A DNA stretch of 53,672 nt, counting the filler, from Jimgerdemannia flammicorona (taxonomy: Eukaryota), in the NCBI GenBank assembly GCA_003990765.1. It is 2 parts of 2 records of this genome, joined end to end, with 100 filler letters (N's around TTAATTAATTAA, not from the genome) between each part and the next. Parts side by side here need not be neighbours in the genome. Positions count along the whole stretch, not along the records: positions 1 to 26,798 come from RBNJ01000694.1; 1 more part is not named here. One strand, given 5' to 3'. How positions within the stretch are numbered: position 1 is the first letter of the stretch; each line of letters opens with the position of its first letter. Position numbers and translations under genes: made by a program. Below the pieces are notes generated by a model. That model had not been told where the DNA came from. It did not search any database and worked only from the letters and a program-made list of their open reading frames with translations. This document shows positions 1 to 53,672 of the stretch, piece after piece.

Positions 1-167
1 GCAAAGAGATAGCAAAGGAACTAGTAAGCCTGCGGGCAGATACACTTCGAACTCACCCACCCTCCCCTGCAACTTCAAGAAGACTCTGCGAGAGTCAGAA
101 CAGTCAAGTTTTCAAGATACAGAAATCCGACGTACTTTCAAGAGTAAGCGTCCGCTACATCACAACA
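1..167. mobile_element. Probable end of a younger LTR, interrupting the protease of element E
   Basis: Ends ...CATCACAACA, keeps several CpGs unlike the flank, and the minus-strand protease reading of element E stops at this junction. Confidence 0.45.
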
Positions 168-3100
168 GATAAGTATACTATGTCTAGGTCTACTTTCTCT
201 TTATAGTTTCCTATCTATAGTATTAAACCTTTAGCAATCTGAGATAATATCTAAGTTTTACTATTTGCAAATTGTACTATTCATTTATTATCAGATATAG
301 TAAGAATTTTAGCCTGTTTTACTAAATTTTAGTTAATAAAATTTCTAGAGGCTTCTGTATTAAAGAGGACCTTTATATCTTGTTCTTTAACTTGAGCTGA
401 TATTTCAATAAGTTCTTCATTATTAATTATAGAAATAATTCTTGTACTGGATTTTACTCCTTTTTCTCAGTCTAGATATTAGCTAGCTTAGTAGCTCTTC
501 TTTGACTAAGTTTACTTAAATATGAGTAACAGTTATTGAGCATTTCTGTATAATATATCTGTATACCATGAGGATATCTTCTATATAATATATACTCATC
601 TTTTAGTTGGAAGTACCATTTTTCTTCTTTGGTAGATTTTATTTCTTAAATAGTAGCTATTGTCTTAGGCTTCTCTTTAGTATTCTAAAGTAGTTCTGAG
701 GATCCAAATCCTTTAGTTTCTCTTTCTAATAGTGGGAATGTTTTGACTTGAGTTGTGAGATTATTTTTTATAATCTACAATCAGTTTTACTACTTTTTAT
801 TTTAGTAGAATAGTATATTGTTCTTTTCTAAGATTTCTCAAGATAACTTTAATTTTGTATTCTTTATCAATAACTCCTCCTCCTCTTATTGAGAGATTAT
901 AATCTTTTGCTAATCTACTTTATTCTACTATCTTAGTATAAATACCTTGAGATATTTGTACAGCAATACCAGTTCTTATTATTTGAGATTTTTTTGATAG
1001 TATTGTCTATAAGATAGTATTATAGAGATCATATTATACATATGTTAAATAAGCCTTAGTAGGAATAATTACTTTATAATAAAGCTTTTTAAATCTAATA
1101 ACTTTTTCTGTATCAGGAATTGTATCAATAATTGAGATAGTTGAAGATCTTGAAGGAATGTTTTTATTTTTCTCTAGATAGATATTAGATATATATTCTA
1201 TCTTCTTATAATAAAGCATTTGTCTTCTTTTCTAAGTTTGTATCTTTCTTCTAGAGAAAGTTTTTGAAAAGTAAACTTAAATATTGGAGTTTTTCTGTTT
1301 CAATTTCTTTTCCTAGAGTCTTAATAGAATTTACTTGAAGTTTACACAGAGTTTCTTATATTATTCTGTTTTCTAGGTTTAGTCATAGTAGCAGATACTG
1401 CTAAAACCATTCTTACTCTAGATACTGCTTGTTAAAAGCACTATTGATCATGAGGACAGTCTGTAGGGATTCTCATTTTCTTAACTCTTCTGGTCAACTA
1501 TGGAGAAATACTTTAGAAAAAATAATTTGCTCTGATTTTATTAGAAATATTATTATTAGAATTATAAGAATGTCCTAATATATTCAAGGATGCTTCTATT
1601 CTTGCAAAGACTTTTAGAGTTTCTTTACTATATTTATCTCATTTTATGACTTCTAGTTATCTTTTTATATTTATAAGAAGTGAGGAACTTAAGAAATTTT
1701 TTTTAGAAAATATTTAAGTTCTCTTGCTTCAGAGATATATAAATATTCTAGTTGGTCTCTTATAGTATCTTGTTCAGTTACTCCAATCCTATCTTCTCAA
1801 GTAAAGAGTTTAGGATTTAAGTTGTGATATCAGAGAGCAGCTGAATCTCAAAAATATATAGCTACTTTGATAGTTTGAGCTTGGGCTTTTGCAAAGACAT
1901 CTTCTATAATATATAATATATTCTTTACTAAAATAGAGTCTGGGTTTCTTTGATCATTCCAACTGTTGTACTTATATCTATACTTATAAATTCTGATAGA
2001 TCTGTAGATATTTCTCCAAAAGTGAGGATTGATAGAATCTTAGTTGATTGATTCATAATTACTATTTGTTCTACTAGATCAGCTAATACTACTAGTTGTC
2101 TTGTTAATATATCAATAACTATTGTTGAGATTACTAAGTCAAAGTTTTATCTAAGTCTTTAGATCTTTCTTTAAAAAGTTTTCAAGATCTTCTTCTTCTA
2201 AGGGGTCTATTACTTATTCTTCTCTTTAGATAATATATCTGATAGTCTTTCTGTTTCAGAAAGATTTTCTACTAATAGTTCAGATTCAGAATCTGAATAT
2301 CTATCTTTTGATTCAAGTTCTGATTCTGAGTAAGGAATAGGTACTGAGTGTGAAGATATATAAAGTCCTGAGACAAAAGTCTTAAGTAATTCTCTAGCTT
2401 CTAATAAATTTGCACTAGGTTCTAGACTTATTAATTCTGGAGGTTGTTTTTCTACTAGTATTTATTGTCTAGTAGATAAATATTCTATTTGATCTCTTTC
2501 TGAACTAAGTACAGAAGAGGTGTCTAGTTCTTATTGAGTATCAAAATAGATTATTTGTCCTTTTTGTAGGATTTCTTAAGTAGTTATCTCAAAAGTTTCT
2601 AGACTTTATAATTCTTGTATAAAGTTGGTCTTATAACTTAAATATTTGAAGTTAAGATAGCTCTTCTTTTTAGTAGAGTGATAGTCAGGTTTAATAGAGA
2701 TTAATTTAAGAAATTATTCTATTGCTTAAGCAACTGATTCAGATGTTCCTACTCTATATATATATTATTTTAAAAGTCTGTAAAACTTTATCTGAAGGTT
2801 CTTATCTCTTCTTAATACTAGATATAGTTCACAGAGTTCTAAATATAAATTTTGAGCAAAATATTCAGCAAGTTCTTATCACTGTTCTTTATATTGATTT
2901 TTCTAGTTAATAATAGTCTTTATATTCTATTTTCCTCTTGTTTGAGGGTTCAGAGTACCTTAGTCACTTCTTAAAAAATATGTTCAGTGATAGCTTATAG
3001 ACTGTTTAACAATCATTTATTTATCTTATACCAGATTGGCTTGTAGATTTCACTGCTACTAATTATAACAGTATATCTTCACTATTCTAATGATTATACT

Positions 3101-4190
3101 CTTTAAGTTAATAATTCTTATTATTAATAACTTAAAGGCACTTATATCAGATATCTTTAGCTTGAGGAAGTAGCTATCTTAATGTCTAAGTACTGTCTAT
3201 TGTACTTCTAATTGATCTAGTCTCCTTCTGATAGACTTAGATAATAATTTATTAATTATAGACTTTAATTCTTTAAAGTCTAAGTCTTTTAGTATATTCT
3301 TTAGATATAGTCTGATTTTGAGAATTATATTTAGATTCTTCAAGGTTCAAGTATTTATAGAGTTCAGAACATCTAATTTTAGATATAGTTTTTTTATTGA
3401 GAATTATTCTGAGACTTATCTATATATTATAGACTAAAGTCTTAATTATTCTTTTATTTAATATTCTGTAAAATCTGAGAGTTCTTGAGTCATTTCTCTA
3501 GGGGTATTTATACATTTTGAAGATATCTTAATATTGACTAACTATTGGCTAAAAAATATAAGACAGAAGATCACTAAAAATAATATAAAAGTTATACTAT
3601 AATAGTATTAGTATAAAGTCATAATGATGCTCTTTAATGATATTATTTTTACATATGAACTATAAAGTAATTGTTCTAGATTTTGACTGAAACTTATGAT
3701 ATAGTATTTTATTATATCATATAGTAGCAATAGACTTCTGTATAAAGAGTTAAAGACTTCTTATTTACCTCTATACTAGATGAGAAATAGGTTAGCTCTT
3801 CTGAGCTAGCTTCTGATCTTATAGTTTCAGATGATGTAAAAGATCAGTCAGAGACTAGTCTGATTGGAAAGAACAGAGTAGCCAGATAGCCAGGTACTGA
3901 TAGGGATAGAGACTTATGTAATTAGTCCTTAAAAGAGATTAATAATAGAGTTAAATATCTTATTCTTATAAGGTCAAACATCATTATTATAGTAGTCTTG
4001 AAGGTTAAAATCATTTGTAAGATCTAACTCTACTTATGTAGTATGGATTTCATTAAAGCTACCAATTTTAGCAGGAGCTATCCTTTGTATATCACTAATG
4101 GCAAAGAATATTTCTCTGAACAATTAGTAGATATAGAGTAAAATATACTGTCTAAATAGAGATATTATATTTATTTAGTATTTCTGAAGT
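168..4190 (-). mobile_element. Element E: heavily mutated Ty3/gypsy LTR retrotransposon remnant (5' LTR, gag, dUTPase, CPHG module, protease)
   Basis: Minus strand gives dUTPase motifs (IPTKAY, GGGVIDKEY, ERETKGFGSS at ~690-1105), WYFQLKDEY..RYPHG (~520-622) and a decayed protease VLFNTEASRNFI (from DTGASGNFI, ~335-400); TATAAATACCCC on minus at ~3501-3512. Confidence 0.75.
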
Positions 4191-4984
4191 TGTAATAGAA
4201 TGAATGAATGAGTGAACAGATGGGATACAATAAGCAATCATGAATGATCATGTGACCTGGCGAGTGATGATGTCATCATATGAACAAAGTATAACATATG
4301 AATTATGAATGATGAATGATATGAAACAATGTGGAAAACAATATCCAGCTTATCCCCCACAATTGGTGCTGCAGCAACAGTTGCCACAGCTGCTGATTAT
4401 TGTCTAGTAATTAAGATCCTGATCACAAAGTTATTCTTTACCAAAAACCACCTGATAAAGGTCGCAATCACAAACCTCATTATAGTTACCAAATTAGTCA
4501 CTCATACTTAGTCAGAAATTATGGACCAACTTGTATAAATACCCCCCAGTTTCCATCCGAAATAAAGTAGTTTTAGTTCAGTCCTTAATACAAGAATCAA
4601 GTCCCCCCCCCCACACACACATTCCCCTAAGTCTTAGTAATGACATCTAAGTGACTCTAGTGTTTCTAACTAAACTCCAGAAGCCTAGCTAACTTCTGCC
4701 AGAACTGAGACTAGTATATAAATCCCCAAAGACTTAAGTAAACCCATTGAACCTGAATTCCAAGGCAAATTCAGTCTGTGTATAGCAAAGAACAAGATCC
4801 TCAAAATAGGGCATATGAGAAAGACCTTTGAAACAGAAGACACTACCACTATAACTACTTATAAGCAAGCACTTCCTCAAACTAAAGGCTTCTTGGTACA
4901 CATTGTGTACTAAGTTCCTAAGTAATAGTCCACTTCCCTAATTATCTAAAGGATAAGAGAGGGGTAGAAGTGAGAGTTATTACA
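4191..4984 (+). repeat. 5' LTR of element A
   Basis: TGTAATA start, TATTACA end, direct repeat of 12544-13355 and 23504-24307, internal TATAAATACCCC. Confidence 0.95.
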
Positions 4985-4987
4985 ACT

Positions 4988-4999
4988 TGGTAGCAGTGG
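4988..4999 (+). promoter_or_regulatory. Primer-binding site of element A (initiator tRNA-Met-like)
   Basis: TGGTAGCAGTGG 3 nt after the LTR; same sequence in element B; resembles the complement of a tRNAi-Met 3' end. Confidence 0.8.
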
Positions 5000-5085
5000 A
5001 TTACCAGCCAAGAAGGCACTAAAGAATACACTCCTGAAGTTGGAACAAGACTAACCTTGGACAGGAGTAACCCCCAGAATTAACT

Positions 5086-6900
5086 GTGGATCCTCAAACC
5101 AGAGCCAGGGAAGCCCTTGCCATTAGGACCAGGTGGTACCAAGAAACTACAGACACAGAGACCCACCAGCTTGTAATTGACCAGGCTTACAAGGATCTAT
5201 ACCAGGCCTTTAGGACATACCACCCAGGACTTAGGAACATTGTTAGCCACCATAGATTCTACAAACTCCTCTGAGGATATATTGGAATCACTAGGACCCC
5301 AGAATCTACTGCTGCAGCCACTCAGGATTTTTTAGATTATATCACACCCCCTGCTGCAAGAGAAGTAGCTGCCGAGTGGATTACCTCTCATCATATCCCT
5401 ACCAAGACCTCCCTCTACTACAGGCTAGTTGTATACTATGCCTCTGCCATAACCAGGTATGAGAACGAGCAAGCAGGCCAATCATCCCCTACTGCTGAAT
5501 AAGGAGCAGGCCCATCTACTCAGCCAGAGACTGACATCCTCTTTGAAGGACCTAGTTAGTATGAGGATGCACTATCTCATCAGAGAAGGGAGTCAGATGA
5601 AGACTCTATAGGTTACTAGTCTGACAATAGCCAACGAGGAACAGCAGGCCTAGGAATTTACCAAGGAACCATAGGTCAAGAAGAACAGACCCCAGAACCA
5701 ACCCAGCCACCTATACAGAGGTTTGGTTTACCCTCTCTCACAGGACTCTTTGACTTAATATCCAGGAATCAAGTAACCCCAAGTCATACAGCACTACAAC
5801 CCCATCAAGCAGAATAATCTTCAGAAGAATCTACCCCAACAGGCCCACCACCAATAGTCAATACAATGGTAGATACCAATATTACAGCACTGACTACCCA
5901 GCTAGCAGTACTAGCAGGGATAGTAGGACAGATTGCTGAATAGAACAAACCAACCAAGACCTTGCAAATTCCAACATTCAGTGGAAAAAACAGCAACATT
6001 GAAAACTTCATCAATGCAGTTGATACAGACTATCAAGCAAACCAATGGAATGATAACCAAGTACCTATAGGAATGCTCACCAATAACCAGAACAGTACCC
6101 TCCAACAGCTATTTGCCACATCAGCAGCACAAGTAGAAACAGTAGCCACATTCTTCACAGGAACAGCAGCTGAATTCTGGTGAATCTTGAAACAACACCC
6201 AGTAACCTGGGAAGCCCACCCCCAAGTCAATGGACAAGTACCTGCCAACAATAGACCAGGTTGGAATGACCATGAAGCAGGCCCAGGACTCAAGGCCTTG
6301 CTACTGACCAAATTCCGAAATGCAGCCTACATACAAGAAACATGGAACAAACTGTCTCAAAAGAAGTTCCATAAGAATGGTGAAGAAGATCTAGAGACCT
6401 TTGCTACCAGAATAGATGCCTACCTTAAAACTGTTGGACTTACCTATCAGGAAAACAATTTGGCCATCAATGGTACCAGAGCCAACCATCTGTTTGCAGT
6501 CTTACCAGACTGGCTCACCCAGAAGATCAAGGAACAAGGTCTTCCCCAAGGATATCCCCACTACTCATAGTGCTTTGCCTAAGTACAAAGAAGAGCACAC
6601 AAAATCCTCACTGCACAAACTCCACGAAATCAAGAACACAAGAAGGATAACCAAGATAGAAGAAATCCTACTAGGAAAAATGATCAAAGGAATGACCAAA
6701 GATATGATCAAAGGAATGATCAAAGGAACCAGTGAAATCCTAGAGGACCCAGACCTCCCACCAAGGATAAAAAGAAGCAGCTCCATGAAAAAAGATTGTG
6801 CTTTATCTGCAAGAAGGCAGGACACATCTCATTCAGATACCCTGAGAAGAAGAACAGAACAGGCGAACCCAGTAACCAGAACATTACTATTATTAGAGAA
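5086..6900 (+). pseudogene. gag: Gag of element A with a long N-terminal extension and zinc knuckle
   Basis: IPTFSG motif (5962+), capsid-like region homologous to element B Gag, decayed knuckle CFICKKAGHISFRY at ~6800-6840; stops and a frameshift. Confidence 0.8.
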
Positions 6901-6924
6901 GGTTCAGGAAAGAAAACCCCTGAG

Positions 6925-7343
6925 AATGTCATCAAAGTACAGAAGATATAATACAAGGCTACTATCCCCACTAAGGCCCACTCAACTGATGCTGGATATG
7001 ACCTCTACAGCAGTCAAGACCTCACTATTCCACCAAGTACCAATGCTACAGTGTGAACAGGGATTGCAATATAAGCTCCTAAAGGTACATACATCTGTCT
7101 TGCTGAGTGAAGCAGCCTAGCCAAAGAGTTCAACATTGGGCTAGGAGGAGGAGTAGTTGACCAAGGATTTACTGGTGAAATCCATGTCATCTTGCAAAAT
7201 TTTGGAGACATATCATTTGAAGTCAAAACAGGCCAAAGGATTGCCCAAGCAATCATTGAAGAAATCTGTCAAGATCTCACTATTGAAGAAGTCCCCGAAC
7301 TCTCCCAGACAGACTGTGGCAAGAAAGGGTTTGAATCTACCAA
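6925..7343 (+). pseudogene. dut: dUTPase domain of element A (between nucleocapsid and protease)
   Basis: Motifs AGYDL, (R)SSLA, GVVDQGFTGEI, GQRIAQ and CGKKGFEST (decayed RGxxGFGST). Confidence 0.9.
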
Positions 7344-7659
7344 CAAACCCCCTAGTCAAAAGGTCACTACCATGAAGGAAGATGATGAAAACTGGTACAA
7401 GAGAATTGCAGATAGTTATGCACTATGTAGAGGATGTCCTCATTCTATTTGAATGTACTGCATGGAACATATTGGTGAATGCCATGCATACCTCTCCAAA
7501 GTTTTCAAAATTCAATCTGAGAAGCATCAAGCCCAACAGACTGAGGAACCCAAACAAGACAACCCTCCTTGTGAAGGATGGAGAGAAACTGACTTTGAGG
7601 AGACTGACAGCAATTGGGACAACAATGAAGATGAAGAGCTCAATACCATCAAGAAGGAG

Positions 7660-10600
7660 GATAGTTGCATCAAGTTCACAGGTCAAGTCCACAGACAGAA
7701 TGTCAATGTCTTGCTTGATAGTGGTGCTACTAGAAACTACATTAGCACCAAGACTGCCAAGAGGATTGGAGCCTGAAGCAGACCAACTATTGAGAAAAGA
7801 AGTGTTACCTTTGGTGATGGAAAAACTGCACCATTGACCAAGATCTGTGAAGATCTTTTGCTCAAGATTGGCAAATATCAAGAGAAGTTTGACTTCAGTA
7901 TTGTAGACCTCCCAGGACAAGATATTATCTTAGGAAAAGCCTGGTTGACCCAGTACAACCCAGACATCAACTGGAGAACCAATGAGGTTAACCTGATCCA
8001 CAAAGGCAGAAAGATCACCCTGACACCCCAGGAAGGTACCAACCACCAAGGAATCAAAATCATCTCTACCATTCAAATGAAGAGACTCTCTCAAAAAGGG
8101 AAACACCTACTTCATCTGTATAGTACAAGAAGTCACTGAAGCTACAAGTAGCCCAATCCCAATAGAAGCTCAAGAACTGTTCAAAGAATTCCAAGATATA
8201 TTCCAAGACCCCCAAGGACTTCCACTCAAGTACCAAATCCAACATGGAATTGACCTTATTCCAGGATCTGAACCCCCATACAAGAGTATCTACCAACTGG
8301 CCCAATCTGAGCTCAAGACCCTCAAGGATGAATTGACCAAACTACTGGCCCAAGAATACATTGAACCCAGCTGCTCTCTATTTGGAACCCCCATTCTATT
8401 TGTCAAGAAGAAGGATGGCTCTCTGCGAATGTGTATTGACTATAGAGCCCTCAACAAGATCACTATCAAGAACCAGTATGCCTTGCCCAGAATTGATGAG
8501 TTGCTATACCAAATCTTCAAGGCCAAGACCTTTTCTCTACTGGATTTGTGAAATGGCTACCACCAGATTCTCATTGATGAGAAGGACATTGAGAAGACAG
8601 CTTTCTGAACATGGTTTGGACACTACTAGTTCCGAGTCATGCCTTTTGGATTGACCAATGCACCAGCAACATTCCAGTATCTGATGAATGACATCTTTGG
8701 ACCACTCCTCAACATCAGTGTCCTTGTGTATATTGATGATATACTAATCTACAGCGAGACAGTAGAGCTACACTACACCCATCTCAGACAAGTACTGACC
8801 CTCCTGTGAGAATACCAGCTCTATACCAAGATGAGCAAATGCAAGTTCTACCAAGACCAGATTGAATATCTAGGACACATCATCTCTGCTGAAGGTATCA
8901 ATGTGGACCCCTGAAAGGTATCAGCCCTTAAGAATATCCCTATCCCTACTACACTCAAGCTACTCCAGCACTTTCTAGATATTACCAGTTATTACCGAAG
9001 ATTTATTCAAGGATACTCTGCTATTGCAGCTCTATTAATCATTCTGGCCCGCAAAGGAGTAAACATCAAAGCTGAATAGACCCCCGAATGCACTCTGGCT
9101 ATGGACCATCTCAAGAGACTCCTTACCAAGGCCTCAGTGCTAATTGTACCTGACCCTACCAGACCATTCACTCTGACCACAGATGCCTCTGACATTGCTA
9201 TTGGAGCAGTACTCAGTCAAGAAGACCACCCAGTGGCCTACCTTTCCCAAAAGCTCAAGCCAGCTGAGACCCAGTATACCACTTATGAGAAGGAACTCCT
9301 GGCTATTGTCACTGCACTCCAGGAATGGCACCATTTCCTCCTAGGACAGCCATTTGTAGCCTACACTGATCACTATGCACTGCGGTATATTCACACACAG
9401 CCTATGCTGACCCACAGACAAGCCCGCTGGATGGAAATAATTGCCAACTTTGATATGGAAATCAAGTATATCCCAGGCAAAACCAACTGTATGGCTGATG
9501 GTTTCTCCAGGTATATGGAAGATGAACTTGTCATCATGGTCGAAGTAATTGGTGACCTTACCCAAATGATCAAGGATGGCTATCAGCAAGACAGCCCTCT
9601 GATGAATTTCCTTCAATTCTGCTAAGACCCAGAGGCCAAGATTTCAGAACCCATGAGGCAAATGGCCAAGAGATTCACCTACTGTGATGGACTTATCTAC
9701 AGGGACTATGACAGAGTGGTTGTACCCAACAATAATACTCTACGACTCAAGATCATGCAGGAACTCCATGATACTCCTGCAGCAGGACACTTTGGTTTCA
9801 AAAAGACCTACAACCTCCTCTCAAGAGAGTCCTATTGGCTAAAGATGACCAAGGATATCAAAGACTTTGTGGTCTTATGTGAGATGTATCAAAGGTTCAA
9901 AAGTGGTAACAAGCTACCAGCAGGACTCCTGCAACCTTTGCCTATCCTGAGTCACAATTGGGACCAGATTGCAATGAACTTCATTGTCCAACTCCCCAAG
10001 ACCAAGGCAGGATGGGATGCCATCATGGTATTTGTGGACCGCCTAAGTAAACAAGCCCATTTTGTACCCACCAAGACCACTGCTATAGCACCAGAGATTG
10101 CAGAGATTTTCCTCAATCAAGTATTCAGGCTACATGGCATACCTAGCACCCTTGTATCTGACTGAGATGCTAAGTTCACAAGCAACTTCTAGAAGGCATT
10201 TTTCTCCCTCTATGGAATCAAGCTAAAGTTCTCTACTGCCTACCACCCTCAGACTGACAGTCAAACTGAGCGAACCAACAGGACTCTCAAACAGATGCTT
10301 AGTATCTTCTGCTGTTACAAGCAAAATGATTGGGACAAGTACCTAGCCCATGCTGAGTTTGCCTACAACAACAGTTAGCAAACCTCTACAAAGAAGACTC
10401 CATTCTTCCTGAACCATGGTCAACACCCAAGGACCCCAAGTACTACTGTGAAATCAGCAGTCCCAGCAGTCCAAGATCTGGCCGAGACCATTTCTGACCT
10501 TACACCAATGACAAGAGATGCTCTCATAGAAGTACAAGACTACCAGACCAAGTACGTGAACTTGCAGTGAAGAGAAACCTTCTACAATATTGGTGATATG

Positions 10601-11056
10601 GTCATGCTTAGAACAGACCACCTCCACCCAGACACCCTGGCATAACAACCAGCCAAGAAACTCTGTGCTAGAAGAATTAGACCATACAAGATCATAGAAA
10701 AAATCAGTGAAGTCAACTACAAGTTGCAACTGCCTCATAATATCCGAGTACACCCAGTATTCCATATCAGTCAATTGATGGACTACCATGAGAACTCATT
10801 TCCTGAGCATACAGTTCCACCACCACCCCCAATTAGGATCAATGATTATGAGGAATTCGAAATTGAGGAAGTACTTGACCACAAGGTCTGCAAATATCCC
10901 AAAACAGTCAAGCACTTTTTCCTGATCAAGTGGAAGGGTTACCCCACCCATGATGCCATCTGGAAAAAAGAAGAAGCCCTGAAGAATGCATGTGAAGTCC
11001 TCCAGGACTACATGGAAACACTCACCCTCCAGCAAAGGAAGGAACTACAGCTCTAA
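7660..11056 (+). pseudogene. pol: Pol of element A: aspartic protease, RT, RNase H, integrase, chromodomain
   Basis: LLDSGA protease; [16 protein letters not shown] and YIDDILI RT; TDASDIAIGAVL RNase H; HDTPAAGHFG integrase; EFEIEEVLDH..FLIKWKGYPTHDAIW chromodomain. Confidence 0.95.
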
Positions 11057-11704
11057 GCATAGGAGCACATAGCGAGCAGATAGATACTACATATTTTTAT
11101 TTGGAAACATATAAATACCAAACATTGCAAAAAAAAGAAACACTATGGATAACCAACAAGAAGATACCTGAGCAAAAGAACAATCTAGTACAGTATAGTA
11201 AAATGCATTTGAACAACTCCATTTCACGCCATCTGTATCATCTCCACTGGATGATGACAGATGCTTCATGTGAAACTTAGGAAAGCCGACAATGTCGAAA
11301 CCAGTCTAAGTCCATCTATGTGATAGATATTATTACTAGGAATTGCCTCAGATTACAAGAAAGTCTATTTCTGAGAGGTTCGAAACCCCAGCCATGACAA
11401 TGGGAGCCCTCGCCCTAGACAAGGATGGCCAGTCCTTGCAAATGTGCCAACCAGACAAAAAAAAAATTGGACCAAGACCTGTTAACCCTGTGTAACTACA
11501 ATTATAAGTGATGATATCTTTGAAATCAGGATTTTCTCATATGACTAACACATGCCCTGCTTACAGCAACAGGTCATGCCTTTTGCCAGAAAGTGTGATC
11601 AAAGGAAGGTCATATCAGACAGGTGAATAAGTATAAATACCCAAGGCAAGAATACCCTGCAACTCTTATCTCCTCTCTCCTCACAAAGAAAAGACAAGAC
11701 AAGA

Positions 11705-12532
11705 ATGCCTGCTACCTGCCACCAAACTGCCCACCATAGCCAGCCCCTCCTAAGCCAGGTTAACCGCCTCTTTGGACACATCTAGGTTGCTATTCAAGGA
11801 AGGAACTGCTGCTCAGAGGCCCTTAACCTCTCTAGCCAGGGCCTAGGACACTATGTCCTCAACCACTGTGAAGTCATCGAAAGAGCCTACCTTGCCATCA
11901 GCCGTCTAGAGATTTGGCACGAATATGAGATTGGCCATCAACTCCTCCAATGGGCAAAGGACCTGCCCATGGACTAAGTCTCTGACTGGACTCACCTAGA
12001 TAGGCATGAGCAAAGACTTGCCAAGAAGGTCCACCAAATTATATGCCATGTACCCTTTGCAATCCCCAACCTCAACTATGTCCAACTGAAGGACTTCCAG
12101 AACCTCTCCTTCTTCGAGGTTGATGAACTAGAGATCAAGGTAGCCCAAGAAGTCAACTCCTGGATCACTCTCAAGTCTACTGACTGCAAACCCTACTGGA
12201 GCCCCCTCCTGAATGACAATCCTGACCAATGGCTCCAAGGCCTCTCTGACCTCTTCGAAGAACCACCTATCCGAATGGATATTCCCAGGCATAAAGATCA
12301 AGAGCCCTACTTGGATGGCCCCAACTGCATCAGATGGAGAACCCCTACACCAGCACCTATCCCAATGCAAGAACCATTTGCAGACCTCATTGACTTCTCT
12401 ATCCTGGACAGTGAGCCACCAGTAACTACCCCCCCTGCCCCTGAAGAAGATAGTAACAACCCTGAGGAGGATTCCCCACCTTTCTCTCCCCTGGTTCTCA
12501 ATTTCTCAATTAATGAGGACGTTGATTTCTAA
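11705..12532 (+). pseudogene. Accessory ORF of unknown function in element A (~275 codons), between pol and PPT
   Basis: ATG 11705 is in frame with TAA 12532; two internal stops read CAG in the copy at 22667; TATAAATACCC at ~11632; homologous to the LTR ORF of family C. Confidence 0.8.
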
Positions 12533-12543
12533 GGGAGGAAGGA
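12531..12543 (+). promoter_or_regulatory. Polypurine tract of element A
   Basis: AAGGGAGGAAGGA directly before the 3' LTR, overlapping the accessory ORF stop codon. Confidence 0.9.
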
Positions 12544-13355
12544 TGTAATAGAATGAACGAATGAGCGAATAGATGGGATATGATGAGATGAACAATCATG
12601 TGACCCGGCGATGACATCATCATATGAATGAAGCATGACATATGAATTACAAATGACGAATGATGTGAAACAATGTGGAAAATGATATCCAGCTTATCCC
12701 CAACAATCAGTACCACAGCAATAGTTGCCATAGCAGCTGATCATTGCCTAGTAATTGAGGTTCTGATCACAAAGTTATTTTTACCAAAAACTACCTGACA
12801 AAGGTCATAATCACAAACCTCATTATAGTTACCAAATTAGTTACTCATACTTAGTCAGAAATCGCAGACCAACTTGTATAAATACCCCCCAGTTTCCATC
12901 CGAAATAAAGCAGTTTTAGTTCAGTCCTTGATACAAGAATCAAGTCCCCCCACACACACACATTCCCCTGAGTCTTAGTAATGACATCTAAGTAACTCTA
13001 GTGTTTCTGACTAAACTCCAGAAGCCTAGCTAACTTCTGCCAGAACTGAGACCAGTATATAAATTCCCAAAGACTTAAGTAAATCCATTGAACCTGAATT
13101 CCAAGGTGAATTCAGTCTGTGCACAGCAAGGAATAAGACCCTTGAAATAGGGCACAAGAGAAAGACCTTTAAAACAGAAGGCAAACCAGAAAAAGACCTT
13201 TGAAAGATAAGGCACTGCCACTACAACTACTTTAAGCAAGCACTTCCTCAAACTGAAGGCTTCTTGGTATACATTGTGTACTAAGTCCCTAAGTAATAGT
13301 CCACTTCCCTAATTATCCAAAGGATAAGAGATGGATAGAAGTGAGAGTTATTACA
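12544..13355 (+). repeat. 3' LTR of element A
   Basis: TGTAATA...TATTACA, homologous to 4191-4984. Confidence 0.95.
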
Positions 13356-16300
13356 TAGAGTCTACTTTGATTCCATTTGAAGTGATAATGTGTCCAAGAA
13401 ATTGAATTTCTTTCAGGAGAAATTCGCACTTACTGAGTTTTGCAAAGAGTTGGTTTTCTCAGAGTTTCAGTAGCACTAGTTCAAGGTGTTCAAGATGTTC
13501 CTCTAGGGTTTTGCTGAAGACTAGGATGTCGTCAATGTCGACAACAATAAATTTGTCCAGGTATGGATGCAAGATAGTATTCATCAGGGTCTGGAAGGTT
13601 GTAGGAGCATTAGTTAGGCCAAAGGGCATAACCAGGAACTTGAAGTGTCTATAGCAAGTTCGGAAAGCTGTCTTGTAGATGTCTTCTTCTTTCATAGCAA
13701 TTTGCCAGTAACCATTTCGCAGATCAAAAGAGCTCATAAATTGCAGGTTAGTGAGCCTATCAAATATTTCATTGATCCTTGGTAGTGAGCAACAGTTCTT
13801 GATAGTCTGTTTATTGAGATCATGGTAGTCAATGCACATTTGCAGGTCTCCTCCTTTCTTGACAACAAATAGGACTGGTGCACCATAAGGTGATATGCTG
13901 GGTCTGATGAATCCTTGTTCTAGGAGTTCATCAATTTCTTTCTTGAGTGTATTGATTTCTCTCGGAGACATGTGGTGGATTGACTTGAAGAGTTTGGCAT
14001 CTGGGATAGTCTTGATGGTATGGTCTACTGCTTGTTTAGGAGGTAGGCCCTTTGGGAGCTTCTTTGGGAATATTTCTCAAAATTTCTAGAGTAGTAGTCT
14101 GATATGGCTGTCAACTTTAGAAAAGTCTTCTTTAGAGTTCTCAGGTTCTCCTTTGGATGGACAGATGGAGATGACAAAGAGAGGGCATTTCTTGGCCAAT
14201 TTCTTAAGTTGTAGCTTGTTGATGTAGGTGATCTTTAGTCCAGGGTTACTAGAATTAAGTGGGTCCTTTTTGCCTTACAGTTTGAAGTTGTGGCATCCTT
14301 TCTTGATGGTCAGAGAATGGTTTACCCAATCAATCATAGGGTTCTCTTGTTTTAACTATAAAGTCCCAAGGATGATTTCATTGTCAGGAAGTAGTATGAT
14401 TTGGTAAATAACATATACTCAGTAGTCACCAATTCAGAAGAGTAGGTTGTGGACTTCCTTGCTAATAACATGTGAGGTTCCATCAGCTGTGGTGACTGCT
14501 TGGGTTTGTTGTACCAGAGAGGTAAAGACCTTAAGTCTGTTGGCTGTTTCTTCATTGATGAAGTTGCCTGAGGCACCACTGTCTATCATAATCTTGACAG
14601 ATGCTTGGTTGACAAAAGCCTTAAGTGTGAGCAGTTTGTCTGATCTAATAGTGGTAATTTCAGTTATAGGGGCTTTTCTTCTGTTGGTTCTTCTTTGTGC
14701 TAGTTCATTGATACAAGAGAAGCAATCATCAATTATTTGGGAAGAGTACATTCCAATGCCATAAGAGCATCAGCCACTTGGTATATATCTGTCTTCAATC
14801 TTTTTGTAGAATTTTTCTTCTTTATTCATGGTAAATTGGGCTAGAGTCTTGTTCGATGAGCCAAATCCTTTGGATCCTTGGATGGTAGGTAGTAGTTCAG
14901 GGACTTCCTTGACTGTCAGAGTTGACTTGATTTTTTCGAATAGGATCTGGGCAATACAAAAACCTATAGGGATCTTGAAGGGTGTCCAACTATGGTTTCA
15001 GATGAGGACAATAATTTTGCCTGTATAATTCTCATCAATGACTCCTTCTTCTACTGAGAGTCCTTTCAATACTAGGCTGCTGCGACAGCATATTCTTCCA
15101 ACATGTCCTTCAGGGATTTGGATACTGATTCCCATATAGACTTGTTTGACTTCTTGGTTGGAAACTGTAGCTTCTTCAGCTGCATACAGGTCATATCCAG
15201 CTGTTTTTTGACTTTCTTTAGTTGGGGCTTTAGCAGTTTGTCTTAACTTGACAAAGTCTAGTGTTCTGGTGGTCAGGTTGTTGAGGTGATGCAGAGTGGT
15301 AACAGTTGCTCAGATTGCTGTTTGGGGTTTTTAGTTAGGGCAGGCACTGGCCATATATCCTGTCTTTCAGCAATAGAAGTATACTCCACTTCTTCAAAGT
15401 TCATTTCTTTCACTTTCAGTGAGTTTCTTGAAGGTACTCAGTTGGGTGGGTTCATGATTTCTGGGTGTCCAAGAGGTGGATGTGGAGGGAGCTTAGGATG
15501 CTTCATGCTTGTGTTCTTCTTTCTTGGTCCAAGTCCTTTCCTTGTTGTTGAATTGTCTTCAGGGCAGAATTGGTCCAGCTGTTAGGATTCACTTGACCAT
15601 AGTCTTAATTCTTGCCAGGCACCATTGTTGGTGATCACAACCAACTGGGCAGCCTTGTTCTCAGATTTTTCTAGTAAGCCATTCAGGCAGTGCATCAAAT
15701 AAATGATCTGCTCTTGTACCATTTCGTGCTTTATCATTGGCAATATATCCTAGGCCAACAGTATTTAGGAGTGACTCGAGTTTTGTACAGAAGGTTTCGA
15801 ATTCTTCTTTACCATGTATATCAAATTTAAGGTTGTGGAGTTTTACTTGAGATTCAGCAATCATGGTTTTGCTGCAGTATTGAGCAATCATAAGTTGTTT
15901 GAGTCCAGGGGCTGCAGGATGGGCTCTATATCCTGGGGCATTGTTTGCTGTATTCTGAGCAACTACTGCAGGTCGGGTATCCCATATGAGGGATTTTTTA
16001 GGAATGGTTCACCACCATTCTTCGGCGGGTCCTCAGAAGAATGTAACAACTTGGTGGACATAGGCTATAGTGATAGCAAAGAGTTGTTCCAGAGTGTGGT
16101 CTTGATTATTTGTCAGAATGCGGTCAGCAACTCACTTATTGGCCCATTGATTGGCTTCGGAGTTGGTGTCAACTACACTAATAAAGCTTTAGACTTCTTG
16201 TATAGTACCATTGAAGGTGGATAGGCTCAGATTTTTGGTAGGTCAGTTCTGTTCAGCTAAGGTAGTAATGGTTGCTGCCATTATTGCTACCTGACCTGTG

Positions 16301-17287
16301 AGGTCTAGAATCTGTTGGTTTGCCATATTGTTTACTGGAGGCAGTTGGACTGCTGATAGTAGTATTACTGGTACTACTTGAGGTACTGGTGTAGAGTATG
16401 AGGGTGTTCTTTGAGTCTGTGAAAGTTGCTGGAGTAGTAGTTGTGGATCTGGAGTAAGGGCTTGATAGATAACTGTTTGTTGCTGTGTAGGTGTATTCTG
16501 TCCTGAGGGAGGTACTTCTCCTTTGGTGGTATATCTGGGATCGAATTCACTGAGATACTCCTCCTCCTCTTCAGTTTGGTCCCCGTGTAATTAGGTTTGC
16601 TCAGTATTGAAGTAGATGGAATCAGTTGTATATCTGATTTCAGATGGACTTAATTCAAAGTCAAGTTCAGGTTCAGTATTGGTTTCAGATTCAAGTAGGG
16701 CATAGCAGGGCCTGCTTCAGGTTCAGGGTCAGATAGTTGATGAAGGGTTTCTCATGCTTCTTCTTTAAGGATATGGTGGGCCTTGCTGTTCTGGAATTAG
16801 TAGTATAATGCAGTCTTAGTCCTGGTGCAGTGAAAGTCAGTAGAGTTGAGCCACTTGGCTACAGAGACTTGGGCTTTGTGAGGGACTAAGGCTAGAAAGA
16901 CTGCTGCTGGTTGTCCTAGGTTGCTCAGATTTGTGGAGCTAACAAAACTCTTGTTGAGAAGAGTAAAGAAGGCTTCAATAAGACCTTCTTCATCTTGACT
17001 TGCTGGGTATAGTGCAAGGAGTTTCGTGAATAAGGTTTCACCTATTTGCTGATTTAACTGGAGTATATCTTTCTTCAAATACAGTTTGTCCCACTTATTG
17101 CAGATGTAGAGGTCAAATTGTCCTTGTACATCAGATTCAATTCTCTCCAGATTGTCAGATGGTTCAGAATAAATTCCAGTTCAGAGGTTGGGCTTGATAC
17201 CAACTTATAGGAATTCTCAGAAGGGTTTGTAGTGGGGTAAGGAAGTATCTTGAAGTGGAATTGGATTGTAAACCACTGCTACCAAGT

Positions 17288-19350
17288 TGTAAGAGGGTTG
17301 CTTTTTTAGGGTAACTGTTATGTAGTTCTGGAAGGGTTTTCTGGAAGTTCTGGATGTTCTGGAAGACCATTTTCTTATGGTTAAGATCAATTTCATATGG
17401 AGTATGTCCTCTATGCTTATTGATTTCAAGATCGGGTTGATGTCTCAACCAAAGTCCTTTTTTGGACTAGTTCTGAATGTTCAGGATTTCTGTATTTCAG
17501 AAAGTTTAAGAAACTAAGACCAGCTTAGTTGAATCAGCATATTGCTGCAGACAATACCCAATTAGGAAATTTCGTAACAGGGTTAGGAGTGGGATCTAAC
17601 AGAGAGCAGATTTACTTAAGAGTAGTTTGTGGGTTATTAAATAGGTTTATTCACTATTCATGATATTGCTATACTAGGAGTAGTTGAGTAAAGGAATATT
17701 GTGGGGAAGTGTTCAGAAATATTCTTGTGTATTCAAGTCTTTCAAGTCTGAGATTCTGAGGTCTGGGGGAAGGGGTATTTATACTAGTGAGGGGCTATCT
17801 GGGCTATACTGAATATGAATATAGCACTAAGTGCCTTGCTGAGTCAGAATGCAGTCACATAGTATAAGTGTGATCTGACATGTCAAGAGATTGTCTGACT
17901 GCTGAGTCAGTTTACACTTATATCATATAAGGCTAATCTAACTATACTATGACTGCTAGGCTAGTTATAGGTTTAGGTACTGTCTGGGTAGTCCTTGATG
18001 ATATCACTATCGATTGCATCATCTCTGATAAAGTAGTCATCTAGGAAGAGTGGTTCACGGATTACTTCTCCTTGTTTGCTAAGGTAATAATATATTGAAA
18101 CTTCATCTCTGTTCCACAATATGGCATCATCAGTCTCATATGCTGGGTAAGGTATTGGTGAGCGAAGGAGGGGTGTATTATCTTTGCTTTCATTGGGTTC
18201 ACTATCTGCATACCTTCTATAGGTTACAGCACTATGAGTCATAGAGTTGTAGTAAGCTGGCGGCTGTGGTTCATATCACTTGTACTCAGGTGGTGGAGTG
18301 GTTGGTTCAATCTTGAGGGTTGTCTGGAGGTACAGGTTATGTTCTCCAGTCTCTTTATTGTAGTTGAAGTAATCAGGAGTGAACGCGGGTTGGTATTTAT
18401 ACTAGTGGTCATTGTTCTAATAAGTCTTGTATGTGGTTATGAACTGTTGTAAGTTCATCAGTAAGGTTGATGGTATAATTAGTGTTGGTAGAGATCCTTG
18501 GCTTGGGGTCATGTCAGTATCAGAGGGATCATTGTCTTCTGCTTCATCTTCATCAAACTGGATTATATTATAAATGTCCTTCATAGCATATCCGACTTGG
18601 GGCATTTGCAGGATGTGGTCATTGGGGTGTGGAAAGGTTCTGTCTATAGTTTCAATATACTCGAGATACTTGTGGTTGATTTCTTGTATCATATCATCGA
18701 TTTGGCCATAGGACAGGGTAGCAACCATTTCGCTGGTAGTAACTCAGAGTTGGAGAATAAAGGTGCTATACTCATAGAAGAGTTCTTGGTGTTTGTAGGC
18801 AATGAGCTTCTGGTGTTGAGATATCTGAGTAATGTCTGTATCATGATGATGTTTAACCATATCTTCCAGGAGGTGGCTGATCTGGTAGTAGCTTGAGATT
18901 TGTCCAATCTAGTGGGCCTCATTAAGCATGTTTAGGGCATTTTATCAGGCTTCTATGAAGTAGAGGGATGCTAGGCTATGGATATTCATGAGGGGCAGAG
19001 GGGGTGTGGCTCAGTTGACAATAGCATTCCAAATGTCAGTGCAGATATGGGTGTAGATCTTGGTAGTCATGTTTGTATATTAGAAGTTTTATTTGTTTTG
19101 GTTCTCTATTTTGACACATCTCGGTGCTTAGTATATATGTATTTGGTCCTGATTGGTAAGATTCCACTTATGTGAATCTTATGTTCTGTGACTTCATATT
19201 GACTCAGCTTTGTGTGCTGTGACTTTGGTTTGACTCAGCTTCATGATCAAGCAGGTGATTTCCAGATTTGTTTAGAGGTCGCATGTGATTTCAGTGGCTT
19301 ATTCAGAAGGTGATGTGTGATTTCAGTAGCTTGGAGGTTGTGCACTTATA
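17288..19350 (-). repeat. Putative long (~2 kb) 5' LTR of element B containing an accessory ORF
   Basis: TGTAAG at 17288 and CTTATA (mutated CTTACA) at 19350 as inverted termini; TATAAATACCCC on minus ~17772-17783; no second copy in the window to confirm. Confidence 0.5.
17973..19070 (-). pseudogene. Accessory ORF of element B (~366 codons), distant homolog of the A and C accessory ORFs
   Basis: ATG 19070 and ORF pieces 18417-18728 and 17973-18242 share one frame; YYQISHLL...HQKLIAYKHQELF...ILQL...LSYGQIDDM aligns with A; TATA-like at ~19130. Confidence 0.65.
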
Positions 19351-19364
19351 TTGCCTCACTGTGT

Positions 19365-19595
19365 CACCACTATATTTAAAGCTCTCAGCATCATAGCTAT
19401 ATTTGAAGTTCTTGGCTTGACTGCATTACTGCTATATTCAAAGCTCTCCATATTGGCTTATTGCATCATCACTACTATATTCAAAGCTCTTAGCATTACA
19501 CTGCTATATTCAAAGCTCTTGGCATCATGCTTCGAAGCTCTCATCATCATACTATTATATTTGAAGCTCTCGGTATCATACTATATTTGAATCTA
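19365..19595. repeat. Degenerate tandem repeat (~27-35 bp unit with core CTATATTCAAAGCTCT)
   Basis: About 7 recurrences of CTATATT(C/T)(A/G)AAGCTCT. Confidence 0.8.
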
Positions 19596-19667
19596 AGCAT
19601 CAGATAAAAAACATATAAATAGGCTGTCTAAGCTGTACTTCTGTCTATATTTTGAGCTAAAAAAAAA

Positions 19668-20160
19668 ATGACTGATAAATTTCAAAATTACCTTCACTAT
19701 TTATCTCTGCAAGTTTATCTTGAAGACTTATCCGAGCACTTTAAGGAAATGAACAAGACCATTAGCAAAGTTTTCAAATGGCTAAATGATGACAATGATA
19801 ATAAGACTGATGAAAACTATAAGAAAAATAAGAAGAAAATAGAGAAAGCACTTGAGAGATTTATCTCAGCCAGCCATGCCCTTACTGACCCTCAAGTCTA
19901 AGCCTCTACTGGCCCTCAAGCCCAAGCCCCTGCTGGCCCTCAAGCCCAAGCCCCAGCTGGCCCTCAAGCCCCAGCCCCAGCCCCAGCCCCTCAAGCCCTA
20001 GCCCCAGCCCCTCAAGCCCTGGGCCCTCAAGCCTGGCCCCTCAAGCCCCAGCCCCTCAAGCCCCAGTCTCTTAAGCCCTGGTCCCTCAAGCTCCAGCCCC
20101 GAAGCCAAGAAGAGGATGATGTATTACAAGTTGCCATAATTGCAGAATATATGGTAAAAC
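19668..20160 (+). pseudogene. Degenerate ORF with a charged helical N-terminus and a PQA/PA-rich tandem repeat; possible transposon cargo
   Basis: ORF 19668-19901 continues past one TAA into GPQAQAPA repeats (CCCTCAAGCCC units 19889-20100). Confidence 0.35.
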
Positions 20161-20544
20161 ATATCATACTATTCTTAGGATTTATCAATATCTTGATCCA
20201 ACTATCCCCAACATTCCTCCAGACAAAAGACCATATGATAATATGTATATATCAGATAGCAGCTGCTGTGGCCAGGCATGCTGGAAATGCTTGAATTTAT
20301 GCATTGGGTGATGGATTGCTATCGGTGGTGATATATAGGAAGAACATAGATATAGCGATGCTGGGGATTGTGGCAAGTGGTGGGGAGATGTGCTGGAATT
20401 GGCCAGGAATGCTGAATTGTGAATGAATTAGGATAGGAATTAGGATGCTTAAATGAATAGTGTGAAAATAAATTGTGTGATAAGTGCCAGAAATGCTGAA
20501 TTGTGAAAATTAATTATAAATAAAAAGATTGATGATGCAAGATT

Positions 20545-20727
20545 GATGACATAAGATTTGAATCAAACTCTCAATTTGATTTGATTGAATCAAATCAGAC
20601 CCCCAATTCGATTTGACTTTGATTCAATTCAACTTTGATTCGAATCAAAAAATCCTCAATTTGATTTGACTCCAATCAACCCCAATTCGATTCGATTCGA
20701 ATTGATTCAATTCATTTGAGAGCACTA
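20545..20727. mobile_element. Right terminus of a hAT-like DNA transposon (ATTCG subterminal repeats, TIR ...GAGAGCACTA)
   Basis: Reverse complement matches the TAGTGCTC... terminus at 43506; abuts integrase sequence of an A-family copy. Confidence 0.7.
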
Positions 20728-23700
20728 TCCATGATACTCCTGCAGTAGAATACTTTGGTTTTGGGAAGATCTATAATCTTCTCTCAAGAGAGTTCTACTG
20801 GCCAAGAATAACTAAGAACATCGAAGACTTTATAGCCTCATATAAGATATGTCAAAGGTTCAAGAGTAGTAACAAGCTACCAGCAGAACTTCTGCAACTG
20901 CTACAAATCCTAAGTCACAACTAAGATTAGATTGTAATGGACTTTATTGTTCAACTCCCCAAGACCAAGGCAGGATGAGATGCCATTGTGGTATTCATGA
21001 ATCACCTAAGCAAATAAGTCCATTTTGCACCTACTAAGACTACTGCTACAGTATCCAAGATTGCTAAGATTTCCTCAATCAAGTATTCAGGTTAAATAGA
21101 ATGTCTAGCACCATTATATCTGACCAAGATACCAAGTTTACAAGCAACTTCTGAAAGACATTCTTCTCTCTCTATGAAATTAAGCTGAAGTTCTCTACTG
21201 CCTACCACCCCCAGACTGATAGTCAAACCAAGTAAACCAATAGAACCCTCAAATAGATACTTAGCATCTTCTACTATTATAAGCAAAATGATTGAAATAA
21301 GTACCTAGCCCATACCAAGTTTGCCTACAACAATAGCCAGCAAACCTCTATAAAGAAGACTCCATTCTTCCTGAACCATAGTCAACATCCAAGGACCTCA
21401 AGTACTATTGTGAAATCAGTAGTTCCAGTAGCCCAAGATCTGGCTGAGACCATTTCTGATCTTATCTAAATGATAAGAGATGCTCTCATAGAAGTACAGG
21501 ACTATCAGACCAAGTATATAAATCTAAAATAAAGAGAAGTCTCTTATAATATTGGTGACATAGTCATACTTAGAACTGACCATCTCCACCCAGACACTCT
21601 GATATAACAACCAGTTAAGAAAATCTATACTAGAAGAATTAGACCATATAAGATTGTGGAAAAAGTCAGTGAAGTCAACTATAAGTTACAACTTCCCCAC
21701 AATATCTAAATATACATATCTAGTATTTCATATCAGCCAATTGGTGGACTACTATAAGAACCCATTTTCCAAGTATACAGTTCTACCACTACTCTCAATT
21801 AGGATAAATAATTATAAGAAATTTGACATTGAGAAAATACTTAACCATAAGATCTACAAATATCCCAAAACAGTCAAGTGGCTTTTTCTCATCAAGTGGA
21901 AGGGTTATCCCACCTATGACACTACCTGGGAACAGAAAGAAGCTCTGAAGAATATATATGAAGCCCTCTAGAACTATATGGAAATACTTACCCCCCAATA
22001 GAGAAAGGAACTACAGCTCTAAAAATTAAAGCATATAGTAAGCAAGGAGGATATTACATATTTTATCTGAAGTATATAATACTGAATATTGTAGAAAAGG
22101 GAATATCATAGTTAATCAACAAGAAGATACTTGGGCAAAGAACAATCTAGTATAGTGTAGCAAAATGCATTTGAACAACTCTATTTCATACTATCTGTGT
22201 CATCTCTACTGAATGATAACAGATGCTTCATATGAAACTTAGGAAAGCCAATAATATTAAAACCAATCTAAGTCTATCTATATAATAGATATTATTACTA
22301 GAAATTGCTTTGAATTATAAGAAATTCTATTTCTAAGAGGTTTGAACTCTCAGCTATGACAATAGGAGCTCTTGCTCTAGACAAGGATGGCTAGTCCTTG
22401 CAAATATACCAACCAGATAAAAAAAAAGAGAACCAAGATCTGTCAACTCTATGTAACCATAACTATAAGTAATAATATCTTTGAAATTAGAATTTTCTCA
22501 TGTAACTAGCATATATTCTACTTACAGTAATAGATTATAAATTTTCTACTAGAAAGTGTGATCAAAAGAAGATCACACTAGATAGAGGAATAAGTATAAA
22601 TACTCAAGGCCAAAATACCCTGCAACTCTTATCCCCCTCTCCTCACAAAGAAAAGATAAGACAAGAATACCTACTATCTACTGCCAAACTATCTGCTATA
22701 GCCAGTCCCTCTCAAGCCAGGTTGACTACCTCTTTGGATACATCCAGATTGCAATCCAAGAAAGGAACTGCTGCTCTGAGACCCTTAACCTCTCCAGCCC
22801 AGATCTAGGATAGTATGTCCTTGACTCTATGAACTTATTGAAAGAATCTACCTTACTACCAGCCACCTAGAGATATGGTATGAATATGAAATTGACCATC
22901 AACTCCTCTAATGTGTAAAGGACCTACCCACTGATCAGGTCTCAGATGGACCCACCTAGATAGGTATGAGCAAAGACTTGCTAAGAAGGTCCATCAAATA
23001 ATATACCACACACTCTTTATAATCTCTAATCTCAACTATGTTCAACTAAATAATTTCCAGAACCTCTCTTTCCCTGAGATTGACAAGCTAGAAATCAAAG
23101 TAGCCCAAGAAGCCAACTTCTGGATTACCCTCAAGTCTACTAACTGTGAACTCCACTAGAGCCCCCTCCTGAATGACAACTCAGACCAATGGCCCCAAGA
23201 CCTCTCTGACCTCTTTAAAGGACCACTTATCTGAATGGATATCTCTAGGCATGAGGATCAAGAACTCTACTTGGATGGTCCCAACTGTATCAGATGGAGA
23301 ACCCCTACACCAGTACTCATACCAATATAAGAACTATTTGCAGACCTTATTGACTTCTCCATTCTGGACAGTAAGCCATCAGTAACTACTCTCTCTGTTA
23401 CTGAAGAAGTAGGTATCAATACTGAGGAAGACTCCCCATCTTTCTCTCTCTTGGTTCTCAATTTCTGAATTAACAAGAACATTGATTTCTAAGAGAGGAA
23501 GGATGTAATAGAACAAATGAGCAAGTAAACAGATGAGATGTGATAAGATGAGCAATTATGTGATCTAATAAGTGATAATATCATTATATAATTAAGTGTG
23601 ACATTGATATTATGAATGATGAATAAATGAATGATGTAGAAAATGTTATGAAAAATGATATTCAGTTTATCCTAACAATCAGTACTACAGCAACTATTAT

Positions 23701-24307
23701 CACAGTAACTGATTATTGTCTAGTAATTGAGGTTCTGATTATAAAGTTATTTTTGCCAAAAACCATCTAACAAAGATTGCAATCACAAACCTCATTATAG
23801 TTACTAAATTTAGTCACTCATACTTAGTTAGAAATTGTGGACCAACTTGTATAAATATCCCCCAGTTTCTATCTAAAATAAAGTAGTTTTAGTTTAGTTC
23901 TTGATACAAGAATTAAGTCTCCTCCATATATACATATTCTCCTGAGTCTTAGTAATAACACCTAAGTGACTCTAGTGTTTCTGACTAAACTTCAGAAGTC
24001 TAGCTAACTTCTGCCAGAACTGAGACCAGTATATAAATCTCCAAAGACTTAAGTAAACTCAATTAAATCTGAATTTCAAGGTAAATTCAGTCTGTATATA
24101 TGTAGTAAAGAACAAGACTCTTGAAAGATAGAGTAAACCAGAAAGACCTTTGAAAGATAAGACACTGCCACTATAACTACTTTTAAGTGAGCACTTCCTC
24201 AAACTGAAGGCTTCTTGGTATACATTATATACTAAGTCTCTAAGTAATAGTCTTACTTCCCTAAGTATTCAACGGATCAGAGAGGGGTAGAAGTAAGAGT
24301 TATTACA
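20728..24307 (+). mobile_element. A-family copy 2: integrase, chromodomain, accessory ORF (22667-23492), PPT and 3' LTR (23504-24307)
   Basis: Colinear with 9765-13355; more heavily C>T/G>A mutated. Confidence 0.93.
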
Positions 24308-26500
24308 AAACTCCTTACTGAGGCCTTAGTGCTAATTACACCTGATCATACTAGGTCATTTACTCTGACTACAGATATCTCTGATATTGCTATTGGAGTA
24401 GTACTCAGCTAAGAAGATCTTCCAGTGGTCTACCTTTCCCAAAAGCTCAAGCTAGCTGAGATCTGATATACTACCCATAAGAAGGAACTTCTAGCCATTG
24501 TCACTGTACTCCAGGAATAGTACTATTTCCTCCTAGAACAACTATTTATAGCCTATACTGATCACTATACTCTATGATATATTCACATACAGCCCATACT
24601 AATCTATAGATAAGCTTGTTAAATAGAAATCATTATCAACTTTGATATAGAAATCAAGTATATCCCAAGCAAAACCAACTACATGGCTGATGGTTTCTCC
24701 AGATATATGGAAGATAAACTTGTCTTTATAGTCAAGATAATTGTACCTTATTCAGATGATCAAAAATAGCTATCAATAAGATAGCCCCCTGATGAAATTC
24801 CTTCATTTCTACTAAAACCCAGAGGCCAAGGTCCCAGAACTCCTGAGATAAATGTCTAAGAGATTTACTTACTGTGATAGACTTATCTACAGGAATTACA
24901 ACAGAGTAATTGTACTCAATAATGATACTCTATGACTCAAGATCATACAGGAACTCTATGATACTTCTGTAGTAAGACAATTTGGTTTCAAGAAGACTTA
25001 TAATCTCCTCCTAAGAGAGTTCTACTGGCCAAGATTGACTAAGGATATCAATGACTTTGTGGCCTCATGTAAGATATACTAAAGATTCAAAAGTAGTAAT
25101 AAGCTACTAGTAGGATATCTGTAATCTCTGCCTATTCCAAATCATAACTGAGATCAGATTGTAATAGACTTTATTATTTAGCTCTCCAAGACAAAGACAG
25201 GATAGAATATTATTGTGGTATTCATAGACTATCTAAGCAAACAAGCTCATTTTGCACTCACTAAGACCACTGCTATAGTATTAGAGATTGCTGAGATTTT
25301 TCTCAACCAAGTATTCAGGCTATATAATATATCTAGTACTATTATATCTGACTGAGATACCAAGTTTACAAGTAACTTCTAGAAGGTATTCTTCTCTCTT
25401 TATAGAATTAAGCTGAAGTTCTCTACTGCCTACTACCTCCAGACTGATGGTTAAACCAAGTAAACCAATATGACTTTCAAACAGATGCTTAGTATCTTTT
25501 GCTATTATAAATAGAATGATTGAGATAAGTATCTTGCCCATACTGAGTTTGCCTACAATAATAGCTAGTAAGCCTCTATAAAGAAGACTCTATTCTTCCT
25601 GAACTATAGTCAACACCTAAGAACCTCAAGCACTATTGTGAAATCAGTAGTCCCAGCAGCCTAAGATCTGGCTGAGACTATTTCTGATCTTACTTGAATG
25701 ATAAGAGATGCTCTCATAGAAGTATAGAACTACCAGACCAAGTATATAAACTTAAAGTGATGAGAAGTCTCCTATAATATTGATGACATAGTTATACTTA
25801 GAACAGACCATCTCTACCCAGACATCCTGATATAACAACTAGTTAAGAAACTCTGTACTAGAAGAATTGGACTATATAAGATTGTGGAAAAGTCAGCAAA
25901 GTCAACTATAAGTTGTATTTTCACTATAATATTTGAGTATATCCAGTATTCTATATCAGTCAATTGGTGGACTACTATAAGAACTCATTCCTCAAGCATA
26001 TAGTTCCACCACCATTCTCAATTAGGATCAATAATTACAAGGAGTTCAAAATTGAGAAAGAACTTGACTACAAAGTCTATAAATATTTCAAAATAGTCAA
26101 GCAGTTTTTCCTCATTAAGTGGAAGGGTTACCCCACCCATAACACTATCTGGGAAAAGAAAGAAGCTCTAAAGAATATATGTAAAGCTCTCCAGAACTAT
26201 ATAAAATACTTATCCTCCAGCAAAGAAAGAAACTGTAACTCTAGAACTTAGAGTATACAGTAGCAAAAGAAGACATTATATATTTTACCCAAAACATATA
26301 ATACTGAATATTACAGAAAAAGGAATACTATAATTAATTAATAAGAAGATACATACTCAGGTAAAGGACAATCTAGCATAGTGTAGCAAAATATATTTAA
26401 ATAACTCTATTTTATACCATCTGTATCATCTCCACTAGATGATAATGGATACTTTATATGAAACTTAGGAAAGCTGCCAATGTCGAAACCAATCTAAGTT

Positions 26501-26502
<2 letters not shown>
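24308..26502 (+). mobile_element. A-family copy 3: RNase H, integrase, chromodomain fragment
   Basis: Colinear with ~9116-11314; bounded by the LTR of copy 2 on the left and a poly(T) on the right. Confidence 0.92.
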
Positions 26503-26539
<37 letters not shown>

Positions 26540-26798
26540 CTACACTCATTTATTCTGAACATAGTTACATAGCGAACAGTGGGAAACCATCCCCCAGATT
26601 ACCTGACAAGAAAGTAAGTGGGGTCAGGCCCTGAAAAGAGTAGCCTCGGGCTACCCGACACCTAACCTTAGCAAAGCCAAGGTGGCCGGGGCCTGGTTCT
26701 CTCTGCCCTGAGCCGCTCCCACCCCCCCCTCCCCGCCCATAACAATGCACCACCAAGGCCACAACCGGCCCCCTCATATAAATAATATATACAATGAA
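26503..26798 (-). mobile_element. 3' end of a polyadenylated non-LTR retroelement
   Basis: 37-nt poly(T) with AATAAA about 10 nt upstream on the minus strand, GC-rich body, interrupts A copy 3. Confidence 0.65.
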
Positions 26799-26898
26799 NN
26801 NNNNNNNNNNNNNNNNNNNNNNNNNNNNNNNNNNNNNNNNNNTTAATTAATTAANNNNNNNNNNNNNNNNNNNNNNNNNNNNNNNNNNNNNNNNNNNN
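26799..26898. other. Assembly gap with artificial TTAATTAATTAA linker
   Basis: 100 bp of N with a central all-frame-stop linker at 26843-26854. Confidence 0.98.
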
Positions 26899-29150
26899 TT
26901 TTTTTTTGTTTAACGGACTCATGTCCCATGGATTTTTATTGGAAGGGAACCTAGACTATATAGGCCAAAACCCTCCCCCACCACCCACCAAGCACTGCCT
27001 CCCCATTAACCTAGGCTAGCTATTGTCCAGCAGCTCGACCATGCCAGGTGCAGCAGGGCTGATAAGCCCACATCTCATTCTGCGCACCATGCTCTCCCTA
27101 CCACCAGGGGAAACCCAACCATATGCCAACGACCGAAAGTGCATGCCTGAGAACCCAACATATGTACAAGGCTATGCCCGAGCTGAATAGAATAGCCCCT
27201 GCCACCCCAAAGAGAATGACAGGTAAAGAAAAACTCTCATCAAAGCACAACATGGTGGGTAGGGCCTGGTTCTCCCAGTTGAGGTGAGTAAAGGACTTAC
27301 ATGTGAGGTGGGAGAAAACCCCCAATACCCCACTACTCAAGCCTGTAGGCCTCGATCATATTGCTATGTCAGCTCCTGGTTCCAGTTGAGTGTAGCCAAG
27401 ATGCCTGAAATGGATAGCCTCAGGCCTTCCGACCCCCCCTGACGACTGGAGCCCAACCCCGCTGACCACCAAAAGAAGCCAATAGTGACACCTACCACCT
27501 AACTGCGCCACACCAATCAAAAGGCCCCACTGAAGCAGCACCTGCCCCAGCCCCAATGACCGCCCCCAGCCTGGCACCCTACTGGTTCACCATAATCATC
27601 CTTCCGCCTATCTGTAATGGCCATCTCCCCTCCCATCCCAACAACACCTGAAAAGCAGTCACCTATGCCAGAACTGTGCTCGTCAGGAAGCTCACCAAAG
27701 CCAGAGAGCCCCACCACAGGCACCGAGGACCTGCAGGTAACCTATACTGAGCACTTGATGCCCAAGGTCGGCCGACTCCCTACGTAGCCTGAGATACACC
27801 GAGACAACTCCTTGTTGGCAATGGCAAAAGGAAGAAAACGCCACACCAAAACAGGTACACCCCAGACACAGCTGAAGGCACCAGAATCCGCGAAAAAGTG
27901 GAGAAAACACAGATCTGACACCGATAAAGGGGCAACTCATCACTATTGCCCTCCTTCCACTATGCCCCTGCAGGCACAGCAAACCAACCCGAGGTAGAGG
28001 GGGTAATATTAGGGGAAAGGGGACTTGGAAGGTCGCTTACCAAACCTTGTGACTGGTAAGGTAGCGGAGAAAGGTGATGACAAGTCCTCCTCCTCCTTCT
28101 CACTCCCCTTCACCCTCGACACCTTACAGATGAATGTCCCCCACATCAGCACAGAAGGCCAGTTACTTGCCTTTCCTGTAGCCTCCTTGCCTGCCAGCCG
28201 AATCCTGACATCAATGTCGCCTGTCCTGATTGTTGTCCCCTCTTACATCTGAAAGCCAATTTCTACCATATCACCATATTCAATCATCACCTCCTCCACC
28301 CTCTTCCTAGTCTCCTCCTTAGTCACTGTGGGCACCCCCTTCACTAGGAGCTGCATCACCCTGGGGTCTCAATGCAAGCACCACACTATGGGGACCACCA
28401 CCTCCCCAACCACAACTCCAGTCTTCAGTGTCTCATCCAGTGGGCCTGCCTCCTCAAAGCCCACCTCAACCCCCTCCAGACCCTTCAAGAACTTCACTGA
28501 GACTGCCCCAGTCACCTGCTTCGAAACAAGCCCCAGAACTATCCTCACCATCACCACCAAGCCCCAGAAGCACAAGATCACCATGAACTCCAAGATTAAC
28601 TTCTTGAGCAACAGGGTCACTGCCAGCCCCATTACACCATCTGCCAGGTCTCCCTTCTGCATTGGGAACCCTGCCCCACCTGGCCATCAGCTATCACATC
28701 TCTTTTTTTTTTTCTGATTCCCCATCACACTCTCATCAACAGTCATACCCCCAGCCACAGCACCTCCAGCCCCTACTCCAGCACTCCCAGCCAGAGCACC
28801 ACCCTCCCTCCCAAGGCTTGCCTTGCCCTTCCCCTCAGCAGCACCAGTCCTAGTACCAGCTGGCCACCCACTCTCCTTCACCTTGTCTGCGAAGCTCAGG
28901 AGACCAGATCTTCCCCCATTACCACTGGACACTGGTCTCCCTCCAGAGTCTTTGCCACTCTTAGGCCCTCCGAAGGCCCCCATCCCCAGGCCATAACCCC
29001 TCCCCACCTGCTGCCAGTCGAAGGCCCTAGATCCACCCAACCTAGTATATACACCTATATGTTCATCACTTTCTATATTGCTAGTCACCTTTCACCAAAA
29101 ACATTGTCGAAAGTATTGTCTGAGTCTTGTATCACCTGAATGTTACCAGT
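26899..29150 (-). mobile_element. Internally deleted LINE (L1/Tx1-like): ORF1-like region plus ORF2 C-terminal remnant and poly(A)
   Basis: Poly(A) and AATAAA at 26899-26940 on minus; ORF1-like frame 29088 to ~28010 (SFADKVK, LLVKGVP..EYGDMVEI..IRTGDIDVRI); IALYICWVLRH resembles the ORF2 C-terminal W-x-x-R-N motif; no endonuclease or RT seen. Confidence 0.55.
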
Positions 29151-30714
29151 GAAAGATGAATGTACCTGATATTACCTATGTCTATCTGCAAATACTATTT
29201 GGAATATATAATGCTCCACAAGCTTTTAGCAAATAATAAACAGAGTCTTTAGCAATGAGATTGAAAAATAGCTCTTTATCTATATTGATGATGTGATCAT
29301 CTTCAGTAATACTGTACAGGAATATATTAACTATATATAGCTAGCTCTCAAGAAGCTCAAGGAGCATGGCCTCTATATTAAGCTCAAAAAGTATAAGTTT
29401 ACAGTTCAGGAAATCACCTACCTAGGACACATCATCAATCAGACTAGAATTCATATAGACTCTATGAAGATTGAGACTATTGTAGTCTACCCAAGACTCA
29501 GAACAACTATAGAAGTCCATACCTTCCTTGGACTGGCCTCCTACTATAGAAGATTTATCAAAGAATACTCTAACATTGTAGCACCTATCTATGAGCTACT
29601 GAAGAAGGAGACCAAATTTAAATAGACCAAGGAATGTTAAGAAATCTTCAATGAACTCAAGATTAGATTGACCCAAACACCCATCCTCAGGAGATCAGAT
29701 TAGAATCTAGAGTTTATTCTATAGATAGACACAAGTACTATAGGACTTAGAGCAGCCCTAGCTCAGAAGAAAGATAGATATAAATATGTCATCTCTTATA
29801 TAAGCTAAGGTATTTATAAAGTAGAACAGAACTACAAGTCATATAAGCTTAAATGCTTAGCAGTAGTTTGGGCAGTAGATAAGTTCCACTACTATCTAGC
29901 CAGAAAATACTTCACTATTCAAACAGACTATTCCACTCTCACCTGGCTATTCCACACTCTGAACTCTAAAGAAATATATGTCAGATAGATCTATAGGCTA
30001 TAAGAGTATGACTGTACTATTAGGCACTACTCAGAAAGAACCAATACCAATACTGATATACTCTCAAGAATACTCCAAAACACCCTCATCAAGACTATTC
30101 AATATGAACAAAGAGCTATACTATAGATTAATTAGCTATCTTGGGCAATAGAAAATATCCAACTATCTCAAACCCTGGACTATTACCATCATCAACTGGA
30201 CTTAGAAATAATTTGAACTAGACAACACTATACTCAGAAAAGGAGGAAAGCTCATAATATCTAAATATAAGAAGTATCAAGTAATGAAGGAAGCATATGA
30301 ACAAGGATACCTAGAAGGAACCAACATATATGACAAAGTAAGAAGAACTATATAGTGACCTAAGATGGAAGAAGACTTGTACCAATTTGTCAAAGAGTAT
30401 AATAAGTACTAAAAATAAAAACAAGATCAATAAGACCAGACATTTGGGTCATCAATAATTGAGTCTATTTACTTCCACTATATTACAATGAATATCATTA
30501 GACCACTATCAGTAACACTATCAGGAAACCACTATATTATAGTTATCATAGACCTCTTTACTAAATAGATAGAAGCAAGAACATTACAAAAAGCCAATGT
30601 TCTCTCTATAACTGACTTTCTATATTGAGAAATCATCTGCCACTACAAGATATCAAGGCAAATCACCACAGACCATAACACAGAATTTGTCAATAAATTC
30701 TATGAGATAATATA

Positions 30715-32309
30715 TAGTAATAGTCAAAAGTATATTAATATTTAGTTATTATTAATATTTTAATTATATTATATCTCCAATCTAAATTCTATTTAACTAA
30801 AATTTTAAATATTAATAAAATAGTCTTTAAACTTTTGAATAGTTTGTATTTTATTATATTTAGATAATTATAGATATTAATATAACCATTTTAAGTTAAA
30901 TTGTCTATTAGTACTATTTTGACCCCTCTCAGTATATAGACCTTTTTTTTTTTTTTTTTGATGCATACATTTTGCATACTATTAATATCCAAAATTTCAC
31001 CATTATTGTTTCAGACATTCTTTACAACTCTACAATGTTTTTGAGCAATATCAATTTAGTTTCATTGTTCTGATTTCCAAATTAGACCACTTAATGTTTT
31101 CCTCAATAACTTAGTGAGTTTTCAGTCAATTTTGATGATCCTGGTGCTATTGGAAAGTCATTCTCAAGAGCTTTTCAAAGATACCAAGGTCGTTAAAATC
31201 GGATAAAAATTCACCAAGTTATCAAGGAAAACGTCCAACTCGCTAAGTCCAAAACGAACATTTTCCTCAAAATCTCAATGAATTTTCATCCGATTTTAAC
31301 GTTTATAATATCATTGTGAAGCTCTCTATAATAGCTTTCCAATGACACCAAGATCATCAAAATCGGATGAAAACTCACTGAGTTATCGAGGAAAATGTTT
31401 GGTGGTCTAATTGGTAAGATAATGGTGAATATCAATAACATAAAAAGAACTCTCAAAAAGGTCAGTATATGTATGTAAGCAAAAAAAACCTGCTTTTGCT
31501 GCCTCGTTGCATCAAGGCACAATACAAATTTATAACATAAAGATTGAACCATGACAGCCGTAAATGGATATAGGCAAGGTGCAACCTTAAAACTGAACCA
31601 TGTGACCAGAACTCTAAAATTCAGTGGCCTCGATAACTCAGTGAGTTTTCATCCAATTTTGATGATCTTGGTGTCAATGGAAAGCTATTATAGAGAGCTT
31701 TACAATGATATTATAAAAGTTAAAATCAGATGAAAATTAACTGAGATTTTGAGGAAAATGTTCATTTCAGACTTAGTAAGTTGGACGTTTTCCTTGATAA
31801 CTTGGTGAATTTTCATCTGATTTTAGTCCTTGGTATCTTTGAAAAGCTCTTGAGAATGACTTTCCAATGGCACCAGGATCATCAAAATTGACTGAAAACT
31901 CACTAAGTTATTGAGGAAAATGTTAAGTAGTCTAATTTGGAAATCAGTATAATGAAACTAAATTGATATTGCATGAATACACTGTAGAGTTATAAAGAAT
32001 GTCTGAAACAATAATGGCAAAAATTTGAATATTGATAGCATGCAAAATGTATACATAAAAAAAAAAAAAAAAAAAAAAACAGTCTATATATTGAAAAGGA
32101 TCAAAATAGTACCAATGGATAATTTAACTTAAAATAGTTATATTAATGTCCATAATTATCTAAATATAATAAAACACATACTATTCAAAAGTTTAAAGAA
32201 CTATTTTATTAATGTTTAAAATTTTAGTTAAATAGAATTTAGATTAGAGATATAATATAATTAAAATATTAATAATCACCAAACATTGGTATACTTTTGA
32301 CTATCACTG
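30715..32309. mobile_element. Non-autonomous foldback DNA transposon (Tc1/mariner type) with ~680-bp TIRs
   Basis: Arms 30715-31391 and 31628-32309 are reverse complements; termini (C/T)AGT(G/A)ATAGTCAAAAG; TA duplication at 30713-14 and 32310-11; removal restores the integrase of D. Confidence 0.9.
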
Positions 32310-33514
32310 TATCAGAAATATAAAATTCAGCATATCAAAACCACTGCATATCACTCTCAAGGAAATGGACAGATAGAAAGAACCAACAAGACCCTCAAGA
32401 ATATCCTGATAAAGATCTCAGACACATATGACAATTAGAATAACTACCTCCCAACTGCTCTCTTTGTCCTATAAGATATATAATCACAGAGTACACACTT
32501 TACTCTAAGAGAACTGCTCTTTAGAGAAGAAGATTCCAATAGAACCTTAGCCATAAATCTAGATCTAACTTGGAGATAGATTGACTCAGAAATCTGGAGA
32601 CTATACTAAATCAGGAAGAAGGCTGAAGATTATATCATCAAGTCATAAGTACTGATAAGAAAAAATATAGAAAAGAATTACAAGACTCTAGAATTTATCT
32701 AAATTAGAGAAAAGGTCCTACTGTATTGAAATATAATAGAAACCTCATGATCATGAAAACTGGAGCCCAAATGAGAAGAACTCTTCTATATATAAGATAT
32801 CAAGAGAACTACCTTTTGGCTTAGAAAACTCTCAAGGACTATACTACCTATTATGATATATAGAAACAGACTCAAGAAGTACTATGAACCTATATAAGAG
32901 AAGTAAAACATGATGACTGCCCATAAGATTTTAGTCTACAAATTATAACAGCATGTCTCTTAACCAGCAGACAATCTGTCTGGACTATTCTCTAAGGAAT
33001 ATAGTACTAGTAACTATTCATCCATGAGACTTTCAAAGCCAAAGGAGTTCAAACTATCAACTGATTGATCAAGATCAGAATCAGACCCTTGCTCTATATG
33101 AAGAGAGTAACTCTTCACCATTATACCAAAATATATAGAGAAGATGCCAGCCTATAAATATCACTTTTCGATCTCCTATTAGAGATTATAAGATCAGCAA
33201 ATTTTTTAGACTGGACCAATAAATTAGAATATTTAAGAGAAGATCCTTATTTAGAAGAAAGATGTAACAGTGACCTCAGAATGATGATATTATCACAGGA
33301 GAAAGCCTTTTCTTATAAGCCACCAGATTGAAGTATAAGAAGATCATATAGTATAACTCACCTAGGCTATAAGATGAGTAATAATAACCAACTAGGAGTT
33401 ATCATAACTACAAGACAGATATCTTGAGAAATATAAAAGAAGGATCAAGAAACTACAGTAGCAGTAACCTAAACAAGACTCACAGAAATAGTTCAAAAGA
33501 CTTACTATAAACAA

Positions 33515-34332
33515 ATGTCTGCTCACTAAACCTCAAGGTCCAGGAACTACTAAGATTCCTCAGTCTAGGAAAGGATGTTCCAAGACATTAGAAGAGCCAT
33601 GAAAACTCACATAAGAAGGACTCCTAGCCTCAACCTGGGTACTAGTAACTCTTATCATTATATCCTCTACTACTATGAAATGGAAACAAGGATCACTATT
33701 ACTACCAAATATCTCTGTATATGGTAGGAATATAAAGAAACCTCCTCTGCCAGGAATTCTCTCAGACCAGTCTCCAAGAAATATAAGATACTACTTTTAT
33801 AGATATATATGAAATAAGGATAGCTAAGAAGATTCATTATGTCTTCAGGCATATACTATAGTTGATCTCCAACTTGGAGTGTACTAGAGTCTCAGACTTT
33901 AAGAAATAGTCAGCTCACCATACTAATGCACTGGAGGCCATGGTGGCCACAGAAGCCCAGTCCACTATTACTCTCAATAGTAATGAAATAGAAGAGTTCT
34001 GGGATCTCATCCTCTAGGATAATTCAGATCAATTTCTACAAGGATTGATCTCAGCATTCCAAGGCCCCAGCATCCAGGTTAGACCTCTCCAAGACCCCAT
34101 ATTTGTTTCTTATTTTGTAGAAGAGAATGTCATAGATTAGGGAGACCCTATCACTGCTGAATAAGATGATATCACCCACAATAATGTTATTAATGATGAT
34201 GTCATTCTGTATAATATATGCAAAATATATGAAATGGATGAAATATTCATAGATCTCATTTTCTTAGAGAATATTCTGACCTCTGACAGTGATGAAGATA
34301 AAGCCTCCATGATTCTGAACATTTTGCTCTAA
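33515..34332 (+). pseudogene. Accessory ORF copy inside the LTR of element D
   Basis: Homologous to 34778-35569, more degraded. Confidence 0.75.
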
Positions 34333-34535
34333 GTTCTTGATAATACCAAAATCTTCAGATATACTTTTCCTGTACTACCAAAATCTACCAGCATTCTGAA
34401 CTTATACAACCATTTGTACAGATACTTGAATTTGTACTTATAACTATAGTTTTCTGTATTCTAGTATTTTATTTAGTTATTGGAATTTATATTTAGCTTT
34501 ATAACTTAGCAACTATTGAATTATATTTTGTATAA

Positions 34536-36046
34536 TGTAATGGTGACCCCAGAATAATGACATTAGTACAGGAGACAGCCTTTTCTTGCAAGCCATCAGA
34601 TTGGAGCACAAGAAGATCATATGGCATATGAAATGAGCAATGATGACCAACTGTGAGTCATTGTGACCACAGTATAAGCATCCTGAAGAATATAAAAGAA
34701 GGATCAAGAAACCACAGTAGCAGTAACCAATAAGAACCACCAATTCCAAAATAGCTCAAAGACTTATCACAAACAAAATGCCTGCTGCCCACCAAACCTC
34801 AAGGTTAAGGAATCACCAAGGTATCTCAGTTGAGGAAAGGATGTTCCAAGATATCAGAAGAGTCATGAGGACCCACTCAAGAAGGACTCCCAGTGTCAAC
34901 CTAGGTACTGCAGACCCTTATCACTATATTCTCTACTGCCATAAAATAGAAACTAGGATCACCATTGCTACCAAATGCCTCTAAATGTGGCAGGAGTATG
35001 AAATAGGAAACCTCCTTTGCCAGGAGTTTCCACAAGCCAGTACTCAAGAGCTACAAGATGCTATCTCTATGGATATATGTGAAACAAAGATAGCTAAGAA
35101 GATCTATCAGATCTTCAGACATACACTATAGTTGATCTCCAACTTGGAGTATGTTAGAGTCTCAGATTTCAGGAATCTGTCATCCTGCCATATCAATGCA
35201 CTAGAAGCCAGGGTGGCTACAGAAGCCCAGTCTACTATCACCCTCAATAGTGATGAAGTAGAAGACTTCTGACACCCCATTCTTCAGGACAATCTAGACC
35301 AATTCCTGCAAGAATTGATCTCAGTATTCTAAGGCCCAAGCATCTGGGTTAGATCTCCCCAAGACTCCACATTTATCCCTTATTTTGTGGAAGAGAACCT
35401 CATAGATTAGAGAGCCCCTGATTTCTCCACTGAATGTGATGATGTCATTGGTGATGATGTCATCCTGTGCAACATCAAGGTATATGAAAATGATGAATTC
35501 ACAGATCTCATCTCCTTCAGTGATGATGATGATGATGAAGCCTCCATAATTCTAAACTTTCTGCTCTAAGTTCTTTGTTATACTGAATAATACCAGTACT
35601 GGTATTTTGATGTAACACTGGATAATGCCAGCATCAGTATTTTGATATAACACCAGATAATACCAGCACTGGTATTCTGATGTGATACTGAATTATACCA
35701 GCATCCTGAACCTGTACAACCATCAGTGCCAACCCTGAAACTTAGTAGTTTTAGTTATTGGAATTTATATTTAGCTTTATATCTTAATAACTATTGAATT
35801 ATATTTTGTATAAATACCCCTCTTATTTCCTCTGAAATAAAGTCAGTTCTGGTTTCACTTACATACACTTTCTTGCAAGCAATCTAAGAGATAACAAGAT
35901 AGTTAAAGATAAGAAGTTTGAGGACTATAAGACCTTGAGAAGGTACTCCAATAAGAACTTGCTTATAATAAACTTGAGTTAGTCTAAGAGATACATCTTG
36001 AAGAGAATCTGACATATTTGAAGGACTCAGCGACCACTATATGACA
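34536..36046 (+). repeat. 5' LTR of element C (1511 bp)
   Basis: TGTAATGG...ATGACA; direct repeat of 41741-43249; includes a 35-bp tandem array (~35580-35705) and TATAAATACCCC at ~35809. Confidence 0.93.
34778..35569 (+). pseudogene. LTR (U3)-encoded accessory ORF of element C, 264 codons
   Basis: 792-nt ATG-to-TAA frame with no indels; internal stops are sense codons in another copy or are TAG/TGA pairs from TGG. Confidence 0.85.
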
Positions 36047-36099
36047 ACTTGGTGCCCATTGGCTGGTGATTCAAGACAAATCCCTCACTTTCAAGCTAA

Positions 36100-39000
36100 A
36101 AAACGAACAACTCCCACAATAACTACTCTGACTACAAGAGTCACCCCTGCAAGAATTCAAGATAAGATGGAAATGCATCCCCCCACATTCTATGAATATA
36201 TTATTGAAGAGTCAATCCTGACCTTCATTGAAGACTTTGAATAATTTGTCACTATACGAGCCCTTGGTGTGGATGCACAATTGGTCCTTCTACCAGTCAG
36301 CCTCAGAGGACCTGCCAGAGATAAGTTCAATATAGCCACCATTACTGATGCTGGTGCAGCCAAACTTGCCAACATGAAGGCCTTCCTCAGAATAATATAT
36401 TATACTAAAGAGATCAAGCAAGCTCTCAAGGATCATCTCAATACTATCTATCAGGGACTTAGTGAAGATCCCAATTCATTCTATACTCGAATCTGCTACC
36501 AGATTGTCTTGGCTGACTATGATGACTGCCTCAAGGAACAAATAGTAGATTCAACCTTCCTCAAAGGAGTTCACTCTGAAATTGCTCTAGCAATCCAGTC
36601 TACCCCAGCTGCACTGACCCTTGATCAGAAAGTAGTCTTTGCATAGAGATATTGGACTGTCAGACACCCTGCCGAACACTCAATGGAGAAAATAACTGGC
36701 ATCAAGATGGAGCCATCAAAGCTAACTAGTATCATATCTGCCACAGTTGTAAACAGACAACCAATCCCACCTATCCCCAAGACAGCCAAAGCTGACCCAG
36801 TGGAAGAACTCGCCAAGCAGTTCACCAAGATGACTGCATGCCTTGGTGATGTTGTTAGAGAAGTCTGAAGTGCCAACAGGAGACCAGTGCAGAGATTTGC
36901 AGCTGCTACAGAAGAACATAATATTACATGCTTCAGATGTGGAGAAGAAGGCCACTATGCAAAGAATTGCATAACTGAAACAAGACACAAAACTCAACCA
37001 AGCAATGCTAGCAGAACCAGAGAACAAATTAATACAGTAATTATCGAGGAGATTAGTGATACTGATAATGAAGAATACTATAAAGAGTTTGAATTCTACC
37101 CTGCTACTGAAGATACCAGAACTCAGTCCAAGCCCTATGACAAGAAGAGCAATAGCAAGCCAGTTGGAAGACCAAAGAAGACCCCAGCTGTTACTATTTA
37201 AAGCAAGACCCAACCTGAGGAGATTGATCAAGACATGGAGTTAGATGAAGCTACCTGCCAAATTATCAAAGGCACTACTCCAGTCTCAGAAGAAAGTGAA
37301 AGCAAGAAGGAACAGAAGCTGTGCAAGACCAAGATCCACCAGTATGATATTTACAAGGACCTCAAGGAACAGAAGGTCAATGCCACTTTTGGACAACTAG
37401 CTGAAGTTTCTACCTTTAGACAGCAGTTGAGAGTAGGACTTACAACTACTACCAAGAATCAAGAGTACAAGATTGTAGAAGCTCATAATGCACAGAAAGA
37501 ATCTGAGAACTCAGGTGAAGAATCTGAAGACCAGTGCAAGATATCAGCCTATACTCCATGTCAGATTGAAGACTGTATCTTTGATGCCATCATTGATACC
37601 AGTGCTGGAGGATGCCTTATGAGTAAGAAGGCAATTGACTGCCTAGGTTGAGACATTAAAGAGTCTACTAAGATGGTCTATATTACAGCAGATGGTACAC
37701 AAGCTACCCCCCTTGGTAAAATCCAAGAAGTCCCCATCAAGATAGGAGGAGCTACCAACCCAGTAGACATGATTGTTATAAGTACCACTAACTATAACAT
37801 CCTCATTGGTAACTAATGACTTCACAAGGCCAAGGCTATTATTGACCTCAATGCCCAGAAGATGCAGATCAACTATAAAGAAAGAAATGTATGAGTCTCT
37901 ATCAATGTCCACAAAGGAGTTCTACCAGACATAGAGAAAGGAGATGAAGAGGACACAGAGGTCTTCATGCACTTGGTGAACAAGAACAAGAACAAGACAC
38001 CCAAGCTCACAGATGAGCAGTAGTACAACAAGATCATCAATGGCTATGCCCCTCAAGAAAGATGCCCCCATGGTACTAGGATGTACTACTCTGAACATCT
38101 GAATGACTGCTGGTCCTATATTAGTGAAGTCAGGAAAATCTGCCAACAGAAACATGAGCAAGAAGCTGCTGAAGCAAAAAAGAAAGCCAAAGAAGATGAT
38201 CAGCCCCCAGAGCTTTAAGCTGATAGTGATGATGAGGAGGAACAAGAACCAGATATCACCCTCAAAGTCAAGAAGTTTCACCCCAAAGCCAAGATCCCCA
38301 AATACAAGACTGAAGGAGCCATAGGAATGGACCTTGCCAGCATTCAAGATACTACCCTTGAACCACAGACCACCACCCTACTTGGTACTAGAATTGGAGT
38401 CAAGCTGCCAGAGAACCATGTCAGAATTATCAAGACCAGGAGCAGTCTGGCTAAAAGCAAAATCTCAGTTGAAGGAGGAGTAATTGACCCTGATTACACT
38501 GGTGAAATCTTCCTCATAGTCAGAAATCACCACCACACCACCCCATTCGAAGTCAAGAAGCATGACAGGATTGGCCAGATGCTGATCTATGAAGTTAAGA
38601 AGCTCAAGATCATTGAAGCCATCAAACTCATCAAGACCAAGAGAGGAGAACAAGGCTTTGGATCTACTGGAAGAGGAGCCTATGCCACCACCAAGATTAC
38701 TGAACTTGAGCATAAGAAAGACAAGAACCAGAATAAGCATACATATACCATTGGAGAAAACTTTCCCCTGGAGGAACAACTTCTCAAGATCCTGTACCAG
38801 AATGAAGAAGTACTTGCTATAGACTTCAGAGATATCCACAATCAAGAACTCAAGTACTACCACAAAGTTGACACCAGTGATACCAAGCCTATCTACCAGA
38901 AAGCCAGACCCATACCACCTGCCTACAGAGAGTGGCTGTGAGCAGAACTCAAGGAAATGGAAGAAGCCAGGATCATCAAGCAAGCTATCAGCCCCTGGGC

Positions 39001-41390
39001 TTCACCTATTATCCTCACCCTAAAGAAAGGAAGCAAACCTGGAGAGTTTGTGCCAAGACTCTGTATTGACTACAAGAAGCTCAATACTATCACCAAGAAG
39101 GATAGGCAGCCTTTGCCAAATATTCAAGAAATCCTTACCACCCTTAGAAGTGAAGCCAAATACTATACCACCTTGGATCTGTTCTCAGGCTTCCATCAGA
39201 TTAGTCTCACTCAAGATGCCAGTAAGAAATCAGCCTTCATTACATCTAATGCCATCTATATCTACCTGTGAATACCATTTGGAATGTGCAATGCCTCAGT
39301 AAGTTTTCAGTAAATGATGAACAGAGTCTTCAGCAATGAGATTGGAAAATGGCTCTTTGTCTATATTGATGATGTGATTATCTTCAGCAATACTGCATGG
39401 GAACATGTCAATTATATACAGCTAGCCCTCAAGAAGCTTAAGGAGCATGGTCTCTACATCAAGCCCAAGAAATGCAAGTTTACAGCTCAAGAAATCACCT
39501 ACCTAGGACACTTCATCAACCAGACCAGAATCCACACAGACCCCATAAAGATCAAGGCTGTTGTAGCCTACCCAAGACCCAGAACAACTACAGAAGTCCA
39601 TGCCTTCCTTGGACTGGCCAGCTACTATAGAAGATTCATCAAAGGATACTCCAACATTGCAGTACCTATCTATGAGCTACTGAAGAAGGAGACTAAATTC
39701 GAATAGACCAAGGAGTGCTAAGAAACCTTCAATGAACTCAAGACCAGGTTGACCCAAGCACCTATTCTCAGAAGACCAGATTGGAATCTAGAATTCATTC
39801 TACAGACAGATGCAAGTGCTATAGAACTTGGAGCAGTTCTAGCTCAGAAGAAAGATAGACATAAATATGACATCTCCTATACAAGCCAAGGTATCTACAG
39901 AGCAGAACAGAACTACGAGTTATGCAAGCTCAAATACTTAGCAGTAGTTTGGGCAGAGACAAGTTCCACTACTACCTAGCCAGGAAATACTTCACTATTC
40001 AAACAGACCATTCTGCTCTTGCCTGGCTATTTTACACTCTGAACCCCAAAGGAATATATGCTAGATAGATCTACAGATTGCAAGAGTATGACTATACTGT
40101 CAAGCACTGCTCAGGAAAGACCAACACCAATGCTAATACACTCTCAAGGACACCTCAAAACACTCTCATCAAGACTATTCAATATGAATAAGGAGCTATA
40201 CTATGAATTAATCAGCTATCTTGGGCAGTGGAAAATGCCCAACCACCTTGAACTTTGAACAATCACCATCATCAACCAGACTTGGAAACAGTTTGAACTA
40301 GACAACACTACACTCAGAAAAGGAGAAAAGCTAGTAATACTCAAATATAAGAAGTATCAAGTAATGAAGGAAGTATATGAGCAAGGACACCTAGGAGGAA
40401 TCAATATATATGACAAGGTAAGAATAACTATGTGGTGGCCCAAGATGGAAGAAGACCTATACCAATTTGTCAAAGGGTATGACAAGTGCCAAAAACAGAA
40501 ACAAGATCAGTAAGACCAGATACCTAGATCATTAAGAATTGAGCCTATCCCCTTCCACCACATCACAATAGATATCATTGGACCACTATCAGTAACATTA
40601 TCAGGAAACTGCTATATTATAGTTATTATAGACCTCTTCACCAAATGGATAGAGACAGGAGCATTACAAAAAGTCAATGTCCTCTCTATAGCTGACTTCC
40701 TGTACTAAGAAATCATCTGTCACTATAAGACACCAAAGAAAATTACAACAGACCGCAGAATGGAATTTGTCAATGGATTCTACAAGATAATGTATCAGAA
40801 ATATAAGATCCAGCACATCAAGACCACTGTGTACCACCCTCAAGGAAATGGACAAATAGAGAGAACCAACAAGACCCTCAAGAATATCCTAGTGAAGATC
40901 TCAGAGACATATGAGAATTGGAATAACTATCTCCCAACTGCCCTCTCTGTCCTATGAGACATATGGTCACAGAGCACACACTTTACCTCAAAAGAGCTGC
41001 TCTTCAGAGAAGAAGATTCTGATGGAGCCTCAGCCACAAATCTAGACCTAACTTGGAGATGGGTTGATGCAGAAATCTGGAGACTACACCAAATCAGGAA
41101 GAAGGCTGAAGATTATATTACCAAGTTACAAGTACTAATAAGGAAGAATGTGGAAAAGAATCACAAGGCCCTAGAATCTATCCAAATTAGAGAAAAGGTT
41201 CTACTGTATTGAAATATAGTAGAAGCTTCATGGTCATGAAAACTGAAGCCCAAATGGGAAGGACCCTTCTATGTATAAGATATCAAGAGAACCACCTTCT
41301 GGCTTAGAAAAATCTCAGGGACCATACTGCCTACCAGTACAGGAACAGACTCAAGAAGTACTACAAACCTATACAAGAGAAGCAAAATGT
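36100..41390 (+). pseudogene. pol: Gag-pol of element C: gag, CCHC knuckle, protease, CPHG module, dUTPase, RT, RNase H, integrase (no chromodomain)
   Basis: CFRCGEEGHYAKNC; IIDTSAGG protease; dUTPase RSSLAK, GGVIDPDYTGEI, RGEQGFGSTG (38265-38675); RLCIDYKKLN, YIDDVII; TDASAI; HPQGNGQIERTN; ORF pieces from 36269 to 39979 share one frame. Confidence 0.93.
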
Positions 41391-41740
41391 GATGACCGCC
41401 CATGAGGTTCTAGTCCATGAATTATAATAGCATGTCCCATGACCAGTAGACTATCTGTCTGGACCATTCTCTAAGGGATACAGCACTGGCAACTACTCAT
41501 CCATGAGACTTTCGAAGTCAGAGGAGTTCGAACTGTCAACTGATTGGTCAAGATCAGAATCAGGCCCTTGCTCTATATGAAGGGAGCAATCCTTCACCAT
41601 TATACCAAAATACAAAGAGAAGACACCAGCCCATAAACACTACTTTTTGACTCTTTGCCAGAGGTTATGAGATCAGCAAATTTTTCAGAACTGGACTAAT
41701 GAATAAGGATACTTGAGAAGATCCTTATTCAGGAGAAAGA

Positions 41741-43249
41741 TATAATGGTGACTCCAGAATGATGACATCAGTATAAAAGATAGCCTTTCCTTGTAAGCCA
41801 CTAAATTGGAGCACAAGAAGATCATATGGTATATGAAATGAGCAATGATGACCAACTGTAAGTCATTGTGACCACAGTATAAGCATCCTGAAGAATATAA
41901 AGAAGGATCAAGGAACTGCAGTAGCAGCAACCAACAAGAACCACCAATCCCAAAATAGCTCAAAGACTTACTACAAACAAAATGCCTGCTGCTTGCCAAA
42001 CCTCAAGATCAAGAAATCATCAAGATATCTCAGTTGAGAAAAGGATGTTCTAAGACATCAGAAGAGCCATAAGGACCCACTCAAGAAGGACTCCCAGTAT
42101 CAACCTGGGTACTGCAGACCCTTATCACTATATCCTCTACTACTGTGAAATGGAAACCAGAATCACTATTGCTACTGAATGCCTCCAAATATGGCAGGAG
42201 TATGAAATAAGAAACCTCCTCTGCCAGGAGTTCCCACAAGCCAGCACTCAAGAGCTACAAGATGCCATCCCCATAGATATATGTGAAACAAGGACAGCTA
42301 AGAAGATCCATCAGATCTTTAGGCATGCACTATGATTGATCCCCAACTTGGAGTATATTAGAGTCTCAGATTTCAGGGACCTGTCATCCTGCCATATCAA
42401 TACACTAGAAGCCAGAGTGGCTACAGGAGCCCAGTCTACTATCACCCTCAACAGTGATGAAGTAGAAGACTTCTGGCATCTCATCCTTCAGGACAACCCA
42501 GACTAATTCCTGCAAAAATTGATCTCAGTATTCTAAGGCCCAAGTATCTGAGTTAGATCTCCCCAAGACCTCACATTTGTCTCTTATTTTGTAGAAGAGA
42601 ACCTCATAGATTGGAGAGCCCCTGATTTCCCCACCAAATATGATGACATCATTGGCAATGACATCATCCTATATAATATTGAGGCATGCGAAAATGACAA
42701 ATTCGCAGATCTCATTTCCTTTAGTAATGATGATGATGATAAAGCCCCCATGATTCTGAACTTTCTGCTCTAAGTTCTTGTTATACTGAATAATGCCAGC
42801 ACTGATATTTTGATATAACACTAGATAATACCAGTACTAGTATTTTGATGTAATACCGAATAATGCTAGCACTGGTATTCTGATATGACACTGAATTATA
42901 CCAGCATCCTGAACCTGTACAACCATCAGTGCTGACCCTGGAACTTAGTAGTTTTAGTTATTGGAATTTATATTTAGCTTTATATCTTAGCAATCATTGA
43001 ATTATATTTTGTATAAATACCCCTCTTATTTCCTCTGAAATAAAGTCAGTTCTGGTTTCACTTATACATACTTCCTTATAAGCAATCTAAGAGATAACAA
43101 GACAGTTAAAGATAAGAAGTTTGAGGACTATAAGACCTTGGGAAGGCACTCCAATAAGAACTTGCTTATAACAAACTTGAGTTAGTCTAAGAGATACACC
43201 TTGAAGAGAATCTGGCATATTTGAAGGACTCAGCAACCACTATGTGACA
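41741..43249 (+). repeat. 3' LTR of element C (1509 bp), with accessory ORF copy 41982-42773
   Basis: Follows the PPT; starts TATAATGG (mutated TGTAATGG), ends TGTGACA. Confidence 0.93.
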
Positions 43250-43505
43250 ATAAATACCCCTCTTATTTCCTTTGAAATAAAGTCAGTTCCAGTTCATTTA
43301 TACTCAATTTCATGCAAGCAATCTAAGAGATAACAAGACAGTTTAAAGATAAGAAGTTTGAGGACTATAAGACCTTGGGAAGGCACTCCAATAAGAACTT
43401 GCTTATAACAAACTTGTAGTTAGTCTAAGAGATACACCTTGAAGAGAATCTGACATATTTGAAGGACTCTGCAACCACTATGTGACAATAGATAAAAAGT
43501 ATGAT

Positions 43506-43806
43506 TAGTGCTCCCAAACGAATCGAATCGAATTGAGGATTTTTGGATTTGAATTGAATTGAATCAAATTAAGGTCCGGTTCGAATCGAATAAGGTCCGA
43601 CATATCCAATTTGATTAAATTTTTGTTTTTTGTTTTTTGTTTTTTGTTTCAAACTTTGAAATATGATTCCTCGATGGAAACACATTTGAATTTAATGAAT
43701 TTTATTGTGCTGGATTCACCTATATAAGGCAAATACAACAAGCTAAATATCATTAAATTTTGAATTTTAATCGAATCGGACCTCAATTCGATCGTTCCGA
43801 GCACTA
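43506..43806. mobile_element. hAT-like MITE, 301 bp
   Basis: TIR TAGTGCTC...GAGCACTA, CGAAT/ATTCG subterminal repeats, imperfect 8-bp flanks AGTATGAT / AATGTGAT. Confidence 0.8.
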
Positions 43807-45499
43807 AATGTGATATATTTCAAAAACGAGTAACGTGCTAATCCTGGTAGTTCAGAGTAATCATTTTACAGCAAGAATAGACAATCACCCCCCAGTTGTA
43901 AGCCGTCGGAACCCTCGAAGACAGCGGCGCGCCTTTCGAAAACTCCTTCATCCCTCTGCCTCCAAGCTCCGCCTCCAAGAAGGCGAAGTCTTCCGAGACG
44001 AAATAGTCCAGCAGACATGACATCTGCGGTGATATCGAAGCTGCTGTTTCGCTAGCTCCTTGTTGCAGGTGAGACCCGACACCCGAAGCGAATGCCAGGA
44101 CCGCTGATGTCGCGCTAGAAATTATCTCTGCTCTCGACGAGGAGCCATGCCAATAAATTTATGGGGTGAGGTTGTAAATTTCAATAGAAGCAGATTGTAT
44201 GGGCTAATAATGTAAGAAAAGAAACAAGTGTAAGGTAAAGATGGAGGCGACGGGAATGATTGCGAATAAATTCTTGGTAACGTCGAGGGCAACATACCTT
44301 GTGTGTGAGATATCAATGCAGATAAACTGGCACTGAGGTTGTTCAATACCTTTTATACTTTGCAAACGTAGCGACAAACACCTAATTGACATTATTTTTC
44401 TTGTTTTCGGAATTAATCAGAACAAAACAGCATACGTATTGTAATGCATAGTTGTAAGTCATGGATATATGAGAAACCTAACACGGCCTCATTCGGCGCA
44501 CCCATGTTAGGGTAGCAGCTCCTGGGTTGATTCACGTAAGGTGACATGCTTCACCGATAACGAAACCGTCACGATAAGACTTGAAATGGCATGGGACCCA
44601 TGGAACTCGAATGCACCAACGGTCCAAGATTTTTGCCCCATTACCATTAATGAAATTCCGCCTCTATTTGCGCTGTTTAAACCAGCGCCCGTTGAAATGG
44701 TCTCATGTTGTTTTTCGGGATTCAAACCTCTCGCTTTTGATTGATCATGGGGACCTGGGACGGTCGCAGGTTCCACGAGCCCGAACGTCCCCCCCGCCTC
44801 CCCCTGTTATGAATACTATGAATACACTGAATACATTTCTGTTTGTTCCACGCGACCCTGACAACTGCTGCGGATCGTGTCCAACTGAATGAGTCGCTTG
44901 TCGCAATTATTGAAACAACGAATTCATCTAGTGCGTGGGCTTGCTGTTGATTGAAAATCGTAAGATTGTCTATATATCAAAATTCCCGAACCGTGGTAAA
45001 TGCTACAAGCCAAAAGTCCTTTTCGGGAACCCCATTTCCCAACAAAGAATTGTCGCGAGAGCTCTTGAAGTTTCACGCCAAAGTTAGCGCGTGATTACCA
45101 GTGTAAAAATAAAAAATAAAATAAAAAAGGTTATTGCGAGGGATAATAACTTATTTCGGAAGCCCTGAGCATTTACACCCACGACCACCTCTTTTGTTGT
45201 ACCAATATAGAAAACATTATATTTACTTAAACGTCGCGCTTCATCACTTGACGAAACTGGGGAAAAAAAAAAAAAAAAAAAAAAACCCCCGCAGTAAAGG
45301 AGCTAGCAGTATGAGAATGAGTCAATAGAGGGACCAAACGTCGCATATCTCCTGTCAAGCCAACACACCACGCATAGAAGGAATCCGACAATTTAATATG
45401 ATGCCGCCCAATAGAAATCTATCAACCACGTGATCAGATCGAGGACTAGAAACCCTCTAATTATGTTGAGTAAAAAACTCCGCACTCGGACAATAAGCT

Positions 45500-45593
45500 T
45501 TAATGCCGAATATGTATATATCGTCCGAAGTTCCGATAAGCTTTAAGCAGGGAACCTTAATGCCGAATATGTATATATCGTCCGAAGCTCCGA
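45500..45593. repeat. Two ~37-bp direct repeats, period 57 bp
   Basis: TTAATGCCGAATATGTATATATCGTCCGAAG(T/C)TCCGA twice. Confidence 0.85.
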
Positions 45594-45671
45594 ATTCGTC
45601 GACGATAAGAAATTCCCGACGCCATAGTATTCCTCCGCAGTCATCTCGTGTACCGTCCGCAAGCAATGAGC

Positions 45672-45703
<32 letters not shown>

Positions 45704-46902
45704 CTGTCTCTGCAACGTTCCTCTTATGAACAAGGATACATAATGCGAGAGAGATTGATGTGCGGACTCAAACGCAGACGAACTCAAACGTCCGGCTTAT
45801 TGTGTTGGTTGTGCGTTTGCTTTGAATGTAGAGGTGAAGTAGGGCATATGTTGCAACTAACGGTGTAAGATAAACGGATGTTGCATTGCGTTTGGAATAA
45901 CTACCACCTACCTTAAGGTGCAATTATTCAAAAAGGCTTAGCCGTTCGAGATTTAATATTCGCAAATTAGATATCCGGTAGAGGCTGTTCAAATTCAGAA
46001 ACCAACTCTTTTTGCAAGGCCTGGTCATATGGCGTAGCCTCGGATAAGACCCCCAGAACCGCACATAGGACGGCACTGTCATCTCTGCGGGTCGAGTTCG
46101 TATTCAGGTTGTACATGCCGAGAGGGTGTACGTGAGAATTATGTTAAATAGGAAGTTCGCATGACTCATGATGTTAAAATGCGAAAATCGGCTAAATTGC
46201 ATGGCATTGATAATAGGAAAGTAATGCAGTCTGTTCCTTACCGTGGTCTGTTAGCGGAATCGGAATTAGGTTATATTTATTAATAATACGGCCAGTTGAA
46301 CAAAAAGGTAACTGTTGTCAGGCTTCAGAACACAAATTATAATTTTCCATCATGGGTCTGATCTGACAGTCAAATATGCCACACAGATGATTCGAGATGC
46401 ATAGTGGCGCTCTGCGGTAACACCAAACATGGATCCACTTGGCTCTTGAACTATTTTCGGCCGGTTTAACCGGATAAGTGTGATGCCAGATGTGATTAAC
46501 CCGCAGACCAATATAAAAACACATAAATAGCAAGTTGTGAGTGTTGATTTCAGTATATCTTTATCACACTTTGCACGGAAAATAATAACGTGAGATTCTC
46601 TATAATATAGGTTCCTTTATCATCGAACAGGACACCCTTGGTTATGGATACCCCCCCAAAAATCACACAAACAACCAAGCGCGTTATTTTATCTGAACAA
46701 AGCAATGGCAGTAACATTGACGATTTATTGTCGATAACCGAGATCTACCTCGAAGAGAAAGTAAGGAAGACCGCTTTAACAACCGATGTCCATGTAATTA
46801 TATTTTGTGGGGAATTGCGCCCCCTAAATATTTCAGTTAATATTAAGCCAACATTCGCCGTCTAACAAATAATGTGCACAAATACACCAGGACCCTGCCG
46901 AA

Positions 46903-47187
46903 ATGGCAATCGTTGTTGTAAACCGGTCTCCGTTGGACGACACCACCCCAATCGCCTCGCTCCAAAACTACCTCCTCAACTCGGACGATTTCGCCCGGCA
47001 CGAACGAGAGCTTGACGGGAATGGCATGGCCGAGTTCAATGCATATGCAATTCGACGCCTCAATGATTATCACGCCGCCCCCGTGGCGTTGCCAGTCGTG
47101 CGCTTAGTGGTCGCGGTTCTGGAACTTGGGTTGCGGGGAGCTAGGGATGCTCTGTTGACTATTCGACAGAAGGGCCAAAGACTATAA
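46903..47187 (+). CDS. Possible small hypothetical protein (94 aa)
   Basis: GC-rich ATG ORF in AT-richer surroundings; no recognisable motif; 3' end overlaps a tandem repeat. Confidence 0.3.
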   Translation: MAIVVVNRSPLDDTTPIASLQNYLLNSDDFARHERELDGNGMAEFNAYAIRRLNDYHAAPVALPVVRLVVAVLELGLRGARDALLTIRQKGQRL

Positions 47188-47324
47188 CGGAACTTGGGTT
47201 GCGGGGAGCTAGGGATGCCTTGTCGACTATTCGACAGAAGGGCCAAAGACTATAACGGAACTTGGGTTGCGGGGAGCTAGGGATGCCTTGTCGACTATTC
47301 GACAGAAGGGCCAAAGACTATAAC
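47121..47324. repeat. Tandem repeat, 3 x 68 bp
   Basis: GGAACTTGGGTTGCGGGGAGCTAGGGATGC...GGCCAAAGACTATAAC at 47121, 47189 and 47257; copies 2 and 3 identical. Confidence 0.95.
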
Positions 47325-47933
47325 AGCAGCATTTACAAGTATATCCGAGCATGCTGCTTAACTCTATGCTGATTATAACTCTATGCTGACTATAACTGAG
47401 ATATATGCACGTCGACTGCTCGATTATGTCTTATGAATTGTCAATTAGTATAAATTATGTATATATATATCTGATGGTGGAAAGGGCCCTCCATCTTCGT
47501 TTGCGCGATATCTTTTGTTTTTAACATTTTGGTTGGTTGGTTTAAGTCGCTCGAAATATTGATTTGATTTGATTTGAGATGTAATTATGAAGTCACCAGG
47601 CATTTATATAATAATAAATTTGGCAGAGGTATGGAGTTTATATTTCCTTGACATCCCTCTATATTCAAATCCAAATGACAGCTGAAAGTAGAGCCACTAT
47701 TTCCAGTCATTCGATCGCGCTTCTATCAACTCGCAACCCGAGTATAAATTTGTCAAAAATTAAAGTTCATTCACATTGGTTTTTGTTAAATATAAGGAGC
47801 TCGTTTATCAAACGCAGAGATCACAACCCTTAAATTCGCAAAAGATAATGATTGCAATACTGCATCCGATGAATATGTATGCTACCTTCAACCAAAATTA
47901 TCAACCAACATATCCAGTAGCTACGTTCGACAT

Positions 47934-49368
47934 TCACGAACGCACGCCGTTATCTGTCAATTCGAATTTGATATACAAATTGGAACGATGCAACTCATTT
48001 CATATATATTTCACGGACGGGCATGCCATAACACACCTTGAATCAGATTCCAAACCATGACGCCGCCCAAGCTCTGCGCGTTGATGTAAGTCCACATTAA
48101 CCTTGAGCGAATCCGGGTTGTCGTAAGAAATGAACATCATGGTGGTCGAGTTGAACAACCACGGCTGAATAGCAGTGCCAGCAAAAAATAGTAAAGTTTC
48201 AGTCAGTCAGAAAGCGAAAAGTAAAGATAAAAATAGACCATAACAATTGTCCACTAACCGTCTTGCCAGCCTCATCCCAGGTCCTGACCCCCTGCGTGAG
48301 AACTTCCTGATTTCTCAAGTACTTCCACTTCCAAATGCTTGAAAATACCTCCGGTAAACCACACGGATCTGCCCACGGTGTATCATCGCTATCTCCCTTC
48401 GGAATGGTCAGCGCATGCGGTGCAAACATATTCCCACCAGATGGCGCCTGCGTTGCCGTGAGAGACCTGCAGGGACACTAGCTTTGATCCAAGTCTGAGC
48501 AGCGACCGCGAAACCGAAAGGTTCGCCACCCACGGCGTTAAAGGGTGCGTTTGGACCTGTCTGGATTGACCAGCTGCCGAAAATGTCGTAAGCCATGATT
48601 TTAAAGCGATTAACCAGCGGGACAAGGTGCTGAGGTTGGTGGAGGGAACTCCGTTCACGATGAAGGGCTGGACGTTGACTGCTAAGGAGATGTCTTTGGT
48701 ATCGGCGCCGTATTTGCTATCGAAAGTGGCGCGGAGATTGGTGAGGAGCTTCAGGAAGTTTGGAGTGGAGGAATACCAATATCATATTAGTATTGACTGC
48801 GCTTGACTATTCTTTTTGGCTACATAACCATAAACTCGGAAACCTACTCCCAATCGACATCAATCCCATCTAGTCCATACGTATTAATTAACGATGTGCA
48901 TTGCTCTATAAAGCGAGTGCGCCAGCCTGCATCCGCCGCCATGACCGAGAAATATGACGAGCCCGTCCACCCGCCAACCGAAATCAAGACCTTGACGTTT
49001 TTAGTGTGCGCGAGCCCGACGAGTGTCTTGAGGGTGTCCTGGCTCGTGAAGGTGATATTGTCGGAGTGGTCCAGAATGGCGAAAGCGTAGTTTATGTGCG
49101 TGATCTTGTCAAATGGGACATCCTGCGGGGCCAGCTGGCTGACCGTCCAATCCGTGTAGTAACCGACGACAACTTTGCCGCCTGGAGAGTGGTGAGATTT
49201 TGAACGGCAAATGCGCGTTCGTTTGGTCGACAATGTAGATACCGTCGCTGTTGCAGTGCCCGTCGATGTCGTGGGAACGGTGTGCTTGTTTTCGTTGGCC
49301 TTTGCAGAGATTATGGCTAGGATTGCTGCGGCTAGAATCTTGAGCAGGAGTTTTGTGCAGTACTTCAT
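47934..49368 (-). pseudogene. GH18 chitinase, probable pseudogene
   Basis: Signal-peptide-like start, ITHINYAFA, SVGGW, LDGIDVDWE, MAYD, TGPNAP, ISYDNPDS, LGGVMVW; frameshifts at ~48625, ~48460 and ~48088 and missing segments. Confidence 0.85.
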
Positions 49369-50597
49369 AATCACTTTACTTTGATGAGAAGAGATAACTG
49401 AGACGTTCTCTACCACTTACAACAATTGTTCCCGCTTTATATCTACTATTTAGCTAATATATTCGTTTCATCTCGGTTACCAAATGTTATAGGAACCTGA
49501 AATTAGGTTTCGTGTCATAATCATGATACACGTGTTGAACACATACTGTAAATCATACGAATTTATTGTTTCGTTAGGTGATCCTTGCGTCAGTATAATC
49601 GGTCAATTCCAAGTGCAAGAATCTTAACACACATATTTATTTATCCGATTGTTTGGTTGTAAGACACCTCGACAACAAGGGAATATTTCGATAGATTAGC
49701 GCGAAGACAGTGAGAAAACAGAGTGCTATTTTGCTTGCATATATACACTTTCTTCTCGACTATTTGTCTTCGACCGCTTGTTTATAATAAGCGCGTTGTA
49801 CCAAACCATCTTTTTCCTCGTTCCCAACTTTGCAGTATCTCCACGACATACACCCCAGTAACGCCATCGGCCATGCTACGTACTAGACCGCTTTCGCATA
49901 CACCTGAATCTTTTATAAACTATCACTAGCAGGTTATGTGACCCAGGTCGAAAAAACTAACCAAGGCGTTTATCGCTCGTTCCATCCGGAAACCTGGTCT
50001 GCGTGAGAGGCTAACCTCACAAACTCAAATAGCACCCCCCCTTCTCTCCCTTCTATAATTGCAGGTGCCTGATGTTTGAGTATACAAGAGTTACTTGATG
50101 CTTGCTTTAATCAGATGCTCCTTTTGTAACCAGATTTCCAGATTCCGCTTACCGTGCAAACATGGACCCTTGTGCGGCACAAAATTACAAGGATGAATTT
50201 TCTTAATACACTAGGCCTTATATCTGTTCCTCGTCATCCGCTGTTCTGTAGACAATACGCTTCGCTTGAGCGTAACTTCTGGGGGGGAAGGTGGCACTAA
50301 TGACACAGAAACTACGAACTAGAGAAGATAAAGCATCGATCTTGCGCCAAATAAATCATGAAATTTCAAAAAGTCTAGATTTTGCGCCAACAGAACTATA
50401 TACAAACTACAAAAGACGCTGATTTCAGAAGATAAGCATATGAAAGGCAACAAAACGGAGATAACTTATTTTTAGATTTTATAAACGTAATTCGGCATCA
50501 TGTGCCAATCTCTCGACGTCGAGGGACGGGACTGGTGGCAAGTGCTCAATCTCTACGACTTTCTGCCAACCCGTGTTAGCTGGTTCCATACATCGCC

Positions 50598-52574
50598 ATG
50601 ACGTGCCGAGCAAAATTGGCAAGGCTCAACCGAACGCCATTGCATGGCAGCCACGATTTTGACACCTACCATTTATATTCGCAGGAACGAGTGGCCCTCT
50701 TTAAGACATCCGATAACTCTTCCTTGCATTATCGCAACGGAATGAAGGACCTTGGCGACTTCCACAGCAACCCCTCTCTCACCGGCTTGCTTCCGCACCT
50801 GGACGAAGCGGACACCTTGATAAACCAGCTCTGCAACACATCTCCACCCCCTGTGTTTGAACACGACCAGGAACCATCCCGGCCCGTTCAACAATCTCGC
50901 CCCGAACCCCCGTGCCATTTTCAATCAACCTACTACTACCACCGCCACGACACCGAATTCCAAGCGCCCCCATGTACCCCTTCTCCCCGTCCACGCCGGC
51001 GCCCCCTCCGCGACCACCTCCGCATCCTCCTCGCAGATCTCATCTCCCTCGTTGTTTCCACTACCCTCGTCGCCATCCTCGTCGCTCTCTCCTTCGCCCA
51101 AGACGCTCCATCCTATCCGTTTCGTTACTTCGTCCGTCTTCTCCACCTCCCGATACTGCAAGATCCTGCCGACGACCCCTCGGACCCCAATGAGGCCATC
51201 ACTAGGGAAGAGGGATGCTATGCGCATCGGTGGGGGTACCACTGGGAGGAGCATCACATCGTCACGGAGGACGGTTTTATCCTTAAGATGTACCGCGTGG
51301 GCCGCGTCGCCTCTTCTACCCCTATGCTGCCTCCGATTTTGATTGTGCACGGCCTATTCCAGTGCTCGGGCGCTTTTGTGTGCAACGAGCGGGAGTCGTT
51401 GGCATTCTGGCTCGCTGATCGCGGGTATGACGTATGGCTTGGGAATAATCGCGGCGTTGATGCTTATACCGATAGGGGGCATTTGGACTTGCACCCACGT
51501 GATCCGGAATATTGGGATTGGGGACTGCGGGAACTCGGGGAGAAAGATTGGCCGGCGATGGTTGATGCCGTCAGAACTTGGACAGGAAGGGAGAAGGTAA
51601 GTATTTTTTGCGACAAAATTGTTGAATAGCTACGCTGGAACTCGAAGTTAAAATCCCCATTATTTGTTATATATATATATATATGCAACTAGATTGCCTT
51701 CGTAGGGCACTCACAGGGTAATGCGCAGGGTTTCATTGGCCTGTCGCTGAGTCCCAATATGGCTAAAAAACTAAGCTGCTTTGTGGCGTTGGCCCCTGCA
51801 GTGTTCTCTGGTGGATTGGAAAAGTATATGTTCTATTCGAAACAATTTATTAAAGTACGACAACATTTTGTGCCATTTTGACAAAAGTCCTGCCTCACCG
51901 TTATTTGTGTGCTCTCCACAGAACCTTTCCATTCAAGCAAATCGCAAACTTTGAAAGATCTCGGTTCGAATTCATCTTTGGTACGCTTTCAAATTTGAAA
52001 TCCTCGAGCTGCTCCCATCACATCATCTAATATTCCATCTACACCTTCCCAAGCCACCTCCGCTTTCATGCCCCTCATGCACCCAACCCAATACTTCTTT
52101 CCTCCGGTCATCTTCAGCATCCTTGCTTACCAAATGTTTGCGTACCTGTTCTCCTGGCACGACACCTACTGGCTCCGCCGCCGGAAGATTAAATATTTCC
52201 AATTCACCCCGCGATCCACCAGCGCACGCCTCCTCCGCGACTGGATGGACGGGTGGGGAAGGAAGGGGGTTTGTGCGTTCGTCAATGGTGAAGGTGTTGA
52301 AGCGGATGGCATCGACGGAGATGAAAGGAAGAAGGTGCCGTTCGGGGTATTTTATGGCACAGAAGATCACCTCGTCGATGCTGGCAGATTGGTGAAATTG
52401 TTCGAGAGCAATGGGCAAAAAGAAGTATGTCGCCCGGCCTTTGTAGACTGTTTGGATCTGATCAAGGTTGTTAGCGTGGAGGGATATGAGCATATGGATG
52501 TCGTTTGGGCTAGAGATAGTAATGAGACGGTGTTTGGAGGTGTAGAGCAGATTTTAAAGGGGGCGGCGTGGTAG
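50598..52574 (+). CDS. Alpha/beta-hydrolase lipase / steryl-ester hydrolase (Tgl1/Yeh, acid lipase family); exons 50598-51596, 51693-51823, 51922-51980, 52054-52574
   Basis: TEDGFIL, VHGL, GYDVWLGNNRG, GHSQG nucleophile, DHLVD Asp, YEHMD His; three GT-AG introns keep the frame; hydrophobic N-terminal anchor. Confidence 0.92.
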
Positions 52575-52857
52575 TTTGATATTAGCCTTTGAAATCCGCA
52601 TTGTTACCTTTGTACAGGACACTCGTCCCCTTCCAAAATTTGAGTCGGTCTTTCCGATCCTCGACATACATATTTCGTGCAGGCGTCAGCCAACCAAAAG
52701 CGTGTACGACTACTTAGAAGACTTTCCGTCCTTTCCGAAATGACAAAACTCGCAACATTTGTACACGTTATTTATTATTGTCGAATGTTATTGTCTCTTT
52801 CACGCAGACAGGTTCAATTTCATGAATCATTTTACATGGTATCCATTTATATTTAAT

Positions 52858-52919
<62 letters not shown>

Positions 52920-53672
52920 CCCATTGCGCAACTGTCTCATTCCTGAAAGACTCGTCACGCACTTTGTTCGGGTATATACGTCCATTCGTCAGAATCTAGA
53001 ATTTCATGGGGTTAGCAATCTACTTCTCTTCCTCGTATTCCATAAGCCTCTTTTGTTTGTGGTATTGTGCTTTTTCGGCCTTGCAATACGCCTTCTCGGC
53101 TTCGTAATCGTACTTCTGACATAATAGTCATCGCGCTGTACAGGGGTTTGGAGGCGGGGGGGTGCGTTAGATATAGATGATCAATCAGTGAGATGCCCCT
53201 TTGCAAGGGGAAAGTGAAAGTGGCTCACTTTGTTCTTTTTTTTTAAAAAAAATTCTCGACTAGAGTTTCTACGTCATGGTATTTAGCTTCTTTTCGGGGG
53301 TATAGTAATTCGGGTAGTAATAGTGCAATATTCGTTCTCATACTAAAAATATGAGGTAATATTGTTAGGTGTAAGTGGTGACGAGATCACCCTCGGTTTA
53401 GTCAATTCCGTGGCCCGATGAGAGATGTGGAGGTGTCTCAGTTTGATTATGGGCTGCGGTGATGGAGGGGTTGTCGTCACGCGCTGCCTGCATGGAATAT
53501 TATGGTGAGCATTGACCCCGAATACAACCTGGTATCGTTTTGCCGGCTCTTCGGTTTGACCATTGGCTCAAACGTTTGTTAATCCTCGCCAACCCAATGA
53601 CATCCTGCACAGCTCCATTCATGCATGCGTTTAGTTGCAGGTCTAAGAGTAATGCCGACCACAAGATAAAAA

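Follow-up and report, generated by a model that had tools for sequence, protein, structure and literature searches.

A predicted non-env third gene common to distinct dUTPase-bearing Ty3/gypsy retrotransposons of Jimgerdemannia flammicorona

Introduction

To our knowledge, most extra genes found in LTR retrotransposons either resemble env or run antisense, and a role is known for almost none of them. Among retroviruses, genes located in or overlapping U3 include lentiviral nef and sag of MMTV, which encodes the type II membrane protein Sag. Foamy-virus Tas, in turn, is a transactivator associated with an internal promoter. In LTR retrotransposons, sense additional ORFs between pol and the 3′ LTR have been designated aORF-3S (PMC7264820), and the non-env ORF3s of bdelloid rotifers are common to diverse retroelements, for which modular gene sharing has been proposed (PMC5408684). 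Moreover, an additional antisense gene, brtn, belongs to the Boty-like elements of Botrytis cinerea (cited in PMC8365987).

The DNA of J. flammicorona analyzed here, a stretch of 53,672 nucleotides referred to as the window, carries Ty3/gypsy elements named A, A′ (partial), B, C1 and C2, and an ORF of a single family is present in all six of their copies (A, A′, C1, C2 5′, C2 3′ and B). Judged from its sequence, this ORF is a real accessory protein family that is not env-like and is common to distinct dUTPase-bearing Ty3/gypsy families. It is a family-wide feature and not a one-off transduction, being found in the window copies, in an intact metagenome locus (L001) and in many metagenome contigs.

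Like sag and nef, ORF-B and ORF-C are embedded in U3, duplicated with the LTR, and placed at the 3′ end of the genomic RNA. Nevertheless, the carrier here is a retrotransposon in a fungus-like soil eukaryote, the family protein has no sequence or fold match to solved structures (the fold comparison resting on a model of moderate quality), and it differs from Sag in having no hydrophobic segment. The family also seems to share with Tas and Tor the position of a 3′ gene with a putative internal promoter of its own and an mRNA that would be 3′-co-terminal with the genomic RNA. Its acidic C-terminal tail may resemble an activation domain, and the layout of a helical domain followed by an acidic tail recalls Tas by analogy, although there is no homology to Tas, and the gene of Tor, unlike the family, encodes an env glycoprotein. 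By such analogies, the elements look like simple counterparts of the "complex" retroviruses.

Within retrotransposons, the ORFs of A, A′ and L001 agree with aORF-3S, as described in PMC7264820, in being sense ORFs after pol that occur in all copies of the family, whereas ORF-C, and likewise ORF-B, lies inside the LTR and not between pol and the 3′ LTR; moreover, the family protein is not env-like and has no transmembrane segment. The bdelloid ORF3s are similar in that the same type of extra ORF appears across LTR-retrotransposon lineages, several of them with dUTPase, but by the account in PMC5408684 they either resemble env or can be identified as enzymes (GDSL esterase, DEDDy exonuclease), whereas the present ORF is an orphan without enzymatic signature. 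According to its description in PMC8365987, brtn is also an extra gene of a fungal gypsy element, antisense in contrast to the sense ORF of this family. The "add. ORF" of a figure legend of 2010 (PMC2864245) is a possible member of the family, and the supplements of that paper, on fungal element structures, may bear on priority; no account of the family was found in the literature searched.

Position of the Gene Relative to the LTR

Element A is a chromovirus, as a sequence-only reading of the window had held, since the chromodomain PF00385 (E 2.6e-8, 34.1 bits, cut-off 25.1) was found at the integrase C-terminus, after SH3_Tf2-1 and rve. The features of A and its partial copy are as follows.

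4191–4984, + strand: 5′ LTR of A, sharing 85.7% identity with the 3′ LTR, then PBS ACTTGGTAGCAGTGG
4985–11060, + strand: gag, dUTPase, PR, RT, RNase H, IN and chromodomain of A (Pfam hits)
11632–11643, + strand: TATA box of ORF-A, within GTATAAATACCC, beginning 73 nt before the ATG
11705–12532, + strand: ORF-A, the accessory ORF of A, ATG at 11705, stop TAA at 12530–12532, 275 codons
12531–12543, + strand: polypurine tract (PPT) of A, AAGGGAGGAAGGA, overlapping the ORF-A stop codon
12544–13355, + strand: 3′ LTR of A, start TGTAAT, end ..CA
22667–23489, + strand: ORF copy in partial element A′ (20728–24307), frameshifted, 5 stops among the final 186 codons

ORF-A is located 3′ of the integrase chromodomain and pol and 5′ of the PPT, on which it ends, and the 3′ LTR that follows has its core promoter GTATAAATACCCC at ~12875 and AATAAA at 12904. 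The 12-mer GTATAAATACCC upstream of ORF-A is identical to the LTR core promoter 12-mer. A pyrimidine-rich stretch ending in CTTACAG lies at 11558–11569, 5′ of ORF-A.

33572–34323, + strand: C1 (the older element), copy of ORF-C in its 3′ LTR, frameshifted, 7 stops among the final 206 codons
34536–36046, + strand: C2 5′ LTR, start TGTAATGG, end ..CA, then PBS TGGTGCCCATTGG
34778–35569, + strand: ORF-C, C2 5′ LTR copy, inside U3, 263 codons, 5 stops
35582–35705, + strand: tandem repeat, 35 bp × 3.5, separating ORF-C from the LTR core promoter
35809–35841, + strand: C2 LTR core promoter TATAAATACCCC, with GAAATAAAG 25 nt further on, the spacing being as in the A LTR
41731–43249, + strand: C2 3′ LTR, PPT AGGAGAAAGA before it
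41982–42773, + strand: ORF-C, C2 3′ LTR copy, inside U3, 263 codons, 5 stops

ORF-C is thus contained in an LTR of ~1.5 kb that is bounded by TG..CA ends, PPT, PBS and a 4-bp target-site duplication (ATAA, at 34532–34535 and 43250–43253), and it lies 5′ of the second TATA element at 35809, with a TATAAAAG box 87 nt 5′ of the ORF in the C2 5′ LTR. Tandem repeats in U3 are candidate targets of the putative regulator. A chromodomain (PF00385) was not matched in C2 at E ≤ 0.01 in the three + strand frames, which is weak evidence because the copy is decayed.

17267–17795, − strand: part of the B LTR, core promoter GTATAAATACCCC at 17783, AATAAA at 17651, end ..CA at ~17288, PBS ACTTGGTAGCAGTGG at 17287
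17973–19070, − strand: ORF-B, 5′ of gag in the B 5′ LTR, 365 codons, 8 stops

ORF-B lies 5′ of both the core promoter and the PBS; with a single B LTR in the window, the outer boundary of that LTR is not fixed.

In A, B and C, the ORF is found 190–340 nt 5′ of the common LTR core promoter GTATAAATACCCC (A 12875, B 17783, C 35808), which lies 3′ of the ORF each time, and the TGTAAT LTR start and the order of ORF, core promoter and R are common to all three. In B and C, the PPT and LTR start lie 5′ of the gene, which is then part of U3 and therefore present in two copies per element, whereas in A and L001 they lie directly 3′ of the gene, which is then internal. The families differ only by which side of the ORF bears the LTR boundary. 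In L001, an intact ORF of 291 aa with a TATA box 80 nt upstream, the stop codon overlaps the PPT AAGGAGGGAGGA and the LTR start TGTAATAAG comes next, the layout of A; as the frame 5′ of its ATG holds seven stops, this ORF is not an extension of pol.

A TATAWA/TATATA box stands 67–87 nt 5′ of the ATG in six of six copies (A, A′, C2 5′, C2 3′, B and L001), in agreement with the box some 60–90 nt upstream reported in the earlier reading; that of A′, 72 nt before the ATG, is conserved with A. TATA-like strings are frequent in this AT-rich DNA (2.3 per kb), and the chance of such a box per 41-nt window of it is 0.086. From the conserved TATA spacing, the upstream in-frame stops, and the location of the U3 ORF of the 5′ LTR upstream of the genomic promoter, we infer that the ORF is transcribed independently.

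Homology of the ORFs and Their Relatives

The homology of ORF-A and ORF-C, claimed beforehand from shared motifs, was confirmed by tblastn of the window. ORF-A matched the C2 3′ LTR copy with 36% identity over 214 aa (41982–42623, E 2e-35), the C2 5′ LTR copy (34778–35419, E 3e-29), the C1 copy (33572–34080, E 1e-19), and the A′ copy (22667–23489, 73% over 181 aa), and no unrelated match was better than E 7. Despite this protein-level match, nucleotide-level similarity between the A and C ORFs was not found. The motifs quoted earlier for A and C are present, but some of the C strings mix both C2 copies: the same motif reads ISNLEYVRVSDFRNLS in the 5′ copy and IPNLEYIRVSDFRDLS in the 3′ copy, and an intact metagenomic relative (P0009) carries the motif WHPILQDNPDQFLQ exactly.

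ORF-B is more distant, as had been proposed, and is kin to the N-terminal domain of the family only, through residues 7–135; a different sequence makes up its C-terminal 250 residues and has an intact relative of its own (P0016). Pairwise comparison was not significant, with BLASTP giving E 0.017 against A and no match against C, and hhalign against the family giving a probability of 7% (E 0.0047). ORF-B was thus taken into the family on an HMM scan and a shuffle control. An HMM built from seven non-window relatives only was run over 540 six-frame pieces, and ORF-B was its best match outside A and C (14.7 bits, E 5e-4, HMM positions 7–138), the next unrelated match reaching 2.3 bits. The profile score of ORF-B was 15.2 bits, attained by 0 of 1000 shuffles (maximum 5.2), and the reversed sequence scored −1.4. 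The ungapped stretch on which the likeness of B had originally been proposed falls inside a collinear alignment of 129 residues. A weak match of this HMM at ~3950–4135 on the minus strand, in a heavily mutated left-hand element, was not accepted (E 4.6).

Among 1.84 billion representatives, a profile search returned eight matches at E ≤ 1e-3, seven of them seemingly genuine: four were strong (E 3.6e-37 to 2.6e-109), and P0012 (4e-14), P0014 and P0015 (both 9e-4) were weaker, the kinship of P0015 being backed by hhalign (probability 92%, E 6e-7). The eighth was rejected as an ankyrin-like repeat artefact. In the searches of this analysis, intact relatives of 200–342 aa were found in soil metagenomes only, and the stop-free ones include P0009 (247 aa), P0010 (342 aa), P0015 (286 aa) and P0012 (200 aa). 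P0010 is encoded on a 4.8-kb contig. A metagenome scan yielded one locus (L001), a word-indexed search yielded one match for A and one for B, and the 10 runs listed with related copies are all soil-metagenome DNA contigs in which these copies make up small shares. Joints over the ORF in metagenome contigs are few, each seen in one low-depth contig. No relatives were found among 86 pattern matches in a scan of viral contigs or in prokaryote genome contigs, and no fused longer forms were found among 1734 candidates, the latter being weak evidence.

Decay and Coding Constraint

All copies in the window are dead, ruined by transition mutations. Two stops interrupt ORF-A in frame, a TAG (codon 27) and a TAA (codon 91), the latter private to the window copy, since the site is a sense codon in all three metagenome runs that cover it. 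The two LTRs of C2 differ by 158 transitions and 0 transversions, with 101 of the 158 transitions in CpA context, and CpG is strongly depleted (observed/expected 0.05–0.13). The mutation pattern, CpA-biased and transition-only, looks RIP-like on top of CpG depletion. The label "methylation-type", used for the heavy mutation in the earlier reading, is therefore too simple for this pattern.

The naive NG86 dN/dS of 0.20 is untrustworthy because a neutral control, the two C2 LTR copies, gives 0.30 in the same frame as a result of transition and context bias; wrong-frame controls gave ~1. This ratio was dropped as a decisive measure, and transversion-only counts were used instead. Between A and L001, transversions at codon positions 1/2/3 numbered 39/32/54 (p 0.048), with rates of 0.23 at 4-fold sites versus 0.12 at second positions (p 0.041), and between L001 and C they numbered 79/47/87 (p 0.0018), with rates of 0.375 versus 0.185 (p 0.019). 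The dN/dS check suggested at the outset is thus not decisive in its naive form, but the transversions point to a modest but significant coding constraint, with a ratio of ~0.5.

Features of the Predicted Protein

In the predicted protein of 250–340 residues, the N-terminus is short and basic, the core (~130 residues) is helical, a small beta-hairpin is present, and the tail is disordered and strongly acidic and bears the conserved hydrophobic motifs F-x-DLI-x-FS and P-x-[IV]LNF. In the last 70 residues, D+E versus K+R is 19:2 in P0017 and 21:4 in P0009, whose N-terminus is basic and arginine-rich (RRAMRTRSRRT). No transmembrane segment or signal peptide was detected in nine of nine proteins, in which the top 19-residue Kyte–Doolittle mean was 0.55–1.08 and the N-termini were hydrophilic, and the earlier view that the product is not env-like is upheld by these values.

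An AF2 model of mediocre quality (mean pLDDT 60, pTM 0.47) places helices at residues 21–152, with block-mean pLDDT of 71–94 at 81–160 and below 50 in the tail (221–291); a second model, of a C-type protein, was too poor for structure searching (pLDDT 52). Sequence searches returned no Pfam family for five proteins at E ≤ 10, nothing in PHROGs below E 0.09, and no PDB sequence by profile at E ≤ 1. With the first model, which is of moderate quality for this purpose, the best hits were E 0.6 in Foldseek against PDB, Z 4.4 in VIA-align wide and E 0.07 in BFVD, and the best ESM Atlas score (0.82) was inside the noise range. The family is therefore without a match in Pfam, PHROGs, PDB and Foldseek searches, and no DNA-binding or activation domain was indicated by any search run.

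Proposed Function and Alternative Explanations

It is rather probable, in our judgment, that the ORF is the third gene of a dUTPase-carrying Ty3/gypsy group, driven by a TATA box and encoding a soluble, probably nuclear regulator of its own element. The gene would be transcribed from its own TATA box 67–87 nt 5′ of the ATG, its mRNA would end at the LTR poly(A) signal, and its layout and composition suggest that the product could be a soluble, probably nuclear protein acting on the expression of the element itself. A far more extended proposal is that these are "complex" LTR retrotransposons with a dedicated promoter, in which a transactivator-like nuclear regulator would target both the tandem repeats and the core promoter in its own LTR, the U3 gene would make solo LTRs self-contained genes, and the module would be passed between gypsy lineages by recombination; taken as a whole, this is unlikely.

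Regarding the history of the gene, the sequence-only reading had it swapped between retrotransposon clades. In this scenario, a 3′ module consisting of the ORF and the adjoining U3/R would have moved between gypsy lineages by template switching of co-packaged RNAs, so that A would combine a B-like gag-pol with a 3′ end of the C type. A is indeed grouped with B by RT (identity A–B 55%, A–C 37%, B–C 37%), by PR (A–B 32%, A–C 20%, B–C 25%), by domain order (dUTPase-PR-RT in A and B, PR-dUTPase-RT in C) and by the common PBS ACTTGGTAGCAGTGG, whereas the ORF groups A with C, is barely detectable between A and B, and is not detectable between B and C. The ORFs of A and C are as alike as their RT (37–39%) and more alike than their IN (26%) or RNase H (23%), and the LTR cores of both have TATAAATACCCC followed by GAAATAAAG 25 nt on, a pair that B does not have. 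Nevertheless, this comparison covers just three lineages whose pol context is available, faster divergence or partial replacement of the B gene would yield the same pattern, the order of ORF and promoter and the TGTAAT start in all three fit common descent, and the nucleotide-level similarity of A and C that would mark a recent transfer is missing. Since the order of ORF, core promoter and R is the same in A, B and C, the data are explained about equally well by vertical descent in which the LTR boundary shifted and B diverged fast. The conflicting groupings thus stand, and exchange is a serious possibility that falls somewhat short of even likelihood.

Rather less credit is due to a particle-associated or replication factor, such as a chaperone, a cofactor of nuclear import or integration, or an RNA export adaptor of the Rev type, expressed from spliced subgenomic or genomic RNA. 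The arginine-rich N-terminus of P0009, the short hydrophobic tail motifs as possible docking or export signals, and the CTTACAG stretch 5′ of ORF-A could fit such a function, and spliced third-ORF mRNAs are described for barley Bagy2 (PMC7264820). However, the U3 location of the gene in B and C means that its 5′ copy cannot be on genomic RNA; furthermore, the TATA spacing is conserved, and no capsid, chaperone or export-factor fold appeared in the structure searches (PDB, VIA-align and BFVD). Compared with this, it is improbable that the protein is a counter-silencing factor that blunts repeat-directed mutation, methylation or RNA silencing by the host. A gene for evading defence would be advantageous because the elements are under heavy repeat-directed mutation, as the exclusively transitional differences between the C2 LTRs attest, but nothing in sequence, fold or context points to it and every window copy was mutated to death all the same. 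The chromatin role that had been guessed alongside it in the earlier reading likewise found no support in the data. Finally, that the ORF is no gene, but conserved cis-acting U3 DNA or a transduced host-gene fragment, would suit its overlap with U3, the usual enhancer site, in B and C, but is highly improbable in view of A/C similarity at the protein and not the nucleotide level, long intact frames in five diverged relatives, transversions enriched at third positions and 4-fold sites, its presence in six of six window copies and not in a single one, and the lack of a cellular homologue among the 1.84 billion representatives.

Implications

One orphan non-env gene appears to be retained across families with RT identity of only 37–55%. 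Its place beside the LTR promoter, and within the LTR itself in some families, is otherwise tied to complex retroviruses. If the protein of this predicted third gene regulates the transcription of its own element, element-encoded gene regulation would not be confined to retroviruses. Moreover, if this is true, solo LTRs themselves would be self-contained genes in those families whose U3 contains the gene, and LTRs, solo LTRs included, could hold coding capacity that is masked by genome annotation. The layouts of A and C also provide a natural example of a gene shifting between "internal" and "LTR" status through relocation of the polypurine tract alone.

Accessory Reading Frames in the Gypsy Elements

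The Ty3/gypsy elements A, A', B, C1 and C2 were mapped by self-comparison, Pfam scans of stop-masked translations, and junction reading.

Features of the window (PR, protease)
4191-4984 and 12544-13355, plus: LTRs of element A, 85.7% identical to each other; A genes (Pfam, plus) are gag, dUTPase, PR, RT, RNase H, IN, chromodomain
11705-12532, plus: ORF-A, accessory reading frame after pol of A, 275 codons, two in-frame stops
about 20.7 kb to 13356, minus: element B, ending within RT and abutting the 3' LTR of A
17973-19070, minus: ORF-B, accessory reading frame of B
20728-24307: A', partial second copy of A, about 81% identical
33262-34535 plus 43250-43490: C1 LTR, split by C2
34536-43249: element C2, TG..CA ends, 1.5-kb LTRs, 89% identical
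34536-36046 and 41731-43249: C2 LTRs, compared for decay
6900-7300 (A), 14300-15250 minus (B), 38250-38680 (C2), 770-1110 minus (fourth element): dUTPase
48086-49416, minus: GH18 chitinase, split across two frames, probably by an intron
about 50598-51629, plus: alpha/beta-hydrolase lipase N-terminal region

With ORF-A as the tblastn query, five related copies were recovered in the window, among them those of A' (73% identity), both C2 LTRs (36% over 214-216 aa, E 2e-35 and 3e-29) and C1 (E 1e-19). Window self-comparison gave no nucleotide-level match between A and C, so the similarity of the reading frames lies at the protein level. The homology between the frame after A pol and that in the C LTR (ORF-C), proposed in the sequence-only reading, is thus borne out; the motifs quoted there are present, although some of the "C" strings are composites of the two C2 copies, and the reconstructed motif reading occurs exactly in P0009, an intact metagenomic protein.

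The pairwise evidence for ORF-B was poor (BLASTP E 0.017 against A, no match against C, hhalign probability 7%) and, therefore, an HMM was built from seven relatives, all from outside the window. Scanned against 540 six-frame window pieces, this HMM ranked ORF-B directly below the A and C copies (14.7 bits, E 5e-4, HMM positions 7-138) and gave no unrelated piece more than 2.3 bits; none of 1000 shuffles reached the 15.2 bits of ORF-B (maximum 5.2), and the reversed sequence scored -1.4. Scan and shuffle control together make ORF-B a remote relative of the family's N-terminal helical domain, and the distant version claimed earlier for B holds for that domain. Its C-terminal 250 residues differ from the family and have an intact relative of their own, P0016.

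Element Context

The chromodomain of A matches PF00385 (E 2.6e-8), and the primer binding site (PBS) of A, ACTTGGTAGCAGTGG, is identical in B, where the domain order is dUTPase, PR, RT. The C2 Pfam scan gave the order gag (CCHC), PR, dUTPase, RT, RNase H and IN, and no chromodomain match in the stop-masked translations. A 4-bp duplication, ATAA, stands on both sides of C2 (34532-34535 and 43250-43253), which is hosted in the 3' LTR of the older C1, exactly within the TATA box TATAAATA; the R-U5 remainder of C1 resumes beyond C2, which accounts for an apparent 240-bp tandem duplication at 43013-43494. All four gypsy elements of the window carry dUTPase, ahead of PR in A and B and as PR-dUTPase-RT in C. 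According to passages of PMC2864245, dUTPase occupies varying positions in fungal gypsy elements, and the differences seen here resemble those among the Postia placenta elements treated there.

The fourth element (1-4190, minus) is very heavily mutated (GC 26-30%), with dUTPase and PR remnants, and B does not, therefore, continue into the left flank of A; an HMM match to the accessory family at about 3950-4135 is weak and non-significant (E 4.6). The C1 integrase region is broken at 30712-32312 by about 1.6 kb of inserted DNA, which carries terminal inverted repeats of 680 bp (90% identical) plus internal inverted repeats and looks foldback-like or MITE-like. Between A' and C1 (26503-29100) lie a T(37) run, the N block and a GC-rich stretch (54-55%) with proline-rich reading frames and no Pfam match. 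A satellite-like repeat with units like GAATCGAATTGAGGATTTTTGGATT is common to 20560-20730, on the 5' side of B, and 43500-43560, on the 3' side of C1. Upstream of the tandem repeats of B, a G/C-rich minisatellite (19874-20106, 15/24-bp units of the GGGGCTTGAGGGGCT type) lies inside or just outside the B 5' LTR. The right flank holds host-type intron-bearing genes, the GH18 chitinase and the lipase-like hydrolase, which are compatible with a fungal host but no proof of one.

Gene and Promoter Layout

The start TGTAAT is common to the A, B and C LTRs, as is a core promoter string, GTATAAATACCCC (12875, 17783 on the minus strand, and 35808), followed 25 nt beyond by GAAATAAAG in A and C, and the accessory frame ends 190-340 nt from the downstream LTR core promoter in all three. 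In B and C, the polypurine tract (PPT) and LTR start precede the frame, which places the gene within U3 and, thus, in duplicate. In A, the stop codon TAA of ORF-A overlaps the PPT AAGGGAGGAAGGA, which directly abuts TGTAAT; with PPT and LTR start immediately downstream of the stop codon, in A as in L001 (a soil metagenome contig with an intact A-type frame), the gene is internal. The differing gene position would, from this arrangement, reflect relocation of the PPT around a fixed gene-promoter unit. The TATA-like box reported ahead of each frame was found 67-87 nt upstream in six of six copies (chance 0.086 per 41-nt window). The box ahead of ORF-A (11631) is the same 12-mer as the LTR core promoter, which makes the internal promoter look like a duplicate of the LTR one. 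Tandem repeats lie between ORF-C and the LTR promoter (35 bp x 3.5) and upstream of ORF-B (29/51 bp).

Relatives outside the Window

Eight proteins at E <= 1e-3 came out of a profile search across 1.84 billion representatives: four strong matches (P0009, 247 aa; P0008; P0010, 342 aa; P0011), weaker ones comprising P0012 (4e-14) and two borderline cases at 9e-4, and one ankyrin-like repeat artefact. The borderline P0015 was confirmed by hhalign (92% probability, E 6e-7). All of these relatives derive from metagenome assemblies, and none were found in viral contigs or prokaryote genomes. L001, a JGI soil contig of 1535 bp, encodes an intact frame of 291 codons with a TATAAAAG box 80 nt upstream of its ATG; seven in-frame stops precede the ATG, so the frame is not a pol extension. 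Its stop codon overlaps the PPT AAGGAGGGAGGA, directly followed by the LTR start TGTAATAAG. L001 is, thus, the architecture of A in an unmutated copy. Contigs aligned to the region, drawn from four runs (soil or "organism A"), hold many further copies, and codon 91, a stop in ORF-A, is a sense codon in the other copies in all three runs covering the site.

Mutational Decay and Coding Constraint

The C2 LTR pair differs by 158 transitions (101 in CpA context) and no transversions, the A LTR pair by 69 transitions (52 in CpA context) and five transversions, and CpG observed/expected is 0.05-0.13. This almost purely transitional, CpA-biased decay looks RIP-like and is superimposed on CpG depletion, and all accessory copies in the window are dead. 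It also biases naive dN/dS: the NG86 ratio of A against L001 was 0.20, but the two C2 LTR copies, a neutral control because divergence after insertion can only be neutral, gave 0.30 in the same frame, and the ratio was set aside as proof of constraint, with wrong-frame controls at about 1. Constraint was, therefore, re-measured from transversions only.

Transversions in the accessory frame
A vs L001, codon positions 1/2/3: 39/32/54 (p 0.048); rate at 4-fold sites vs second positions: 0.23 vs 0.12 (p 0.041)
L001 vs C, codon positions 1/2/3: 79/47/87 (p 0.0018); rate at 4-fold sites vs second positions: 0.375 vs 0.185 (p 0.019)

These counts point to a real but modest coding constraint, as expected of a fast-evolving accessory protein. 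Relatives sharing just 20-65% of residues keep 200-342 codons open, which is a stronger argument for constraint than the substitution counts.

Exchange or Descent

Pairwise comparison of elements A, B and C
RT identity: A-B 55%, A-C 37%, B-C 37%
PR identity: A-B 32%, A-C 20%, B-C 25%
Domain order: A-B same; A-C and B-C differ
PBS: A-B same; A-C and B-C differ
Accessory frame: A-B barely detectable; A-C 36% identity, E 2e-35; B-C not detectable

By pol, domain order and PBS, A groups with B; by accessory frame and promoter/R motif, it groups with C, and A-C conservation of the frame equals that of RT and exceeds that of IN (26%) and RNase H (23%). Such discordance is what recombination exchanging a 3' module between gypsy lineages would produce, and it lends the proposed swap between clades partial support. 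However, rapid divergence in B fits too and there are three lineages only, so that exchange has, in our view, a little short of an even chance.

Protein, Expression and Possible Role

The accessory protein had no Pfam, PHROG or PDB-sequence match. An AlphaFold2 model from a 12-row alignment (mean pLDDT 60, pTM 0.47) places helices across residues 21-152 (means over blocks of 10 residues are 71-94 at residues 81-160), then a small hairpin and a disordered tail from residue 221. Searches with this pLDDT-60 model stayed within noise, whether by Foldseek in PDB (best E 0.6), by VIA-align over 48,161 chains (best Z 4.4) or in BFVD (best E 0.07). As the earlier reading had it, the protein is not env-like, since no hydrophobic segment was found (19-residue hydropathy maximum <= 1.08 in nine of nine proteins). 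The tail is strongly acidic (in P0017, a family protein, D+E to K+R is 19:2 over the final 70 residues), and two short motifs, F-x-DLI-x-FS and P-x-[IV]LNF, are conserved in it.

The genomic start site of B and C is downstream of the 5' gene copy, which would, thus, be expressible only from its own promoter, and the conserved TATA spacing is consistent with this. The likeliest mRNA would start from the frame-proximal TATA, end at the LTR poly(A) signal after about 1.1-1.3 kb and share its 3' end with genomic RNA. The foamy-virus internal promoter likewise gives an mRNA 3'-co-terminal with genomic RNA. The proposed transcript can be likened to this system and to some Oikopleura Tor elements, for which passages of PMC4402516 describe the same internal-promoter arrangement.

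With its basic N-terminus, helical domain and acidic tail dotted with hydrophobic residues, the protein would have the look of a transcriptional activator, and an element-encoded regulator may be the likeliest role, albeit a rather doubtful one. The main alternative is a particle, import or export factor made from spliced RNA. The silencing antagonist guessed at earlier found no support.

Sense additional frames after pol are a known kind (passages of PMC7264820), fungal chromoviruses are drawn with an "add. ORF with unknown function" (in part of PMC2864245), and non-env ORF3s are common to different retroelement lineages of rotifers (passages of PMC5408684). A literature search, with supplements on fungal elements outside its scope, found no description of this accessory family, nor of any protein-coding gene lying within the LTR of a retrotransposon. 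The accessory family is real and moderately novel: dUTPase-gypsy elements carry an orphan gene that is not env-like and is LTR-borne or internal according to the position of the polypurine tract.

Follow-up and report, generated by a model that had tools for sequence, protein, structure and literature searches.

A candidate accessory gene inside the long terminal repeats of a dUTPase-carrying Ty3/gypsy lineage in the Jimgerdemannia flammicorona genome

Introduction

Extra genes in retrotransposons with long terminal repeats (LTRs) are already known, and so are genes situated in the U3 of a few retroviruses. In the betaretrovirus MMTV, the sag gene encodes a superantigen from within the U3 of the LTR; bel2/bet of foamy viruses and nef of lentiviruses are 3' accessory genes overlapping U3, and foamy viruses moreover drive their 3' genes from an internal promoter. 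A literature search (with partial journal coverage) for phrases that place an ORF in the U3 or the LTR gave matches on foamy virus (PMC11362648), on MMTV (PMC9412291) and in a methods sentence, and brought up no retrotransposon whose LTR contains a complete sense gene with a promoter of its own.

Additional ORFs of Ty3/gypsy elements are exemplified by gene23 of maize Grande and brtn of Botrytis Boty, both described in the text available for the two sources as antisense and internal (PMC7264820; 10.1101/2021.04.13.439636), gene23 having its own promoter and encoding a nuclear protein (PMC7264820). The additional ORFs of plant LTR retrotransposons are, according to the available part of the same review, internal and found in both sense and antisense orientation, and the phrases “in the LTR” and “within the LTR” are absent from it (PMC7264820). 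As for fungal elements, the accessible text on Postia placenta PosPlaTy3-5 places a dUTPase between PR and RT, and an “add. ORF” of unknown function is given there for fungal chromoviruses (PMC2864245), whereas the passages available on Podospora Crapaud describe variable 5' halves of the LTR and mention gag and pol ORFs only (PMC10787394). Rotifer elements are also listed with a dUTPase between PR and RT in the part of a review at hand (PMC6431247), and LTR retrotransposons of bdelloid rotifers are described, in the available text, as having a captured ORF3 beside gag and pol (PMC5408684).

The locus described here belongs to a 53,672-nt stretch of J. flammicorona DNA (filler included), which consists of two parts of two records of the assembly GCA_003990765.1 joined end to end and is referred to as the window, all positions being counted along it. 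Of particular concern are one of its Ty3/gypsy elements, “element C”, with an ORF inside the LTR, and a sister lineage (“E1-type”). As in MMTV sag, a complete ORF would reside in the U3 (as argued below), hence in both LTRs, and the LTR exceeds 1.2 kb; unlike in MMTV sag, no sequence relation is seen, the element is a Ty3/gypsy one without env, and the protein has no hydrophobic segment. A 3' accessory gene at or over the PPT/U3 boundary is shared with bel2/bet and nef, as would be the internal promoter that is proposed below for the E1-type; these retroviral genes, however, only overlap U3, whereas the whole gene of C together with its TATA box would lie inside it, and there is no homology. 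What Grande gene23 and Boty brtn, as far as the sources describe these, have in common with the C gene is that an LTR retrotransposon has an accessory gene in its 3' part, but the C gene is sense and inside the LTR rather than antisense and internal. PosPlaTy3, likened here by description, is likewise a dUTPase-bearing Ty3/gypsy element with an extra ORF, although the available text of PMC2864245 places no ORF inside an LTR, and the bdelloid elements, also likened by description, have an extra ORF too, but in animal hosts.

Results

The window contains nested, decayed Ty3/gypsy elements, as seen by self-comparison and direct reading (Table 1), and a GH18 fragment as well as a fragment of a lipase-type hydrolase (Pfam) are also present in it.

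Table 1. Coordinates of the features of elements C, E3, E1 and E2 along the window
Feature	Coordinates	Strand	Remarks
5' LTR of element C	34536..36046	+	1511 nt, TG...CA; PBS-like TGG starts at 36050
3' LTR of element C	41741..43249	+	1509 nt; begins with TA, a transition from TG
PPT of element C	41730..41740	+	caggagaaaga, adjoins the 3' LTR start
TSD (ATAA) of element C	left 34532-34535, right 43250..43253	+	direct reading
Single gag-PR-dUTPase-RT-RNaseH-INT frame of C	36050..41737	+	gag ATG at 36167
Accessory ORF, 5' LTR copy	34778..35569	+	263 codons; stops TAA69, TAG118, TGA165, TAA185, TAG211
Accessory ORF, 3' LTR copy	41982..42773	+	263 codons; stops TAA24, TGA118, TAA175, TAA185, TGA190
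TATA box of the LTR-borne gene	34691..34696	+	87 nt upstream of the ATG
TATAAA-27 nt-AATAAA module	35809..35841	+	AATAAA at 35836, the first after the ATG
Tandem repeat	35582..35705	+	35-nt unit repeated in tandem 3.5 times, past the ORF and ahead of the main TATA
E3 internal (pol) remnant	29176..33262	+	broken up by an inverted-repeat insert (30712-32312)
E3 3' LTR, left part	33263..34535	+	older C-type copy; holds the ORF copy 33515-34331
E3 3' LTR, right part (R-U5)	43254..43487	+	cut off by the C insertion
E1 element	4191-13355	+	5' LTR 4191-4984, gene internal
E1 ORF	11705..12532	+	275 codons, 2 stops, TATA at 11632
E1 PPT	12533..12543	+	GGGAGGAAGGA, between the ORF TAA and the LTR, adjoining both
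E1 3' LTR	12544..13355	+	~0.8 kb, without the ORF; partner 4191-4984
E2 ORF, decayed	22667..23492	+	followed by PPT 23493-23503 and LTR 23504-24308

Element C (34536-43249) has LTRs that are 89.4% identical over 1513 aligned columns and, by virtue of these, the PR-RT-RNaseH-INT order, a PPT, a TSD and a PBS-like site (a TGG 3 nt past the 5' LTR end, the PBS being scored by position and TGG), it falls within Ty3/gypsy (Metaviridae). Its gag-pol frame contains 31 stops in 1896 codons and no frameshifts, and Pfam places in it a zinc knuckle, followed by the aspartic protease (gag-asp protease, 503-592), dUTPase (746-874), RVT_1 (1003-1154), RT_RNaseH_2 (1220-1302), Integrase_H2C2 (1435-1485) and rve (1500-1597). 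The element was inserted into the 3' LTR of the older element E3, at the latter's own TATA box, and the E3 LTR resumes past C, which independently confirms the C LTR bounds that the first-pass annotation had drawn from PPT, PBS and TSD; all three of these landmarks (the PPT end, the TGG and the ATAA pair) were found by direct reading. In contigs representing other copies, pol-end/PPT sequence likewise directly precedes position 34536 (five cases in X1 and one each in X2 and X4, i.e., in three of the four metagenome runs compared, each from a different study), one contig having 209 nt of such upstream sequence. The 35-nt repeat occurs as copy-number variants among the metagenome contigs.

A rival view would deny that the 1.5-kb repeat is an LTR and take it for a by-product of tandem or nested copies, the ORF really being internal as it is in E1 (see below); in its favour are the nesting at this locus and the additional R-U5 copy that follows the 3' LTR. 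This extra R-U5 is, however, the split remainder of the E3 LTR, flanked by the ATAA duplication, while the PPT stands directly before the 3' repeat and the PBS-like site directly after the 5' one; with contigs of three runs from three studies also joining the pol-end/PPT straight to 34536, such an origin of the repeat seems highly improbable.

The two 792-nt frames, which had been noted as free of indels, were borne out in both their coordinates and their length, each opening with an ATG and neither having an indel relative to the other. In the remaining five reading frames, the same stretch is interrupted by 11-27 stops, compared to 5 in this one, and 5000 mononucleotide shuffles gave a mean of 15.2 stops (P of 5 or fewer = 0.0016). 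Stops amount to 5 of the 263 codons (1.9%) in the ORF versus 31 of 1896 (1.6%) in gag-pol, and the LTR frame has thus decayed no faster than known coding sequence. As had been claimed, most of the stops differ between the copies: three of the five in each are private to it, at codon 118, one copy has TAG where the other has TGA (either is a single transition from TGG), and codon 185 reads TAA in both.

Transitions account for all of the 158 differences that separate the C LTRs, and the share of sites mutated (with C/G taken as the older state) is 87% for CpG, 31% for CpA, 27% for CpC and 4% for CpT. The decay of C is a cytosine-deamination-type or RIP-like hypermutation, by which stops arose from CAA, CAG, CGA and TGG. 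Both C copies of the ORF and that of E3 are dead, and gag-pol is mutated likewise; the E3 copy is more decayed than those of C, a 4-nt deletion shifting its frame and many stops interrupting it. The idea that the ancestor was open stands for the family, which has open relatives, but not in full for the particular C insertion, given the TAA at codon 185 in both of its copies: the element may have been already broken at this codon when it inserted, or both copies may have mutated there. An intact C-type element was seen neither in the window nor in the metagenome contigs compared.

A word-index search yielded, from 139 candidates, four open relatives of 59-79% identity, and, of 1.84 billion cluster representatives compared with the profile, six came up at E <= 0.001, four of them at 1e-30 or better. 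The eight clusters concerned comprise 11 member proteins, all metagenomic, encoded on short metagenome contigs and none named beyond “hypothetical protein”; their open state is to be read with the fact that they derive from gene callers, which report open frames only. The identity of aligned family members to P0005 spans 80% to 29%, and P0004, P0005 and the other open C-type relatives were compared as proteins alone. The aligned members share the motifs W-x-E/D-Y-E-I, HQ-x-F/I-x-H, LE-x-x-V/I-A, LQDN-x-D, F-x-G-P-x-I, DLI-x-F and LNF, the gaps of the family alignment are in-frame, and homology extends to the last residues. At each of the ten stops of the C copies, one or more of the open relatives, or else the sister LTR copy, has Q, W or R. 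At the nucleotide level, metagenome contigs show G at 35272 (TGA->TGG) and C at 35330 (TAA->CAA), leaving codons 165 and 185 open; these are the two of the five stop positions of the 5' copy that are covered among the 40 of 629 differences listed, and the open state accounts for nearly all of the depth in four of four runs (in X1, 716.8 of 727.7 and 2264.1 of 2477.2). The contigs are short unitigs, none of which reaches from the ORF to the two ends of the LTR. Among the ten runs listed as carrying family sequence, eight are soil metagenomes (best share 0.20), and no RNA run is among those listed. The roughly twofold depth of the ORF bins relative to the internal bins in X1 was not used, depth not being copy number.

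A metagenome scan with the E1-type alignment resulted in one locus from 145 matches, L001, a 1535-nt contig with an intact 291-codon family member, while the same scan with the C-type alignment gave 365 pattern matches, none of which was confirmed. Differences between L001 and E1 are distributed over the codon positions as 73:58:120 (chi-square p = 4e-6), with pN of 0.23 and pS of 0.65. The two C LTRs, taken as a neutral control, are themselves skewed (32:18:47; pN/pS 0.34), owing to a transition-only spectrum and a base composition differing by codon position, for which reason NG86 dN/dS was not trusted alone; with transversions only, the codon-position skew is not significant (39:33:50 for L001-E1 and 12:5:14 for E3-C). 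Indels between E3 and C measure 3, 4, 3, 15, 3, 3 and 15 nt within the ORF and 14, 1, 32, 1 and 1 nt in the non-ORF LTR, six of the seven former ones being multiples of three if the 4-nt gap at the ATG is read as one nucleotide upstream and three inside the ORF. These comparative grounds (open relatives, stops falling at Q/W/R, in-frame indels and the intact L001 copy) identify the 792-nt frame as a real gene that codes for a protein and is conserved at the protein level; a protein-coding gene is also what the first-pass annotation had proposed.

When the family was compared with the window (tblastn), five copies were found, two in C and one each in E3, E1 and E2, the last of these elements being an 81% identical relative of E1. 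In E1 (GGGAGGAAGGA), E2 (GAGAGGAAGGA) and L001 (GGAGGGAGGA), the TAA of the gene abuts the PPT, after which the LTR starts with TGTAAT, and the layout of TATA, stop and PPT in L001 is as in E1. An ORF between the pol end and the PPT, which is what defines an additional ORF (“aORF”), is thus found in E1, E2 and L001, but not in C or in E3, the older copy at 29176-34535, which also holds the gene in its LTR; the lineages thus differ in where the gene lies with respect to the LTR boundary. A reading without any move, in which the internal copy would simply be that of E3, was dropped once the E1 and E2 homologues had been found.

E1 and C are 29.7% identical over 742 residues from RT to IN, 38% in the dUTPase and 34% in the ORF product, and the presence of the gene in both, despite pol being only ~30% identical, indicates that its retention spans roughly the same time as the divergence of pol. 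This bears on whether the ORF might be a mere passenger, i.e., a host gene fragment or chance ORF that was transduced once, has no role and is decaying. Such an origin would agree with the protein having no known domain, no fold match and very few database relatives, but not with the retention of the gene in two lineages so far apart in pol, with relatives that are open down to 29% identity and have conserved motifs in common, with the conserved position of the TATA box, or with the lack of a cellular homologue among the 1.84 billion representatives, and is considered quite unlikely.

At the DNA level, the 3' regions of C and E1 align over a 49-nt stretch around the main TATA/AATAAA and otherwise only by a 24-nt match within the ORF. 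Flank homology of E1/L001 versus C, scored for a PPT shift or a cassette move, was weak (z 0.3-4.2) and pointed both ways. Hence, of the earlier suggestion that the gene moved between internal and LTR positions, the difference in position holds (E1, E2 and L001 versus C), whereas the flank scores favour neither a mechanism nor a direction; a PPT shift would be a reasonable mechanism for the change of the boundary between gene and LTR.

Both TATAAA boxes reported for the C LTR, at 34691 and 35809, are indeed there. The upstream one has counterparts (TATAWA) 72-87 nt upstream of the ATG in six of six copies (both of C, E3, E1, E2 and L001), and this position is kept even though the regions upstream of the ATG barely align across the lineages. 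Past the ORF, the C LTR has exactly one further TATAWA, that of the downstream module, and the E1 LTR has the same TATA/AATAAA pair at the same 27-nt spacing (12877/12904). The ORF starts 242 nt into the C LTR and ends 240 nt before the TATA that is common to the E1 LTR. We infer that the genomic RNA has its promoter and its poly(A) signal in the TATA-27 nt-AATAAA module, and the homology of this module with that of the ORF-less E1 LTR suggests that the ORF of C lies in the U3. The earlier placement of the ORF in the U3 accordingly holds as to its location in the LTR upstream of the TATA/AATAAA module, the U3 itself being assigned by homology.

Alternatively, the ORF would be in the LTR but outside the U3 if the TATA at 34691 drove the genomic RNA, the ORF then being the first cistron of a long R/leader. 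Conservation of the upstream TATA in all six copies is compatible with that, but the same TATA is downstream of pol in E1 and L001, where it is not the genomic promoter and can serve the accessory gene only, and the module in common with the ORF-less E1 LTR is the downstream one. Expression of gag would presumably also suffer from a leader that contains an AATAAA and an upstream ORF of 263 codons, which altogether makes a leader cistron unlikely, and placement of the ORF in the U3 is the reading followed hereafter.

No Pfam family was obtained for the accessory protein (at E <= 0.1 and 0.01), no cellular homologue was present among the 1.84 billion cluster representatives, and no homology to a known retroviral U3/3' accessory protein was seen (Pfam, 6 representatives and 11 cluster members). 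The ESM Atlas contained no match of 0.9 or more, its own model having a pLDDT of 0.35, and AlphaFold2 (with 10 sequences) produced a poor model (pLDDT 50.4) with helices over residues 18-149 and the last 55 residues disordered; the best hits of a wide VIA-align fold search (Z of at most 4.6) were all single long helices, pointing to no family. The maximum of a 19-residue Kyte-Doolittle window is 0.59-1.05 in six family members, i.e., there is no hydrophobic segment, and the protein is therefore not env-like (of the errantivirus/Athila type). The pI of six members is 4.5-5.9, and those with a C-terminus have an acidic C-terminal tail (net -9 to -22) carrying DLIxF and LNF, while C-type members have a basic N-terminus (net +8 over the first 60 residues of P0005).

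Discussion

Taken together, the frame is probably a true accessory gene belonging to a Ty3/gypsy lineage with a dUTPase, and encoding an orphan, soluble, acidic protein of ~265-340 aa, with the cassette in the U3 of C-type elements. In these, the cassette (own TATA, 87-nt leader and ORF) would sit between the PPT and the main TATA/AATAAA module, and reverse transcription would, by virtue of the U3 placement, copy the gene into both LTRs. The gene would be transcribed from its own TATA, and the C-type transcript could end at the LTR AATAAA to yield an mRNA of ~1.1 kb within a single LTR. A genomic RNA starting ~30 nt after the main TATA would, in turn, not have the AATAAA at its 5' end, so that the signal would act at the 3' end only. 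In E1-type elements, the same gene would be a 3' internal one with an internal promoter and a transcript ending in the 3' LTR. That each LTR, a solo LTR included, might represent a complete cassette, as had been proposed at first pass, fits the anatomy, TATA, ORF and AATAAA all being inside the LTR.

A more far-reaching, and rather doubtful, scenario is that a self-promoted gene moved across the PPT into the U3 and that every LTR thereby became an autonomous gene supplying a trans-acting factor to the remaining elements. Copies in LTRs or solo LTRs could then provide, e.g., a transactivator or an anti-silencing adaptor acting via the acidic tail. What the protein does can be proposed from its composition and motifs only, and these tentatively suggest that it regulates the element or host defence in trans, or serves as an adaptor. 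Binding would then fall to a conserved helical core, and the recruitment of host factors or the activation of transcription to the acidic tail with its interspersed hydrophobic residues (DLIxF ... D/E-rich ... LNF).

Conclusions

If the scenario of a self-promoted gene that moved into the U3 is true, the C-type element would be a retrotransposon counterpart of the retroviruses with U3 genes, and would add a new orphan protein family, one that would be missed by annotation pipelines because it sits in “non-coding” LTR sequence. Should the cassette be expressed, the dosage of the gene would follow the number of LTRs rather than that of elements, solo LTRs would be more than regulatory relics, and the internal and in-LTR arrangements of the two lineages would constitute a natural experiment on the evolution of the LTR boundary, i.e., of the position of the PPT.

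Mutational decay of element C and of the copy it interrupts

Pairwise comparison of the two LTRs of element C, the decayed Ty3/gypsy retrotransposon carrying an accessory ORF in each LTR (34536-36046 and 41741-43249), showed that 158 of the 158 differences are transitions, with the share of mutated sites depending on context (CpG 87%, CpA 31%, CpC 27% and CpT 4%), the mark of deamination or a RIP-like process, albeit one of unusual context profile. At positions that are T or A in the window, metagenome copies have mostly C or G. The metagenome contig consensus also has CGA in place of the TGA that C carries, within 41712-41740, just before the polypurine tract; in this family, pol may thus stay open across the tract and extend a few bases into the LTR.

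The LTR of E3 (33263-34535 and 43254-43487), the older C-type copy into which C is inserted, is about 75% identical to that of C in the ORF part, against 92-95% around the TATA box and across R-U5. The difference suggests that constraint or hypermutation is uneven along the LTR, or that the neighbouring R-U5 copies have undergone conversion. The insert within E3 pol contains internal repeats of approximately 164 nt and is possibly of foldback or MITE-like type.

Features located in the window
Feature	Position	Strand	Details
Third dUTPase-carrying gypsy element	13354-15264	minus	RT 33.6% and dUTPase 35.7% identical to C
N runs	26799-26842 and 26855-26898		
Insert within E3 pol	30712-32312		Inverted arms 30712-31391 vs 32312-31628, 90% identical
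Tandem repeat	35582-35705		3.5 copies of a 35-nt unit; U3 of C, between ORF and TATA
Glycoside hydrolase family 18 fragment	48847-49416	minus	E 3e-27
Alpha/beta-hydrolase lipase region fragment	50580-51626	plus	E 5e-17

Sister-lineage elements and remaining sequence

E1, the sister-lineage element, lacks a matching target-site duplication (GAAGT at 4186-4190 vs TAGAG at 13356-13360); either recombination between two copies or mutation of the flanks may explain this. The minus-strand gypsy element is truncated exactly at the end of the E1 3' LTR, and a search for the accessory ORF found none associated with it. As the stretch directly 3' of the LTR of E2, the second E1-type copy, is 80% identical to E1 mid-pol (24310-26503 vs 9118-11315), another truncated or nested copy adjoins that LTR.

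The glycoside hydrolase and lipase fragments look like host genes and are probably exons of intron-containing ones. A block of 54-55% GC (27001-29000) holds frames rich in proline, serine and threonine, for which no Pfam match was found.

A shared TATA/AATAAA module

Joints of the metagenome contigs at the U3 tandem repeat skip or repeat 36-95 nt, so the copy number of its unit varies among copies; E3 aligns poorly to C over the same stretch. The LTRs of C and E1 are hardly alignable outside a TATAAA/AATAAA pair, whose spacing is exactly 27 nt in both (35809-35841 and 12877-12909, respectively), which suggests that the poly(A) signal coincides with the start site or immediately precedes it and would, hence, be functional in the 3' LTR only.
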